Below, in pieces: positions 1 through 64,000 of a stretch of 64,000 nucleotides of DNA; the first letter of the stretch is position 1; every line of letters starts with the position of its first letter. Source of the stretch: Candidatus Saccharimonadota bacterium. GTDB taxonomy: Bacteria; Patescibacteriota; Saccharimonadia; Saccharimonadales; Saccharimonadaceae. Under the pieces are notes generated by a model. It was not told the DNA's origin and ran no database searches. It saw nothing but the letters and a program-made list of their open reading frames with translations. The position numbers were made by a program, and so were the translations under genes. The stretch spans positions 2,328 through 66,327 of the forward strand of contig JAEEUB010000003.1 of the NCBI GenBank assembly GCA_016286785.1. Reading direction: 5' to 3'.

Positions 1-13
1 ATATAAAAAGAGT

Positions 14-90
14 GGATTCGTAGCTCAGTTGGTTAGAGCGCTGCCCTGTCACGGCAGAGGTCGCGAGTTCGAGTCTCGTCGGATCCGCCA
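14..90 (+). tRNA. tRNA-Asp(GTC)
   Basis: GGATTCG/CGGATCC acceptor stem, anticodon arm CTGCC-CTGTCAC-GGCAG, GTTCGAG T-loop, encoded CCA. Confidence 0.97.
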
Positions 91-157
91 CTAGAAATTC
101 GCACCGTAAATATAGGGCGAATTTTTTGTTTTTTCGCACGTATGGTATAATGAGCTT

Positions 158-889
158 ATGGTAAAAAAAGGCGATACTCTAGTAGAAGTAACCCTAGCGG
201 TTGGTATTTTTTCTATGATCGCCATCGCCATAGTTGCAGTAATGAGTAACGGCGTCGCTAGTGCCCAAACGGCCCTTGAGACAACTCTAACCAGGGAAGA
301 GATTGATACTCAGGCCGAGGCTATACGTTTTATCCATTCTTCCTATATCGCTAACGTTAATCAAAAAGAGAATCCGTATGCAGAACTATGGAATGCAATA
401 GTAGATAAAGCCAAAACGTTCGAGCTAGCCCCCGAAGATTCAGAAATCCAATCAGTAGTACAATTCAACCCGTCCAGTTGTGAAGATTTATATAATCCTA
501 CCACCAGTCAAACTATTGGCCATGCCTTTATTATTAACCCTCGAAAACTGGCGAGCCTCAATGACCCTAGCAAGGTGGTTATTAGCCAAAGCCAAGACTC
601 AAACATGTTTAGGCCAGCCTCAACCTATCCACGCTTAGTGTATACCGACAAAACCAATGATGGAGAAGGACTACTAGAAAGAAAGGAAGAACTCTTTAGT
701 GTAGAAGGAATCTACGTAATCGCCGTAAAGGATAATAATACAACTGCGATTGGCAACGATAAAAGTTCTGCCTTCTACGATTTTTATATTCGTACTTGCT
801 GGTATGGCAACAAATCTAGCGATGCGTCCACTATCTCAACCGTAATGCGTCTATACGACCCAAATATAGTATCTGATAATTCTAATTAG
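158..889 (+). CDS. Type IV minor pilin / pseudopilin (PilV/GspI-like)
   Basis: N-terminus KKG|DTLVEVTLAVGIFSMIAIAIVAVM is a class III signal with E5; extended -10 TGGTATAAT lies 6 nt before the ATG. Confidence 0.85.
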   Translation: MVKKGDTLVEVTLAVGIFSMIAIAIVAVMSNGVASAQTALETTLTREEIDTQAEAIRFIHSSYIANVNQKENPYAELWNAIVDKAKTFELAPEDSEIQSVVQFNPSSCEDLYNPTTSQTIGHAFIINPRKLASLNDPSKVVISQSQDSNMFRPASTYPRLVYTDKTNDGEGLLERKEELFSVEGIYVIAVKDNNTTAIGNDKSSAFYDFYIRTCWYGNKSSDASTISTVMRLYDPNIVSDNSN

Positions 890-1820
890 TATCAGAGTGG
901 AATTTTTCGTGAATCTCGCGCAGATGTTTATCTGTTACATGGGTATATATCTGAGTAGTAGAAATATCGGCATGCCCGAGCATGGATTGTACCGACCTAA
1001 TGTCTGCCCCATTCATTAGTAAATCTGTGGCAAAAGAATGTCTAAGCGTATGAGGCGAAACGTGCTTAGTGATTCCAGCTAGTCTTGCGTATTTTTCGAC
1101 AACCCTTTCAACCGACCTTGCGGTCATCCGGCGAAAATTACCAGAAGTATCTACGGCTTGTTGATTTCTAGAATTATTAAGAAAGAGCGCCGGCAAAAAA
1201 TCCGTACGGGCATCAAGATAGTCTTGCACTCTATCGGCGCAGGCTTTACTGATAAAAATCGGCCGGTCTTTGCTGCCCTTACCCCGCACCACAAACTCGC
1301 GTTTTTTTAGATTGATTGAATCACGGTTAAGTCCAACTAGCTCGGAAACCCTTAACCCTCCAGAATAGAGTAACTCAATTATTGCCCTATCCCTTAATCC
1401 TGATTCTGTAGATAAATCAATTTGTGTTAATATGTCCTCCACTTCGTCAAAATGTAAAAACGTGACCTGTTTGCGATGCACGTGTGGCAAATCAACTAGG
1501 GAAGGATCGAGCGATTTGATATCGCGCCTTGCCAAATACTTCAAAAATCCCCTTAAGGCAATCAGGTGATACGCTTGAGTAATTGTTTTTAAATCATCTT
1601 TGCCATTTTCTGAGCCATAACGATTTAACTTGATGCGGTATTTTCTAAGAAGCTCTTTAGTAATGTCGCTAGGTTTTAGCTCATCCTTACCAGTTATTTC
1701 AAGTGCAATCTCAACAAACCTTTCAAGATAAAGCCTATAGTTTTCAACCGTTTTCTTGCTACGCCCAGACTCTACTTCTAGGTGTTCCAAAAAATCATTT
1801 ATTAAATCATAAATATCCAT
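882..1820 (-). CDS. xerC: XerC/XerD-family tyrosine recombinase
   Basis: GLRVSELVGL, GKGSKDR, HTLRHSFAT and LGHADISTTQIYTH motifs; start moved to MDIYDL (1820), 4 nt after the ackA stop. Confidence 0.9.
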   Translation of the reverse strand: MDIYDLINDFLEHLEVESGRSKKTVENYRLYLERFVEIALEITGKDELKPSDITKELLRKYRIKLNRYGSENGKDDLKTITQAYHLIALRGFLKYLARRDIKSLDPSLVDLPHVHRKQVTFLHFDEVEDILTQIDLSTESGLRDRAIIELLYSGGLRVSELVGLNRDSINLKKREFVVRGKGSKDRPIFISKACADRVQDYLDARTDFLPALFLNNSRNQQAVDTSGNFRRMTARSVERVVEKYARLAGITKHVSPHTLRHSFATDLLMNGADIRSVQSMLGHADISTTQIYTHVTDKHLREIHEKFHSDTN

Positions 1821-1824
1821 GTGA

Positions 1825-3018
1825 TTATTTGCAGAGCCTGTAGGCATCACGTATAATCATGATTTCTTCATTAGTTGGTTCAACGTAAACTGGTATTGTC
1901 GAATCTTCTGCAGTAATAATTCCACTGGTTATTTCTTTAAAGCTTGCGATTGCGTCATTTACTTCGCGGTTAATTTTGATTCCTAGCGGAGCCAAACCTT
2001 CGATAATTGACTCGCGAGTTTCGGATCCATTTTCAAGCACACCTGCGGTAAACACGATAGCATCCACCTTGCCGTTTAGCTCTAGGTAGTACTCTGCGAT
2101 ATAACGATCAATGCGGTCAACGTACATATCGAGCGCTAGTCTTGCATTTTCGTCTCCTTCCGCAATGGCTTTTTCTACGTCACGGTTATCATTAAATCCG
2201 CAAATTCCTAGTAGGCCAGATTTTTTGTTCAAAGCTTCGTCTATTTCGGCGTACGTCATGCCCGATTCATCAATCATGTATTTTATAATTGACGGATCAA
2301 TCGAGCCGGATCTAGTTCCCATCATTAATCCATCAAGAGGCGTTAGACCCATTGTGGTGTCAAAACTTTTTCCATCTTTAACGGCCGTAATACTAGCTCC
2401 CGAACCAACATGGCAAACAATTAAATTAATCTTTTCTTTACCAAGCTTTTTTTGCATTACCTCGGTAATGTATTTGTGACTCGTTCCATGGAAGCCATAT
2501 TTTCTGACGCCGAATTTTTCGTACCATTCCATTGGCACGGGATACATGTACTGGACCTTTGGGATTGTTTGGTGAAATGCAGTATCAAACACTGCAATTT
2601 GAGCAGCATTAGGCAAAGCTTTTTGCATTGCTTTTATCCCAGCGATATTGCCAGGATGATGGAGTGGCCCAAGCTTAGTAAGATCTTTTATATCTTTTAA
2701 AACTTGCTCATCGATTATTACTGATTTTGCATACTTCTCGCCACCATGCAAAACTCTATGCCCAACGCCATGTATCTCTTCTAGGCTCTTAACTGCCCCA
2801 TAATTAATCAACTCCTCAAGCATAACCTTTGCCGCTTCTGCGTGATTTTTAATCGGCTTAGCAGTTTCGGTCTTTTTGCCTTCATATTTAATAGTGTAAA
2901 AACTATCACTAGCTCCAATTTTTTCTACATAACCACCAATGATGGATATTTCTGCGGGCATTTCGTATAGTTGGAATTTTAAAGATGATGAGCCAGCATT
3001 AACGCATAATATTTTCAT
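1825..3018 (-). CDS. ackA: Acetate kinase
   Basis: NAGSSSLK, GHRVLHGG, APLHHP-like GPLHHP, FDTAFHQT, YGFHGTSH, GTRSGSIDP and PTNEE motifs; GGAG SD upstream. Confidence 0.97.
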   Translation of the reverse strand: MKILCVNAGSSSLKFQLYEMPAEISIIGGYVEKIGASDSFYTIKYEGKKTETAKPIKNHAEAAKVMLEELINYGAVKSLEEIHGVGHRVLHGGEKYAKSVIIDEQVLKDIKDLTKLGPLHHPGNIAGIKAMQKALPNAAQIAVFDTAFHQTIPKVQYMYPVPMEWYEKFGVRKYGFHGTSHKYITEVMQKKLGKEKINLIVCHVGSGASITAVKDGKSFDTTMGLTPLDGLMMGTRSGSIDPSIIKYMIDESGMTYAEIDEALNKKSGLLGICGFNDNRDVEKAIAEGDENARLALDMYVDRIDRYIAEYYLELNGKVDAIVFTAGVLENGSETRESIIEGLAPLGIKINREVNDAIASFKEITSGIITAEDSTIPVYVEPTNEEIMIIRDAYRLCK

Positions 3019-3071
3019 TTTTTCTCTCCATTATTTTCGTTAATTATACCACGAAATTGACGCCAGGCTTT

Positions 3072-3803
3072 TTATAATACCTTTTTTAAAAACTCCCGTA
3101 CTCTAGGAGTTTTAGGATGATTAAAGAATTCGTTTGGTGCACCTTCTTCAATAATCTTACCTTTGTCAATAAAAACGATTCTAGTTGCAATTTCTTTAGC
3201 AAAACTCATTTCGTGCGTAACTATCATAATCGTCATGCCGCGGTCTGCGAGTTCGCGAATTAGGCTAAGAACGTCCCCAATAGATTCTGGATCTAGCGCA
3301 GAAGTAGGTTCGTCAAACAGCAAAACCTCTGGAGACATCATCATCGCGCGGATAATTGCTACGCGCTGCTTTTGTCCGCCCGAAAGCGAAGCTGGATAGG
3401 CCTCTGCCTTAGAAGACAAACCAATATGTTTTAAAAGCTCTAGTGCTCGCTTTCTAGCCTCATCTTTTTTCATCACCTTTAGTTTTACTGGCGCTAGTAT
3501 TAAATTTTCCATCACCGTCATATTAGAAATCAAGTTAAAATGTTGGAATACCATACCGATATTTCGGCGAATTTTGCGAATGTTTTTACTGGTCACGAGT
3601 TCGCCATCAAGATAGATTTCTCCAGCCGTAGGCTCCTCCATCCAGTTGATGCATCTTAAAAAAGTCGATTTTCCTGACCCAGACGGCCCCAGCACTACCA
3701 CTCGTTCGCCTTCTAGTAATCTAAAATTAATGCCATTTATTACTTTGTTCTTACCGAATGATTTGTGTAGATTTTTAATAACAAGCTCAGTATTTTCTTC
3801 CAT
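3072..3803 (-). CDS. Polar amino acid ABC transporter ATP-binding protein (GlnQ-like)
   Basis: GPSGSGKST Walker A, LSGGQKQR signature, LLFDEPTSALDPE, VTHEM. Confidence 0.95.
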   Translation of the reverse strand: MEENTELVIKNLHKSFGKNKVINGINFRLLEGERVVVLGPSGSGKSTFLRCINWMEEPTAGEIYLDGELVTSKNIRKIRRNIGMVFQHFNLISNMTVMENLILAPVKLKVMKKDEARKRALELLKHIGLSSKAEAYPASLSGGQKQRVAIIRAMMMSPEVLLFDEPTSALDPESIGDVLSLIRELADRGMTIMIVTHEMSFAKEIATRIVFIDKGKIIEEGAPNEFFNHPKTPRVREFLKKVL

Positions 3804-4507
3804 TATTCCTCCGTCCTTAAGTCGCTTTTTCTAAGGTTCTTTTCAATCCGTTTTACGATAAAAGTAATAAGGTAGATAGTCCCAAGATAGAACAGTGCCG
3901 CCGTAACCATCGGCACCAAGTAGCTTGCCATATTTTGGCCAGACCCAATATCCTTTGCGGCCATGTTTAAATCATACATGCCTACCATACTTACTATCGC
4001 TGTTTCTTTGATCACTGTAATAATTTCGTTACCGAGTGCTGGAATAATGTTTTTAATGGCTTGCGGCGCTACAATCTTAAAGAAAATCGTGCGATTAGAT
4101 AATCCTAGCGCCAGTCCTGCCTCGGTTTGGCCCTTATCGACCGACAAAATTCCACCCCTAACCACTTCTGACGTGTATGCGGCCGAATTTAGGCCAAAGG
4201 CGATGATAGCTATAATAATGCTAGGAAATCCTTTTATCGCAAAAATCACAAAGAACATGATAAAAAGCTGTAAAGCCATCGGCGTCCCCCGTATTACCGT
4301 GGTGTAAATTTTGCAAATAAACTTTGGTACCACCATCCATTTAGTTGGCTTTGCGACATCGATTAGAGCTATCAACGTCCCGAGCGCCACCCCAATTAAG
4401 ATAGCAAAATAGGAAATCTGAATTGTTAGCAAAAACCCATGTAGCAGGGAATCAATGTATTCTGGCGTACTAAATAATTCGCCTATCTTGCTAAAAAAAT
4501 CACTCAT
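3803..4507 (-). CDS. Polar amino acid ABC transporter permease
   Basis: RGTP motif, AYTSEVVRGGILSVDKGQTEAGLALG (EAA loop), PQA. Confidence 0.95.
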   Translation of the reverse strand: MSDFFSKIGELFSTPEYIDSLLHGFLLTIQISYFAILIGVALGTLIALIDVAKPTKWMVVPKFICKIYTTVIRGTPMALQLFIMFFVIFAIKGFPSIIIAIIAFGLNSAAYTSEVVRGGILSVDKGQTEAGLALGLSNRTIFFKIVAPQAIKNIIPALGNEIITVIKETAIVSMVGMYDLNMAAKDIGSGQNMASYLVPMVTAALFYLGTIYLITFIVKRIEKNLRKSDLRTEE

Positions 4508-5351
4508 CGTAAAGCCCCATATATTTTAAAACTAATTTATCGATCTCGCTTTGGCCGCCCGCATCTTTTGTTAGCATTTCGCCTAGAACTTCATTAAACG
4601 CTTCAAGAAGCTCTCCGCGCGATCTATTTACAGCAATCGCATAGGATTCCTCTACTGGATAATCTTCTTCTCTTGTGGCACCGGAGTAATATAAGGGCAG
4701 AGCATCAAGTTCAGGATTCTTCTCTATTATAAATTTCGCCGCTAGCTCATCCGCAATAGCGTAGTCAACAATATGCGAATTGATAGCGTCTGCGGCTAGC
4801 TGATGCGAATCGATACCTTTAATCTTGGTATCCGTGCCAGACAAAACACCATTTTTAATTTCATCGTCAACAAAAATGTATCCCGTGCTACCGATTTGTG
4901 ACCCAAGCGTATAATCCGCCAACGCCTCCCATACTACATGATCGTCTCGTAAGGTAGGCGGAAAATTGCGATTAAAAATTACGTATTGTACAGACGTATA
5001 GTAGGGAATCGTAAAGCTAACTTTTTCCTCGCGCGCCGGCGTGATAGTCAACCCAGCGGCCCCCGCATCGGCAATTCTTCCGGCTTCGACGTTATCAATT
5101 ATAACGTCAAATTCCACATTTTTAACCTGAATCGTTTTGTTTAGTTTTTTGGCTACGCGGTCGATAATATCTATGTCTACCCCCACAATCTTGCGGTTTT
5201 CATAAAACTCAAAAGGAGCAAAAAACGCATTAGTTTCTACTACGTAGTCAGAGTCTTTATCGCCCTGAATAGAGAAAAACACACTAGCCCCCATCCCAAC
5301 CGTCACAAAAACAAATAGTATGATGCCAAGCGTGCTTTTAACCTTATGCAT
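4500..5351 (-). CDS. Polar amino acid ABC transporter substrate-binding protein (PBPb)
   Basis: FAPFEF, GVDIDI, TITPAREEKVSFTIPYY; N-terminal membrane anchor. Confidence 0.92.
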   Translation of the reverse strand: MHKVKSTLGIILFVFVTVGMGASVFFSIQGDKDSDYVVETNAFFAPFEFYENRKIVGVDIDIIDRVAKKLNKTIQVKNVEFDVIIDNVEAGRIADAGAAGLTITPAREEKVSFTIPYYTSVQYVIFNRNFPPTLRDDHVVWEALADYTLGSQIGSTGYIFVDDEIKNGVLSGTDTKIKGIDSHQLAADAINSHIVDYAIADELAAKFIIEKNPELDALPLYYSGATREEDYPVEESYAIAVNRSRGELLEAFNEVLGEMLTKDAGGQSEIDKLVLKYMGLYDE

Positions 5352-5418
5352 AATGTAATTATATATTATTTTCTTAGCTTGGTCTATAAAAAACTAAGGG
5401 ATATGATAAAATATAGCC

Positions 5419-6438
5419 ATGGCAATAGAGAGGTTAGTAGAGCCCACGGCGGCAGAAAATGATTCCGAAGAAGAAATGATAGAGATTTCTCTTCGCCCCA
5501 CCTCCTTTAATGAATATATCGGGCAGGAACATCTCAAAAATAATATCAAATTAGCTATTGATGCAGTAAAAAAGCGTAACGATGGCGCCACTCTTGATCA
5601 CGTTCTGCTTTATGGCCCACCAGGATTAGGAAAAACCACAATGGCTGGCGTAATTGCACACGAACTCGGTGCCTCGCTTAGGGTTACTAGCGGTCCAGCA
5701 ATCGAAAGAGCCGGCGACCTGGCTTCTATTCTCACCAACTTAAAAGATGGCGACGTATTATTCATAGACGAAATTCACCGTTTGCGCAGGGCGGTAGAGG
5801 AAATCCTCTATTCGGCCATGGAGGATTACAAACTAGACATTGTTATCGGTAAAGGTCCAGCGGCACGCAGTGTACGGCTAGATTTACCTAGGTTTACTGT
5901 TATTGGTGCAACTACCCGTACTGGTTCGCTAGCTGGGCCACTACGGGATCGTTTTGGTATTATTCACCGGCTAGAATACTACAAAGAGCCAGAGATTGAG
6001 CAAATTATTAATCGTACTGCAGGAATTTTAAATACCAAAATACTGCCTGAGGCCACGGGACTTCTTGCAACACGCTCCCGTTTGACGCCTAGAATCGCCA
6101 ATCGCCTCTTTAAACGCGTTAGAGATTTTGCGGATGTAAATGGTGATGGCATAGTGGATCGGGAAATCGCTACGCGCTCGCTTAAATTAATGGAAATAGA
6201 TGAGCTAGGTCTTGACCCGGCAGATCGCAACATGTTAGAGCTAATGTATAGTAATTATGGCGATAGGCCAGTAGGATTAACCACGATTGCGGCGCTCACT
6301 GGCGACGAAGCCTCAACGATCGAGGATTATTATGAGCCGTATCTGTTGCAGATGGGGTTAATCGCACGCACGTCACGGGGGCGCGTAGTCACAGAAAAGG
6401 GAAAGACACACTTGAAAAATTATAAAAATAAGTTATAA
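5419..6438 (+). CDS. ruvB: Holliday junction branch migration helicase RuvB
   Basis: [48 protein letters not shown]. Confidence 0.98.
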
Positions 6439-6456
6439 TTGCCTTGAAGGAGCGAT

Positions 6457-7020
6457 ATGGACGAAAATTTAGTAAAAATCCGTCACGAAAGAAGTAAAAA
6501 AGACTTCCCGGGTGTGAGTTTCCGCGACGACGAATACGTAGAATATGCCTTTACCAGGGCCAAAGTATGCCTTTTGGGCATCCTTACAGCAACCTTTTGC
6601 GGATTAATTATTATCCTCTTAGCGTTTTTATTTACGCTTCTCGCTCAAAATCAAATAGACGAGATGGGAAGGCGCTTCCTCTTTATAATCTTATTTGCCC
6701 TTCTAGCATCGGCTATTATCATTTGCTTGGTTTCCATTAGAATTCACAATGGAAACCGTCTTTTTGTCACGAACCGACGCGTAATCCAGTTAGTAATGAA
6801 TACATTGGTGTCAAGCTCTATAAACGTAATTGACTTGTCTTCGGTTGAAGACGCAAGCTTTAGGCAGGACACAATTTTACAAAGAATGTTTCACTATGGC
6901 ACGTTACGCCTTGCTACAGTCGGCGACGAAACTACCTATACATTTAAATACTCAAATATCTCTCCAGAAGAACTAAAAGGCGTATCCAAACTAATCTCAG
7001 CCGCAAAAAAGAACAAATAA
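6457..7020 (+). CDS. Membrane protein with bacterial PH (bPH_2-like) domain
   Basis: Two TM helices followed by LFVTNRRVI...QRMFHYGTLRLAT; GAAGGAG SD. Confidence 0.7.
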   Translation: MDENLVKIRHERSKKDFPGVSFRDDEYVEYAFTRAKVCLLGILTATFCGLIIILLAFLFTLLAQNQIDEMGRRFLFIILFALLASAIIICLVSIRIHNGNRLFVTNRRVIQLVMNTLVSSSINVIDLSSVEDASFRQDTILQRMFHYGTLRLATVGDETTYTFKYSNISPEELKGVSKLISAAKKNK

Positions 7021-7030
7021 ATTTATAGCA

Positions 7031-7417
7031 CTAATGGCGACTATATTTTATATAAGTATCCTCTTTTTCAAGGTCTGATTTTAAAACATATTCTTTACAT
7101 TTGCCGTTATTGCAATTAGCAGCTTCGTAATGATAAGAGCTATGAGGGTCGCCTAAATTATATCCAGACGGGTCAGTCCAAAGGGCCGGGTCGATTACGG
7201 TGATATTTTGCTCCGAAATCGACTCGGGATAATAACCATTTTGAGAATAAAAACTTTCCTCGAGTGCATAATACATAGCATTGATGGCGATTTTGCGATC
7301 TTCGTCTCGCTCCATTGCATCAATGTTAGATTTTTGAACCAAAAATAGTATCAGTAAAAGCCCAGCAAAAACTGCAACGATGCTAATTTCTAAAATTGTA
7401 AAACCTTGTTTTTTCAT
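7031..7417 (-). CDS. Type IV pilin / GspG-like pseudopilin
   Basis: MKKQG|FTILEISIVAV class III signal; RDEDRK..IN...YALE..Y...GYYP pattern; TGTTATAAT shortly before the ATG. Confidence 0.85.
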   Translation of the reverse strand: MKKQGFTILEISIVAVFAGLLLILFLVQKSNIDAMERDEDRKIAINAMYYALEESFYSQNGYYPESISEQNITVIDPALWTDPSGYNLGDPHSSYHYEAANCNNGKCKEYVLKSDLEKEDTYIKYSRH

Positions 7418-7433
7418 AACTAAATTATAACAC

Positions 7434-7465
7434 AAAAGAATCGCCCGGGCTTTTGGCCCGGGCGA
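7434..7465 (-). terminator. Intrinsic terminator of the GC-rich gene 7475-7912
   Basis: TCGCCCGGGC/GCCCGGGCGA 10-bp stem followed by a U-rich tract on the minus strand. Confidence 0.75.
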
Positions 7466-7474
7466 AAGGGGGGG

Positions 7475-7912
7475 CTAGTTGTCCGAGGCGTAGGTCGACT
7501 TGTACTCGTCGACAACATCCTGCCCGTAGTTGTCGGCGAGCTTGGGCCCGATGTCCATCCAGCCAAAATGTGAATCTGGATAGTACTCTGCAAAGAACTT
7601 GTTGACCTGCCCGGCTCCCTGAACCATCAGGCGGCAAGTTCCCCAGAAGAAGATTATCTTCCCTGCTGAACCATCCAGCTGTACGAGCTTCGTCAGCTCG
7701 GTGACGCTAGCCTCAATGTACTCTGGCACGCTAAGCCTGGAGGTGTGATCGCGGAGGTATTCGAGCTTGAACTTAAGCTCGATTTTCAGGCTCTGGTCCC
7801 AGAAGCTCGCCACCATCATACCGATAGCGGTGCCACTCGGCCCGCCTCCGATGTCGTAACGTCTTATCTCGCCCACACTGACTCCTTCCAAAGTTCTACC
7901 TTGGTGTATCAT
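7475..7912 (-). CDS. Hypothetical protein (GC-rich orphan)
   Basis: 145-aa ORF with TTGACT-17-TATTAT promoter, AAAGGTG SD and its own terminator. Confidence 0.7.
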   Translation of the reverse strand: MIHQGRTLEGVSVGEIRRYDIGGGPSGTAIGMMVASFWDQSLKIELKFKLEYLRDHTSRLSVPEYIEASVTELTKLVQLDGSAGKIIFFWGTCRLMVQGAGQVNKFFAEYYPDSHFGWMDIGPKLADNYGQDVVDEYKSTYASDN

Positions 7913-8039
7913 TTAACACACCTTTAACCGGTCAATAGCAATATAATAACATACCGAGTTGAATAAGTCAAGTAAAAGGATTATTAAGACAAAAAAGCCC
8001 GGCCGGAGCCAGGCTTCTCGAGTTCGTCGCGCTTTGCGA

Positions 8040-8825
8040 CTAGCTAGAAAGGATGACGATCTCAGCGAGTTTATCGACATGAAGCAAAGTCATATCAAAG
8101 ATGGGTTTTCCAATCTTGGAGGAGTTGATAAACCCATCCAGTCCAACGCTAAACAGGACGATGGCATCAGGTTTCATCCCGCAAAATGAAAAACCTTCTA
8201 TAAAGCTCACGATGGACTTCTGTAAGGTTGAGGTTACAGTACCACCCTGAATCGTCGAGATGATTGCCCGATTGATGGCATCAATCTCATCTGGGTGGTT
8301 CCGAAGGCCCATCACTTGGATGCCGTGTCGGCCAGAGAAAAAGTTAGTCATATATCCCTCCGTCATGACACGCCTACTCCCAAGTAACAGGATACGCCTA
8401 AAGTTACTCTCTTTCAGTTTCTCGGCGACAAGATCACCTGGATGAAGAAAACGTGGATACTCTCGACTACGGTGTCGATAGTTATCGACTGCCCATTTAA
8501 CATCCTTAGCATCCCGATACATACCCGGATCGGAAAAAGTGACGTAGTCGCACCCACTCATCATGAGATTGCAGGCCTGGACGGAAAGAGCGTTTCTTCT
8601 AAGACTGGCATCCTCAAAATCGTAGTAGTTTTCAACATCGACCCCTACAATCTTAGCACCGCCTATATCGGCGTACGCATCGCAGGAAGGTTGCTGATCG
8701 TATGAATCTACGATCGCAACATCTGCGCTCCTACCTGTCGACCAGAAGACTGTCCGCTTGATCAGGCCGCAATACGGTTCGCACGATCCACTACCCTTCG
8801 TCCCGATAATTCCGACTCGGCTCAT
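8040..8825 (-). CDS. Divergent aspartate/glutamate racemase-family (YgeA/RacX-like) protein lacking both catalytic cysteines
   Basis: MSRVGIIG, HPGDLVAEKLK, RILLLGSRRVMTEGY and KPIFDMTLLHVD align with the family pattern; GAAAGGTG SD. Confidence 0.7.
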   Translation of the reverse strand: MSRVGIIGTKGSGSCEPYCGLIKRTVFWSTGRSADVAIVDSYDQQPSCDAYADIGGAKIVGVDVENYYDFEDASLRRNALSVQACNLMMSGCDYVTFSDPGMYRDAKDVKWAVDNYRHRSREYPRFLHPGDLVAEKLKESNFRRILLLGSRRVMTEGYMTNFFSGRHGIQVMGLRNHPDEIDAINRAIISTIQGGTVTSTLQKSIVSFIEGFSFCGMKPDAIVLFSVGLDGFINSSKIGKPIFDMTLLHVDKLAEIVILSS

Positions 8826-8962
8826 TTTTTGCACACCTTTCTAATCTGAATGTACCAACCAATTATTAGACTTTAGTAGCCCACCAAATACTAGTACTGA
8901 TGGTTTTACAGACACTATAGCACTTTTTAATAGATGTGGCAATTATGATGCTTACACGGCCT

Positions 8963-9118
8963 GTTCGCGTGGTTCCTAATCAAAAAAGGCTCACTGGAGC
9001 CAATTCTTGGTGGTACCGGGTGGTCTTGAACCACCGCACCGAAGGTTCGCGTGGTTCCTAGTCAAAAAAGGCTCATTGGAGCCAATTCTTGGTGGTACCG
9101 GGTGGTCTTGAACCACCG
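8963..9118. repeat. 74-bp direct repeat (8963-9036 and 9045-9118, 2 mismatches) duplicating the tRNA-CAT 3' arm and its terminator
   Basis: Direct reading of both copies; 8-bp spacer CACCGAAG. Confidence 0.93.
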
Positions 9119-9166
9119 ACCTTGGGCTTATGAGTCCCACGCTCTAACCAGCTGAGCTACGGTACC
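9090..9166 (-). tRNA. tRNA with CAT anticodon, non-initiator (probably elongator Met)
   Basis: GGTACCG/CGGTACC acceptor stem, loop CTCATAA, GGTTCAAG T-loop, CCA; G1-C72 paired. Confidence 0.93.
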
Positions 9167-9290
9167 ATGCGTAACATTATATCACATATTTTATTGTTTT
9201 TGCGAGTAAAGAGAAAAAACGATTTCTTGAGGCATAAAAAGCTAGAATAATCACAACGCATTTTTATCCTGCTTGTGCTATAATAAAAAC

Positions 9291-12170
9291 ATGCGAGAGT
9301 GGAGAGTTAAGTTGTTATTCTTGGTGGCTTTTTTCTCTATTGTGCTGACTAGTCTAGCTGGCGGCAAAGCTTTTGCTGAGGGGGATATTAGTATCTCGAT
9401 TTCTAGCGACTCAGTTAATTTTAATCTCCTTCCAGGAGCATTTGGGGCGGAATCACAAACAATCACAGCTTCTACCGAGAACATTGCCGGTTACACAATT
9501 AGGATGCGCACTACCGGGCCAAGCAGTGCCTTAATTAACACCGTGGATAGTGAATATACTGTTCAGACCTTTGAACTACCAACCGGCTCGGAAAGCATTC
9601 CTGTTGGAGAACTTGGCTACGGATACGGCTATAGCATAGATGGTGGAGCAAACTATTTGCCAGTTTCGGAGCCATCCGTGCGCGGAACGACCATTTTTAA
9701 AACTACGGCGCCCGGTGATTATACTCACAATCTGACCTTTGGAGTAAAAGTCCCGACAGATGCAAAAACGGGAGTTTACACGAATACTTTCGTCATTGAG
9801 GCGGTGGTGAATCTGGAGCCCTGTGCCCCAGAAAGCATTTGTTATTATGGCAACGGCGACGACGGAACAGGCGAAATGGAAGACCAGCTTGTAGGCTCAA
9901 ATAGTAATCCTACCCTAATACCAAGCAATTTTTCCCGTCCCGGGTACGGATTTGCAGGCTGGAACACCGAGATTGATGGTACGGGAACTAGCTACGGTCC
10001 AAGTCAGGCGATTCAAGTCGGCGACTTAGCTACCGAAGGTCTCCAACTTTACGCAATGTGGGTTAAGTCGGCTGGAAATTTGCAAAATTGGCAAGGTTGC
10101 AATGCGATGAACGGGAGCGAAATTACGGCACTAACAGACACTCGCGACGGCAGCACTTACGCCATAGCAAAATATGCAGACGGCAAATGCTGGATGATGG
10201 AAAACTTACGCCTTGATCTATCGGACGAAGATGTGGAAATAACCAGCAGCAATACCAATAAGCCAACTAGTGACTTTATGGATGCCGCCAATGCGCATCC
10301 AGTATCATCAAACAACTTTTGTACGGCCACCAATGCCGATTGTACAGATAGAGTTCTTTATAATACCAACAACATGAATCGTAACCTAACGCCATCATAT
10401 AGCGCAAATGATTCCAGCAGCTCATGGTATTCTTATGGCGGTTATTATAATTATTATACCGCCACCGCAGGGAATAGCGGGTATGGTTTTAAGACAAGGG
10501 GCGCTCCTGCAAACGGCGACATCTGCCCAGCGGGGTGGAAACTGCCCACTGGCGCCAGTCGAAACGACGACCTTGCAAAGCTCGACATTGCCTATGGCGG
10601 CAACGGCGCTTCTCATGAAACAGACCCCGATGGCACCATTGGCTCAAAGAGATGGCGAGCCTTCCCACTAAACTTTATATATAGCGGTGAACAAAAAGGC
10701 TCAGCAGGTTACAATAGGGGTATTTCGACCGGTATGAATACTGCTACTAATTACAGTGCAACTTCATCTTACAATTTATGGCTAAGAGCTACGGCTATAA
10801 ACATCATAAACAATACTACCGGTAAAGCACGCGGACAAACCGTTCGTTGTATCGTAAAAGAACCCTATAGCGCTGTTGGTAATATCCATTATGAAAGTAA
10901 TGGTGGGGCGGGTACAATGACAGATGCAACAAACGTAAATTTTGCTACAGCAACCGCCGCAAATAATCAGTTTACTAGAGCTTATCACGAATTTATAGGT
11001 TGGAATACAAGCGCGAACGGCAAAGGCGTTACGGTTTTGGAGGGTAGCGCGGTAGATGGAGCAGCTATGCATCTAGATTTAACTGATGGCGACACTCTAA
11101 CGCTTTATGCAATATGGCAACCATATTATAGCGTGGTATATGATGGCAACGGCGCGGACGCCGGTTCGATGGCGAGCATTACGCATCAGCACGTGGTTGA
11201 TGGGACGAACTTAGTGTCAACGAATTATTCAAAAATTGGGTATGGCTTTGCTGGGTGGAGTACGGATGCTACCGCTGGAACAAAACTGCAAAACCATGAA
11301 ACCGTAACAATATACGGGCCAAATCAGTATGCAAAAGCCGATAGCACATTTCTGGCAAATGTAGACGCAAACAACCAGATTACGCTTTATGCGGTCTGGT
11401 TGCCATCGGATACGAATGATACCATGCAAACCTTTAGCGGTACTAGATGTAGTGCAATGAGCGTGGGCGAGGCGTTAGCGCTCACCGACGAACGCGATTC
11501 AAATACTTATACTGTAACTAAGCTTGCGGATGGGCACTGCTGGATGACAGAAAATCTCAGACTAAAACCATCTGCAGTTACATTTACGCCAGCTAACACC
11601 AACAATCCGACCACTGCATTTATTAATGATGCGCCATTATCGCAAGATAGCACAACGCTTTGTAATGACGATGATAGTGCGTGTATCGATACGATTAGAT
11701 TTAACGCAAACAATATTAATAGAAACCTAACCGCCTCCCCTAATTCTAATGACGATTCTAGCTCATGGTATGGCTACGGCGTAATGTATAGCTGGTACGC
11801 CGCTACAGCAGGACGAGGAGACTACGCGATGGCGAGCGGAAATGTGACCGGCGACATCTGTCCGGCCGGATGGCGTTTGCCAACTGGAGGCGAAAACGGC
11901 GAATTCGTGGATCTAGTAAACCTCATGACTGGTAATAATGATTCGGCAACCAATAATAATATGCTAAAATTCCCCAACAACTTCACCTATTCCGGTGATT
12001 ATAATCACAATATTAGCGGTGGTCGCGGTAGCTACGGAAGGTTCTGGAGCGCAACGCCTAACGGCCAGATTAACGCTTATCGTCTCGGCGTAGCAGCATC
12101 ACACGGCGTAACTCCAGCCAATTCGTGGAACAAGTGGGACGCATTTGCTGTAAGATGCATCGTGAAATAA
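9291..12170 (+). CDS. Secreted surface protein: WxL-like N-domain, InlB/Listeria-Bacteroides B-repeats and two FISUMP (Fib_succ_major) domains
   Basis: Signal peptide; Y.GNG...F...GW repeats; two copies of D.RD...Y...K.ADG.CWM.ENLRL...YGxxY...AT...GDICP.GW.LP...VRCIVK. Confidence 0.88.
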   Translation: MREWRVKLLFLVAFFSIVLTSLAGGKAFAEGDISISISSDSVNFNLLPGAFGAESQTITASTENIAGYTIRMRTTGPSSALINTVDSEYTVQTFELPTGSESIPVGELGYGYGYSIDGGANYLPVSEPSVRGTTIFKTTAPGDYTHNLTFGVKVPTDAKTGVYTNTFVIEAVVNLEPCAPESICYYGNGDDGTGEMEDQLVGSNSNPTLIPSNFSRPGYGFAGWNTEIDGTGTSYGPSQAIQVGDLATEGLQLYAMWVKSAGNLQNWQGCNAMNGSEITALTDTRDGSTYAIAKYADGKCWMMENLRLDLSDEDVEITSSNTNKPTSDFMDAANAHPVSSNNFCTATNADCTDRVLYNTNNMNRNLTPSYSANDSSSSWYSYGGYYNYYTATAGNSGYGFKTRGAPANGDICPAGWKLPTGASRNDDLAKLDIAYGGNGASHETDPDGTIGSKRWRAFPLNFIYSGEQKGSAGYNRGISTGMNTATNYSATSSYNLWLRATAINIINNTTGKARGQTVRCIVKEPYSAVGNIHYESNGGAGTMTDATNVNFATATAANNQFTRAYHEFIGWNTSANGKGVTVLEGSAVDGAAMHLDLTDGDTLTLYAIWQPYYSVVYDGNGADAGSMASITHQHVVDGTNLVSTNYSKIGYGFAGWSTDATAGTKLQNHETVTIYGPNQYAKADSTFLANVDANNQITLYAVWLPSDTNDTMQTFSGTRCSAMSVGEALALTDERDSNTYTVTKLADGHCWMTENLRLKPSAVTFTPANTNNPTTAFINDAPLSQDSTTLCNDDDSACIDTIRFNANNINRNLTASPNSNDDSSSWYGYGVMYSWYAATAGRGDYAMASGNVTGDICPAGWRLPTGGENGEFVDLVNLMTGNNDSATNNNMLKFPNNFTYSGDYNHNISGGRGSYGRFWSATPNGQINAYRLGVAASHGVTPANSWNKWDAFAVRCIVK

Positions 12171-12298
12171 GACTCCAGTATATTTCGAGAAGCTTCAATA
12201 ACAAAAAATTGACGCGCCAAAGTATTCATTGTTTTAAAGTTTTATTATTTTTTTGGAATTATTGTGCTATACTTAACATAAGTAGAATGAGTTAGTGT

Positions 12299-14344
12299 AT
12301 GAAATTATTAAATGCAATTATTGTTTCAGTGGTTTCAATTTCTTTATTGACCCCTTTGCGCGTAAGCGCTTTGACTTGTGGTGCGAATGCAATTTGTCCT
12401 ACTTCAATTGAATACGTCGAAAAATCCGCAAATACCGAAGTATTGACCGACGCATCAATCAACAATGGTAAAATAAATATCGATATCAAGATGCTAGAAC
12501 TTGGCGACTACATAAAATATAAACTTATATTAGAGAACACATCAGAGGATGAATACAGGTTAGAAGACGCATCTTTTGATAATGACAAAGCTATCGTGTA
12601 TTCTGCTACATTTATTGATAATAAGGACACCATTGCTCCAGGTGACAGCAAGGAAGCAATTCTTACAATAGAGTATAAGAATTCAATCAAAGATGCCGAT
12701 TATGTGGACGATACCTATGTCGGCAATATTGATGCTACACTATTATTGACTAAAATTTCTGTACCAACTCCCGATGCATCTGACGCCCCATCAATTATTC
12801 CACCAAATTCAGGTGCTTCGAATGATTCGTCAACCGCTACATCGAATTCAGACGCTTCGAGTAGTTTTCCAATTGTTTTCATGACTTTTGCTATAATTGC
12901 TACCTCTATAATTTATGTTTTTTATCATAAATTTGGCCGAATTCGCCTAGTGATCATAGCTACTCTTTTTATTGGCGTCCTCGCTTCATTTGATGCATTT
13001 GCTACTGAAACTTGTGCAATTAAAATTGAATCGAAAGTTACAATACCAAGATACGAAGGACGCGAAATATATAAAGTTGTAACTGAAAAGATGATTAGCG
13101 ACGATGAGAGTAGCGAGTTTGTAGAACCGACTACTGGTGTGAATTTTCTGGAGCCATCCAGCAATACAAATGGGAAAGGTGTTTATGTTTTTTCACCAAC
13201 TAAAAATAATGATGTTCCGATTTACTACTATCGTGGCGCAGTTAACAATAATAATCTGATTTTTGCGGATTTTTGTTGGAAAGTATTTAGGACAACCGAA
13301 ACCGAAGGTCTCAAAATGATCTATAATGGTATCCCAACTAACGGTCAGTGTCTTGCCGATGGTAATGACACTATGGTAGCGACAGGTGTAAAATATAACT
13401 CCTCCGCAAGCAACCTTAGCTACTTTGGATATAGCTATGCCTCGAACGGCCACGCGCTTAGCTATATGACTAACTCTAAAATAGCCAATGGCATGGTGTT
13501 CGCAAATGATGTTTCGTATATTGACGGCCACTATACTTTAAGCGGCGATCAGTATATTAAGGATAGCAACTTTACGACTGATCGAGATTTAGTTTTGAAG
13601 ACTCATCATTATACTTGTTTAAAGGTCAGTGGCACAGAATGTGAAACGGTTAGATATGTTTATATGACTAGAAGCAGTGTCATGTTCTACGTTACGCTAA
13701 AAAATGGCGAAAAAATTGAAGATGCAATAAGAAATGACATTACCAATGAGGCTAATACTAATAAATCAATTGTTCGTGCGACTGTAGACAATTGGTATCG
13801 AGATAATATGACAGCATACACGGATAGTCTTGAGGATGCCGTATGGTGTAATGACCGTAGTTTATACGATGTTGGCGGATGGGATAAAAACAATGACGTA
13901 TTCGAAATCACGGGAGAGCAAGACGGGAAAATGATTTTTAATACCAATTATCGTGTTTTTATTTCCGGTAAACCCGAGATTGGTTGCGCAAGTAAAAATG
14001 ATGCATTTACGGTTAGCGAAGAAAACGGCAATGGTAATCTAGAATATCCAGTTGGCCTTATGACACTAGATGAAGCAGTTTTGGCCGGTTATAATTGGTA
14101 TAAATATGGTAGCATCTCCGACAATTATCTCAATAATGGCAAGGGTTGGTGGCTAATGTCTCCATCCCTTGTAAGTGCAAATAGTATTTATGTTGGTGTG
14201 GCCTACTCTGTAGTGGACAATGTTTCGCCAGTTTATGTTAGTAATGGGCTTGGTGGCGTACGGCCAACAATATCGCTTAAAGGACGGTTCAGAATCCTAA
14301 GTGGCGATGGTTCGGGTGATAAACCATTTGTTTTGGAGAATTAA
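12299..14344 (+). CDS. Surface protein with internal double TM hairpin and a C-terminal YYYRG...WCNDRS...PVGL domain
   Basis: Signal peptide, Ig-like region, PTP linker, PPNSG plus TM, second hydrophobic segment; the C-domain resembles families expanded in low-GC gut Bacilli (inference). Confidence 0.75.
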   Translation: MKLLNAIIVSVVSISLLTPLRVSALTCGANAICPTSIEYVEKSANTEVLTDASINNGKINIDIKMLELGDYIKYKLILENTSEDEYRLEDASFDNDKAIVYSATFIDNKDTIAPGDSKEAILTIEYKNSIKDADYVDDTYVGNIDATLLLTKISVPTPDASDAPSIIPPNSGASNDSSTATSNSDASSSFPIVFMTFAIIATSIIYVFYHKFGRIRLVIIATLFIGVLASFDAFATETCAIKIESKVTIPRYEGREIYKVVTEKMISDDESSEFVEPTTGVNFLEPSSNTNGKGVYVFSPTKNNDVPIYYYRGAVNNNNLIFADFCWKVFRTTETEGLKMIYNGIPTNGQCLADGNDTMVATGVKYNSSASNLSYFGYSYASNGHALSYMTNSKIANGMVFANDVSYIDGHYTLSGDQYIKDSNFTTDRDLVLKTHHYTCLKVSGTECETVRYVYMTRSSVMFYVTLKNGEKIEDAIRNDITNEANTNKSIVRATVDNWYRDNMTAYTDSLEDAVWCNDRSLYDVGGWDKNNDVFEITGEQDGKMIFNTNYRVFISGKPEIGCASKNDAFTVSEENGNGNLEYPVGLMTLDEAVLAGYNWYKYGSISDNYLNNGKGWWLMSPSLVSANSIYVGVAYSVVDNVSPVYVSNGLGGVRPTISLKGRFRILSGDGSGDKPFVLEN

Positions 14345-14366
14345 AAAGGACAATAGAATCTTCAAT

Positions 14367-14381
14367 TAATTTGGTACACCC
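14367..14381. repeat. att-like copy of a tRNA-Arg 3' end (TAATTTGGTACACCC, identical at 15126-15140; 10-bp core also at 14880-14889)
   Basis: Exact 15-bp match read from the sequence. Confidence 0.75.
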
Positions 14382-14438
14382 TAGTGAAAGAAGTTGCAAC
14401 TATGCTGAAGGCAGATTTGATGAATAACGATTATGATA

Positions 14439-14858
14439 TTATTCTATTTTTGTGAAGATATTTTTTGCTTCTTCAAATATGATATCGTGAGAATTTGATA
14501 TTTTTATTAATGAACCGTCGCATTGGGCGCTAACTGCTGTCCCGGCATCAAAAATCAAATTGTCTTCGGATTGTCTGCCTTTTATTTTTTTGTTTATAAA
14601 TTCTAGGACCGTGTTGTATTCATTATTATTTAGCGTTTTTACAAGTTTTATATAGTTTTCGTTGCGAAGATAGGTTCTAGATGGCATTTTACAATTGAAA
14701 AGGTATTCATATAGCTTTTTGTCATCGGTGATTATTTTACCTCGAGTCCCATAATCTCCTTCTCCCCACCATTCACTAATGCCAAATAACAATTTTTGCT
14801 CAATTGGTCTCAGTTCTTCCTGTATTTTTTTTACTTCTTCTTCGGTGTAAGCTTCCAT
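14439..14858 (-). CDS. Hypothetical protein (AT-rich cargo between tRNA-Arg and the att copy)
   Basis: Start MEAYTEEE with AGGAG SD; the longer track start overlaps the tRNA and was trimmed. Confidence 0.75.
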   Translation of the reverse strand: MEAYTEEEVKKIQEELRPIEQKLLFGISEWWGEGDYGTRGKIITDDKKLYEYLFNCKMPSRTYLRNENYIKLVKTLNNNEYNTVLEFINKKIKGRQSEDNLIFDAGTAVSAQCDGSLIKISNSHDIIFEEAKNIFTKIE

Positions 14859-14880
14859 TTTTCTCCTACGTTGACTTTTT

Positions 14881-14957
14881 TGGTACACCGGATAGGATTC
14901 GAACCTACGACCCCTTGTTCCGAAGACAAGTGCTCTAATCCACTGAGCTACCGGTGC
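14881..14957 (-). tRNA. tRNA-Arg(TCG)
   Basis: Anticodon arm CTTGT-CTTCGGA-ACAAG, GCACCGG/CCGGTGT acceptor stem, CCA. Confidence 0.95.
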
Positions 14958-15130
14958 ATATTATTATTTGACGAACACAATAAAAGCGATAATCTTGCTA
15001 ATCATTTTAAGGGCCCGTATCGACATTATATCATATCTAGAGAGAAAATGTGCGCCCCGTAGAACCTAAGCTTTGCTATCAACTTTTATATCTAAGCAAT
15101 ACTTGCTCCAAAACGCCTAAAAACGTAATT

Positions 15131-15205
15131 TGGTACACCCGACCGGAATCGAACCGATATCGTTGGTTCCGGAAACCAATGTTCTATCCGTTGAACTACG
15201 GGTGC
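15131..15205 (-). tRNA. tRNA-Arg(CCG)
   Basis: Anticodon arm TTGGT-TTCCGGA-ACCAA, GGTTCGATT T-loop, CCA. Confidence 0.95.
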
Positions 15206-15297
15206 GCCAGGCATATTATACCACTTTTTTAGCCGTTTAAAAGCTTAAGCTAGGTTTAGGGGTTGAGTCGCAGAATGTCTTACGTTAAAAAAAATGC

Positions 15298-16746
15298 ATG
15301 CTAAGGCGTCGCAAAATTAGTTTCCATCAATCATGGGCTTTTGTAGCGAGTTGCACAGGTGTGATAATAGGCGCTATTTTGATGTGTATTTTTAGATTTA
15401 CCTTTTTCCATTCTTGGTGGTGGCTGGTTTTTGGATTAATCATTCTTTTTATATCGTTAATAAGGCCCAGACTATTATTCGTATTAACGGCCCTAATTGC
15501 TGGAATAATCCTGGCGTTTGCAAGAACTTCTCCAGAACTATACGAAAAAGATTACATTCGCCAATTCTATGATCAAACAGTAGAGGTCTCTGGAGTCGTG
15601 GAAGGTGACCCAGAAAAAGACGAAGGCGCTATAAAGTTTAAACTAAAAAATCTCAGATTTGGCGGGCCAGAATCTAAATTAAAAAACGGGGTTCTTTTTG
15701 TTTCTCTTCCGTCGCCACATAAAATTGAAAGAGGAGATGCCGTTTGGCTAAAAGGAAAACTATCCTCTGGGTTTGGATCTTACACGGGAAGTCTTTATCG
15801 CCCAGCGGTCATTAAATGGGAAAAACCAAACCCAGGCGATCTCTCGCTAAAATTACGAAATTGGCTAGCCGAAAGAATAGAAGCGGTAATCCCAAAACCA
15901 GAAGTGGGGCTTGGTTTATCATATTTACTAGGTATAAAAACAAACCTATCAAAAGAGCTAGAGGATAATCTACGAACCGCTAGTCTCATGCATGTCATAG
16001 TAACTAGTGGCACGCATCTTGGAATACTGGTTGGCGCAGTGCGTAAGGTTTTTGGCAAATTTTCGCGCTTTTTTAGTACGCTAGTTTCGTGTATTGTGAC
16101 GGTATTCTTTATGTCTATGGTCGGATTTACCCCGTCAATCACAAGGGCCGGAATAATGGTACTTTTGATGCTCCTAGCCAGGTATAGTGGTCGCAAAATT
16201 AGTGTTTGGCGAATCATTATAATTGTTGCGGCAATCACTCTGTTTATTAATCCTGCAAATTTAACTAATCAAGGCTGGCTTTTATCGTTTGCGAGCTACG
16301 CCGGAGTAATGATAATAAGCCCAAGGCTACAAAGATTTCTTTACGGCAAAAAGAAACCAGGCTTTGTTGGGTCGTCCCTAATAACATCTTTTTCCGCTAC
16401 CTTTATGACTCTACCGATTGTGTTATATTATTATGGTCAAATCTCGCTTTTATTTTTTATTTCAAATCTAATAATTATGCCGACTCTGCCATATGTAATG
16501 GGCTCAACTTTCTTATGCGGCATTTTTGCGGGAATACCAATTATAGAAAGCATAATCTCATTTATAACTACAAAGATGTTAGGCTTTCATGTTTGGATAA
16601 TTGGATGCCTTGGTGAGATGAAGGAATTTTTGGTAGAGGTAAAAATTGGCATTCCGGCCGTATTATTAATATATGTAGCTATCGCCTTAATAATTGGAAT
16701 TAATTATTTTATCATTAAAACTAGAAGTGATATAATAAAAACATGA
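15298..16746 (+). CDS. comEC: ComEC/Rec2 competence DNA-uptake channel (no C-terminal MBL domain)
   Basis: DUF4131-like OB region, HVIVTSGTH, PSITRAGIM, GWLLSFAS, SNLIIMP; multiple TM helices. Confidence 0.9.
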   Translation: MLRRRKISFHQSWAFVASCTGVIIGAILMCIFRFTFFHSWWWLVFGLIILFISLIRPRLLFVLTALIAGIILAFARTSPELYEKDYIRQFYDQTVEVSGVVEGDPEKDEGAIKFKLKNLRFGGPESKLKNGVLFVSLPSPHKIERGDAVWLKGKLSSGFGSYTGSLYRPAVIKWEKPNPGDLSLKLRNWLAERIEAVIPKPEVGLGLSYLLGIKTNLSKELEDNLRTASLMHVIVTSGTHLGILVGAVRKVFGKFSRFFSTLVSCIVTVFFMSMVGFTPSITRAGIMVLLMLLARYSGRKISVWRIIIIVAAITLFINPANLTNQGWLLSFASYAGVMIISPRLQRFLYGKKKPGFVGSSLITSFSATFMTLPIVLYYYGQISLLFFISNLIIMPTLPYVMGSTFLCGIFAGIPIIESIISFITTKMLGFHVWIIGCLGEMKEFLVEVKIGIPAVLLIYVAIALIIGINYFIIKTRSDIIKT

Positions 16747-17378
16747 GTAATTTAGTTAAAGAAGAATCAATAGGAACAATCAAAAAAATCAGAAACATAT
16801 ACCTTTATTCCATTATCTGGATACTGGTAGCCGAGCTAGTATTTTGGGTGGTAGCAATTCTTATCTCTAACAATATTTATGGAGAATACATCGGGAAAGC
16901 GCAAACAATGTTTCTTTCCTTCGTTGGGTGCGCACTTCTAAACATAGGCGCATTTAAAATCATGGAAATTGGCAACGAGAAAGCGCAAGCATTTTCGGTT
17001 ATAAGCATTTTTACTTCAATCATGGCTGTCATTCTTGATGTCTTATTAATTTGGGAAGTTTTCCCTGGCATGGTAGGCTTTAAATTATCACCAATAACAA
17101 AACTTACATTGTGTGTGGCCGTAACTGCCCTAGCAAGTTTGCTTGCGGGTGCGGTGATGTTAATAAAAGACGAGTCAAAGGCCGGAAGAATCGCCTCTTT
17201 AATATGCCTTGCAATTGCTTACGCGCTATCCCTTGTCGGCATCATCAGCCCAGATGATCCAGAAAAATTAATACTGTTAATTTTTGTGATTACATTTGGC
17301 TCATGTTTGATTTGGCTGGTCACACTCTTGGTTAGAAAGATCACGAAAGGAAGCTCAGCCCCTAATGGGGAGCAATAG
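16743..17378 (+). CDS. Hypothetical integral membrane protein (about 6 TM)
   Basis: Hydrophobic ORF translationally coupled to comEC. Confidence 0.75.
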   Translation: MSNLVKEESIGTIKKIRNIYLYSIIWILVAELVFWVVAILISNNIYGEYIGKAQTMFLSFVGCALLNIGAFKIMEIGNEKAQAFSVISIFTSIMAVILDVLLIWEVFPGMVGFKLSPITKLTLCVAVTALASLLAGAVMLIKDESKAGRIASLICLAIAYALSLVGIISPDDPEKLILLIFVITFGSCLIWLVTLLVRKITKGSSAPNGEQ

Positions 17379-17440
17379 CTTTTTAATAAAAATGTGATAT
17401 AATTAATAAAGATATATAATATTTTGATGGGAGAAAAATA

Positions 17441-18142
17441 ATGTCGGGACACAGCAAATGGGCAACAACCAAACGGCAAAAAGCAGTAGTTGACGCTAAG
17501 CGTGGCGCGCTTTTCACCAAAATTGGTAACCAAATCGCAATTGCAGCACGTGGTGGCACAGACCCGGCAATGAATCCTAGCCTTGCCATGGTACTAGAAA
17601 AAGCTCGCCACGCAAACATGCCAAAAGCAAACATCGAACGGGCTATCGCAAGAGCAGCAGATAAATCGGCAGCAGCACTAATCGAAGAAGTATACGAAGC
17701 GTATGGTCCTGGTGGTGTTGGAATTATTATTGAAGTTGCAACCGACAATAAAAATCGCACCATGCCAGAAGTTCGCCATACTCTGGATAAAAGCGGTGGC
17801 CGCATGGCAGACCCTGGTAGCGTGATGTTTCAGTTTGCTAGAAAGGGTGTAATCGAAATTTCCGAAAAGGGTGAAGATGCCTTAATGGCCGCGCTCGAAG
17901 CTGGCGCAGAAGATGCTACCGAAGAAGATGATGGGATTGTAATTTACACAGATGCAGCCGACTTGATGAAAGTTAGAGGTGCCTTAGCGGATGGCGGCAT
18001 GACGATAACCTCGGCAGAATTACAATACGTCCCAACTTCATCCGTGCCAGTCGAGGGAGATGATGCAGAAAAGCTAGAAAAACTACTTGACGCAATAGAT
18101 GATTTAGACGACGTAACAAATGTATATACAAACGCAGAATAA
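17441..18142 (+). CDS. yebC: YebC/PmpR family protein
   Basis: MSGHSKWATTKRQK, EAYGPGGVGIIIE..TDNKNRT, DDLDDVTNVYTN. Confidence 0.97.
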   Translation: MSGHSKWATTKRQKAVVDAKRGALFTKIGNQIAIAARGGTDPAMNPSLAMVLEKARHANMPKANIERAIARAADKSAAALIEEVYEAYGPGGVGIIIEVATDNKNRTMPEVRHTLDKSGGRMADPGSVMFQFARKGVIEISEKGEDALMAALEAGAEDATEEDDGIVIYTDAADLMKVRGALADGGMTITSAELQYVPTSSVPVEGDDAEKLEKLLDAIDDLDDVTNVYTNAE

Positions 18143-18168
18143 AAATAAGCCCTTGAGGGGCTTATTTT
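18142..18168. terminator. Bidirectional intrinsic terminator
   Basis: AAAATAAGCCC/GGGCTTATTTT stem between convergent genes. Confidence 0.85.
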
Positions 18169-18271
18169 AGCGACCATCTTTAAGACGCGGATGTTGGCGC
18201 TTGTCGCTGTGCTTGTGATTATTGTTCCGGTTTTGTTTGCTAACCGGTTTCATTTTGAATTTTCTTGCCAT
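18167..18271 (-). CDS. Small basic protein, 34 aa (MARKFKMKPVSKQNRNNNHKHSDKRQHPRLKDGR), not in the ORF track
   Basis: Open frame with TGTTATAAT 6 nt before the ATG (same leaderless pattern as neighbours) and a terminator at the stop. Confidence 0.7.
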   Translation of the reverse strand: MARKFKMKPVSKQNRNNNHKHSDKRQHPRLKDGR

Positions 18272-18318
18272 AGTAATATTATAACATATTTTGTTATTAT
18301 ATGATATAATTGAGGCAC

Positions 18319-18404
18319 GGAAGGGTGGCCGAGTGGTTGATGGCACTGGTCTTGAAAACCAGCATACGAAAGTATCGCAGGTTCGAATCCTGTCCCTTCC
18401 GCCA
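18319..18404 (+). tRNA. tRNA-Ser(TGA)
   Basis: GGAAGGG/CCCTTCC acceptor stem, CTGGT-CTTGAAA-ACCAG arm, long variable arm, G73 CCA. Confidence 0.96.
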
Positions 18405-18411
18405 AGCCAAA

Positions 18412-18526
18412 AAGAGCAAAGAAAGGCGAAGCCTTTCTAGCAGACTGAAGGAAATAAAAATCTAGAGCTTGCTCTAGTATTTTTATTTCCTGAAGAATGC
18501 GTTAGAAGCGAAGCTTCTTTGCTCTT
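18412..18526. repeat. Nested palindromic element (REP/MITE-like) with two GCGAAGC mini-hairpins
   Basis: Outer arms AAGAGCAAAGAA/TTCTTTGCTCTT; central AGGAAATAAAAAT-CTAGAGC stem and its complement. Confidence 0.8.
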
Positions 18527-18781
18527 AGGGTTTGGAGGCTCTAAGGGGCTAGGATCCCTATCCTGTCCCATAAAGCTTCGCTTTTTTTATTCAAAAAAAG
18601 AATCAAGCGAAGATCTAAAAAGAATCGCCGAAATCGTCTAGCCGCCAAGACTCTTTTAGTTGCCTTCTCCAAATTAGGGCCCCACTTGGGGCCCTTTTTT
18701 GTATATTTTAAAAAACTTGTGTTAATATTAATATAAAGAAGGTTAACATTAAAAAGCGGTGGGCAGAGGAGGTGCCACAAA

Positions 18782-20437
18782 GTGAAAAATAAAAAATGCA
18801 AATATATCTTTGTTACTGGGGGCGTGTTGTCTGGTGTCGGTAAGGGAATTACGGCGGCAAGCATGGGGGCTATTTTAAAATCAAAAGGCTACAAAGTAAC
18901 CATGCAAAAATGCGACCCGTATCTAAATGTAGATGCGGGTCTTTTAAATCCAGTCGAACATGGCGAATGTTATGTTACGCACGATGGAGTAGAAACGGAT
19001 CTTGACCTCGGTCATTACGAAAGATTTCTAGATTTTGAAACCAACAAATATTCAATTACGCTATCTGGCTCGATTTATAAAGAACTAATCGAAAGAGAAC
19101 GCGCCGGAGGTTTTCATGGTAAAACAGTCCAACTAGTCCCTCACTTTACAAATCTAGTATGTGAAAAAATCGAAAAGGCCTCAGCCGAAAGCGACATTCA
19201 TATAGTAGAAATCGGCGGCACGGTGGGCGATTACGAAGGCCTACCGTTTATTGAGGCAATCAGGCTCTTTGCAAATAAAGTTGGGAGACACAATTGTTTG
19301 TATATTTCGGTTGTATATGTGCCTTTTATTCATACTTCGAATGAATTAAAAACTAAACCAGCCCAAAACGCATTAAAAGATCTGCGTGGTTTTGGAATTA
19401 TTCCGGATATAGTGTGTGTTAGAACAGAGAATCCATGCCCTAGGTCAATTTGCGAAAAAATCGCAGCCTTTTCTGGCATTGCGCCCGAGGCAGTACTAAA
19501 TTTGCCCGACATTAAATCGGTATACGACGTACCATTCAACGTTTTAAAGTCCGGAGTACTTGAAATCTTAAATGACTTTATGGGTGATGAAACGGAGCCA
19601 GATATGTCGCGATGGAAAGAGTTTTCTAGGCGTCGTGGCAAAGAATACGATAAGACCGTAAAAATAGGACTAGTGGCCAAATATGTTGGAAACGATGATA
19701 CCTATATTTGTGTTACAGAGGCCCTAAAAGCCGCAGCAGCCTGGAACAGTGTAAACCTGGACCTTCGCTGGATAAATGCCGAAGATGTGGGTAAGCCAGC
19801 AACCAACAAATTGCTCCGTTCATGTGACGGCATTGTGGTCCCAGGCGGATTTGGCGCTCGTGGCGTAGAGGGAAAAATCAAAGCAGCAACCTATGCTCTC
19901 AAAGAAGATGTGCCATATCTTGGGCTGTGTTTGGGGCTCCAGGTTGCCTGCATTGCTGCAGCTAGGATAGGCGGCATTAAAGATGCAAATTCCGAAGAGT
20001 TTGGTGCCAGCGAAAAACAAAACAACAACGTTATTTATATTATGAGTGACCAAAAGGGCAAAGAATCCACCGGCGGAACAATGAGGCTAGGGGATTTTGA
20101 GGCGCACCTGGTTCCAAAAACCAAAACCGATAAAATCTATAGAAAGTACAATTTTGGTAAAGAATCGGAAGGTCAGTATCAAGTAATCGAAAGACATCGT
20201 CACCGTTACGAAGTTAATCAGGAATTCTTGCCCGCAATGGAAAAAGGCGGAATTAAAATTTCGGGATGCTCTCCAGATGGAACGCTAGTTGAATTTATCG
20301 AAGCACCTAAGAAAAAGTTCTTTATCGCAACGCAAGCACACCCAGAGTTTAAATCGCGCCCCCTTAACGTGCATCCGCTTTTTATGGAATTTATGCGTGC
20401 AGCCAAACATTCCTCAAAAGAAGAAACATCGTCATAA
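18782..20437 (+). CDS. pyrG: CTP synthase
   Basis: FVTGGVLSGVGKG, KCDPYLNVD, DLDLGHYERF, GLCLG (catalytic Cys), ERHRHRYE, QAHPEF; GTG start with GAGGAGG SD. Confidence 0.98.
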   Translation: MKNKKCKYIFVTGGVLSGVGKGITAASMGAILKSKGYKVTMQKCDPYLNVDAGLLNPVEHGECYVTHDGVETDLDLGHYERFLDFETNKYSITLSGSIYKELIERERAGGFHGKTVQLVPHFTNLVCEKIEKASAESDIHIVEIGGTVGDYEGLPFIEAIRLFANKVGRHNCLYISVVYVPFIHTSNELKTKPAQNALKDLRGFGIIPDIVCVRTENPCPRSICEKIAAFSGIAPEAVLNLPDIKSVYDVPFNVLKSGVLEILNDFMGDETEPDMSRWKEFSRRRGKEYDKTVKIGLVAKYVGNDDTYICVTEALKAAAAWNSVNLDLRWINAEDVGKPATNKLLRSCDGIVVPGGFGARGVEGKIKAATYALKEDVPYLGLCLGLQVACIAAARIGGIKDANSEEFGASEKQNNNVIYIMSDQKGKESTGGTMRLGDFEAHLVPKTKTDKIYRKYNFGKESEGQYQVIERHRHRYEVNQEFLPAMEKGGIKISGCSPDGTLVEFIEAPKKKFFIATQAHPEFKSRPLNVHPLFMEFMRAAKHSSKEETSS

Positions 20438-20458
20438 TGTTTATGCTATAATAATAGT

Positions 20459-22081
20459 ATGTACGAAGACGAAGTTCAGCTAAAAAGACGCGACAACGAG
20501 GAGCGTGTTACCTCGGAAAGGGCGCGAATTTTAGGGTTACCGTATCTAGATACGCGAAATTTAGAAAACAGCATTCCGCTTGTTGACGGGGTTTTAGGTG
20601 TGCAAGAAATGCACAGCAGTCACATCATCCCGCTACGAAAGGGTGGTGGCGAAGAACATTATCAGTTTATGGTAACCAGTCAAACGCCCAGATCATTGAT
20701 CGAAAGTAAGCGCCAGGAATATGCCGATAATGGCGAGAGGGCCGACTTCTTCTTAATTTCCGAATCCGCCTTTAAAGCCTTCATGTTGCGCTACGATCCA
20801 CCGAAAGAAGTCCATTACGACGATATCAAGATAGCGGGCGAAGGCGATTCCGAGACCATCGCGAGCGTATCTAGTACGCTCGCCACGGTATCCACCGAAA
20901 AAGTTTTTGATTTTCTTTTGGACCAAGCCGATAAACTCGGAGCCTCCGATATTCATATCGAAAATCTTCGTAATACCATCAGGATTCGCATGCGCGTAGA
21001 CGGTATTCTTCATCCAGTGGCTAATATCGATAGAGATAGATATAGAATTTTTATGGGAGAGCTAAGCTCTAGGGCAAATGTCTCTACCGCCTCTAACGAG
21101 CCTCAATCTGGCCACATGCAAAAGGAAATAGTCGACGGCGACTCCTCGCATCTTTTAAATATTCGTGTCGAAACGATTCCCACCATGTATGGTCAAGACG
21201 CCGTGCTAAGATTATTTAATTTTGACGAGTCACTCTTAAATCTTGATCTTCTTGGCCTATCAGGTGACGAACTCTCCACGGTCAATGAAGTAATCTCCCA
21301 TCCGCGAGGATTAGTGCTGATGGTTGGGCCAACTGGTTCGGGCAAATCAACCACGCTTTATTCTATGTTGAATGCTCTAAACTCCACCGACCGCAAGATT
21401 ATCACCTTGGAAGACCCAATCGAATACGGTATTAGCGGAATTTCGCAAATCCCAATTAACACCAATAATGGCGGCTCGTTTGCTGAGGGGCTGCGTAGTG
21501 TCCTAAGACTAGATCCAGACATCGTAATGGTGGGTGAGATTCGCGATGCCGATACGGCCAAAACTGCTATCCAGGCCTCAATTACTGGGCACTTGGTGCT
21601 ATCTAGCTTTCATGCCAACTCTTCTGCGGCCGCTTTTTCTCGTATGATTGATTTAATTGGTGTAAACCCGATTTTTTCAAGCTCAATTCGTCTAGTGATG
21701 GCACAGCGTTTAGTGAGAAAGCTTGCAGACTCTAAAACGTCCCGCCCTGCTACCGAGGCAGAAGCTAGATATATTAGAGATGTACTTGGCGGGATCCCTC
21801 AAGATCAACTAACAGATATCAATTTGAATGAAATAACCCTTTTTGACCCAGCCCCAACAGAAGAAGATCCGTTTGGGTTTAAGGGTAGGAAAGTCATTGT
21901 TGAACAATTACTAATCTCTGATGATATTCAAGCATATTTGCGGGGAGATGTATCAGATATTAATACTAAAGCAATCGAAGAAACGGCTAGAGAAAACGGC
22001 ATGCTAACTTTGGAGCAAAAAGGAGTCTTAGCGGCGCTAAGAGGCGAAACAACACTAGAAGAAATCTCCCGCGTCATATAA
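20459..22081 (+). CDS. pilB: Type IV pilus assembly / T2SS ATPase PilB/GspE
   Basis: ASDIHIE, GPTGSGKSTT, TLEDPIE, LRLDPDIVMVGEIRD, TGHLVLSS. Confidence 0.93.
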   Translation: MYEDEVQLKRRDNEERVTSERARILGLPYLDTRNLENSIPLVDGVLGVQEMHSSHIIPLRKGGGEEHYQFMVTSQTPRSLIESKRQEYADNGERADFFLISESAFKAFMLRYDPPKEVHYDDIKIAGEGDSETIASVSSTLATVSTEKVFDFLLDQADKLGASDIHIENLRNTIRIRMRVDGILHPVANIDRDRYRIFMGELSSRANVSTASNEPQSGHMQKEIVDGDSSHLLNIRVETIPTMYGQDAVLRLFNFDESLLNLDLLGLSGDELSTVNEVISHPRGLVLMVGPTGSGKSTTLYSMLNALNSTDRKIITLEDPIEYGISGISQIPINTNNGGSFAEGLRSVLRLDPDIVMVGEIRDADTAKTAIQASITGHLVLSSFHANSSAAAFSRMIDLIGVNPIFSSSIRLVMAQRLVRKLADSKTSRPATEAEARYIRDVLGGIPQDQLTDINLNEITLFDPAPTEEDPFGFKGRKVIVEQLLISDDIQAYLRGDVSDINTKAIEETARENGMLTLEQKGVLAALRGETTLEEISRVI

Positions 22082-22099
22082 TATGGTATAATAAGTGTC

Positions 22100-22849
22100 A
22101 TGAGTGAAAAAATAGTTTCTGACTACAATGGATATGATTATAAAAAAGAATTTTGGGAAAATGTAGACCGCGAATATGAAGACCAAGCAGATCGCATGGC
22201 AATTCGTAAACTTCTCCCAAAAAGAATGGATAAATTCGCAGACATCGGTGGCGGATATGGTCGCCTGGCCAACGAATATCTAAAAAAAGCCCACAAAGTT
22301 TATATTTTTGATTATTCCAAATCCGAGCTAAAACAAGCTAAAGAAATCTACGGCGACAAAGTCGAAACCAAGGCCGGAGATATTTATGAGTTGCCGTTTA
22401 AGGATAACGAGCTAGATGGCCTGATTATGGTCCGCGTAACCCATCATCTTAAATACATGAAAAAAGCCATGGCGGAGTTGTATCGAGTCCTAAAACCAGG
22501 CGGTGTAGCAATAATAGAAGTCGCCAACAAAAGAACTTTGCCTAAAATGGTAAGATTTGTAACAAGACGTAGCAAGGTGAACCCATTTGATAAAAAAGTC
22601 GCTAACTACAAAGATATCAGCAAAGACGGATTTTATAATTATCATCCAAAATACGTTGAGGAAATTTTCGAAAAGGTTGGGTTTAAAACCGAAAAAGTTT
22701 TATCGGTCTCAAACTTTAGAAGTAAAAGATTAAAGAAACTATTTGGTACCGAAAAACTCGTTAGAATGGAAAACGGAGCGCAACAAATCTTAGCACCAAT
22801 CAGATTTGCTCCATCTATTTACTATAAGTTGCGAAAACCAGAACAATAG
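22100..22849 (+). CDS. Class I SAM-dependent methyltransferase
   Basis: FADIGGGYGR motif I, GDIYELPF, LYRVLKPGG. Confidence 0.9.
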   Translation: MSEKIVSDYNGYDYKKEFWENVDREYEDQADRMAIRKLLPKRMDKFADIGGGYGRLANEYLKKAHKVYIFDYSKSELKQAKEIYGDKVETKAGDIYELPFKDNELDGLIMVRVTHHLKYMKKAMAELYRVLKPGGVAIIEVANKRTLPKMVRFVTRRSKVNPFDKKVANYKDISKDGFYNYHPKYVEEIFEKVGFKTEKVLSVSNFRSKRLKKLFGTEKLVRMENGAQQILAPIRFAPSIYYKLRKPEQ

Positions 22850-22897
22850 GTTATAATATAGGGTGTAGAGTCATCGGCTGAAAGTCGTCGTCTCTTT

Positions 22898-22972
22898 GGG
22901 GTCGTCGTTCAACGGATAGGACATATCCCCTCTAAGGATACAATGATGGTTCGATTCCATCCGGCCCTACCA
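22898..22972 (+). tRNA. tRNA-Arg(TCT) with atypical C33
   Basis: TATCC-CCTCTAA-GGATA arm, A20 Arg identity base, GATGG-TTCGATT-CCATC T-arm, CCA. Confidence 0.88.
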
Positions 22973-23081
22973 AATAAATAGAAGCCCTTTAGGGCTTATA
23001 TTTATTTGGTAAAGACAGAATCGAACCAGGTTCGCATCCCGAGCAAAGCAAGGGATTCCGCTTTCCATCCGGCCCTACCAA
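22955..23081. repeat. 19-bp direct repeat of the tRNA 3' end (22955-22973 and 23063-23081) enclosing a terminator hairpin and an inverted T-arm copy
   Basis: TTCCATCCGGCCCTACCAA occurs twice; GAATCGAACCA is complementary to the tRNA TGGTTCGATTC. Confidence 0.88.
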
Positions 23082-23175
23082 TATGTAATCTAATCGAACT
23101 TTTATAGTTCGATTTTTTCGTATTTAAAAAGATAAAACTATATTATAATAAGTTACATTAGTTTAGGGGTGTTAT

Positions 23176-23655
23176 ATGTCCAAAATCAGTAATGTATTAA
23201 CAATGCTCGAATATTTGAGTTCAGGTAGAAAACATAGTATTGCCGAATTATCAGAAAAACTAGAAGTTAGTCCTAGGATGATTCGAGTATATAAAGATGA
23301 AATAGAAAAAGCAGGTATTTATATAGATACGATTAAAGGCCCATATGGTGGCTATGTATTAAATCAAAATATAAATGTTCCAAAAAGATTTATAACACCA
23401 AATGCTATTAGTATTAAAAACAAAGAATTTTATAATATAGTTAATAAAGCAATCAAAGAAAAAAGAAAGTGTTATATAGAATATTATTCTAAAGATAAAA
23501 AAGAGATTTCTGCAAGAACTATTCATCCTTACGATTTAATATTACTTGGATCAGAATGGGGAGTCGCTGCATATTGTGAGAAAAAACAAGAGATAAGACA
23601 TTTCTATATAAATCGCATTAAAGAAATAAAATTATTAGAAAATTTTTATAACTGA
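23176..23655 (+). CDS. HTH-WYL transcriptional regulator (short, no WCX domain)
   Basis: wHTH AELSEKLEVSPRMIRVYKDEIEKAG...GPYGGY; WYL region IEYYS...RTIHPY...AAYCEKKQEIRHFYINRI. Confidence 0.9.
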   Translation: MSKISNVLTMLEYLSSGRKHSIAELSEKLEVSPRMIRVYKDEIEKAGIYIDTIKGPYGGYVLNQNINVPKRFITPNAISIKNKEFYNIVNKAIKEKRKCYIEYYSKDKKEISARTIHPYDLILLGSEWGVAAYCEKKQEIRHFYINRIKEIKLLENFYN

Positions 23656-23711
23656 CATATATATTTCCTCTTCTTTTGTTAATATGCAATTAGCAAGGGA
23701 GAGGTTTTATA

Positions 23712-24743
23712 ATGATTAAACATACACATACTGAACCTACAGAATTAAATTTTTCTAAACTAGAAGAAAAAATAATGCAGGTTAATGATCCATGTTTAGG
23801 TAAATATAATGATATAAGAGAAATGCTATATGAATTAACCATAGAAAATAGACCAACATTAATTATGGCAACTGGAGGTTCTAAAGTAATAGCATATTAT
23901 TTACAACTAATTATTGAAAGATTAGGATTAACTGGAATAATTTGTGAGGTAATTGAGCCAAGAGATTACTTTTATAAAGCAAATAGAGATATTTTTTCTA
24001 ATTTAATTGTCATTTCTGCTAGTGGAAATACTAATGGAATTAGCGAAGCATTATTAGATTTTAAGGGAAATAAATATTTAATTACTGAAAATGTAAAAGA
24101 ATCTAATTATCAAGTGGTATCTTGGGGTAATGAACTTTATGATAGAGAAAAGAGTTTTATATCATTAGCTACTAGTTTGGGGCCAATATCATTGCTTCTT
24201 GATTCTACTACTTCACTAAATCTAGAATTAGGTTCAAACGAAATAAAAAGAATAAATGATAAAATAAAAGAATTATTATCAAGAAGTAAAGAAAAAATAA
24301 ATAAATTAAATGTAGTTTTTAAAGATACTCCATTAATTCAAATAATGAGTGGATATGAAACAAAAACTTCTGCGAGTGTTCTAGAGTCTAATTTAACTGA
24401 AGTCGGATTAGTACCAGCAGTAATTCATGATAAAGGTTCATATTGTCATGGAAGAAGTAATTTGTTATTCCAATATCCAAATAGTAGAATAATTTATCTA
24501 TCACATGGTTTAAAAGAATTAGATGATTTATTAATTGATTCTATTAATGGTGAATATTCAAATATATCTGTTTTTAATACAAATGATTTAAAAGATAATA
24601 TATTTTGGAAAGAATATTATTTGATTTTGCAAATGTATTTCTTATCTAAAAAAATTGCTGAAGACAAGAATATAGATTTAACACAACCAGAATATAATCC
24701 AACTTTGGTAAAGAAATTATATAAATTTAAAGGAGAAATGTAA
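23712..24743 (+). CDS. Two-SIS-domain sugar-phosphate isomerase-like protein (GlmS isomerase / PGI-PMI-like)
   Basis: ATGGS and SASGNT phosphate-binding loops; second domain LESNLTE...GSYCHGR resembles GlmS LEGALKLKE...HGP. Confidence 0.75.
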   Translation: MIKHTHTEPTELNFSKLEEKIMQVNDPCLGKYNDIREMLYELTIENRPTLIMATGGSKVIAYYLQLIIERLGLTGIICEVIEPRDYFYKANRDIFSNLIVISASGNTNGISEALLDFKGNKYLITENVKESNYQVVSWGNELYDREKSFISLATSLGPISLLLDSTTSLNLELGSNEIKRINDKIKELLSRSKEKINKLNVVFKDTPLIQIMSGYETKTSASVLESNLTEVGLVPAVIHDKGSYCHGRSNLLFQYPNSRIIYLSHGLKELDDLLIDSINGEYSNISVFNTNDLKDNIFWKEYYLILQMYFLSKKIAEDKNIDLTQPEYNPTLVKKLYKFKGEM

Positions 24744-24744
24744 T

Positions 24745-25356
24745 ATGGAAAATTTAACTTATATAACTGGTAATTATGGTAAGTATGTTTCAGTAAAAGA
24801 AAAATTTGAAAATGCTGGGATTACTATTGATTATTTTAAATGTGATTTAGATGAGCCAGATGTTAATGATATTGAATTTATATCTGAAGAAAAAGCAAGG
24901 CAAGCATACGAAAAATTAGGTAGTCCTGTATTTGTTGCTGACTCAGGTTTCTATATAGAACATTATCCTAATAATCCAGGATATCCAGGTGCCTTTGTAA
25001 AAAGAAGTGGTGTTAGTTCTAATGTAAGTGAACTTTTAGAAACAATGAAAGATGTAACAGATAGAAGTTGCTATTTTCTAGATTGTCTTACTTTCTTTGA
25101 TGGAAATGAATATTATCAATTCTTTGGAATAAGTAAAGGTTCTTTATTAAATGAATTACGAGGACATGAAAATAAACGAGCAAAATCAAATCTATGGTAT
25201 GTGTTTGTACCAGATAATTGTATTAAAACACTAGCAGAAATGACTGATGAGGAAAGAAATAATAGACCTGATAATAGAACAAGTGTCACAGATGAATTTA
25301 TCAAGTGGTATAAACTAAATTACAAAAATGCAAAAAAATTATCTAAAAAATGTTGA
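24745..25356 (+). CDS. Ham1/RdgB (ITPase)-family non-canonical NTP pyrophosphatase, divergent
   Basis: ITGNYGK, SEEKA and VADSGFYI (catalytic Asp) present; canonical FGYDP and SHR motifs replaced. Confidence 0.85.
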   Translation: MENLTYITGNYGKYVSVKEKFENAGITIDYFKCDLDEPDVNDIEFISEEKARQAYEKLGSPVFVADSGFYIEHYPNNPGYPGAFVKRSGVSSNVSELLETMKDVTDRSCYFLDCLTFFDGNEYYQFFGISKGSLLNELRGHENKRAKSNLWYVFVPDNCIKTLAEMTDEERNNRPDNRTSVTDEFIKWYKLNYKNAKKLSKKC

Positions 25357-25595
25357 AATAAATAATACCTATGGCAAAATGTATTTAGTGATTAGTCGTT
25401 TATCAACTATTCCTAAGGTTTCGGATATACTATTTGTCCCTACCATACTAAAATAATCCCTCCAGGGATTATTTATTATTATGGCGAAGTCAGCCCTCTT
25501 TCGTCCGGCCTTATTTCCTGTACCCTCCGGTCTAAGACTTATAAAATCTTATATTAATTTGCTTATTTATTTTAGCTTATGCTATAATTAAAACC

Positions 25596-26834
25596 ATGAG
25601 AGGTCATACAAAAACTCTTATTCTAACACTATCTTTTGTTATGTCTTGTTTTCTTGGTATTAATTCAGTTTCTGCTCTAACTTACCAAGATAATTTAGAT
25701 GTATCATTTATTTTTGATTCTTCTATTTCTGTATCATTATCTTCAGATAATCTAACTATTTCTTCATTGTCTCCAGATACTTATGCAGATAGTAATATCG
25801 TTACAGTTACTACTTCAACTAATAATCCTAGCGGCTATGCTCTAACTGCTACAACCGGCAACAGCGAGACATACACAAGCACTAATTTGATTAATGACGC
25901 AAACATTTTTGTCAGTTTAGGCACTAGCGATAGTATTAGTACAATGTCTTCTGCTGATGCTACCCAAAATGGTAGATGGGGATATGCTTTTTCTATTAAC
26001 TCTGGCAGTACCTGGAAGAACGCTACCGGTGGCACTGGTTACTCTGGCCTACCATACTACACCGCACCAGGAGCAGAAATCATAAGTTCCAATACTAGCG
26101 GCGCCAGTAGTGTACAGTTTAAGATCGGCGCTAAGGCTAATGCGGCTCAATCCGCTGGTACTTATAAAAATGTCATTAACTTTGTGGCCACTGCTAATCC
26201 AGATCCTTCCATAAGACATTATACGGTAAATTATTACGATAACTATGTCACGGCGGACGACCCTTTACCATCACCACGGACTGGTATTTTACAAAACAAT
26301 CGCTTTACTATCTCTGATCAAGATATTCATTTTGAAGGTGGTGACATAATCCTTGAGCAGTATGGCTGGTGTACTGAATCAGTCGATTATGATACAACTG
26401 ATACGTGCAGTAGTAAGGGCGGTAGTTTTTACGCACCTGGCGAAACTATTACTGTAAGTGGAGGAGCAGGAGATGTAACGATTAACCTATACAGAGTCTG
26501 GGCTGTAGAGAAGGCAGATGGATATCTAACAGTTAAAAACGAAAGTGACGCATCGGTACATCTTGACGGCACTTTTGCTCCCGCCGGTTCATATGGTGCT
26601 GAAGTTTATTATACCTACAATACAACATATGAGCCGCTTGTGATGCGAATAGATGCCCCGTCTACCTGTCCATCGAATTGGGTTTGGAGTGCGGATGTTG
26701 ATGACATGGATGACGGAGGAGAGCCGGGTGTTATTCATTCTGGTAGTGGTGGAGATTCTCTTGTCTTAGCAAGCCCATGGCCAGATTTTGTTCAAAGTCT
26801 CTACGTTACCATCACTGGCCACTGCAATAATTAG
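25596..26834 (+). CDS. Secreted surface protein, WxL-like N-domain plus divergent B-repeat
   Basis: Signal peptide; N-domain homologous to that of 9291-12170; AGCTTATGCTATAAT promoter. Confidence 0.8.
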   Translation: MRGHTKTLILTLSFVMSCFLGINSVSALTYQDNLDVSFIFDSSISVSLSSDNLTISSLSPDTYADSNIVTVTTSTNNPSGYALTATTGNSETYTSTNLINDANIFVSLGTSDSISTMSSADATQNGRWGYAFSINSGSTWKNATGGTGYSGLPYYTAPGAEIISSNTSGASSVQFKIGAKANAAQSAGTYKNVINFVATANPDPSIRHYTVNYYDNYVTADDPLPSPRTGILQNNRFTISDQDIHFEGGDIILEQYGWCTESVDYDTTDTCSSKGGSFYAPGETITVSGGAGDVTINLYRVWAVEKADGYLTVKNESDASVHLDGTFAPAGSYGAEVYYTYNTTYEPLVMRIDAPSTCPSNWVWSADVDDMDDGGEPGVIHSGSGGDSLVLASPWPDFVQSLYVTITGHCNN

Positions 26835-28642
26835 TCTTCTTCTGGCACAACCGCTAGCGATAATTCATCAAGCTGAGCGTCGTCAACCAAAGAAGGAGAA
26901 TCCATCATAAGATCCACACCGGAGCCATTTTTAGGGAAGGCGACAATATCGCGAATATTATCCACAGACTCGAGTACCATAAAGATGCGATCTAGGCCCG
27001 GGGCACAACCGGCATGTGGCGGAGCGCCAAATTTAAACGCATTAAGCATGCCACCAAATCTAGATTCTACATATTCGTTATTGTAGCCTAAAATATTAAA
27101 TACCTTATACATGATTTCCGGACTGTAATTACGCACGGCACCAGAACAAACTTCAAAGCCGTTCATCACCATATCAAACTGGTCGGCCTTAAGTTCTAGA
27201 AATCTCTGCTGTGACGAATCTTTGTTGGAAATCTCTTCTATGGCCTTAAGCCCTCCCTTTGGCATACTAAATGGATTATGTCCAAAATCTAATTTGTTGT
27301 TTTTTCCGTCCCATTCGTAAAATGGAAAATCAACAATCCAAGCATAAGAAACTTCATCTGGATTTTTAAGCTTAAAATGGTCTGCAAAAGCAATACGAAG
27401 TTCGCCTAAGACCTTATTAACCTTAACGCGAGTATCTGCGCCAAAGAAAACGGCATCGCCAGTGCTTGCGCTAGTGAGCTTTTGTACATTTTTGATTTCG
27501 TCTTCGGTCATAAATTTAAGAATTGGCGATTTGGCACCTTCTTCCGTATATAATATATAGGCCAGTCCACCTGCGCCAAGCTTGCGAGCCCGTTCGGTAA
27601 AATCATCAATTTCGCGGCGAGTTAAAGAGGCTGCGCCCTTAACACATAGTGCCTTTACGCACTCAGTCTTAAATACCTTAAATTCGGTATCTTTAAAAAC
27701 GTCAGTTAAGTTAATTAATTCCATACCGTAGCGCAAATCCGGTTTATCAGTGCCGTAAGTGTCGAGCGCAAAATCATAAGGCAACTTAGGAATCTTATTA
27801 TTCTTTCCTAAGTATTCCTTGGCGGGCTCAGAGTTTAAGACGAGTTTTTTATTGCTAAATTTGGTAGCCAGTTCGATAAATAGCGGTTCGATTTCAGCGC
27901 GTACGGTTTCTCCGTCGTCCACGAACGCCATTTCCATATCTAGTTGATAAAAATCTCCATAAAGCCGATCGGCGCGGGGATCTTCATCGCGAAAACACGG
28001 AGCAATTTGAAAATATTTATCCACGCCGCCTACCATCAGTAGCTGCTTAAACTGCTGTGGCGCTTGCGGCAGGGCATAAAACTTGCCTGGGTGCAAGCGC
28101 GATGGAACCAAAAAATCGCGGGCCCCCTCGGGGGATGAGTTGGCTAAAATCGGTGTAGTAATCTCTGTAAAATCATGCTCATACATAAAATTGCGAATAT
28201 AACGATAGTATTCTGAGCGGCGCAATAAAAGATTTTGCATGCTAGGCCGCCTTAAATCTAGATAGCGATATTTAAGGCGCATTTCCTCGGATGATTTTTC
28301 GCCATCGTCATGCGTATTAACGGGTAGGGGTTCTGATTTATTTAAAAGCTCCAAAGAATCAACAACTAGCTCAATTTTACCTGTAGGAATATGCGGATTA
28401 ATTAGGTCCGGCTCGCGCTCACGCATTTTGCCCGTCGCTTTTAAAACATATTCGTCGCGTACTGACTCGGCCAGCTTAAAGGCTGTCTCGTTTTCGGGCG
28501 TAATTACGAGTTGAATAATTCCGGTATGATCACGAAGATCAATAAAAATCAATCCACCATGATCTCGTCTAGAATTAACCCAACCTTCCACGGTAACTGT
28601 TTTGCTCAAAAAATTCTCTAATTCATTTGCAAGTGTTCTCAT
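26831..28642 (-). CDS. aspS: Aspartate--tRNA ligase
   Basis: RRDHGGLIFIDLRD, LKYRYLDLRR, PEGARDFLVPSR, FRDEDPRADR, GAPPHAG..PGLDR, AFPK. Confidence 0.98.
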   Translation of the reverse strand: MRTLANELENFLSKTVTVEGWVNSRRDHGGLIFIDLRDHTGIIQLVITPENETAFKLAESVRDEYVLKATGKMREREPDLINPHIPTGKIELVVDSLELLNKSEPLPVNTHDDGEKSSEEMRLKYRYLDLRRPSMQNLLLRRSEYYRYIRNFMYEHDFTEITTPILANSSPEGARDFLVPSRLHPGKFYALPQAPQQFKQLLMVGGVDKYFQIAPCFRDEDPRADRLYGDFYQLDMEMAFVDDGETVRAEIEPLFIELATKFSNKKLVLNSEPAKEYLGKNNKIPKLPYDFALDTYGTDKPDLRYGMELINLTDVFKDTEFKVFKTECVKALCVKGAASLTRREIDDFTERARKLGAGGLAYILYTEEGAKSPILKFMTEDEIKNVQKLTSASTGDAVFFGADTRVKVNKVLGELRIAFADHFKLKNPDEVSYAWIVDFPFYEWDGKNNKLDFGHNPFSMPKGGLKAIEEISNKDSSQQRFLELKADQFDMVMNGFEVCSGAVRNYSPEIMYKVFNILGYNNEYVESRFGGMLNAFKFGAPPHAGCAPGLDRIFMVLESVDNIRDIVAFPKNGSGVDLMMDSPSLVDDAQLDELSLAVVPEED

Positions 28643-28696
28643 AGGCTATATTATACCATAAAATACCAGGGAAATCCGCTTTAGTACTGCCCGGCA

Positions 28697-29269
28697 TTAC
28701 CCTAGTAGGTAATCTAGGAGCATTTGAATGGTAAAAAAACCAGCCAGGGAATTATCTTTATCGAGCACTAAAAAATAATAACTGTTAGTGCGTTCGATTT
28801 CTTCAACTGCAAAGCTAAGCGAATCGGTCTCGTGAAGATAAAAAACATCTCGAGACATGTACTTTTCGGCTCGGTCGGTTTTTTTGATTTCGAGCGCATT
28901 TAAGGCCTCAGTATGAATAATGCCTTTAACTTTTTCTTTGTTGTCTACAACCGGAAAATTAGTAAAGCCAGACTTGTATAGCTTATCTAAAGTTAGCGGC
29001 CCAAGAATATCCTTAGCATTTACAAAGACCATCTCGTCCTTTTTTACCATTAGCTGTTCGACCTTCTTGTTGTCAAAACTCATAATCGCCGCAATCCGGT
29101 TGCGGTCTCTGTCGCTCAGTATTGCTTTAGGGGTGCGCCTTAGTACATCAATAAATTCTTCAAGTGTTTTGGGTGTATATTTTGGTTTTACTTTTGGGGT
29201 GTGTTCGCGATATTTTTCTAATTTTGGGTCAAGAAACTTAACAACCTTTTGCAAAAACCTAAACCACAT
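28697..29269 (-). CDS. CBS-domain protein
   Basis: SGFTNFPVVD..VKGII and a second CBS repeat. Confidence 0.75.
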   Translation of the reverse strand: MWFRFLQKVVKFLDPKLEKYREHTPKVKPKYTPKTLEEFIDVLRRTPKAILSDRDRNRIAAIMSFDNKKVEQLMVKKDEMVFVNAKDILGPLTLDKLYKSGFTNFPVVDNKEKVKGIIHTEALNALEIKKTDRAEKYMSRDVFYLHETDSLSFAVEEIERTNSYYFLVLDKDNSLAGFFTIQMLLDYLLG

Positions 29270-29301
29270 GATATTATGTATTATAGCATAAAGGAGTTGT
29301 T

Positions 29302-30066
29302 ATGAAAAAATACAAAGGTTTTTCGATTTTAGGTGTTGCAATTGGAGTTGTAGTTGTTGCTTTACTAGGCCTCGCCACTTTCGCCGTAATTGACGGCAAC
29401 AATAAAGCGGTCGATTTTAATAAATACGACTTCAACTCAATTATCGAGGCAAACGCAGACAATGGCAACATTGCCGACCACGTTAAAGGCTCACCCGATG
29501 CTCCGGTTATCATCTTTGAATATGCCGATTATCAATGTCCGGGATGCGCCTCAATTAATCCGAGAGTTAATAAAATCATTGAACAGTTAGACGGTAAACT
29601 AGCGATCGTTTATCGAAGCTTCCTTTTAGCTTATCATCAAAACGGCACCGCGGCCGCCTCGGCGGTTGAAGCAGCTGGCTTGCAAGGTTATTGGAAAGAG
29701 TATGCAAATAAAATGTTTGAGACACAAGAAGAATGGGAATACGCTAGCGCGTCTGAGCGTGCGGACCTATTTAATAAGTACTTCGTAGAGGTCACAAACG
29801 GCAAAGGAGATGTAAACAAATTTAATCAAGATATCGCTTCGGAAGCAGTTAAAAAGAAAATCGGTTTTGATATGGGTATTGGTAAGAGAGTCAATGTTGA
29901 AGGCACCCCAGCCTTCTATATCGACGGACAGCTAATTAAGTGGGGAAGCGAAGGCAGCGTCGAGATAAACGGCGAAGTTATTTCTTGGGACTCGGCTAGA
30001 ACGGGTGATGAATTTTCCAAATTAATAAAAAATATTGTTGAGGCTAAATTAAAAATAACCGAGTAG
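29302..30066 (+). CDS. DsbA-like thioredoxin-fold protein
   Basis: GSPDAPVIIFEYADYQCPGC, cis-Pro VEGTP; N-terminal anchor; AAGGAG SD. Confidence 0.92.
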   Translation: MKKYKGFSILGVAIGVVVVALLGLATFAVIDGNNKAVDFNKYDFNSIIEANADNGNIADHVKGSPDAPVIIFEYADYQCPGCASINPRVNKIIEQLDGKLAIVYRSFLLAYHQNGTAAASAVEAAGLQGYWKEYANKMFETQEEWEYASASERADLFNKYFVEVTNGKGDVNKFNQDIASEAVKKKIGFDMGIGKRVNVEGTPAFYIDGQLIKWGSEGSVEINGEVISWDSARTGDEFSKLIKNIVEAKLKITE

Positions 30067-30068
30067 TC

Positions 30069-30120
30069 TTTTAAGAACTGTATGTGGTTACTGTTAAGAG
30101 TGACCACATATTTCTTAAAA
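30069..30120. terminator. Long imperfect hairpin between convergent genes
   Basis: TTTTAAGAA/TTCTTAAAA and TATGTGGTTAC/GTGACCACATA arms. Confidence 0.65.
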
Positions 30121-30137
30121 CTAGCTCGGTTATTTTA

Positions 30138-30224
30138 TTAGATTTCGATAAACTCTTGCCAAGCGGCAGGAGGTATCTTTGACTCTTTACGACCGTGAGA
30201 TCGCTTTAGTCTTTTGATACGCAT
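30138..30224 (-). CDS. Small basic protein, 28 aa (MRIKRLKRSHGRKESKIPPAAWQEFIEI), not in the ORF track
   Basis: AAGGAG SD, upstream TGCTAGAAT -10 and a structured leader. Confidence 0.6.
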   Translation of the reverse strand: MRIKRLKRSHGRKESKIPPAAWQEFIEI

Positions 30225-30367
30225 GTATCTAATTTTCTCCTTAATGTTTTTCGCTCTAACGACCGCACCCACCTCGCAAAGGTTGAACCTTGGGAATTAT
30301 GAGCGATAACGCCTATTCTAGCAAAGCTTTTTAAATAGTGCAAGCATAAAAATGATATAATGTTACC

Positions 30368-31042
30368 ATGAAGAAGCGTGGGCGAATCAAGTTTCATAAG
30401 ATTAAAACTTGGCAATTATTACTTATTTTAATTCCGCTACTTTTTGTTGGTGCCACGCTTTTAAGGCTCGATCACGTAAGAATGGCCGAGCTAAGAAACA
30501 AAGTCTTAGCCGCAGACGAAGCCGAAAACGATGATGAATTAAATGACGCCATAAATCAACTAAAGGATTTTGTTTTTTCGCATATCGTGATAAATGTGGT
30601 GGATGATAATGGTGAACAAAAAGTAACATTTGGTACCGGACCTTTTTACCTAGAACATAGGTATATTAGGGCAGCTAACGCAGCCTTAAAAGAAGCAGAA
30701 GCTAACCTGTCGGATGACAGCAATCCAAACGGCAATGTTTACGCCATGGCTTCGGCAGTATGTCAGCCCCAGGCTATTGCTAATGGGTGGAGCTGGGATG
30801 ATGCGAATTTTATCAACTGTATGGTATCCGAAATTAATAAATACCCAGCGGCCGACGAGCTTCAGGATAAAATTGTTGCAAGTCTCCCGTCTACCGAACT
30901 ATATCGCAGAGAATACAATTCTCCAATCTGGGCCCCGTCATTATCTGGTTTTATGATTTTGATAACGCTAATAATCATTGTTGTAATTTTATGGCGACTA
31001 ATTGTCTGGATTTTTCTAAGGTTATCTCTGTTATTTATATAA
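30368..31042 (+). CDS. Conserved hypothetical membrane protein (2 TM)
   Basis: N- and C-terminal TM helices; leaderless -10. Confidence 0.8.
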   Translation: MKKRGRIKFHKIKTWQLLLILIPLLFVGATLLRLDHVRMAELRNKVLAADEAENDDELNDAINQLKDFVFSHIVINVVDDNGEQKVTFGTGPFYLEHRYIRAANAALKEAEANLSDDSNPNGNVYAMASAVCQPQAIANGWSWDDANFINCMVSEINKYPAADELQDKIVASLPSTELYRREYNSPIWAPSLSGFMILITLIIIVVILWRLIVWIFLRLSLLFI

Positions 31043-31069
31043 CACATATAAAATATCATCGAAAAACTC

Positions 31070-31098
31070 TTGACAATTAAGCTTAGGGGTCATAAGAT
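31070..31098 (+). promoter_or_regulatory. Sigma70 promoter TTGACA-17-TAAGAT
   Basis: Direct reading, 17-nt spacing. Confidence 0.7.
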
Positions 31099-31129
31099 AG
31101 GAATATATTAACTTAAGGAGGAAAGCTAA

Positions 31130-31333
31130 ATGGCTTACGAACATACTAACGGTAAAGGTGTCAAATACTACTTGCACAAGTCTGAAGTTACTCTACGTGG
31201 TGGCAAACCCCAGACGATTTATTTCTTCACTAAGGACGAAAAGGGTGGTAAAGGTACTCCTTGCGATTTGCCAGAAGACCGCGTTGTATGCGAGAATCCA
31301 CGCAATGGCTTCTTAACTCTCAAGAAGAAATAA
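31130..31333 (+). CDS. Small conserved hypothetical protein (MAYEHTN...YYLH...TIYFF family)
   Basis: AAGGAGG SD, biased codon usage, own promoter and terminator. Confidence 0.85.
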   Translation: MAYEHTNGKGVKYYLHKSEVTLRGGKPQTIYFFTKDEKGGKGTPCDLPEDRVVCENPRNGFLTLKKK

Positions 31334-31440
31334 TACAACAACAGGATGAATTTAAAAATGCCAGGTTAATCCTGGTATTTTTTTGCAGAATCATAAAAGA
31401 GGCCGCCCAGGCCTAAACCCGGGCGGCAGAAGTGAAGAGC

Positions 31441-31749
31441 CTAAAAGGGAGGGAAGAAAATCCAACCAGAGTGCTTTTCTGTTGAGTAGTATGCCCTAAA
31501 AACAAGGCACTTGTCCGGTTCGCCCGTTGCTTTGCAACGCCCCTCGAGGTTGAAACTCGCCCCCGAGCCATCCGCGTGTTGGATGCTGGAAACCCTAACG
31601 TCGGACATTGGCACCACCACTCGTTCACCATCATTGTTGCGGCTGAAAACGACCCCAAACTCCACAGGCTTGTATGCGTCATCGTACGCATACCTGAACG
31701 AATCCAGTAACTCATCTAAACTGGGGCCACTAATAATCTCAAAGTTCAT
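31441..31749 (-). CDS. Hypothetical protein (GC-rich; GPS...IQHADGSG..FNLEG family)
   Basis: TTGACT-17-TATAAT promoter, GAGGAG SD, GC-rich hairpin downstream. Confidence 0.75.
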   Translation of the reverse strand: MNFEIISGPSLDELLDSFRYAYDDAYKPVEFGVVFSRNNDGERVVVPMSDVRVSSIQHADGSGASFNLEGRCKATGEPDKCLVFRAYYSTEKHSGWIFFPPF

Positions 31750-31868
31750 TTCTCACTCCTCTCAAGGTGCACCAAACGGATAACACATATTATATCACAC
31801 TTAAGCAAAGTAGTCAAAAAAGACTCACGCTGAAATTGTGAGTCTAACTCATTGCTATCCAATAATAA

Positions 31869-31945
31869 TGGTCGGGGTACTTGGATTCGAACCAAGGACA
31901 CTGCGTGTATAAGACGCATGCTCTAACCAACTGAGCTATACCCCG
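31869..31945 (-). tRNA. tRNA-Ile(TAT)
   Basis: Perfect 5-bp anticodon stem TGCGT/ACGCA with loop CTTATAC; CGGGGTA/TACCCCG acceptor stem; A73 CCA. Confidence 0.9.
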
Positions 31946-31983
31946 CTTCATACATTTTACCACAAAATGGTATAATAGTAAGC

Positions 31984-32412
31984 ATGAACGCGTTAAAAAC
32001 GAAAATTCGCCGCTTAAATTATAAGATGAAACACGACTTTTTGACCGTAGAAAATATAGTGCTTTTGCTGGCTATTATCTTGTGTTTCGTTTGTACGTAT
32101 CAATCAATTGTTTCGATGTCTCGCAACTGGGAACTATCTGAGCGGCTGACTGCGGAAAAAAGAGAGCTAGAACTCCTAAGTATGGAGGTAGAAGCAGCAG
32201 AGCTTGAAAATCAGTATCTCGCTTCAAACGAGTATCAAGAATTAATTGCGCGCAGGAACCTGGATAAAAAATTAGAGGGCGAGAATATGGTGGTCATGCC
32301 CGAAAACTCAGAAGCGGCCAAAACCAAACGACAGCAGGTTAAAACCGTGGAAAATGTAAAAATATACTCTAACTTTGAAAAATGGATGATGTATTTATTT
32401 CCAAGCTACTAA
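31984..32412 (+). CDS. Septum formation initiator (FtsB/DivIC/FtsL-like)
   Basis: Single TM plus coiled coil, ELIARRNL...GENMVVMP. Confidence 0.7.
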   Translation: MNALKTKIRRLNYKMKHDFLTVENIVLLLAIILCFVCTYQSIVSMSRNWELSERLTAEKRELELLSMEVEAAELENQYLASNEYQELIARRNLDKKLEGENMVVMPENSEAAKTKRQQVKTVENVKIYSNFEKWMMYLFPSY

Positions 32413-32441
32413 AACAATTAAGCTTATGCTATAATTAAGAT

Positions 32442-33236
32442 ATGTACGGCAACAAAAAAGGCTTTACTTTAATTGAGGTAGCTTTATTTTTGGCTGTTAC
32501 TGGCGCACTATTCGCCGCCATCATGGGCGGCGTACAAAACTCCATTTTTCAGCAACGCATAAACGATTCAACTCAAAGTTTTATGGAATTTCTTAAAACA
32601 GCTTATTCTGAGACCATGAATGTTCAGAGTCTCGGCTATGGAAGATCAAACATGGCTATCTATGGCAAGCTTATCACTTTTAATGAGGAATATGCCCTAG
32701 ATGGTACACGGTTCGATGGCGGCGACAATAGAAATCGTATATATATGTATGATGTTTTTGGTGACATAAAAGAAGATGGTATCGGCGCTCCCAATTCTGT
32801 AATTGGGGCACTAGACAATCTGAATGCTCACGTAATAAGAGAAGAAGATGGAGAAAAGGTATTAAATGGCATTGTCGAAACCTATACTCCAAAATGGGGC
32901 GCAGCAATTCAAAATAGCGATGGCCAACCATTCTCTGGCTCATTGCTAATAATCAGGCACCCCAACTCTGGCGTTATATATACTTTTTATTCTACTACTG
33001 CAATTCCGGTTAACGGGATGCGGCTATCAACCGTAGAAGGCGCCCCTGATATTGACTGGAATTCTTCTGGATTTTATTCAGGCAGCAATATCGATTTCTG
33101 CATCAATCCAACGCCAGAATCATCATATCCAAACAGGCCAAACGTTAGGATTGTGGCTGGTTCAAGAAGCGGCTCTGGTATCGAGCTAGTTCCCGAAAGT
33201 GATCAGGAATACGCATGTGAATGGGAGGGAAACTAA
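32442..33236 (+). CDS. Minor pilin (FimU/GspH-like)
   Basis: KKG|FTLIEVALFLAVTG class III signal. Confidence 0.88.
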   Translation: MYGNKKGFTLIEVALFLAVTGALFAAIMGGVQNSIFQQRINDSTQSFMEFLKTAYSETMNVQSLGYGRSNMAIYGKLITFNEEYALDGTRFDGGDNRNRIYMYDVFGDIKEDGIGAPNSVIGALDNLNAHVIREEDGEKVLNGIVETYTPKWGAAIQNSDGQPFSGSLLIIRHPNSGVIYTFYSTTAIPVNGMRLSTVEGAPDIDWNSSGFYSGSNIDFCINPTPESSYPNRPNVRIVAGSRSGSGIELVPESDQEYACEWEGN

Positions 33237-34121
33237 ATGAAAAACTCCAAAAAAGGTTTTACTATGGTCGAATTATCTTTGTCTATCGCATTTTTGTCTA
33301 TTTTGTCGATCACTATAGTTCTTATTATTACGAATGCGGTCTCAGCTTATCACCGCGGGCTAACACTTAACGATGTTAATTCTGTTGGCATGGATTTAGT
33401 AAACGATATGAGGGGAACGATTCAAAATTCACCAGGTACGTCTGCTACTAGCCTATGTGCCACGGCATATACCGGCAACGATGGCGCAAAAGGGGCCTGC
33501 CTAGACGATCATGCCAGCAAGTTTACCTCTATAGTTCATCACGAAAGGATAAAAATCGGAAACGATAATGACTACAATGAAGCGCCAATTTATGGAGCTT
33601 TTTGCACGGGGAGGTACTCTTATATCTGGAATTCTGGCTACGCCTTTTGGACGTCTGGCGTACAATTCGAAAAATCTAACGTCGCCCCTCGAGCTAGCCT
33701 GGAAGGAGCGCCTAAAGACTTTAAGCTACTAAAAGTAAGGGACGAGTCCAGAAGTATCTGCGTTAATGCCGTCAAGGATGCATCAAGGAATGGCTATGGA
33801 GAAAACGCCGAAGTCAATAATAATTATTCTTTTAGACTTACTTCATCAGAGGGCAATGATCCCCCAGTAGATCTTTTGGCGGCCAAGCGTAATCTCGCAA
33901 TCTATGACCTAACGGTTCCAGTACCGGCAGACAACAGTCATGGCGCATTGTTCTATTCCGTATCGTTTATTTTAGGAACAATGCAAGGCGGCATTAACGT
34001 AATGGCAGCCGGCGATTACTGTGCTACCCCAGGTGGATATAATTCATCATTAGAAAATCTTGATTATTGTGCAATCAATAAATTTAACTTTACAGCTCAA
34101 GCTACAGGAGGAGGAAAATGA
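33237..34121 (+). CDS. Minor pilin (PilW/GspJ-like)
   Basis: KKG|FTMVELSLSIAFLS class III signal. Confidence 0.88.
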   Translation: MKNSKKGFTMVELSLSIAFLSILSITIVLIITNAVSAYHRGLTLNDVNSVGMDLVNDMRGTIQNSPGTSATSLCATAYTGNDGAKGACLDDHASKFTSIVHHERIKIGNDNDYNEAPIYGAFCTGRYSYIWNSGYAFWTSGVQFEKSNVAPRASLEGAPKDFKLLKVRDESRSICVNAVKDASRNGYGENAEVNNNYSFRLTSSEGNDPPVDLLAAKRNLAIYDLTVPVPADNSHGALFYSVSFILGTMQGGINVMAAGDYCATPGGYNSSLENLDYCAINKFNFTAQATGGGK

Positions 34122-35473
34122 AAAAAATAATCAGTAAAACTAAAAAAGGAGCGGCATCATTTTATATGGTAGCTTTTTCGACGTTAGTTCTTATAATTAT
34201 TGCAACAAGCTTTGCCGCAGTAATCATATCCGAAGTAACCCGCACAGCCAACGATGATTTGTCAAAATCAGCCTACGACTCGGCCATGGCGGGCGTTGAG
34301 GATGCCAAATTGGTAGTACATAGTTACCAAAAATGCATTGAAGAAAACAATAACGATGGTTCGTGCAAAACAATCCGTGATGAGATTGAGAATACTAGTC
34401 CCGATAGTGAGTCTAATGGTGAAGATGGAAAATGTGATCAAGTAGGACGGTTATTAGGAAGATTTGATGAAGATGATGGGAATTCAGGAAGACTCGATGA
34501 AAATGATAGGAATGAGGTTTTAATTCAGGAATCAAAAATCGAAAACAACATGTCCCAGGCCTACACCTGCGTAAAGATTAGCTTGCCCGGAGATTATAGT
34601 GGCGCATTAAGCTCTGGCGAACAGTTTAAAGTTATTAAGGCAAAGTTTGAAAGTCCTGAAATATCCAATAAGGTAAAAAGCGTAATTATAAACTGGTCTT
34701 CTGGTTCTGGAAGTAGTGATCTTAACTATAATAATTTCACCGGTGAGGAAGTTACGTTTTCAAAGGATGTTAGTATGCCCCCAACAATCGCAGTCTCCAT
34801 GATACAGACTGGTGGGGAATCTTTCAACCTAGACAGTTTTACTCGCACTATTGAAGGAACCACAAACCGTGGCACACTTTTCTTAGTACCTACAGAAGAA
34901 AAACTCAACGGGCAAACAGACACTTACAAATCAGCATATGATGAAAATGAGGGGGCCAACCACATTGATGAGGACGGCTTCTTAAAATCCAACGATAAAA
35001 CAGCCAAAAATCTACCTTATGCGGTATATTGTGGCAACGCGTCGGATGAATATGCTTGTTCTGCCACAATCGATATTCCCCGCCCAATCGGCGGCGGCGC
35101 TAGAAATCCCAACACTTTTTATTTTGTAGTAACGCAGCCCTATGCCGGCGATACGTATACGGACTTTAATGTATTGTTCTCTTGCGACGACGACGTGGTT
35201 TGCAATGAAGGAAAGGATGTTCCAGCGGCGGAAAAAAACTACGCCAAATTGGATGGCGTTCAAATCAAGATTGATTCAACTGGTCGAGCTAATGATATGT
35301 ATCGTCGGGTTGAGGTTCGTCTAGACGGCGATCCAAACTATGCCTTCTCAGTCATGGGACCTCTAGAGCTATTGAATAATGAAGAAGACACTCCCTCTCT
35401 CAAAAAAGACTTAACTGTTACATGCGAATGGAATCTCGGAGTTAACCCGGATAATGTCACCTGCCCTCAGTAA
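34118..35473 (+). CDS. PilX/GspK-like pilin lacking E5
   Basis: KKG|AASFYMVAFSTLVLII, SAYDSAMAGVEDAK, DSTGRA...RRVEVR. Confidence 0.82.
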   Translation: MKKIISKTKKGAASFYMVAFSTLVLIIIATSFAAVIISEVTRTANDDLSKSAYDSAMAGVEDAKLVVHSYQKCIEENNNDGSCKTIRDEIENTSPDSESNGEDGKCDQVGRLLGRFDEDDGNSGRLDENDRNEVLIQESKIENNMSQAYTCVKISLPGDYSGALSSGEQFKVIKAKFESPEISNKVKSVIINWSSGSGSSDLNYNNFTGEEVTFSKDVSMPPTIAVSMIQTGGESFNLDSFTRTIEGTTNRGTLFLVPTEEKLNGQTDTYKSAYDENEGANHIDEDGFLKSNDKTAKNLPYAVYCGNASDEYACSATIDIPRPIGGGARNPNTFYFVVTQPYAGDTYTDFNVLFSCDDDVVCNEGKDVPAAEKNYAKLDGVQIKIDSTGRANDMYRRVEVRLDGDPNYAFSVMGPLELLNNEEDTPSLKKDLTVTCEWNLGVNPDNVTCPQ

Positions 35474-35508
35474 ACCATCAACCCGGCACTTTCTTTCAAA
35501 TGGCTTTG

Positions 35509-35537
35509 TTGACAATAAGTTAAACTTGCTATATAAT
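35509..35537 (+). promoter_or_regulatory. Consensus sigma70 promoter TTGACA-17-TATAAT for the initiator tRNA
   Basis: Direct reading. Confidence 0.9.
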
Positions 35538-35548
35538 ATATAGCATAC

Positions 35549-35625
35549 CGTGGGGTAGAGCAGCCTGGTAGCTCGTTTGGCTCATAACCAAAAGGTCGCT
35601 GGTTCAAATCCAGCCCCCACAACCA
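35549..35625 (+). tRNA. Initiator tRNA-fMet(CAT)
   Basis: C1:A72 mismatch, A11-U24, loop CTCATAA, CCA. Confidence 0.93.
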
Positions 35626-35690
35626 TTTAAAAATCAGCATTGGGTTCAACCTGAGTTACCCCCCTAACCCAGGTTGAACTCAGGAGCTGA

Positions 35691-37067
35691 TTATTTTTTT
35701 CCTTTACTAGAAACGAGACCTTTAGCCGCAATTTTAATTGCATAACTATAACTATTGTAAGGGTGTGGCGTACTAGCTAATTCTAGCGCAGTAAGACCGT
35801 GGCGTACTGCGAGCGCTAATTCAGAGATTATAGAGCCCGCATCCGGAGCGACTACGGCGGCACCAATAATGCGATTGTTTTTATCGGTAATTAGTTTCAC
35901 AAACCCGTGATGAAAATTCTCGGTATGACTAATTATTAAGCCATCAAAGCCAACCACACATTTTTTATATTTACGATCGCGTTTTAGTAGATCGTATTCA
36001 TTTAATCCAACCACGGCAACTTCTGGGAAAGTCCGAACACACCTTACAAATCCTTGATAATTTAGGGGAGTCTTAGATTTTGTGATTAGTATGTTAGCCA
36101 AAGCCAAACCCTCTTGACGGGCCCGTTCGGTTGAAGATTCCTGGCCTAGGCAATCACCTATCGCATATATGTTTTTCGCTGAAGTTTGGAAACATTTATC
36201 AACTTTGATTCCGGCAGCCTGGTATTTGACTTCGGCATTTTCTAGCCCCAAATCAAGATTGGGTTGGCTCCCAGTAGCTAGAACAACAGTATCTACGCGT
36301 ACCGCCTTCTCGGACTCACCGTCTCTAAAAATGATACGCTTGCTTATCTCATCTTCCTCCAGCGCTACGACACGACAATTTGGTAAAATATTCACCCCAA
36401 GTTTTTGAATGAAATAATCCGAAATTGTAGTTCCAATCTCAACGTCTTCGCGCGGCAGTATATGTTCGGCCATCTCAAAAAGCAAAGTCTTAACACCGAG
36501 CTCGGCAAAGTATTCGGCGATTTCGCATCCAGAAGCTCCGCCGCCAACAACGGCAACAACCTTCGGTAGGCGCCGCAGCTTGATTGCGGTTTCGGGAGTT
36601 AAGTAATCCACACTTTCGGTACCAGCAATCTCTAAAACTTTTAGCTTTGCACCAGTAGCAATTATAAAAGTTTCGGCTGTATACTTTTGGCTATTAACGG
36701 CAACCGTGTGCTTATCAAGAAAATTCGCAAAACCCTTAATGCAAGTGACGTTGGCCTGCTCAAATATCTGTTTGTTATTGCCACCGGCTTCAACTACTAC
36801 TTTAAGCTGCCTGGCAGAAACCGTAGGGAAATTAAAATGAATATCTTGATGACCAAGCTCGGGATAAGAAAGAATCTTATTGTAGGTGTGAGAAAAATCG
36901 AGTGCTACCGCATATGGCAAATCGCGAGTATTAAGATTAGAGCCGCCCCAAAATCGCCCCTCAATCAGCGCCACGCGCTTTTTGGCCTTGGCAAGCTCAA
37001 TCGCAGCAGCCGACCCAGCTGGGCCACTACCAATAACTATATATTGAAAATCGTACTTCTTTCCCAT
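35691..37067 (-). CDS. Class I pyridine nucleotide-disulfide oxidoreductase (LpdA/MerA fold) lacking the CxxxxC redox centre
   Basis: VIGSGPAG FAD motif, VVGGGASGCE NAD motif, TSAKNIYAIGD; GGSNLNTRDLP replaces GGTCLNxGCIP. Confidence 0.88.
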   Translation of the reverse strand: MGKKYDFQYIVIGSGPAGSAAAIELAKAKKRVALIEGRFWGGSNLNTRDLPYAVALDFSHTYNKILSYPELGHQDIHFNFPTVSARQLKVVVEAGGNNKQIFEQANVTCIKGFANFLDKHTVAVNSQKYTAETFIIATGAKLKVLEIAGTESVDYLTPETAIKLRRLPKVVAVVGGGASGCEIAEYFAELGVKTLLFEMAEHILPREDVEIGTTISDYFIQKLGVNILPNCRVVALEEDEISKRIIFRDGESEKAVRVDTVVLATGSQPNLDLGLENAEVKYQAAGIKVDKCFQTSAKNIYAIGDCLGQESSTERARQEGLALANILITKSKTPLNYQGFVRCVRTFPEVAVVGLNEYDLLKRDRKYKKCVVGFDGLIISHTENFHHGFVKLITDKNNRIIGAAVVAPDAGSIISELALAVRHGLTALELASTPHPYNSYSYAIKIAAKGLVSSKGKK

Positions 37068-37069
37068 AT

Positions 37070-37309
37070 TTATATTATTGTATCACGATTTTCATAAACA
37101 TAAGCTAAATCAGCGTTATATTTTTTAAGCTCTTTGTGTACGGCCCGTACTAAATCTTTATCCGTAACGATGGTTTTAGAAGATAATGATTTAGTCGCAT
37201 CATTCACTGCCTTTTCGATGAACGCTTTTGCAGCTCCAGCCGGAATCCCAATCGCTTTTGCATCAATCTTTAAATCCCGGATGACCAATTTGGTGTCTAG
37301 AATACTCAT
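37070..37309 (-). CDS. Small hypothetical protein
   Basis: 79-aa ORF coupled between neighbouring genes. Confidence 0.75.
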   Translation of the reverse strand: MSILDTKLVIRDLKIDAKAIGIPAGAAKAFIEKAVNDATKSLSSKTIVTDKDLVRAVHKELKKYNADLAYVYENRDTII

Positions 37310-38016
37310 GGCAAAAAAACTCCAAATATAATCATTAATATCCCAATCAATAAATAAATTGCACTTATAAATACTCTAATAAATTGCTTATTTTTAACCC
37401 TAGATTTTTGAAGGATAGCCAAATTCCGCCCAGAGTCCATAGTAAGATGTATTGCAATCAAGGGGGCAATTTTAATTAAGATAAAACAGAGGCCGAGCAT
37501 GGCTCTAACAGTAGAATAATCACTAATTTTCATTATTTGAGTCGCCGCAACAATATAAACGGGTATCGTAAAAATGAGCTCTGGCAAGCTAGCGACAAAA
37601 CCAAGCACAAAAGCATCAGAACGCGTTTTTATGATTCTTGTTTTTTGATCAAAATCTTTAGCTAGTCGTCGCGAGATAAAGAGTTTAGTCCCCCTTCCTT
37701 TTTTAAAATAACAAAACGGAAAAATAACGCCTATAGCAATCATGGTGCCAGCAATAATCCAAACAAGTAGATTATCAGTAAAGCTAACCGGCGCAACATA
37801 TAAAGACGATAGCAAGGAATAAATTAGGACAAAAACTAACGCAGTCGAAGTTTCGGCGCCAAGGATAAAAAATAAACTTGCATTTGAAGCATTCTTACGT
37901 GAAAACTTTCCATAAGAATAATGGGAGAAGAGCAAAAATACACCGGGAGTTAATTGTAAAAAGGCCATGATAAGCATAGCCAAAATCAGTATACTTACAG
38001 GGGCAAAGACGCTCAT
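37306..38016 (-). CDS. Integral membrane protein (about 6 TM; Sap/GAP-like by topology)
   Basis: Hydrophobic profile, ASLPEL motif; leaderless TGGTAGAAT. Confidence 0.7.
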   Translation of the reverse strand: MSVFAPVSILILAMLIMAFLQLTPGVFLLFSHYSYGKFSRKNASNASLFFILGAETSTALVFVLIYSLLSSLYVAPVSFTDNLLVWIIAGTMIAIGVIFPFCYFKKGRGTKLFISRRLAKDFDQKTRIIKTRSDAFVLGFVASLPELIFTIPVYIVAATQIMKISDYSTVRAMLGLCFILIKIAPLIAIHLTMDSGRNLAILQKSRVKNKQFIRVFISAIYLLIGILMIIFGVFLP

Positions 38017-38075
38017 GTTTTAATTCTACCACAAAGGGGGTTGTAATTCTAGTTTTAGCATGTTAGTTTCGCTTC

Positions 38076-39452
38076 ATGCAAAAAATGACTGTAGTTATCG
38101 GAATTATATTAGGCGCTTTACTTTGTCTTGGTTACCAGGCCGGAAATGCTAAATCAGCCGATTTTAGTGGTGAGGCTCTGCCTGATTTATATATTAAAGC
38201 CGTGAATCCTGGATACACCGTGGACGGGGTGGGAAATGTTGGGGAGTTCATAGAAATCGCTAAAAAATCCCCAGACTCTGTTTTATTGCTCGCTGGAACC
38301 GCTGTCAGCTATACTAACTCAAGCGGGAATAGTTCAATATTGTTCGAATTTCCCGAGAACAGCAGGATGACTGGCGAGACCCTTCTCCTTCGTTTGGCTA
38401 GCTCTCCAGGTGCAGAGCTAGCCGCCGTAAACTATACTAAAACATTAGCCTTTAAGGCCGGCATCACTCTTTTAAGAAATGATGAAGTTTTGGACCAGGT
38501 TTGCTGGACTGGTAAAGATGGTTGCCTTCCAGAGTTTAAGTCAAGCAGCCCCACTATCCTTGTTAGAAACAGCGTAACTGATGAATTCGAACACGTAAAA
38601 GAATATGAGCCCATATATGATGAAAAAAACTATTACGAGGAAAGAATTGTCGACGACGATCCGGCTATTAAGAGCCAGTGCAAAGGCCTGGAATTTTCCG
38701 AAATTCTAAGTTATTATGAGACATCTCAATCGGAGCAGTTTATTGAATTTCATAATAGTTCGTCGGAACAAATATTGCTAGATGGCTGCAAAATTCGTTA
38801 TAAAAACAAGGCTTATGGTTTGTCGGGGATAGTGCGAGCGGATGAATATGCATCATACACACCAAAGCTTTTTAATCTTACAAAAAATCCAACCACCAGT
38901 AACCTGCTTGAAATAATAGATGCCGATGGGGCGGTAGTGGATACTTTAAGCTATCCGAATGGTCAACGCAAAGGTACTTCATATGCTCTGATAGGATATG
39001 GTGCTAGTGGTGAGGAGCTTTGGCATCTAACTTACGCACCCACCCCAGGCTCACCTAATAATTATCAGGAGTTTAAAACCTGTGAGGTTGGCAAAGTGCT
39101 AAACCGTGAGACTGGCAACTGCGTAAAAGCAACCGAGGTAGCCGAAAAAACGTGTAGCGCAGGCTATTATTTAAACATTCTTACTGGCCGCTGTCGTAAG
39201 ATTGAGGAGAAAACCGAAAAAACCTGCAAAGAAGGCTACTATCTAAACCCAGAAACCAATCGCTGCCGCAAGATTACCGACAATAAAGGAGCGGACTATA
39301 GCCTTAAGCCAGAAGAATACGAAGAAAAATCGTCATTTGTCGCCGTCTATGCTGTGATCGGTCTCTTGGGGTTAGGTCTAATATATTTAATTTATGAATT
39401 TAGGAAAGAGATTGTGAAGCTTTTTCGTAAAGTTTTTCCAAAATCTCATTAA
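38076..39452 (+). CDS. Lamin-tail-domain surface protein with Cys-rich repeats and C-terminal TM
   Basis: Two LTD-like units (GEFIEI; FSEIL...QFIEFHN); three C..GYYLN..T.RC.K-type repeats. Confidence 0.8.
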   Translation: MQKMTVVIGIILGALLCLGYQAGNAKSADFSGEALPDLYIKAVNPGYTVDGVGNVGEFIEIAKKSPDSVLLLAGTAVSYTNSSGNSSILFEFPENSRMTGETLLLRLASSPGAELAAVNYTKTLAFKAGITLLRNDEVLDQVCWTGKDGCLPEFKSSSPTILVRNSVTDEFEHVKEYEPIYDEKNYYEERIVDDDPAIKSQCKGLEFSEILSYYETSQSEQFIEFHNSSSEQILLDGCKIRYKNKAYGLSGIVRADEYASYTPKLFNLTKNPTTSNLLEIIDADGAVVDTLSYPNGQRKGTSYALIGYGASGEELWHLTYAPTPGSPNNYQEFKTCEVGKVLNRETGNCVKATEVAEKTCSAGYYLNILTGRCRKIEEKTEKTCKEGYYLNPETNRCRKITDNKGADYSLKPEEYEEKSSFVAVYAVIGLLGLGLIYLIYEFRKEIVKLFRKVFPKSH

Positions 39453-40023
39453 ATACTGCCTCGCGTGACTGACTGCCATCTATTCTGATTAATAAATCCA
39501 AATCCTGATAATGTTTAAGAACCGGGGTAGTTTTTTCGCGGAATTCATTTAGGCGGTTCTCGAGAATGCTAAGGTCCTTGTCGTCGGCCCTATCTCCGCG
39601 GTCGCCCAGCACTTTAGACTCGTTAAAACGTTGCTTTGCATCAGACTCAGAGATAATTAAGACAATAACGGCTTTGATCTCGTGGTCCGCCCCCTTTGCC
39701 ACCGACATCACCTGATCTTCCTCGCCAGACCAGCGACCAATTGAAGACAACACTAGAGGCCTACCAAACAATTCGCGGCGCTCAAAATAAGGCAATACCC
39801 ATTCGTAGAAAATATTAGTTGGAATAAGGTTGCCACTGCCAGACAAATCCTGATTTGTCTCTTTTTCCATTTCCCGAATAATCACTCCAGAGGATAAGAA
39901 TTCGGCTCCTAGAGCTTCGGCTAATTTTACCCCTTGAGTATCTTTTCCGGACATTGGCAGACCAAAAACATTAATTGAGCCAGAACCAAGCCACTTTTTT
40001 ATCGTATCAATCTTTTCTTCCAT
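39400..40023 (-). CDS. adk: Adenylate/nucleoside monophosphate kinase
   Basis: GLPMSGKDTQG P-loop, GNLIP, RGDRADD, NRLNEF...T.PV. Confidence 0.85.
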   Translation of the reverse strand: MEEKIDTIKKWLGSGSINVFGLPMSGKDTQGVKLAEALGAEFLSSGVIIREMEKETNQDLSGSGNLIPTNIFYEWVLPYFERRELFGRPLVLSSIGRWSGEEDQVMSVAKGADHEIKAVIVLIISESDAKQRFNESKVLGDRGDRADDKDLSILENRLNEFREKTTPVLKHYQDLDLLIRIDGSQSREAVFNEILEKLYEKASQSLS

Positions 40024-40093
40024 GATGTTATTGTAGCATAATAAACGTCGTAAAAAACAAACAGTATATTTGTAAGAGTGGCAACAGTAAAAA

Positions 40094-40120
40094 TTGGCAC
40101 TCTTTACATTTTAGTGCTAA
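40094..40120 (+). promoter_or_regulatory. CIRCE operator (TTGGCACTC-N9-TAGTGCTAA)
   Basis: Two mismatches to TTAGCACTC-N9-GAGTGCTAA, directly upstream of hrcA and its -10. Confidence 0.9.
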
Positions 40121-40137
40121 TTTTGTATAATATTGTT

Positions 40138-40845
40138 ATGGATATAACAGATAGGCAGAAGTCAATTCTTTGTCAAATAATTGAGGAGTATGCCGAAACC
40201 GCCTCCCCTGTTGGAAGCGTAATGCTAGCTAAGCTTTTTGACGTATCTCCGGCAACCATTCGCGCCGAAATGGCAAGGCTCGAAACTCTTGGTTTAATCG
40301 CCCAGCCTCACACTTCGGCGGGTAGAGTTCCTACGGACGCTGGCTATCGTTTTTATGTAAATAATCTCGAGGCCGAAGACGAACAGTTGCCAACTCTTCA
40401 AAAAGGCACTCATGTGCTTGAAGTTCGTGTTTCCGCACAATCGCGAGCGGATGCAGCCATTAGGGGCGCCGTGGATGCGCTGGTGGAATTAACTGGTAAT
40501 CTTGGCCTTGCTACGATTGACGGACAGCTATATCTCGCTGGCATTTCGAGGCTATTTAATCAGCCAGAATTTGTAGACAGCAGCAGAGTGCAGGCCGTAG
40601 CAAAGCTACTAGATAACCTTGAGCCGTGGCTTAGGGAAGCAGCGCCTGGCGAACCTCTAAATATCTTTATTGGACACGAAAATCCAATCGGCAGGAATTC
40701 GGGAGTTTCTTTGGTTGTATCTAAATTCCGCTCCCCGTATTCTGATCGTAGTTATATTGGGGTACTAGGCCCTACGAGACAAAACTATTCTAAGGTTATG
40801 GCGCTGGTGCGTCATGCCGGTAACATGTTGGAGGAAATACTATGA
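40138..40845 (+). CDS. hrcA: Heat-inducible repressor HrcA (short form)
   Basis: PVGS, SPATIRAEM..LE..G.I.QPHTSAGRVPTDAGYRFYV, GVLGPTRQNY; start trimmed to MDITDRQ. Confidence 0.95.
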   Translation: MDITDRQKSILCQIIEEYAETASPVGSVMLAKLFDVSPATIRAEMARLETLGLIAQPHTSAGRVPTDAGYRFYVNNLEAEDEQLPTLQKGTHVLEVRVSAQSRADAAIRGAVDALVELTGNLGLATIDGQLYLAGISRLFNQPEFVDSSRVQAVAKLLDNLEPWLREAAPGEPLNIFIGHENPIGRNSGVSLVVSKFRSPYSDRSYIGVLGPTRQNYSKVMALVRHAGNMLEEIL

Positions 40846-41306
40846 AGCAAAAAACGGATTTAAAAAATAAGCAGCCCGAAAAACCAACCGCAAAGGAAAG
40901 TGAGGAGAAAAAGCTCATAGACGAGCTAACGCTAGATTTGCAACGTACTAGGGCGGATTTCGAAAACTATCGTAAACAAACCGAGATGCAAAAAGAGAAC
41001 GAAAGAAAGTCTACGCGGTTATCCACGGTGTACAAAGTCTTACCACTTCTAGATGATTTAGATCGTGCAATTGCAAGCTACCCAGAGCTTAAAGCCCTCG
41101 AAAAATCCCTGCAAAAAACCTTTGACGAGCTAGGTCTTTCAAAGATTGATTCTTCTGCCGGCTCCGATTTTAATCCAGATTTACACGAAGCCGTCATGGT
41201 AGATGGTGATGGTGAAAAAGAGATAATTTCCGAAACACTGAGAGCCGGATATTATTACGAGGGGAGCGTGCTAAGGCCAGCAATGGTAAAAGTCAGCAAA
41301 GCTTGA
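40842..41306 (+). CDS. grpE: Nucleotide exchange factor GrpE
   Basis: LQRTRADFENYRK, LPLLDDLDRA, FNPDLHEAV, LRPAMVKV. Confidence 0.96.
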   Translation: MKQKTDLKNKQPEKPTAKESEEKKLIDELTLDLQRTRADFENYRKQTEMQKENERKSTRLSTVYKVLPLLDDLDRAIASYPELKALEKSLQKTFDELGLSKIDSSAGSDFNPDLHEAVMVDGDGEKEIISETLRAGYYYEGSVLRPAMVKVSKA

Positions 41307-41357
41307 ATCCTCAAGAGAAAAGTGATAAAATAATACCAAACTTAAAGGGAAAATAAT

Positions 41358-42020
41358 ATGTCTGAATACAAATTAACGCTCGAAAAACGCGAAATAATCG
41401 GGAAAAAAGTAAAAGCCTTAAGGGCTAAGGGAATGGTTCCTTCTGTGGTGTATGGTGGTAAAGAACCACAAATGATGGCATCAGACTACGTAGCTACCGA
41501 AAAAGCAGTAGAAGCTGTAGGCTATCACTCCCCAATAGATCTTGACATGGCCGGCAAAAAGCAAATGGCCATCGTTAAAAACGTGGCTGTTGATCCAGTA
41601 ACTCGCAGAATCGTTAACGTAGAGTTCCAAGCTATTTCTGCAAAAAGCGAGGTAGAGGCCACCACGCCAATCGAAATAATCAATTTTGAATCTTCGGAGG
41701 CTTCAAAAACCTACCACTTTGCTTTAACTCAATCTATTGAGGAAATCGAAATTAAGGCTAAACCAGCTGATTTGCCAGAAAAACTAACCGTTGACGCATC
41801 CGGCCTTAAAGATGTAGAAGACAAAATAATCATTTCTGATATTAAGTTACCCAGTGGCGTTGAACTTGCAGACAAAGAACTAGATGCTGAGCAGGTAGTA
41901 GCTTCACTCTATAACCCAGCAGTGGAAGCCGAGAAACGTGAAGACGAATCGGTTACCGAACAAATCGAAGAGCCAGAGGCTGACGCAGCCGGAGAGGCTA
42001 CTAAAGAAGAAAAAGAGTAA
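41358..42020 (+). CDS. rplY: 50S ribosomal protein L25/CTC
   Basis: GKKVKALRAKGMVPSVVYG, DPVTRRIVNVEF, acidic tail. Confidence 0.93.
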   Translation: MSEYKLTLEKREIIGKKVKALRAKGMVPSVVYGGKEPQMMASDYVATEKAVEAVGYHSPIDLDMAGKKQMAIVKNVAVDPVTRRIVNVEFQAISAKSEVEATTPIEIINFESSEASKTYHFALTQSIEEIEIKAKPADLPEKLTVDASGLKDVEDKIIISDIKLPSGVELADKELDAEQVVASLYNPAVEAEKREDESVTEQIEEPEADAAGEATKEEKE

Positions 42021-42062
42021 TTATCTTTCTCTTGTCACAAAAAACCGTAGTGGTATCTAAAC

Positions 42063-43946
42063 CTATTTCAAACAATTAGCGTTGGCGATAAGCCTGTCAA
42101 GAAAAGCTTGGCGGGCTTTTTCGCAGTTTTGGTTGTCGCCCGCCCAGGCAAATAGCGCAGGATCTTGTAGCGCACGGGCAAAAGAAAACGAGACTGGCCA
42201 GGGAAAAGGTCCATTTTTGATAATCTCGGCAAGGTTGCTTGTGGCTTGCTCTGGTGTTTGGCCACCAGATAGAAAAACAACACCAGCCAAAGTCTCGGGT
42301 ACATGATTTCTCAAGACTTTTGCCGTTGCTAGCCCAACCTCATACGGGGTAGACTGAGCCTCAAATTGCTTACCCGCCATTATCATATTAACTTTTAAAA
42401 TACACGCCTTAAGATTTACGTTATATTCTTTTAGGCTACGGAATAAAATATCAAGTATTTTGCTGGTTACAAAACTAGACTGTTCTAAATCATATAATCC
42501 ATCATATACGACCTCTGGTTCTACGATGGGAACTAGCCCTGCATTCTGGCATTTTTTAGCATACTCGGCTAAAATCTGGCAATTCTTTGAAATTGCCTCG
42601 TCGGAAGGGGTTATTATGTCACCTTTGTCACTTAATCTAATTTCAAATGCAGCTCGCCATTTGGCAAATCTTAGCCCCATATCAAAGTACTCTCTTAACC
42701 TCTTTTCTAGCCCTTGTAGTCCTTTCGTAAAGGTCTCTTCTGAATTCTCTAGTTGAGCCAACCCCTGATCTACTTTAATTCCAGGTATTATCTGCCGCGA
42801 TATTAAAAAGTCGACAAAGTTTACCCCATTATCGGCCTGTTGGCGCGCAGTTTCGTCGAACAAAATCACCCCATTAACATACCTTTCAAGATTGTGGGTC
42901 GTAAAGAAAATGTTTCTATAATCCCGCCGATTATCGTACGTATCATCAATACCTAGCTTTTCAAATTTTTTATGAATACTGCCACCAGATTCGTCGGCCG
43001 CCAAAATCCCCTTCCCACTCATCATCAAATTAGCAGCAATCAGCTCAAGATTATTTTTTGAATCATTTTTTAAAGATAATTTGTTTAACTCTTCCAAAGA
43101 CAAGACCGAGTCTAATCTCGAATTTTCCACGTTTATACGCGCCTTTTTTAAGCTTTCCTCTACCGTTTCGCCAAGAATAAAGCTTCCCATTACGGTTGCG
43201 GCAGCAATTGAAAACATCGACAAATGAGTCATTCTATCAACGTCATTAATGGAAAACGATTCAGAAATCTTTAAATATGAGATACCGCCTTCTGTTAGAT
43301 AAATGGTTTTTTCGGGGACGAGGTCGGCTAAACCTTGACTGCTACTTGGTTCTAGCGTCTCGGCGTCAGTTGGTTTAGTCGCCTGAATTTGTTCCGATCC
43401 ATCGGCATTTCCTTCAAAAAATACCAAATCCGCTCGTGATGCCAAGTTATTTAGGTACTGACTTTTTTGATCTTTAAGATACAAAACTAATTTCGTCTGC
43501 GGATTGGAATCTAGGTAGTCATTAATTGTTTTTAGGGTATACCCGTCAATCTCTGCCGATCGATCAATAAAAAGATAATCATGTACAGATTCTGGAGGAT
43601 TAAAAGTGGTCTTTTTAAAACTAGAAGGCGCAAGATAGCTAACTCCACTATCTGACACCAAAATATACCGATAAACCTCTGCCGGGTCGCTGGTTTTAAA
43701 TTCGTCATCAACAAACGAAATTGAATGATCGGCGATGGTGGCCGAAAGCCCCAGCTTTTTAAAAACTTCAAGCGTAATCGCTGCGCCACCAAAACTGCAG
43801 CCACGGTTAAAAAAGAAATGCTCACTAGCATCAAAGCTAAGATCGAGCCAATCCACGCCAGCCCTGTCAATTTCAAATTTCTCAGTCCTGCCATCAAGAT
43901 TTAGATAAACGTCCTTTAAGACGTTGCCCACTACCAAAATATTCAT
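42063..43946 (-). CDS. Fusion of a degenerate PfkB/ribokinase-like domain and class I fructose-bisphosphate aldolase
   Basis: C-half: GILAADES, GIKVDQG, FAKWR, VPIVEPE, FLSGGQ, FSFARALQ; N-half: VVGNVLKDVY, FGGAA. Confidence 0.88.
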   Translation of the reverse strand: MNILVVGNVLKDVYLNLDGRTEKFEIDRAGVDWLDLSFDASEHFFFNRGCSFGGAAITLEVFKKLGLSATIADHSISFVDDEFKTSDPAEVYRYILVSDSGVSYLAPSSFKKTTFNPPESVHDYLFIDRSAEIDGYTLKTINDYLDSNPQTKLVLYLKDQKSQYLNNLASRADLVFFEGNADGSEQIQATKPTDAETLEPSSSQGLADLVPEKTIYLTEGGISYLKISESFSINDVDRMTHLSMFSIAAATVMGSFILGETVEESLKKARINVENSRLDSVLSLEELNKLSLKNDSKNNLELIAANLMMSGKGILAADESGGSIHKKFEKLGIDDTYDNRRDYRNIFFTTHNLERYVNGVILFDETARQQADNGVNFVDFLISRQIIPGIKVDQGLAQLENSEETFTKGLQGLEKRLREYFDMGLRFAKWRAAFEIRLSDKGDIITPSDEAISKNCQILAEYAKKCQNAGLVPIVEPEVVYDGLYDLEQSSFVTSKILDILFRSLKEYNVNLKACILKVNMIMAGKQFEAQSTPYEVGLATAKVLRNHVPETLAGVVFLSGGQTPEQATSNLAEIIKNGPFPWPVSFSFARALQDPALFAWAGDNQNCEKARQAFLDRLIANANCLK

Positions 43947-44010
43947 GGTTTAATTATACATCAAAAGAATTCTATAGACAAAAAAATAAGAGCAAGCTCT
44001 CATTTTTTAC

Positions 44011-44085
44011 TGGTGCGGGTATGGAGGGTCGAACTCCAATCCTCAGTTTGGAAAACTGATATACTAACCGCTGTACTATACCCGC
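44011..44085 (-). tRNA. tRNA-Gly(TCC)
   Basis: TCAGT-TTTCCAA-ACTGA arm, GCGGGTA acceptor stem, CCA. Confidence 0.95.
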
Positions 44086-44090
44086 ATTTA

Positions 44091-44168
44091 TGGGGTGGGA
44101 TATGGGAATCGAACCCACGACCTTCTGGACCACAATCAGACGCTCTAACCATCTGAGCTAATCCCACC
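44091..44168 (-). tRNA. tRNA-His(GTG)
   Basis: Loop TTGTGGT, G-1:C73, CCA. Confidence 0.95.
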
Positions 44169-44191
44169 GCTTATCATTATAGCACATTACC

Positions 44192-44857
44192 CTATTTTGG
44201 CAATAGAAGGAAGGCCACAGTGCCAGCAGCTGCACCCAGAATAATCGTTATGATAATAGTGATTATTAAACCAATATGAGATTCTTTTTCGGGCTTATTA
44301 ATGATTGTAACCGGCCCCTTTGGCACCTCTTTTGGCGCAGCGACTTCCTTTTTGTAAACATTCTTTGAAAGCGGCCGTTTAGTAACCTTATCAAGATTAA
44401 TAAACGGAGATTTAGGAGTCTTGTATTCGGATGATGCACCAGAACTCTTAACCTTGCTCTTTTTGTTGAATGATTTCTTGTTTTTACTATCGCTCGCTCG
44501 GCCTTTCTTTTCTACTGCTTGAGTTTTTGGTTGTGTTTGAGTAGCGGCTGGTTTTTCACTATTAAGCGGGCGCTTATCGGTATTAGTTTTTATAAACTTA
44601 GACGACAAGTCCTCTATTACCCCTAGCTCAACTCCCTTAGAAGTATGGGATTCAAAACCAACCCCAGCACTCGGGCGAGCAGCCTGGCGAATCGCTGGCT
44701 TTGTGTTAGAAGCCGCCACAACTCGTGATTGGCGAGACGCGACCGCTACGCTAGAGCTGACTTTTCTAGGCGTAGTTCTCGAAACATTTGCGCCACGAGG
44801 CCGAGGGCTCGTGGTAGGTCTTTTTGACGGCACAAAATCTAAATACTGTTTATTCAT
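44192..44857 (-). CDS. Hypothetical basic low-complexity protein with C-terminal TM
   Basis: YLDFVP N-terminus, PFI..KV.KRPLS, TM tail; coupled to tpiA. Confidence 0.75.
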   Translation of the reverse strand: MNKQYLDFVPSKRPTTSPRPRGANVSRTTPRKVSSSVAVASRQSRVVAASNTKPAIRQAARPSAGVGFESHTSKGVELGVIEDLSSKFIKTNTDKRPLNSEKPAATQTQPKTQAVEKKGRASDSKNKKSFNKKSKVKSSGASSEYKTPKSPFINLDKVTKRPLSKNVYKKEVAAPKEVPKGPVTIINKPEKESHIGLIITIIITIILGAAAGTVAFLLLPK

Positions 44858-45624
44858 GCTTGTACTTTCTTAGCTATCTCTATTATATCAACAAATTCAT
44901 GTAAAATCAAACTAGCCCCACCAACCAATAATCCGTTTACGCCAGGAATGGTTAAATATCCACCAGCATTAGACGGGGAAACGCTTCCGCCAAACAAAAC
45001 AGTTATTTTTTTGGCGGCCTCAGCTCCGTATGTTTCGATTAGGGTTTGGCGAATAATATCTATAGCTTCGGCGACTTCGCTAGGTGAAGCCAGTTTTGCT
45101 CCCTTAACGCTAGAAATCGCCCAAACCGGCTCATAGGCTATTATTACTTTGGACAAATCATCGTCCGAAACATCTGCTAATCCACCTAACAGTTGATCTT
45201 TGATAGTGTCGGCAGTTTCTCCAAAAGCCCTTTCTGACTCAATTTCGCCAACGCATAAAATCGGTCTAATTTTATTCCTAATGGCAGCCGCCACCTTCTT
45301 TTGGATGGTCTTATCGTCCTCTTTAAGGATATAGCGCCGCTCCGAGTGGCCGATAATGGCGTAATCTACTAGCCCTCTAAGCTGCGAAAACGAAACTTCC
45401 CCTGTAAAAGCTCCATAGTCGCGGTAAAACCCGTTCTGAGCCGCCAGTTTAATTCGCTTTCGGTCAATTTGCAGGGACAAAGGTTGCAAAGAAAGCGTTG
45501 AGGGCGCCACTACTACCTCAAGATTGCGATAACTAGGTAAAGATTTAACCAATTTGTGAAGATAGATAGAAGATTCGCCAACTGTAAAATTCAGCTTCCA
45601 ATTGCCCACGATATAAGTTTTCAT
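44854..45624 (-). CDS. tpiA: Triosephosphate isomerase
   Basis: GNWKLN, IIGHSERR, IAYEPVWAI, LFGGSV, LVGGASL. Confidence 0.98.
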   Translation of the reverse strand: MKTYIVGNWKLNFTVGESSIYLHKLVKSLPSYRNLEVVVAPSTLSLQPLSLQIDRKRIKLAAQNGFYRDYGAFTGEVSFSQLRGLVDYAIIGHSERRYILKEDDKTIQKKVAAAIRNKIRPILCVGEIESERAFGETADTIKDQLLGGLADVSDDDLSKVIIAYEPVWAISSVKGAKLASPSEVAEAIDIIRQTLIETYGAEAAKKITVLFGGSVSPSNAGGYLTIPGVNGLLVGGASLILHEFVDIIEIAKKVQA

Positions 45625-45672
45625 AAGCTTATTATAACGTAACTGCAGAAAGTCAACAAGTGCCGAATTTGA

Positions 45673-46437
45673 CTACAAAATTCCCAAAATCCCTCTTAGT
45701 GCAAAGGCTGTATCCTCGTGATTTCTAACAGTGATGGTTTCAAATCCCATCTCCACGACCGGGTAATCATTGCCGCCGGGTTGGGTCATATCGCCAAAAT
45801 ATAGAACATCAGACTTGTCAACTTTAAGCTCCTCCAAGAGATGCGCCATACCAAACGACTTATTCATGCCCGGAGTAACAGCATTAATAGAGGTGGTGCC
45901 GGCTACTTCGTATTCAAACTCAGGGGCAAGCTCCTTGCACCTTGCGGCAATCTGATCGCGCTTTTTGTGGTCCGGGTCCCAAGCGTATTTCTCCTCGGTG
46001 CCAGCCTTTTGCCCGAGCGCCGAAAAAGTAACTTGCGACAAACGATTTTCAATAATCTCGTCGCCAGGGGCGAGCTTATCCTCCTCCCAAAAACCAAGTT
46101 CACGTGCCGCTTTCTCAATAGTACTCGTAATTTTATCAACTTGTTCTTTAGTTAGTGGATAATTATAAACCTGTACCCACTCTTTTTTGGAGGGATCAAA
46201 CCGATAATACTGCGTACCCTGAGCCACAAAAAGATGCAGATGTGAAAGCTGCTCGGGGGTAGGATTTTTTAGCCTATCAACGATTTGAATCATAAACTGA
46301 TCGAATTTTTGCCCAGAAATCGGACAAACCTCAAAGTGGTCGAGACACTTTAATAGTAGGTCTGCAATTTCGTCGGTAACAGGGGTTTTAGCGACGTTAA
46401 TGGTTTGATCAACGTCAAATGAGAGAACTTTTTTCAT
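45673..46437 (-). CDS. HAD-IIB hydrolase, phosphomannomutase-like
   Basis: FDVDQT motif I, ENRLSQVTFSALGQ, GTTSI, YFGD...GGNDYPV. Confidence 0.85.
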   Translation of the reverse strand: MKKVLSFDVDQTINVAKTPVTDEIADLLLKCLDHFEVCPISGQKFDQFMIQIVDRLKNPTPEQLSHLHLFVAQGTQYYRFDPSKKEWVQVYNYPLTKEQVDKITSTIEKAARELGFWEEDKLAPGDEIIENRLSQVTFSALGQKAGTEEKYAWDPDHKKRDQIAARCKELAPEFEYEVAGTTSINAVTPGMNKSFGMAHLLEELKVDKSDVLYFGDMTQPGGNDYPVVEMGFETITVRNHEDTAFALRGILGIL

Positions 46438-46534
46438 GAGTTAATTGTAACACATAAATCGCCATAATAAGACTAAGCCATTGCAGTTAAAAATAGTATA
46501 AATTAGCATAAGCGTCAAAGCCATGGCTTTTATA

Positions 46535-46563
46535 TTGACAAAAAAGCTAAAGTGTGATAAAAT
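46535..46563 (+). promoter_or_regulatory. Sigma70 promoter TTGACA-17-TAAAAT with extended TG
   Basis: Direct reading; 136 nt upstream of the GTG at 46700. Confidence 0.8.
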
Positions 46564-46699
46564 GTAATCAGTCTAGGTTTTGGTGTGTTATCAAATAACG
46601 AGAAGGCCATTAACAACCAAATCATCTCAGATTTCAAACGAAATCTGAAAGCTATCCTAATACTACTCTCCAATTCTAACAGAAAGGAAGTGATGCCTT

Positions 46700-48031
46700 G
46701 TGGCAAAGCATTGTAAGAATTGGTCCCAGACCGCCAAGGTCTGGATCAAGAAGCATCGCCGCGAAATGGGGATCGTTGCGGTAATTGTGTTGCTCATTGG
46801 CACGCTTTGCGCCTGTGGCGCCAGCCTCGCAAAGAGCAATAGCTCCAACGACCCCAATGGCTCCACCGTCTCGACCGGGACCGCCGAGGATACCAACGGC
46901 ACCGACGAGACTGAAGTTACCGACGAGACCGCGCCCACTACGCAGGAGGCCGAGGCTTCCCAGGACAAGAAAGGTGATAGGGGGGCATATCAGAAATATC
47001 AGGAGCTGGTGGACAGCCACCCCGATCTAGTCTTCCATAACTTCGAGCTTCTATCGGATGGCGATCAGGACAACAACAGCCATTTTGGACCGAACCGGTA
47101 CCATGCCGATTGGGCTGCGAAAGATTACTACGAGGATTTTAAGGAGATTATCAAGCAAGACCCCCTGATCCTTGTAGCGGCCATTGCGACGGTGGACGCC
47201 GTTCGGGATACTGATCTCGTGGGCGACTACTACAATGGCAATGATAAGGACTGGGCCAAGACCATGAACGTCATGGTTGAGGACCTGATATCCGGTAAGG
47301 TGAATATCGCCCGAATGTATGAGGTCTTCTCCGAATTCCTCGACAATGAGGTGCGCGACATTAAACTCGTGCACATGGATGATATTAACGACCAGATGTA
47401 CATCACTCCGTATACCTATAGCGGAGTGCCCAAGCTCGTCGTGAGTGAGACTCACGAGTCAGGTGACATTCTTGTCATCACGGTTAAAAAGAAGGGTGGC
47501 TCGGAGAACGACAAAACAGTCGGTTTCCGTGCCCAGTGCGGATATCAGCCAGTAAACGTGGCTGATCGACTGGGTATTAAGCCCACACCTGTACCGGAAA
47601 TTCCGGAGCACACTCCGGAGCACACTCCGGAGCCGGGCAAGGGCGGGAACACCCCGCAGCCCGAACCGGAACCTCAACCGCAGCCCGAACCTGAGTATGT
47701 CAAAGACGTAACCCAGGGACAGGCGTCCGACCCGGGCGAAGGGAGGAGCCCGTACACCAATAATGGTGACGGAGCTCAAACCAGCTCTGCCGCCGTCGAG
47801 GAGCAACCCACCTCGTACGAAGAGTACGAGGAAAGGGTGGAGGAAACGGAGTCTCAGGTAGGAGACTCCTCTAGCACTACCCCGTCGACCGAGGCACCAG
47901 AAGACACCACGGTCTTTAACGACGGGGCCGAGGCGGCAAATGACCCTGCCACCGACCCATCATTCGACCGTCCGGCTGACGGATCGGAGCTCAACGCCGA
48001 CCCCGATGCCGAATGGTCAATTCAAGAGTAG
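46700..48031 (+). CDS. GC-rich exported protein, possible lipoprotein, with Pro/Glu linker and acidic tail
   Basis: Hydrophobic N-segment ending TLCAC; PEHT and PEPQ repeats; GC clearly higher than flanks. Confidence 0.8.
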   Translation: MAKHCKNWSQTAKVWIKKHRREMGIVAVIVLLIGTLCACGASLAKSNSSNDPNGSTVSTGTAEDTNGTDETEVTDETAPTTQEAEASQDKKGDRGAYQKYQELVDSHPDLVFHNFELLSDGDQDNNSHFGPNRYHADWAAKDYYEDFKEIIKQDPLILVAAIATVDAVRDTDLVGDYYNGNDKDWAKTMNVMVEDLISGKVNIARMYEVFSEFLDNEVRDIKLVHMDDINDQMYITPYTYSGVPKLVVSETHESGDILVITVKKKGGSENDKTVGFRAQCGYQPVNVADRLGIKPTPVPEIPEHTPEHTPEPGKGGNTPQPEPEPQPQPEPEYVKDVTQGQASDPGEGRSPYTNNGDGAQTSSAAVEEQPTSYEEYEERVEETESQVGDSSSTTPSTEAPEDTTVFNDGAEAANDPATDPSFDRPADGSELNADPDAEWSIQE

Positions 48032-48043
48032 TGGATAGCTTGT

Positions 48044-48154
48044 GCCTCGTCCCCCTCCACAGGGGGCGAGGCGTAGGCCGAAAGGCCTAAGAGTGGAGCC
48101 CCTAGCGGACTAGCACCTTATGAGTCCGGCAACTTCGGTTGCCGGGCTTCACTC
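48044..48154 (+). ncRNA. Candidate structured RNA (three GC-rich helical domains)
   Basis: 12-bp hairpin; TAGGCC-GAAA-GGCCTA; GAGTGGAGC/GCTTCACTC enclosing a CCGGCAAC-TTCG-GTTGCCGG hairpin; no U-tract. Confidence 0.5.
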
Positions 48155-48243
48155 CAAGTTTTGAGACTGAGACGATTTGGCTGTTTAGACGAATATTAAC
48201 AATTCGACTAGCAAAATAAGAAACTATTAATGAAAGGATTATT

Positions 48244-49569
48244 ATGAATAAAATTTATAAGTCAGTGCTTAGCGTATCGGCCACAGCAGTTTTGCTTGCA
48301 GCTACGCTTACTCCGATGATAGTAAACGCTCGTGGCGATTCAGCGAATGGCCGCAAGATCTATACTATCGAACAAATCAACAATGGTGACCTTGGTGACA
48401 CCATTACATTTAACTCAATTTCTAATGGTAAAATTGGAGACGAAGAAGATTTCGTGGGCGCAAGAATGGCTGGCGACACATCTAGTGTCTTGCAAAATGC
48501 CTCTATCGATGTAAAAGATGGTGATATCATCACGATTCGTCTATATGTTCACAACAATAACCCTAAAGGCGAAAAGGCTATCGCAGAAGGCGTAAAGGCG
48601 TCCTTCTTGGTTCCATCGGGCATTGCTAAATCTCATACGATTATTGGCTATCTCGATTCTTCGAACGCTACCCCTAATCGTTACTGGGATGAAGTGATTC
48701 TAAACTCTAGCGAAGATATTTACCTTAATTATGTTAAGGGCTCCGCAAAATTCACTAACAGCAAAATGGGTACGGTAGCGCTTCCTGACGAGATAGTTGC
48801 CTCTGGTGCTACACTCGGCTATGATAAGTTAGATGGTAAAATCCCAGGCTGTTATCAGTATGATGGCTTTGTTACCATTGACGTTAAAGTTCATAACTAT
48901 GTGGCGGCTAAGGTTTCTAAGCAGGTTCGCATTAAGGGTACCAATACTTGGAGTGAATCTGTAAACGCCAAAGTTGGCGATGAGGTTGAATTCCAAATTG
49001 AATTCACTAACCTTTTATCTGAAACCGTAAGGAACGTTGCAATCAAAGATGTTCTGCCTGCCAACATTGAATATGTCAATGGTTCTACCTATCTATATAA
49101 TGCTGGCCACCCAAGTGGTGTATTACTAGAAGGCGATCACCTAACCGAAAATGGTATCATAATCGGCGATTATGGTTCAAACCGTAATGGTATCGTACGC
49201 TTCACCGGCAAAGTTGTAGATAAATCTTTGGCTTGCGGTAATAACCAATTGGTTAACTGGGCAAACGCTACAATATCTAGCTCAAGCCTACAAAACGTTG
49301 TCTACAAAGACGACGCATCTGTAATGGTAAAAAAGGATGACGAGACTTGTAAAAAGACTCCAGATCCTGATCCAACGCCCGATCCAGAGCCAACTCCGGA
49401 TCCTGATGGTCCAACTCCAACCCCAACCCCAGACGATCCTATCGATCCGGGCACTCCAACCGTAATCGTGAGTACCGGTCCCGAGACTATCGTAACTGGT
49501 GCGATTGGTGCTGGTTCTGTAGTGACCACCCTTGGCTACTACATTGCTAGTCGTAAAAAGTTAATGTAA
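48244..49569 (+). CDS. DUF11-type Ig-domain surface protein with PTPD linker and sortase-like tail
   Basis: Signal peptide; GDEVEFQIEF.N...NVAIKDVLP; (PD/PT)n linker; VSTGP plus TM plus RKK. Confidence 0.82.
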   Translation: MNKIYKSVLSVSATAVLLAATLTPMIVNARGDSANGRKIYTIEQINNGDLGDTITFNSISNGKIGDEEDFVGARMAGDTSSVLQNASIDVKDGDIITIRLYVHNNNPKGEKAIAEGVKASFLVPSGIAKSHTIIGYLDSSNATPNRYWDEVILNSSEDIYLNYVKGSAKFTNSKMGTVALPDEIVASGATLGYDKLDGKIPGCYQYDGFVTIDVKVHNYVAAKVSKQVRIKGTNTWSESVNAKVGDEVEFQIEFTNLLSETVRNVAIKDVLPANIEYVNGSTYLYNAGHPSGVLLEGDHLTENGIIIGDYGSNRNGIVRFTGKVVDKSLACGNNQLVNWANATISSSSLQNVVYKDDASVMVKKDDETCKKTPDPDPTPDPEPTPDPDGPTPTPTPDDPIDPGTPTVIVSTGPETIVTGAIGAGSVVTTLGYYIASRKKLM

Positions 49570-49600
49570 AAGTGACCGCTTCAACTAGAGTGGGAACTTA

Positions 49601-49638
49601 AAAAAATGAGCCCGGGGCTGTAGCCCCGGCTCATTTTT
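49601..49638. terminator. Intrinsic terminator
   Basis: AAAATGAGCC-GGGGC/GCCCC-GGCTCATTTT stem with T-tract. Confidence 0.85.
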
Positions 49639-49743
49639 GTCGTCTGATTAAACTTAAAAGCTTATAGACCGGCTCGAAAAACTTAACTTTTTTGACCAAG
49701 TTTTTTCGATATTTTAAACGATTATGTTATAATAGATACGTAT

Positions 49744-50844
49744 ATGGATCCAACACAAAAAAGTCCTATTAGTAGTAATAACCCGAGCGAAACAAACCCG
49801 GGCGGTATTCGCTTGCCATCAAATGATAAAGGTTACTCGACCGCCCCTAGTACTCAAAGCCAAAATATCCAAACCGGTTTCAATATCCCAAGTAGTCAAA
49901 GCATTTCAAACAATCCTGTCATCCCAAACAGCCCCAGTAGCCCGAACACAAACACTCTAAGTAACAATCCGCCATCTCAAAACACAAATTATAATGAGAT
50001 GCTTCCGCTCATGCAAGCAAACGCTAATTATATAATGCCACAATCGGTACCAGCGGGCATGGGTTCTAATGGTGCCATCCCTGGCAACAACAAAACTAAA
50101 AAATCAGGGGTTTGGAACGTTTGGCTAATTGTTTTAGTTGCTATAGTGTTGTGTTTAAGTATAGTTCTTATAATATGGTTGGCTCTTTCTGGCAGTGATG
50201 GCGGGGGCGAATCTTTCAGCAATACAACTAATTCATTCAATTCATATGTAAATTATGTAGTTTATGGGCAAGAAAACAACGGGGCAATCAACATTGACGA
50301 TGTGGCGGGTGCGCAGCCATACTTCGAAAGCATCAGTGGCGACGACCTCGAGCAGTATCTACTTAAGGCAAAGGAAAAATACACCGATTTTTCAAACCTC
50401 TACAGTAACGGAGATGGCAATGTTCTAGGAATTGAATCCATGGATATATATTTTTATGATTATGCCAAAAATCATACAATATCCATGGGCAGATACCAAG
50501 ACCTATACGAAAAAAATGGCGTGGAGGGTATTGATAATTTTATTAAAGAAAGATTCCCGGAGTCAAGTTCGGACGTAATTTATAATTCATATATTAACGA
50601 CGAAAAACGATTTGCAAATCTTTGCGCAAAAATATTTGCCACAGCCGAAAGCGCCGGCTGCAGGGGAGAAGACGGGGCCTTCACTGAAGGCTGTTACAAT
50701 ATGTCGGAGCAAGAGTCGGAAGATCTAAGCTCCGTCATGAGTAAATTAGATAACGATGAAAACATTTTATACAACAACGCAATAAGTGTGATTCTTGCGT
50801 TGTATAAGGAACTATACGGTGTTAACTCAGAGGAGGGAGTATGA
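49744..50844 (+). CDS. Hypothetical bitopic membrane protein, N/P/S/Q-rich N-terminus
   Basis: Low-complexity N-terminus, one TM, helical C-domain; overlaps the next gene start. Confidence 0.8.
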   Translation: MDPTQKSPISSNNPSETNPGGIRLPSNDKGYSTAPSTQSQNIQTGFNIPSSQSISNNPVIPNSPSSPNTNTLSNNPPSQNTNYNEMLPLMQANANYIMPQSVPAGMGSNGAIPGNNKTKKSGVWNVWLIVLVAIVLCLSIVLIIWLALSGSDGGGESFSNTTNSFNSYVNYVVYGQENNGAINIDDVAGAQPYFESISGDDLEQYLLKAKEKYTDFSNLYSNGDGNVLGIESMDIYFYDYAKNHTISMGRYQDLYEKNGVEGIDNFIKERFPESSSDVIYNSYINDEKRFANLCAKIFATAESAGCRGEDGAFTEGCYNMSEQESEDLSSVMSKLDNDENILYNNAISVILALYKELYGVNSEEGV

Positions 50845-53800
50845 TGAAGGTTGTTAAGAGTCTATCTATATGGATATTTGGAGTACTTATGTTTGGCCTT
50901 TTCGCAAACGTAAACGTTCACGCCGCCGACACTTCCTCCATCATGAAAAAATGGGTCTTTACCGGATATGCGGCATGCGCCCGGGACGCTATAAATACTC
51001 CATTATCCAATAAAGAAAACCAGAGCGGACTTGTATCTGAAAGTGTTTTCGATAAAAGAGCTGGGTCAGTAAATCTGCCATCATATGGTTTTGGCACAAA
51101 TGATAATAACAGCTCCCAAATAGACTGTAGAGGCTTATTTCTTGGGGAAGGAGCACTCTCTAAATCTGGGGTATTAGATTATGCCGGTATCACAAAAAGC
51201 ATAGACTGGAGCAAAACCAGCGATGCGCATTCGTTCCTCACGGAGAAAGTGGGCTATAAGTTCGATAATGACACTAGTAACGCACAGTTCTTCACTATAT
51301 CGGCAGCAAGACAAATATGCGATACTAATTATCTTTTTGGTGAAAAAACCACTTGCAGTACAAAAGATATTTCCTCGGCAAGAATCACTAGGAGTGACAA
51401 CGGTAAATATACGATTGATAAAACTCAATTTGGCAAAGATATAAAAATCAAGCTCGACGATAATGGCATGAAAGTAGAAGTGGTAAAGCCATGGGGTGCG
51501 ATTTGGGATTCGGGTTCGCCCGTGCACGAAGCATATATTGAATACGATTCTGATATCACAAAGTTCGCGAACAAAACAGAAATGGCTCTTCGATCTTTGG
51601 CGCCATCATATATACAAGGATATGATGGAGGCGATACTAAAGTAACGATTAGTTTTAGTAGCGGAATAATAAATCAGGGCAATATCGGTACCTACAGTTT
51701 CATAAAACACAGCTCAGACAGCATCGCTAATTCAATAAAACTATTATCTGGCCCCGATAATCTATATCTTACTAATGATGAAAGATATAATCTATATACC
51801 TATTATATACAAAAATCTGCTAACACCATAGTGTGCGAAAATGACGGTACAGTTGGTGATAATGAATACTTGGTAAAACTAAAAAGCGGTAATGACTTCA
51901 AGAACTGTAGGATTAGCTTCAACGGGGCTTCCCCCTCCTCAATCAATGTAAACATTGTAAATAGTGACCGTCCGTTCCCAGCGATACAAACCGTTACTCT
52001 AGACAATATAATCAATTGGCTAAACAATGTTGACACTTCCAAGCTCGAGGACGTTGATTCTATAGAAGATCGGGACCCAATTTCTGGACAAACAAACTCT
52101 ATAAGAGAATTATGCGAAAAGGGGAATTTAAATGGCCAGGGTTGGATTCTGTGTCCTAGCTTAGAAAATCTCACATATACTGCTAACGATATGGATCGGT
52201 TTGTGCAAAAATTTCTAAACGTGGACACAACGTTATACGATTATGACAGCGCCGCATATAAAGTCTGGCAAGTTACGCGCAGTTTTGCGAATATACTGAT
52301 GATTATATTTCTTCTCTTTATCCTTTTTTCGCAAATCACCGGTTTTGGTATAGATAATTATGGTATCAAAAAAATGCTGCCCCGAATTATTATTTCGGCA
52401 ATTTTAATAAACCTTAGTTTTGTTATTTGTACAATAGTAATAGATTTATCTAATATACTAGGCGTAGGGTTGAGGGACTTGTTTGGTGTCATCGGCCAAG
52501 GCCTGGAGGTTGGACAGGCTGCAGAGGGTGGCGATTATATTGCTACGACAGTGGCCGTGCTCATGGCTGCTATTAGCGGCGCTGGCATGATAGCTCCTAC
52601 GGTTGTGTCGATAGGACTGGTCACGGCGTCTTTCCCTATGATTGTTGTTATGGTGGTCTTGGCTGTCCTTGGGGCAGTATCGGCCCTCTTCATAATCTTT
52701 GCAATGCTTTCCGGGAGAATGGTTTTAATTATCCTGTGTCTATCAGTAGCTCCGGTAGCATTTGCGCTCTACGTATTACCCAATACTCAAGGCTTATTTA
52801 AAAAGTGGCTGAGCGCCCTTAAAGCGGTCGTAGTTCTATTCCCAATTTGTGGAGCGTTAGGTGGAATTAGCTCCATAATTAAAGGCATTTCTAGCACTAC
52901 GGACGACATCGTAATGAAAATTATTGGTATTCTTGCGCCGTTCGTAATGTTTTTCCTACTGCCCTCGCTATTGAGAAGCGCGCTATCATCTATAGGTCAG
53001 ATAGGCTCAGTATTCCAGTCAATTGGCGAAAAAGTATCTAGCGGAATAAAAGAAGCTCGAAGGGGAGTTCAAAGTTCCGAGATATACAGAGATGCAACAA
53101 TGCAGACATCTTATCTGAGAGCAAAAGATCTGAAAGAAAGACTTGAAAAAAGAGCTGCGGATTTAGCTAAAGAGGACAAAAGTCTTAGCTTCCATGAGCA
53201 GGCCCTATTAAGGGACGCCTCTTCGAAAGTCAATTTTAGGGAAAGCACGAGCCTAAGGACATACGAAGATTTGTTTAGTGGTCAAGATGCTAAAACCGTC
53301 GGCGCATCCTTCGAGAGTGCAATAAGGTCTAATGACGCCGAGCGCGCCAGAGCAGCCCTTCGTAATCTAATCAAGACTGATCCTAAAAGAGCCTATGAAA
53401 CATTGCGAGATGCAAATTGGGGAAAGATGAACAGCTCCTTCAGGCAAAAACTAGTTGCTGATATGGGCGCAAGCGGCGTTGATTTATTGTCCGGTTACGC
53501 CGCCTATGAGGGTAACGACAAGATTCCTGGTCCAAAGGATTTTAAAAGTTATCTCACTAAAGCGTACGCTACACGCCTTACGGATAAGGGCGATAAAGCC
53601 GCAATGAGCCTCAGCAAAGATGATTTGACATTTATCTTAGATCCAGATAGTGGCATAGATCTGGACAACCAGCAATTGGGTAAAGTACTATTGACGGGCT
53701 CATCGTCGCATAGTACCGAAAACGACTATCAGAGCCTTGTGAATAGTACAATTAAGGAGAAAAAGATTAAGGCCGAGGAATTAGGGTTCGATAATGCAGA

Positions 53801-54029
53801 CCAGCTTCGCTTCTTAACGCCGGGCATGATTAAGGCGATGTTGGATGGAGGATCGTATGGAGAAGGTAAGACTCTACAAGACGTGCAGCAAGCGATTAAG
53901 GGGGAATTAGGGGAAGTATTCGATAAAGCTGACAGAAGAACACTGGCACAAATGCACCGAGACACTTTGACGATACTCGAAGGGGGAAACGTTAGCGAAA
54001 TTGCAAGTAAATGGAGCTCATCAAGTTAA
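50841..54029 (+). CDS. VirB6/TrbL-like type IV secretion membrane protein
   Basis: Signal plus Cys-containing ectodomain; GWILCP...W...R.FAN....F...I.SQITG.GIDNYGIKKMLPR...N.SF core; multiple TMs; helical cytoplasmic tail. Confidence 0.75.
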   Translation: MMKVVKSLSIWIFGVLMFGLFANVNVHAADTSSIMKKWVFTGYAACARDAINTPLSNKENQSGLVSESVFDKRAGSVNLPSYGFGTNDNNSSQIDCRGLFLGEGALSKSGVLDYAGITKSIDWSKTSDAHSFLTEKVGYKFDNDTSNAQFFTISAARQICDTNYLFGEKTTCSTKDISSARITRSDNGKYTIDKTQFGKDIKIKLDDNGMKVEVVKPWGAIWDSGSPVHEAYIEYDSDITKFANKTEMALRSLAPSYIQGYDGGDTKVTISFSSGIINQGNIGTYSFIKHSSDSIANSIKLLSGPDNLYLTNDERYNLYTYYIQKSANTIVCENDGTVGDNEYLVKLKSGNDFKNCRISFNGASPSSINVNIVNSDRPFPAIQTVTLDNIINWLNNVDTSKLEDVDSIEDRDPISGQTNSIRELCEKGNLNGQGWILCPSLENLTYTANDMDRFVQKFLNVDTTLYDYDSAAYKVWQVTRSFANILMIIFLLFILFSQITGFGIDNYGIKKMLPRIIISAILINLSFVICTIVIDLSNILGVGLRDLFGVIGQGLEVGQAAEGGDYIATTVAVLMAAISGAGMIAPTVVSIGLVTASFPMIVVMVVLAVLGAVSALFIIFAMLSGRMVLIILCLSVAPVAFALYVLPNTQGLFKKWLSALKAVVVLFPICGALGGISSIIKGISSTTDDIVMKIIGILAPFVMFFLLPSLLRSALSSIGQIGSVFQSIGEKVSSGIKEARRGVQSSEIYRDATMQTSYLRAKDLKERLEKRAADLAKEDKSLSFHEQALLRDASSKVNFRESTSLRTYEDLFSGQDAKTVGASFESAIRSNDAERARAALRNLIKTDPKRAYETLRDANWGKMNSSFRQKLVADMGASGVDLLSGYAAYEGNDKIPGPKDFKSYLTKAYATRLTDKGDKAAMSLSKDDLTFILDPDSGIDLDNQQLGKVLLTGSSSHSTENDYQSLVNSTIKEKKIKAEELGFDNADQLRFLTPGMIKAMLDGGSYGEGKTLQDVQQAIKGELGEVFDKADRRTLAQMHRDTLTILEGGNVSEIASKWSSSS

Positions 54030-54230
54030 AACAGAAACATAAAAAAGTTCAAGAACTAGAGGAACGCAAGATGGCGCCGCATACCGCATAGGTAATAATA
54101 TGGGGCAGTTCAATAAGCATAACAAGACAGTCCTCAACTGGCTTCCTGAGAGAAATATAAAAGAAGGAAGAATCGACCGAGAACGGTGATGTTCCACGAT
54201 TGCTTCAAGAACTATTTATTGAATGGCTAC

Positions 54231-55025
54231 TTAATGCCCATCCATCGCCCCAGCAGCTATCATATGCTCAAATAAGCATGCAATCGTAAGTGGTCCTACG
54301 CCGCCAGTTTTTGGCGTAATAGCAGAAAGATTAGTGAGGCCCCTCACGTCGTCCGTTAGATCCCCCTTAAGCACACCATCCTCACTAGCGGTACCAGCAT
54401 CCACTACGACGGCGCCCGGCTTAATCATTGAACTATCAATCAGTCCCGAAACTCCCGTTGCGGTAATTATTACATCATATTCATTAAGCTTAGATAAATC
54501 CGATCCTCGATGAAACAGTTCCACGTCTAGTCCAGAATCATAGAACATCTTTAACAGTGGAGCGCCTACTAATTTTCCGCGTCCAACTATGGCAATTCGT
54601 TGGTTTTTGAGCTCAATATTATACCCGTTTAGAAGCCAGTTAATGGCAGTAGCAGTGGCAGAATCAAATCTAGCACCCTCGCCCAGTCCATCCACGTCTT
54701 TATCGGGATTAATAAGATTACAAAGCTCATCGGTGCGCTCCTTTTCTTTGATCGGGAGTTGAACAATGATACCAGAAACCGACGGATCGCTATTTGCTGC
54801 GGTAATCTTTTTTGCTAAATCATCAAAATTTTTAGCCTTATAATCTTCTACCATAATACCTATATCTGCCCCATATAGTACTTTGAGGTTTACATACTTT
54901 AATATTACCGGATCATCGCTATCGCGGACAATCAAAAGCTTCGGTTTTTTACTCATCCCCCGCACTTGATATGCTTGGCGCTCCTTAATAAAGCCAGCTA
55001 ATTCGCGGCCGTCTAGAATTTTCAT
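54231..55025 (-). CDS. folD: Bifunctional methylene-THF dehydrogenase/cyclohydrolase
   Basis: ILDGR, YVNLK, GIIVQLP, KDVDG, VGRGKLVG, GGVGPLT. Confidence 0.95.
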   Translation of the reverse strand: MKILDGRELAGFIKERQAYQVRGMSKKPKLLIVRDSDDPVILKYVNLKVLYGADIGIMVEDYKAKNFDDLAKKITAANSDPSVSGIIVQLPIKEKERTDELCNLINPDKDVDGLGEGARFDSATATAINWLLNGYNIELKNQRIAIVGRGKLVGAPLLKMFYDSGLDVELFHRGSDLSKLNEYDVIITATGVSGLIDSSMIKPGAVVVDAGTASEDGVLKGDLTDDVRGLTNLSAITPKTGGVGPLTIACLFEHMIAAGAMDGH

Positions 55026-56032
55026 TGTAGCTCCACTGGTTCCTGCTCAAGCCAATAGCCAAATTTATCATAAACTTTAGCAACAATCTCGGCTCTGGCC
55101 GCCTTTAAATCATTATATCCTTTAGCCGATTCGTTGATGAGTACGAGCGGAGCCTTTTCGCTAACTCGCATTCCGTGCAGGAGCCTACCTTTTAGTCCAG
55201 CCTGATCAATCAACCAACCGGAATTAATCTTATTGCCGTCTTTGCCTCGGTATACCGGATATCCTTTAGATTCGGCAATCAGAGCTTCATTATTGTCAAG
55301 GTAAATATTTTTAAAAAACGAACCAGAACTTGCCTGTTCCATGGGATCGGGCAATTTTGAATCACGAATCGCACTAACGATTTGTCGTATGCTTTGCGGG
55401 CTGCAGTCAGAGATAGAATGCTCTTTCATATACTGCTCAATTGAATTATAGAACGGGCGTGGCATTTCGCCCGATTTTAGATCAAGGGTTATCGAGATTA
55501 CAAAATAACGATTAATGTCGGTGGTATTTAAAATACTCTTTCGATAAGAAAACTTTAAATCCGATTTAGAAAGAGTTTTGTAAGAAGAGTCGCTAGTATC
55601 AAAAACATCAATTTCTACAAGCGTATCGGCAATTTCCTGACCATACGCACCAATGTTTTGGACTGGCGCCGAAGCCGCTAGCCCCGGAATTTTACTAAGC
55701 GCTTCAATCCCCGTCAAACCTTTTTTGCAGGCATAAGCCACTACGTCGTCCCAATATTCTCCCCCCATAATCTTAAGCCTAACGCCGTCTGTTGTTGGTT
55801 TTTCGTCGATTCCGAGCATACGATTAATAACAACTACACCGTTAAAACCCTCGTCGTGCCCAATCGTATTTGCGCCATATCCCAAAGCAAAAGTTGGTAA
55901 ACCAAATTGCCTGGCAAAGCCAAAAGCCTCGGCAACATCGTCGTAGCTTTCCACCTCCACTACGTATCTAGCTGGCCCGCCAAGCCGCATAGTTGTAAGG
56001 CTAGAGATGAGAATATTTTCATTTATCTTCAT
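55022..56032 (-). CDS. murB: UDP-N-acetylenolpyruvoylglucosamine reductase
   Basis: TTMRLGGPA, GYGANTI, IPG...PVQNIGAYG, FSYRKS, SSGSFFKN, LEQEP. Confidence 0.96.
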   Translation of the reverse strand: MKINENILISSLTTMRLGGPARYVVEVESYDDVAEAFGFARQFGLPTFALGYGANTIGHDEGFNGVVVINRMLGIDEKPTTDGVRLKIMGGEYWDDVVAYACKKGLTGIEALSKIPGLAASAPVQNIGAYGQEIADTLVEIDVFDTSDSSYKTLSKSDLKFSYRKSILNTTDINRYFVISITLDLKSGEMPRPFYNSIEQYMKEHSISDCSPQSIRQIVSAIRDSKLPDPMEQASSGSFFKNIYLDNNEALIAESKGYPVYRGKDGNKINSGWLIDQAGLKGRLLHGMRVSEKAPLVLINESAKGYNDLKAARAEIVAKVYDKFGYWLEQEPVELQ

Positions 56033-56141
56033 GGATTAATTATAGCATAGGTTAAAAAGTTTATTCTCGGTGCTACAACGGCCGGATTATGAGTAAGTAT
56101 CCTTAGCTCTAAAAACTCTAAGTCTATGCTATAATCATGGT

Positions 56142-56657
56142 ATGCATTTAAAGCGTAAATTTTGTTATATAACCCTAGTCGTTATCTGTTTACTTGCCAC
56201 GGCTTGCCAAGTTCTAAACGCTGCAGCTATTTCTGATGCCCAAAAAACCATCATCATTAAGCGCTGCGACGACATTAAAACTGATCTTAGATTAGTACAA
56301 CGTGAGGACGCTAAATCTAGAGTACACCTCGGCACTTATTACGATAAAATCATGACAAATTTTGTTACACCACTTAATGTTAAATTGGTCGAGAATAACC
56401 TATCAAGCGCTGGTTTTATCGACAACCAAAACGAACTAGCAAAAACTAAAAATACTTTTGCTAACGACTTCACTAAATACCAGCAAATGCTAGAGGAACT
56501 AGTAGCTATAGATTGCAAAAACGAACCAGAACAGTTTTACGATAAGCTAGTAGACGTAAGACAACGTCGTAAAACCATGGAGCAGGATACCTTAAAAATG
56601 AGACGCCTAATCTCTGAGCATATTGGACTAGTAGAAAAAGTTGGGAGTAAGCTATGA
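56142..56657 (+). CDS. Secreted helical hypothetical protein
   Basis: Signal peptide, paired Cys, DAKSRVHLG..Y. Confidence 0.78.
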   Translation: MHLKRKFCYITLVVICLLATACQVLNAAAISDAQKTIIIKRCDDIKTDLRLVQREDAKSRVHLGTYYDKIMTNFVTPLNVKLVENNLSSAGFIDNQNELAKTKNTFANDFTKYQQMLEELVAIDCKNEPEQFYDKLVDVRQRRKTMEQDTLKMRRLISEHIGLVEKVGSKL

Positions 56658-57013
56658 CAAAAGACGAAAAAAACGCAGCTCAAATCAAAGGCAGCAGAAA
56701 CCTCGTTCTTCTCGGAATTATCGCCACAATTGTCGCACTAATTACAACTGGCATTTCGCTAGCCATCTATCACAACTCTGGTGATATTTATCTCGACCGT
56801 TCGCGCCCCGGATTCTTGCCAGACGAAGAAGAGATTGAAAGCGAGGATGTGGAGGAAGAAGAATACAATTTTAGTAAAGTCGAAAAGCTAAACGCCGAGG
56901 CGCTCGAAGAATATCAAAAAAACCTAAGCACAGTCACAAAATCAATCGATGAATATAGTGATTCGTTTAATGCTAGCGCACTAACAGACGATAGTCTCGG
57001 AATCACCGAATAA
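56654..57013 (+). CDS. Hypothetical membrane protein
   Basis: One TM followed by YLDRSRPG. Confidence 0.78.
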   Translation: MTKDEKNAAQIKGSRNLVLLGIIATIVALITTGISLAIYHNSGDIYLDRSRPGFLPDEEEIESEDVEEEEYNFSKVEKLNAEALEEYQKNLSTVTKSIDEYSDSFNASALTDDSLGITE

Positions 57014-57061
57014 TCCTAAAATCTTGATTCTTTTTTTAAAAAGCCTTATACTTAAACTAGC

Positions 57062-58186
57062 ATGAATAAAAAGTGCAAGCAAAAAGGGCAAAAACTTAAA
57101 GTTTTTGGGGCAGTTTCACTTATAGTCTTAGCTATCGGTGGTCTATTCGCTATCACTGGCATGTCTCGAGCTATTGGCGAGATACACGGAATTGAATTAT
57201 CAAAGACGCCGAGCGCTATTCTGGCAAGCGCAGGCCTTGACGATGGGGGAGAAGTAGCGCTTAATGTCATCTATTTCGATCAGCTATCCGACGAGTGCGT
57301 AAACATCTACGATCAAAATCAAAACGAGGCTCTAAAGTCTCGTCAATTTGAGTGGACAAAATGTGGCTATTATAGCAGTAGGCTAGAGCAAGGCCTGGTT
57401 GATTATTATTTAAATGACGAATACTTACCAGTAGCAAAAGGCGGGAATCTTATCACAAACCGCGGCATGACGGATTTTACTAGGTGGTTTTCTAATGTGG
57501 CCGGCAAAAGTCAAAGCTACATGGGTCAGATTCGACTAGAATACGATAAAAGCAATGCGCTCTTCTCATATAAAAGTGACACATTCTATCCGCTCGACGA
57601 CGCAAAATTTAGCACCAACGATTCCGTGAATAATGATAGTCATAATCATTTATTTACTATGAGCTTTGCAATACCATTTAAATCGACCGCCAGCGGCGAA
57701 GAGCATTTTACGATTGATGCAGACGACGACACTTTTGTGTTTGTGGACGATAAATTAGCTATCGACCTTGGTGGCATCCACGAATCAATGAGGGGCGAAT
57801 TTGCAATTAATAAAAAAGGAGAAGTCTATACTTCCATAAACGACGAGGACTATGCTTATTCGGGAATTAGTGTTGAACCGAGCGGAGACTCAATCATTAG
57901 GGTTTTTCATGCTGATCGCGACTCGGCTGAGTCAACCTTTGGCGTAATATTTAACAATATAAATCTAGATATAGTAAACTCAGAGCTGGCAGATGCTAGT
58001 GGCGCTCAAATTGCTTACGACCCATCGGACCCTTCATATATTAAGCCACTAGGCAGAAGTATGACTGTTCGCCCCGATGAAACCAAAGGATATATGGTTA
58101 TAGCTACAATCGAAGGAGTGGCTATAGTCGCAATTGCGATTCTCGTAATAATGATTACTCACGTATTGATAAAAAATAAAAACTAA
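57062..58186 (+). CDS. Fibro-slime (PA14-like) domain surface protein
   Basis: FYPLD...HNHLFT...ADDDTFVFVDDKLAIDLGGIH; N- and C-terminal TM. Confidence 0.82.
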   Translation: MNKKCKQKGQKLKVFGAVSLIVLAIGGLFAITGMSRAIGEIHGIELSKTPSAILASAGLDDGGEVALNVIYFDQLSDECVNIYDQNQNEALKSRQFEWTKCGYYSSRLEQGLVDYYLNDEYLPVAKGGNLITNRGMTDFTRWFSNVAGKSQSYMGQIRLEYDKSNALFSYKSDTFYPLDDAKFSTNDSVNNDSHNHLFTMSFAIPFKSTASGEEHFTIDADDDTFVFVDDKLAIDLGGIHESMRGEFAINKKGEVYTSINDEDYAYSGISVEPSGDSIIRVFHADRDSAESTFGVIFNNINLDIVNSELADASGAQIAYDPSDPSYIKPLGRSMTVRPDETKGYMVIATIEGVAIVAIAILVIMITHVLIKNKN

Positions 58187-58519
58187 CTATTTAACGGGTC
58201 TAGAAATATTAGCCCCACGCCCATATTCTGGAATAATAATGGGGAGTTTTTGCCCATGATGGTTTAAAAGCGGAATATCCAGTTCTGATGCTAGAGTGTT
58301 AACAATCGCCGCCCCAATCCTAAGTCCAGTAAAAGAGCCCGGCCCAGACATAAAAGTAATTTCTGTGATATCGTTAAAATCTTTACCATGCTCTTGTAAT
58401 TTTTCGTGAATAAATTCAAGCAGTTTTTCTGCTAAGTCGCGATCAAAATTATAGCGATACTCAGTGCCATCAATTCTAAGAATAGTTTCTGGAGTACTAG
58501 TATCTAGATACAGTTTCAT
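58187..58519 (-). CDS. tsaB: Truncated TsaB (t6A biosynthesis)
   Basis: LYLDTS, GPGSFTGLRIG; only 110 aa. Confidence 0.88.
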   Translation of the reverse strand: MKLYLDTSTPETILRIDGTEYRYNFDRDLAEKLLEFIHEKLQEHGKDFNDITEITFMSGPGSFTGLRIGAAIVNTLASELDIPLLNHHGQKLPIIIPEYGRGANISRPVK

Positions 58520-58932
58520 ATTTTTACCTCGCGCCCACCGTCATCGGTATAATCAATTTTAATAACGTAATGCTTTTTGGGCAAGACATCAGTGATGGAT
58601 TCGCCCCATTCTATAATAATAATATTATTTGGGTCGCTCAAATTTTCTTGTAAATCTTCTACCATAAGCCCCGGATCTGGTAAACGATAAAAATCATAAT
58701 GAATTAGCCTGCCGCCATCCGGCAAAGCATAGGATTTTGAAATCGTAAAGCTGGGGCTAGTAATTGGTTTTTTAATACCAAGCCCAACCGCAAGTCCACG
58801 TGTAAAAGTGGTTTTGCCTGCACCAACATCGCCAATCAGCTCAATCACCGTAGCAGATTTCTCGCCTAATCGCAAATCTCGAGCGAACTTCTCGCCAAAG
58901 TGCATCATTTCTTGTTCGGAATTAACTTTCAT
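58516..58932 (-). CDS. tsaE: TsaE ATPase
   Basis: GDVGAGKTTF, ITSPSFT, HYDFYRL, IIEWG. Confidence 0.96.
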   Translation of the reverse strand: MKVNSEQEMMHFGEKFARDLRLGEKSATVIELIGDVGAGKTTFTRGLAVGLGIKKPITSPSFTISKSYALPDGGRLIHYDFYRLPDPGLMVEDLQENLSDPNNIIIIEWGESITDVLPKKHYVIKIDYTDDGGREVKI

Positions 58933-58950
58933 TGTATAATAAATTATATC
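58933..58950. promoter_or_regulatory. 18-bp bidirectional promoter core (TATAAT-AA-ATTATA)
   Basis: TATAAT on both strands, each 10 nt from a divergent ATG. Confidence 0.7.
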
Positions 58951-60174
58951 ATGAAAGTATACATATCTGGTATATCTGGAACCGGTATGGGGCCTCTTGC
59001 ACTGATGGCAAGGCAGGCCGGTTATGATGTGTGCGGCTCCGATTTAAGCAAAGGTGCAATTTATGACGAGCTACTAAAAGCTGGAATAGAAGTAAAAATC
59101 GGCACACAAGACGGCCAGTTCTTAAAGCAAAAATTAGAAGATGGTATTGATTGGTTTGTTTACACGTCGGCTTTGCCACCAGAACATCCTGAACTAACTT
59201 TGGCCCTAAAAACTGGTATAAAATGTACCAAGCGTGATGATTTTACTGCGCATCTAGTTGATGAATTGCATTTAAAAATGGTAGCGGTAGCCGGCACCCA
59301 CGGTAAAACCACCACTACCTCAATGATTGTCTTTGCTGCTAAAAAGCTAAACATCAAAGCAGCATATATTGTGGGGACTACACTAGGATTTGCGCCAAGC
59401 GGAGCTTATCATAAAAATGACGAATTTTTTATTTACGAAGCAGACGAATACGATCGTAATTTCTTAAAATATCACCCGTGGCTATCTATCATTCCTTCAA
59501 TCTCCTATGACCATCCAGATACTTACCCTACTAGAGATGAATACTTGACTGCATTTAATCAATTCAAATCTCAAAGCCGCAAAATTATAGAAAACGGTAT
59601 TTACGAAGGAAAATTTGAATTGGCTGGCGAAAAAAGAAGAAAAGATGCCAGCCTTGCTGCGGCCGCAATACTAGAAATGTCTCCAAATATTCAGCCGGAA
59701 AAAATCATAGATGCCTTAAATCAATTTCCAGGCGTAGGCCGCAGGTTCGAAAAAATAGTTGATGGCGTTTATTCCGACTACGCCCATCATCCAGAAGAAA
59801 TTGCCGCAACGATCGATGTGGCAAAAGACGAAGCAAGATTCCAAGGCAAAAAGGGAATTGTGGTTGTGTATCAACCGCACCAAAACACGCGCCAACACGA
59901 AGTCTTTAATGGCTATAAAGATGCCTTCCTGGGTGCCAATAAAATCTTTTGGATTCCAACTTACCTCACAAGAGAAAATCCAAACCTAGAAGTAATACAG
60001 CCAGATACTTTTATTAAGTCGCTAGCTAATTCCGAATCCGCCGAAGTAGCAGAACTAAATAACGACCTAAGAGACAAATTGCGTCAATATGTGGATGAAG
60101 GCTACTTGGTACTCATGCTTTCCGCCGGCCCAGCCGACGGCTGGTTAAGAGGAAACTTTACCTACAAAACTTGA
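58951..60174 (+). CDS. murC: UDP-N-acetylmuramate--L-alanine ligase
   Basis: GISGTGM, VAGTHGKTTT, YEADEYD, GVGRRFE, SDYAHHPEEI, YQPH; start trimmed to MKVYIS. Confidence 0.93.
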   Translation: MKVYISGISGTGMGPLALMARQAGYDVCGSDLSKGAIYDELLKAGIEVKIGTQDGQFLKQKLEDGIDWFVYTSALPPEHPELTLALKTGIKCTKRDDFTAHLVDELHLKMVAVAGTHGKTTTTSMIVFAAKKLNIKAAYIVGTTLGFAPSGAYHKNDEFFIYEADEYDRNFLKYHPWLSIIPSISYDHPDTYPTRDEYLTAFNQFKSQSRKIIENGIYEGKFELAGEKRRKDASLAAAAILEMSPNIQPEKIIDALNQFPGVGRRFEKIVDGVYSDYAHHPEEIAATIDVAKDEARFQGKKGIVVVYQPHQNTRQHEVFNGYKDAFLGANKIFWIPTYLTRENPNLEVIQPDTFIKSLANSESAEVAELNNDLRDKLRQYVDEGYLVLMLSAGPADGWLRGNFTYKT

Positions 60175-60205
60175 GCTTCTATCCTGCTTATGTTAACATA
60201 AGAAC

Positions 60206-60709
60206 ATGGGCGAAAGTGAAAAAAAACCAAACAAAAAGGCACTTCTTATTGTTCTCGCTCTCCTCATCATACTTGCTATCGGATTGATTGCCGTAATCAT
60301 TATTAATGCCTCAAAAGGCGGTCTGGATGGCGACCAAGCGGATTGTGACGGAGGCCTAATGGAAACCTCGGAGCTACTAAGCTGCATAGAAGAAAGGTAT
60401 CAAGACGACGCAGGTGGTAAAATGGCTGCCTACGACAAAGCAATTTTAAGGGCCAAAGACGCAAAAGACGAACCCGAACTTGTTATACTGATTGGAAGGA
60501 AATCTAAGGCGCTTGTAAACTCTGGCGATTGCCTCAGTGCCCTTGCTCTATATAAAGAAAATATCGATGGCTTGAGCCAAGAAGCTCTAGGTGCTTTCTA
60601 TATGAATGCTGTAGCTACTAGTCATGAGTGCGGTAACGAAGAACTAGTAAAACAATATCTAAATCTTGCAAACAATATTAAAGGAGATGGCGATGCGAGT
60701 GGCTTTTAG
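60206..60709 (+). CDS. Membrane-anchored helical (TPR-like) hypothetical protein
   Basis: N-terminal TM plus helical repeats. Confidence 0.7.
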   Translation: MGESEKKPNKKALLIVLALLIILAIGLIAVIIINASKGGLDGDQADCDGGLMETSELLSCIEERYQDDAGGKMAAYDKAILRAKDAKDEPELVILIGRKSKALVNSGDCLSALALYKENIDGLSQEALGAFYMNAVATSHECGNEELVKQYLNLANNIKGDGDASGF

Positions 60710-63700
60710 ACCATTATTAATTATTTGCCTTACCATTGCGATTGCTTGCGCAATAAATACTGACACATTAGCTTTTACGGGTGGCGGTTCCGGCTCCGAT
60801 GGCTGGGACGCAAGCTGTTGGTCTACAAGAGCGTATACTGGGCTTTGTGACGGTGGCGCATCCGGTGGCGGAGCAAGTTGGCATATCTATAAAACTAGCG
60901 GTAGTGGTGCATATTCTGGACCGGAGGACGATCCGTTACGCAATGATGATAATGCCGCTGCAATTTTAACTGAACCTGGCGGCGTAGGGGGCATAAAGGA
61001 TAATTGCAAGTCATCGCTAACAAACTATTACATAGCATACGGATGGGATAGTACATATTATGGATGGTACCCCAATACTCATTTTGGGCCAGCTAAGAGA
61101 GGAGATGATGATAAAATCTCGGATGCAGAATATAATAATTACAATGCTCTAGGTTACGACCAGATAGTGTCCGCCATCGCTAATAATACCCTGTCATCAG
61201 GGCAAAGGATCACGGCATGGGCGGCCAATCACATTTATGAACTTGAAAATAACGGTAACAGCATTCCAAGTTATGCTGGTTACTTTTGTGCAGCACTCCA
61301 AGCCACCCTAACAGGTGTAGCTGTAGATAAGAACGGCAATAGTGTCCCTGGGCTTTCTGATGTCACAAGTACAGTCCCATCTGGCAAAAGTGCAAAAGTC
61401 ACACGTCGCGAAATGGCGGACTGGACCTTCCTTGGCTGGAGGACCAATAAAACTAGCGGTTCTCCATCTGGCGGAGCCGACTACACTGTAGATAACTTAA
61501 AATCCAATCAGACCGTATACGCCGTATACGAATATAAATCATTTCAAGCCGAAGCTAAATCGGGATCCAAAAATACTACCGGCTACACAAACGATGACAA
61601 TACAGCAAAGCGAGTCTTTACATGTAATAACCTAACCGACGGTTGTAATACAACATTCACCCTCAATATGAAAAGAATAACCGGTTCCGGCGAAAGCAAA
61701 TATAGTGTCCTGGAAAAAAAGGTCAGCTCCAGTAAGTTTGAGGCCAAAGAATCGAATGAATCTTTTGATCCGACGGAAAAGAATGGCACAGCCAAATTAA
61801 TAAAGGAATATACGGTTGCGATCAAGCCGGGGCAGAGTGCCTGTTATCGACTCACCTTTCACCCATATGGGGATTACGGCGCAAATACTACTAAGAGTGT
61901 TACGATTTGCGCATACGCAATCAGTAACCTGGGCTCCAGTATCACTATGATGGTTAAGAAAAATAATAGTGCCAAGTTTAATCATGCACCAGACACTAAA
62001 CCTCTATATGTTAAGCCAACGGATACGGTCTACCTGCAAGGTTCTTATACGCCCAAAGCACAGTACGCGGCCAATCTTTCTCCAAAACGCCTAGTTATTA
62101 ATAAAACTACGGATGAAACCAGTGGCACAATAATCAGTAGGTTTAATAAACTAATAGAGCCAGACTGGAAGAACGCATTCTCTATCCGGCTAAAAAACGC
62201 CAATAATGAAGTCATTGTCGGTGGTGATACCAAAAAGAGAAATGGTGACTTCTCAAATTACACCATTGATAGGAATAGTAAAATTACCAAATATTACGTT
62301 GGCCAAACGCTAACGGCTGTAGTGCAAACAAATATCAGCAAGGATGATTGCAAGACTACACCAAAATCCGCAGATATAACATACGTGGACGGTACTGGAT
62401 TTGTTGTTAATATTAATAATTCTGTCGTTTCTGACAGTGATTATATAAAGGTACCATACAACTTCTCAAACAGAACAGAAATTACCGATAACCCAGACGA
62501 AAAAATAGTCTACGCCGGTCAGAACGCAACGATTAAATATTCTACTATAGTTGGGACTAGGAAGAATAACACTATTGGGGGTAATGCATACGCAACAATC
62601 GTGAGAGATGCAAAATACAAAATGCGTATGACATCAGATGGTGGAGAGAGCTGGACATATAGCGAAGAGAAAAACGGCACATTGCACGATAATGATAACT
62701 TAGAAAGCGAAACAATATCACGAGAGGCAAGCCTTATTATTCCAGATGTTCCTGCGGGGTCTAAAATTTGCTTTCAGTCATTAGTGTATCCAAAAGACAG
62801 TGGTAACGATACTAATTTAAACTCAAAATACTACGACGAGAGCAATCTGAATAACTGGGCTTTTTCGGAAGAAAAATGTTTTGTAGTAGCCAAAAGACCA
62901 TCACTCCAAGTATGGGGCGGCAATATCTACTCTAGCGGAGAAATAAATACAAGCACCGCAGCTAAAACTATTGATGGTAACCTCCATACATTTGGCTCCT
63001 GGGGAGAACTTGGCATTATCTCTGGTGGAGCAGTTACGGGTATGGCTAGCGGCGCAGGTTACGGTTACTCTGGGCCAAACTCCGCCGCCAACCCTGGTGG
63101 CGCAAAAGGCAACAATTTCTGCGAGGCTAGTCCTCTATCCTTTGCTAACAATGATTGTCAAAATAAAAAAACAGGCTCTCTAGACATCTCCTTTGGCGGA
63201 CTTTCTAACGATTCGGATTTCATCACTCAAGCTCTCGCTAACGAAAATGCAAATATTACAAGGTACTCCGATCCTTCTGAATTTAGTGGCGAAATTGACT
63301 CTGGTACGGTATTTATTAGCAATCCAGACGGAGACATTAATATTGATAAAGACATAAAATACACCGGAAGCTATACGTCTCTAGATTCTATACCTAAAGT
63401 CGTAATCTATGCTAAGAATGTTAATATTTTCTGCAAAGTATCGCGCATAGACGCTCTTATTATTGCAAAAGAAACAGTAGATACTTGTAGCAATGGCGAA
63501 GATATAAATAGTCGTAATCGTTCCAATCAACTAATAATTAATGGTGCCATCATTGCAAAAAAACTAAAAGCAGACCGCACCTATGGCGCTGGAACTGGAA
63601 ATAATTCCATTGTTCCAGCCGAAATCATCAACTTTGATCCTTCACTTTATTTGTGGGGAGGAAAAGAAGTCAATGTTGACGCAAACACCTCCCTTAAGAA

Positions 63701-63734
63701 CTCGTATGTCCGCGAGCTGTCCCCAAGATATTAG
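60693..63734 (+). CDS. Large secreted adhesin-like protein (Saccharibacteria-type KRP..QVWGG C-domain)
   Basis: Signal peptide, Cys pairs, one B-repeat-like unit, C-terminal VVIYAKNVNI...LIINGAIIAKKL..DRTYG...PAEII.FDPS; AAGGAG SD. Confidence 0.8.
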   Translation: MRVAFRPLLIICLTIAIACAINTDTLAFTGGGSGSDGWDASCWSTRAYTGLCDGGASGGGASWHIYKTSGSGAYSGPEDDPLRNDDNAAAILTEPGGVGGIKDNCKSSLTNYYIAYGWDSTYYGWYPNTHFGPAKRGDDDKISDAEYNNYNALGYDQIVSAIANNTLSSGQRITAWAANHIYELENNGNSIPSYAGYFCAALQATLTGVAVDKNGNSVPGLSDVTSTVPSGKSAKVTRREMADWTFLGWRTNKTSGSPSGGADYTVDNLKSNQTVYAVYEYKSFQAEAKSGSKNTTGYTNDDNTAKRVFTCNNLTDGCNTTFTLNMKRITGSGESKYSVLEKKVSSSKFEAKESNESFDPTEKNGTAKLIKEYTVAIKPGQSACYRLTFHPYGDYGANTTKSVTICAYAISNLGSSITMMVKKNNSAKFNHAPDTKPLYVKPTDTVYLQGSYTPKAQYAANLSPKRLVINKTTDETSGTIISRFNKLIEPDWKNAFSIRLKNANNEVIVGGDTKKRNGDFSNYTIDRNSKITKYYVGQTLTAVVQTNISKDDCKTTPKSADITYVDGTGFVVNINNSVVSDSDYIKVPYNFSNRTEITDNPDEKIVYAGQNATIKYSTIVGTRKNNTIGGNAYATIVRDAKYKMRMTSDGGESWTYSEEKNGTLHDNDNLESETISREASLIIPDVPAGSKICFQSLVYPKDSGNDTNLNSKYYDESNLNNWAFSEEKCFVVAKRPSLQVWGGNIYSSGEINTSTAAKTIDGNLHTFGSWGELGIISGGAVTGMASGAGYGYSGPNSAANPGGAKGNNFCEASPLSFANNDCQNKKTGSLDISFGGLSNDSDFITQALANENANITRYSDPSEFSGEIDSGTVFISNPDGDINIDKDIKYTGSYTSLDSIPKVVIYAKNVNIFCKVSRIDALIIAKETVDTCSNGEDINSRNRSNQLIINGAIIAKKLKADRTYGAGTGNNSIVPAEIINFDPSLYLWGGKEVNVDANTSLKNSYVRELSPRY

Positions 63735-63751
63735 TGTGATATAATTAGCGA

Positions 63752-64000
63752 ATGAAAGCAAAAACTAGTTTTGTCTGCCAGCAGTGTGGAGCTGTCTATG
63801 CTAAGTGGGTTGGGCAATGCCCCAATTGTAGCGCCTGGAATTCTTTAGTTGAACAAATAATAGAATCAGAATCATCTAAAAAATCTGCCCTAGCTAAGGG
63901 GCAAGTTTCTGGAAAGAAACTAGATTTTGTGAAGATTTCAACGGTTGTGCCTTCTGATGCTAAAGCACGCCTACTTACCGAGTTTCCAGATTTAAACACG
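63752..64000 (+). CDS. radA: DNA repair protein RadA/Sms, 5' fragment (runs off the window)
   Basis: FVCQQCG...KWVGQCPNCSAWNSLVE zinc finger; TGATATAAT 6 nt before the ATG; missed by the ORF track. Confidence 0.95.
   Translation, partial: MKAKTSFVCQQCGAVYAKWVGQCPNCSAWNSLVEQIIESESSKKSALAKGQVSGKKLDFVKISTVVPSDAKARLLTEFPDLNT

Follow-up and report, generated by a model that had tools for sequence, protein, structure and literature searches.

The Kongming system consists of the adenosine deaminase KomA, the HAM1-like sensor KomB and the SIR2 effector KomC, and in defensive HAM1 proteins the catalytic Asp is invariably replaced by His and the partner is always a SIR2 protein (bioRxiv 10.1101/2024.12.20.629578). 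Enzymes with two SIS domains include FrlB and FraB, the fructosamine-6-phosphate deglycases that act with the PfkB-family kinases FrlD and FraD, as well as NagB-II and the isomerase domain of GlmS; a catalytic Glu and His exactly 16 residues apart has been used as a criterion (PMC10285752). The WYL regulators of defence and damage genes that have been characterised include BrxR, CapW, PafBC and DriD (PMC11662680, PMC9122601), and the housecleaning ITPases of the Ham1 fold family include RdgB, Mj0226, PH1917 and human ITPA.

The locus described here recalls all of these in part. In the window, i.e. the whole 64,000-nucleotide stretch that was analysed, ORF calling identified three co-oriented genes at 23176-23655, 23712-24743 and 24745-25356 (all features given below are on the + strand), encoding a WYL regulator, a two-SIS enzyme and a Ham1-family protein. 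As in Kongming, a HAM1-family protein is tightly paired with, and sometimes fused to, a second protein in a mobile module whose biology appears nucleotide-centred. KomB, however, is catalytically dead by an Asp to His change, and Asp66 of the cassette Ham1 aligns with KomB His65 ('vfvaDSG' versus 'vfveHTG'). KomB also retains the nucleotide-pocket motifs that are remodelled in the cassette protein, the place of the SIR2 protein KomC is taken by a two-SIS enzyme of the GlmS/FrlB type, the three genes include neither an adenosine deaminase nor another signal-making enzyme, and expression appears to be controlled by an RNA hairpin together with a WYL regulator. The analogy to Kongming drawn in the first-pass annotation of this DNA did not survive the comparison of catalytic residue and partner fold.

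The insertion site and its boundaries

A tRNA-Arg(TCT) gene, an integration hotspot, was identified by ARAGORN and Rfam at 22898..22972. A second exact copy of its 3′ 19-mer (repeat family D1) is located at 23063..23081, and the last 8 nt of this copy, CCCTACCA (23073-23080), make up the core of the left junction. The 19-mer copy also occurs in the contigs L090 and L087, which have the empty site, and is an older integration scar. In these two contigs, which derive from sister strains with flanks 99-99.9% identical, window position 23080 is joined straight to 25438, and an independent run (X3) gave the joint 23072->25438 with 8 nt shared. The inserted islet is therefore 23081..25437 (2,357 bp), flanked on each side by a copy of CCCTACCA. 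Its att-like right end, ...TATTTGTCCCTACCA at 25425..25445, has the core CCCTACCA at 25438-25445, the same 8 nt as at the left junction. In five donor cassettes from five different contexts the homology ended at the identical nucleotide, the islet's right end, where the donor sequence reads GTCCGTACCA or GTCAGTACCA.

The GC content was 0.255-0.275 across 23-25 kb versus approximately 0.42 in other parts of the window; for the cassette it was 25.8% and for the remaining window 42.2%. The features of a tRNA-linked islet are present, namely a tRNA 3′ end, 8-bp direct repeats and relatives with an empty site, and an AT-rich, co-oriented trio inserted at a tRNA with att-like ends, as read at first from the sequence, was confirmed. 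No integrase or recombinase of its own was found in the 2,357 bp, which hold the three genes only. Whatever its function, the islet is a mobile unit that is well defined, lacks an integrase and has an end resembling a tRNA acceptor. In the sister strain contig L086 another element, with a serine recombinase, occupies the position immediately 3′ of the same tRNA-Arg(TCT). A hairpin at the left junction was also considered as a sign of tandem cassettes or of a circular junction; this was rejected, the piece being found only in one sister contig (L092) and in short chance matches.

Origin and spread of the cassette

Cassettes in MAGs of gut Bacilli were 94-96% identical at the nucleotide level over approximately 23113/23144-25445, an identity that crosses phyla. 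In the Bacilli the cassette has the GC content of its flanks (27.5% each), whereas the GC content of the present host differs. These comparisons show a recent entry of the cassette into the Candidatus Saccharibacteria genome from a low-GC gut Bacilli pool, at the core of the tRNA-Arg 3′-end, which is a clean, dated case of recent gene flow from Bacilli to Saccharibacteria (CPR) irrespective of what the genes do.

Among 78 genome loci the gene order WYL-SIS-Ham1, with its spacing, was the same in approximately 60, and all three ORFs were intact in 46; the co-occurrence that the first-pass annotation had proposed to look for was thus found, with natural SIS-Ham1 fusions (P0430 and P0466) in addition. 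The carriers of the trio were nearly all uncultured gut Bacilli, and the hosts, the present Saccharibacteria member included, share the gut as habitat. The neighbourhoods were almost always different: 592 flanking ORFs fell into 464 clusters, of which the largest was shared by at most 6 of the 78 loci, and neither this clustering nor the loci of the WYL-SIS subfamily described below revealed a conserved partner gene besides WYL. In about 17 of 60 loci a co-oriented tRNA or tmRNA gene lay upstream of the cassette at a distance of no more than approximately 2.5 kb. Elsewhere the cassette is carried by a larger element that encodes a serine recombinase and Mob_Pre, and recombinases were seen only in such larger carrier elements. 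The mean pairwise identity was 0.77 for WYL versus 0.58 for SIS, and alleles were shuffled within the cassette. As read from the ORF table, approximately 10 of the 78 copies appeared disrupted by split or truncated ORFs. Searches of IMG/VR, of the INPHARED phages (Ham1 query) and of the PLSDB plasmids (SIS query) gave no copy. Metatranscriptome contigs displayed low, patchy coverage of cassette-like sequence, too little to establish an operon or induction.

The WYL regulator and the conserved spacer

The first gene (23176..23655) encodes a short wHTH-WYL transcription regulator of 159 aa, assigned by Pfam (WYL 3.9e-17, residues 86-152; HTH_11 7e-9, residues 8-60), by the PADLOC WYL model (4e-30) and by matches of its WYL domain to the structures of PafBC, PafC, CapW and BrxR. 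No other cassette protein is as well conserved, and none of the others had matches in PHROGs. Like BrxR, CapW, PafBC and DriD it has an N-terminal winged HTH followed by WYL and lies directly upstream of its presumed targets. Unlike them it ends right after the WYL domain, 7 residues past the match, and therefore has no WCX dimerisation domain; the solved relatives are 291-320 aa long and could be aligned over the WYL domain alone. A further difference is the conserved terminator/anti-SD hairpin that follows the gene, a feature that to our knowledge has no counterpart in the BrxR, CapW, PafBC or DriD systems.

The spacer between WYL and SIS was 91% conserved among cassettes whose SIS proteins are only approximately 52% identical. 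A conserved box, TGACAtATATATT at 23653..23665, was unchanged or almost unchanged across 36 distinct cassette variants; the TGA within it is the stop codon of WYL, and the window has a single exact copy of the box. A related box, GACgAAATATT, occurs in a distant subfamily, and TGACAtATATATT is a possible candidate for an operator. A second copy of the TGACAnATATATT box that might serve as an operator upstream of WYL was looked for and not found; the window contained 17 near-matches versus 10.8 expected, and one exact copy.

The box is followed by a terminator-like hairpin (23667-23704) and UUUU (23705-23708), together 23667..23708, identified by RNA folding. The 3′ arm of the hairpin is the SIS Shine-Dalgarno sequence GGGAGAGG (23697-23704). 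The fold has -19.5 kcal/mol and a z of -4.6, and none of 200 shuffled sequences was equally stable. RNAalifold on a MAFFT alignment of the spacers gave -0.81 kcal/mol, which is uninformative because indels misregister the 3′ arm of the hairpin, and the spacers of the cassette variants and of a subfamily that is about 35% identical were instead folded sequence by sequence. In this way the anti-SD/SD pairing was found to form in 33-34 of the 36 variants, compensated stems among them, and the same hairpin design was present in the 35% subfamily with a median z of -4.5 over 44 variants. Folding thus shows a predicted hairpin that occludes the SIS ribosome-binding site, and in any event a deeply conserved terminator/anti-SD RNA element tied to a minimal WYL regulator.

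The SIS enzyme

The middle gene (23712..24743) encodes a protein of 343 aa that on its own gave no match in Pfam. Its family profile matched 2aml, a SIS protein, with an E-value of 5.5e-7, and PF01380 was recognised in 14 of the 44 family members. The AlphaFold model (pLDDT 86, pTM 0.89) has two tandem SIS (alpha-beta-alpha) domains as modelled, and the top Foldseek matches were 2aml, 2cb0, 3eua, FrlB (8glr) and GlmS (1moq), all with probability 1.0 and TM 0.60-0.71. This fold rules out a SIR2/KomC identity, in agreement with the lack of a SIR2 match in Pfam, and model, structure matches and residue alignment place the protein in the GlmS-isomerase/FrlB/NagB-II class.

E230 and H246 align with E233/H249 of E. 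coli FrlB and with E488/H504 of GlmS (E489/H505 counting the initiator Met), so that the catalytic Glu (general base) and His (general acid) are spaced exactly 16 residues apart. S57, S102, S104 and T107 align with GlmS S303, S347, S349 and T352 (+1 counting the initiator Met). In the family E230 and H246 were invariant and the phosphate-binding residues invariant or nearly so. The alignment shows what should be the full GlmS/FrlB catalytic set. The two-SIS fold, the 16-residue Glu/His spacing and the Ser/Ser/Ser/Thr residues are shared with FrlB, FraB, the GlmS isomerase domain and NagB-II, whereas the identity to these enzymes is only about 13-18%. In contrast to the FrlB and FraB systems, the SIS enzyme is partnered by Ham1 and WYL in a mobile, strain-variable unit, and no transporter or kinase was found beside the cassette in the present branch or in the WYL-SIS subfamily.

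The Ham1 protein

The third gene (24745..25356) encodes a Ham1-family NTP pyrophosphatase of 203 aa (Pfam Ham1p_like, PF01725, 1.4e-20). The SIS stop codon ends at 24743 and the Ham1 ATG begins at 24745, which leaves the single nucleotide between them that the first-pass annotation had pointed out, and the Ham1 SD is located within the final SIS codons; judged from this arrangement, Ham1 is translationally coupled to SIS.

With RdgB, Mj0226, PH1917 and human ITPA the protein shares the fold family, the T/N/K motif (T8xN10xxK13), the Glu, the Lys (K50) and the Asp-Ser-Gly (D66-S-G). N10, K13, E37, K50 and D66 were invariant among 25 members of the cassette Ham1 family. Unlike these housecleaning ITPases it has SNLW-VF-P for FGYDP: in the alignment with the archaeal ITPase PH1917 (also Mj0226) FGYDP is replaced by SNLWY(VFVP) and SHR by DNR. 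The new motif, S148-x-L150-W151-x-x-F154-x-P156 with a 4-residue insertion, was conserved across the family, and the Arg of SHR was not. The alignments therefore uphold what had been noticed about these motifs, and they show a protein that keeps all predicted catalytic residues in combination with an apparently rebuilt base pocket. It scored below both NCBIfam equivalog cut-offs (NF011396, 93.6 versus 203 bits; TIGR00042, 79.8 versus 145.35 bits), and its gene is accessory and mobile rather than part of the core. By sequence criteria Ham1 is no plain ITP/XTPase, and the altered specificity suggested for it earlier agrees with the scores and with the family-wide replacement of the base-pocket motifs.

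The WYL-SIS core and its add-on modules

In the subfamily that is about 35% identical, 60 of 80 loci contained WYL-SIS and none contained Ham1, and WYL-SIS without Ham1 was also found in genome loci. The evolutionary core is WYL-SIS and not, as first taken, the SIS-Ham1 pair; Ham1 is an add-on of the present branch. In other branches SIS is fused to a PfkB kinase or to a domain of no known family. The natural Ham1-SIS fusions carry the same motifs as the cassette proteins; an AlphaFold model of one of them (P0430), made without alignment, had a pLDDT of 32 and gives no domain interface.

The pairing of WYL-SIS with Ham1 was not found as a described system in PADLOC, in other libraries or in the literature searched, which agrees with the statement in the first-pass annotation that no SIS plus Ham1 system was known. 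The PADLOC search proposed there recognised the WYL protein, WYL models giving the sole matches, but neither SIS nor Ham1.

Proposed function

We tentatively favour the reading that the locus is an integrase-less, horizontally mobile and normally silenced accessory cassette serving biological conflict, e.g. anti-phage defence, by means of two enzymes that clear a non-canonical nucleotide or sugar-phosphate precursor. At rest, SIS and Ham1 would be held off by the hairpin and probably also by the WYL protein. The WYL domain may sense a nucleic-acid or nucleotide cue, as in CapW, BrxR, PafBC and DriD, and would then turn both enzymes on. Ham1 would hydrolyse a purine-like (d)NTP other than ITP/XTP to the monophosphate, and the SIS enzyme would isomerise, deaminate or deglycate an amino- or keto-sugar phosphate. 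Jointly they could deprive an invader of nucleotide or sugar-phosphate precursors that it needs; should the substrates be the cell's own, growth arrest would follow. Ham1 and the SIS-fused PfkB would both yield a monophosphate, which fits interchangeable modules supplying substrate to a core SIS enzyme.

The genomic behaviour of the cassette argues for conflict: empty sister sites, cross-phylum identity of 94-96%, varied flanks, a sharp conserved right end, allele shuffling with WYL far better conserved than SIS, a varying add-on (Ham1, PfkB or other) and apparently disrupted copies. So do a tight off-state, with the anti-SD/terminator hairpin kept down to approximately 35% protein identity, and two enzymes that are catalytically intact by their residues and coupled by 1-nt spacing and fusions. 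The regulator resembles those of defence and damage genes, and candidate defence genes occur among the neighbours (290 clusters, taken without a control set), i.e. scattered HerA, PDC-S01/02/05/07/13, MADS-like and type I S genes. Most neighbours were, however, housekeeping genes, which makes proximity to defence islands weak at best, PADLOC missed both enzymes, the phage, virus and plasmid collections held no copy, and the WYL protein lacks the WCX of characterised regulators. Sensor domains and classical effectors (nuclease, NADase, pore) are absent from both SIS and Ham1, and such ordinary-looking small-molecule enzymes suit housecleaning equally. The new defence or damage module of the first-pass annotation is retained in so far as co-occurrence, mobility and foreignness, a non-plain Ham1 and novelty speak for it, and is given up as regards likeness to Kongming and SIS-Ham1 as the core.

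A more far-reaching form of the conflict reading is doubtful. Here WYL-SIS with swappable Ham1, PfkB or other add-ons would be an unrecognised anti-phage/anti-MGE family in which hairpin and WYL sensor restrain small-molecule enzymes as effectors; once induced, these would break down a phage-specific modified nucleotide or sugar-phosphate precursor or exhaust that of the cell itself, and the family would spread without an integrase even into CPR bacteria. Should the cassette indeed serve conflict, sugar-phosphate isomerases/deglycases would be an effector class new to bacterial immunity, and a Ham1 that is active but re-specified would stand apart from Kongming's catalytically dead HAM1 sensor.

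Ranked nearly as likely as conflict, and possible in its own right, is the clean-up of damage or xenobiotics. The cue for WYL would then be DNA damage or an abnormal nucleotide; Ham1 would remove a damaged or foreign purine-like (d)NTP (ring-opened, glycated, alkylated or antimetabolite), and the FrlB-like SIS enzyme would deglycate or isomerise the corresponding abnormal sugar-phosphate or Amadori-type adduct. Hosts that depend on salvage and have reduced genomes, such as Saccharibacteria and low-GC gut Bacilli, would profit most, and the cassette would imply that gut bacteria reliant on salvage have to dispose of a kind of abnormal nucleotide or phosphosugar not recognised so far. Both enzymes come from housecleaning or metabolic families with their catalytic residues intact, and the PfkB-SIS fusions parallel the kinase-deglycase logic of FrlD/FrlB (PMC10285752). 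DNA-damage regulons are under the WYL regulators PafBC, DriD and SiwR, and mostly housekeeping neighbourhoods in gut organisms, here Saccharibacteria, suit this function. Housecleaning genes, in contrast, are usually vertical and uniform, whereas the cassette is strain-variable, island-borne, allele-shuffled and often apparently disrupted, and a double lock on expression is atypical of a benign sanitiser. Furthermore, we know of no SIS enzyme that uses a nucleotide as substrate.

It is unlikely that the locus is an accessory module for the catabolism or salvage of Amadori compounds or amino sugars, with SIS as deglycase or deaminase of a phosphorylated fructosamine or amino sugar, WYL as a substrate-responsive regulator and Ham1 as a loosely linked passenger. 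The fold and catalytic residues do match FrlB, FraB and NagB-II, relatives have PfkB fusions, the habitat is the gut and WYL-SIS occurs without Ham1. Transporter and kinase are missing, though, from both the cassette branch and the WYL-SIS subfamily, and Ham1, tied to SIS by translational coupling and elsewhere by fusion, is therefore no passenger. Operons for Amadori compounds and amino sugars are usually regulated by GntR or RpiR proteins, and WYL is not their usual partner.

Signalling of the Kongming type, in which Ham1 would sense dITP or a related base-modified nucleotide and activate its partner as effector, is highly improbable. Ham1 is weakly similar to KomB (8zsg, 8.7e-9) and is tightly coupled or fused to its partner like KomB and KomC, but the archaeal ITPases are nearer (3.8e-17), Asp66 is kept where KomB has His65, the pocket motifs retained in KomB are altered, the partner has two SIS domains instead of SIR2 and an adenosine deaminase is missing. 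That a housekeeping ITPase of the ordinary kind lies merely by chance beside a sugar isomerase unrelated to it, as membership of the third protein in the Pfam Ham1 family and the database name of its relatives (XTP/dITP diphosphohydrolase) might suggest, is just as improbable in view of the order and spacing kept in approximately 60 of 78 genomes in unrelated contexts, the fusions, the sub-cut-off scores and replaced base-pocket motifs of Ham1, and an insertion that is missing in sister strains.

Three co-oriented genes downstream of tRNA-Arg(TCT)

Downstream of a tRNA-Arg(TCT) gene (22898-22972, +) lie three co-oriented ORFs, the first starting after 200 nt: a WYL regulator (23176-23655, +; Pfam wHTH and WYL), a two-SIS-domain enzyme (23712-24743, +) and a Ham1-family protein (24745-25356, +; Pfam). 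The GC content drops to 25-28% over the three ORFs against about 42% elsewhere in the window, in line with the AT-richness that the first-pass annotation had described, and the ORF coordinates agree with its 1-nt gap between SIS and Ham1. The Ham1 Shine-Dalgarno is found within the final SIS codons. The WYL protein consists of a minimal wHTH-WYL unit and has no WCX domain. The middle protein gave no Pfam match when searched alone; a profile of its 44-sequence family matched the solved SIS protein 2aml (5.5e-7), and PF01380 was matched by 14 of the 44 members. In Foldseek, the top matches of its AlphaFold model (pLDDT 86, pTM 0.89) were two-SIS-domain proteins only, namely Lmo0035, archaeal GlcN6P deaminase, FrlB, the GlmS isomerase domain and NagB-II.

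Explicit alignment with E. coli FrlB and GlmS equated SIS E230 and H246, exactly 16 residues apart, with the FrlB Glu/His pair and GlmS E488/H504, and S57, S102, S104 and T107 with GlmS S303, S347, S349 and T352. This residue set agrees with the criterion for two-SIS enzymes in PMC10285752. The Ham1 family does not vary at N10, K13, E37, K50 or D66. In alignments it has, opposite FGYDP, the conserved pattern S-x-L-W-x-x-F-x-P, with 4 residues inserted, and it does not conserve the SHR Arg. The claim that catalytic residues are kept while FGYDP and SHR are altered thus stands, and the replacement is conserved across the family. Ham1 scored beneath both NCBIfam ITPase cut-offs. Judged by their residues, SIS and Ham1 both look active.

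The 56-nt WYL-SIS spacer was 91% conserved among cassettes with SIS proteins about 52% identical. It contains a hairpin (23667-23704; -19.5 kcal/mol, z -4.6), the 3′ arm of which is the SIS Shine-Dalgarno, followed by a U-run. Identical pairing was found in 33-34 of 36 distinct spacer variants, several stems being compensated, and the distant subfamily repeats the hairpin design with other inner-stem bases. Since this conserved hairpin pairs the SIS Shine-Dalgarno, SIS and Ham1 should not be expressed from read-through transcripts.

Insertion site and origin of the islet

In two sister-strain contigs encoding an identical flanking methyltransferase (L090, L087), window position 23080 is joined directly to 25438 with flanks 99-99.9% identical, and the identical joint was present in one contig of an independent bovine-gut run. 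These empty sites define the islet as 23081-25437 (2,357 bp). A copy of CCCTACCA, the sequence that ends the tRNA acceptor arm, stands on either side of it, and the att-like ends proposed earlier are borne out. The tRNA 3′ end is also duplicated exactly over 19 nt at 23063-23081; as the empty site carries this duplicate too, it is an older scar.

The tRNA-Arg(TCT) site is a hotspot of integration for this Saccharibacteria lineage. Directly after the same tRNA, a sister strain carries a different element, which has a serine recombinase of 530 aa (L086:8802-10394, -; equivalent to window ~22973). Another sister-strain contig (L092:1771-2934) has at this site WYL and the conserved spacer followed directly by a Ham1 allele with 82.6% nucleotide identity and lacks SIS; it is a natural WYL-Ham1 variant unless the assembly is chimeric.

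Cluster-mates at least 90% identical to two window housekeeping proteins were named Candidatus Saccharibacteria, and the host flanking genes were present in gut and bovine-gut metagenomes. Species-level genomes with the SIS gene numbered 78, and almost all of them were MAGs of uncultured gut Bacilli, 'Tenericutes' or Erysipelotrichaceae. The nearest cassettes showed 94-96% nucleotide identity across window ~23113/23144-25445, and in those Bacilli-type genomes cassette and flank GC are equal (27.5% each), against 25.8% and 42.2% in the window. The cassette in the window recently crossed phyla to enter a CPR bacterium. Homology ends at one common nucleotide in five donor contexts (...TTTGTCCGTACCA; variant GTCAGTACCA in locus L008), the counterpart of CCCTACCA in the window. 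About 17 of 60 loci had a co-oriented tRNA or tmRNA gene upstream, within ~2.5 kb.

Some Bacilli genomes (L004:380-5424, L005-L007, L022, L024) carry the cassette as cargo of an element that also encodes a large serine recombinase, a Mob_Pre relaxase and a DUF5677-Peptidase_C15 protein, followed in L004-L007 by a holin and a GH25 lysin. In gut Bacilli, WYL-SIS cassettes also recur among the housekeeping genes around hpf-secA / prfB (L109-L119, L020, L030), which suggests a second preferred insertion region.

An autonomous trio with a WYL-SIS core

The WYL-SIS-Ham1 trio is an autonomous unit. Order and spacing were constant in about 60 of 78 loci, 46 having all three genes full-length, and the 592 neighbour ORFs fell into 464 clusters of at most 6 loci each, so that loci almost never share flanks. 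Ham1 and SIS are fused in two distant relatives, and one of these (P0430) bears the family motifs KSNLWKVFIP and HDKYDYCHGRS. The co-occurrence search proposed earlier therefore came out positive. In metatranscriptome contigs of runs X25 and X32, the Ham1 end is joined to mid WYL-like sequence (window 25347 to 23354) across 13 nt, TTGACATATTTAG; here a related cassette has another, unexplained arrangement.

With 194 representatives among 1.84 billion, the SIS clade is a small one. Of 80 metagenome loci from a subfamily with about 35% identity, 60 had a WYL homologue directly upstream; neither Ham1 (0/80) nor any third conserved gene was found in these 80 loci. About 10 loci of the near family also lacked Ham1, and from both sets Ham1 is an add-on of the window's branch. 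The conserved core is WYL-SIS. Clade relatives include PfkB-kinase-SIS fusions (~640-720 aa), and one branch (P0414 and P0439, ~415-425 aa; L109-L123) has an N-terminal domain of ~110 aa without Pfam match, in the place held by Ham1 or PfkB in other branches.

Possible functions

The cassette is real, without a description that we could find, and built from known families. No paper on a WYL-SIS-Ham1 pairing was found in the literature search and PADLOC recognised the WYL protein only, not SIS or Ham1, in line with the earlier statement that no described system with the SIS-Ham1 pairing is known. That annotation was right in its observations; its interpretation as a defence or damage module is supported only in part.

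An accessory conflict function is tentatively ranked slightly above clean-up. It is favoured by a cassette that is mobile and present or absent between strains, by alleles shuffled inside it (L013 vs L017: SIS 92%, WYL 97%, Ham1 62% identity; L014 vs L052: Ham1 82%, SIS 53%), by variable add-ons, by ORFs that, in about 10 of the 78 copies, are split or truncated (read from the ORF table) and by doubly locked expression. Clean-up, with an abnormal nucleotide or phosphosugar as its target, is slightly less likely; it is favoured by housecleaning-type chemistry that is intact, by PfkB fusions whose logic resembles FrlD/FrlB, by the housekeeping neighbourhoods and by hosts that depend on salvage. 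For both models we infer the biochemical steps. The earlier analogy with the Kongming HAM1 sensor fails: Kongming needs a dead HAM1 (Asp to His), a SIR2 partner and a deaminase (bioRxiv 10.1101/2024.12.20.629578), and the cassette has none of the three, its Ham1 Asp being kept, its partner fold being two-SIS and a deaminase being absent.

Searches of viral contigs, of phage records (with Ham1) and of plasmid records (with SIS) turned up no copy. The 290 neighbour clusters, tallied without a control set, were mostly housekeeping genes with scattered candidate defence matches. Of the 78 genome loci, 4 (L051, 11039-11977 (-) with 11981-13027 (-); L046; L033; L038) carry a strong 5-hmdU DNA kinase homologue (Pfam HMUDK_hel, 5.9e-107) no more than 5 kb from the cassette, with a radical-SAM/SPASM gene adjoining it in two of them; as this kinase gene is rare, the co-location may not be chance.

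Other ORFs in the window

Large surface proteins are common in Saccharibacteria. Four very large ORFs of 681-1,062 aa (9273-12170, 12299-14344, 50841-54029 and 60666-63734) matched NCBIfam marginally or not at all, one bearing a FISUMP domain, and a 441-aa ORF (48244-49569) contains a DUF11 repeat; all of these we take to be surface proteins.
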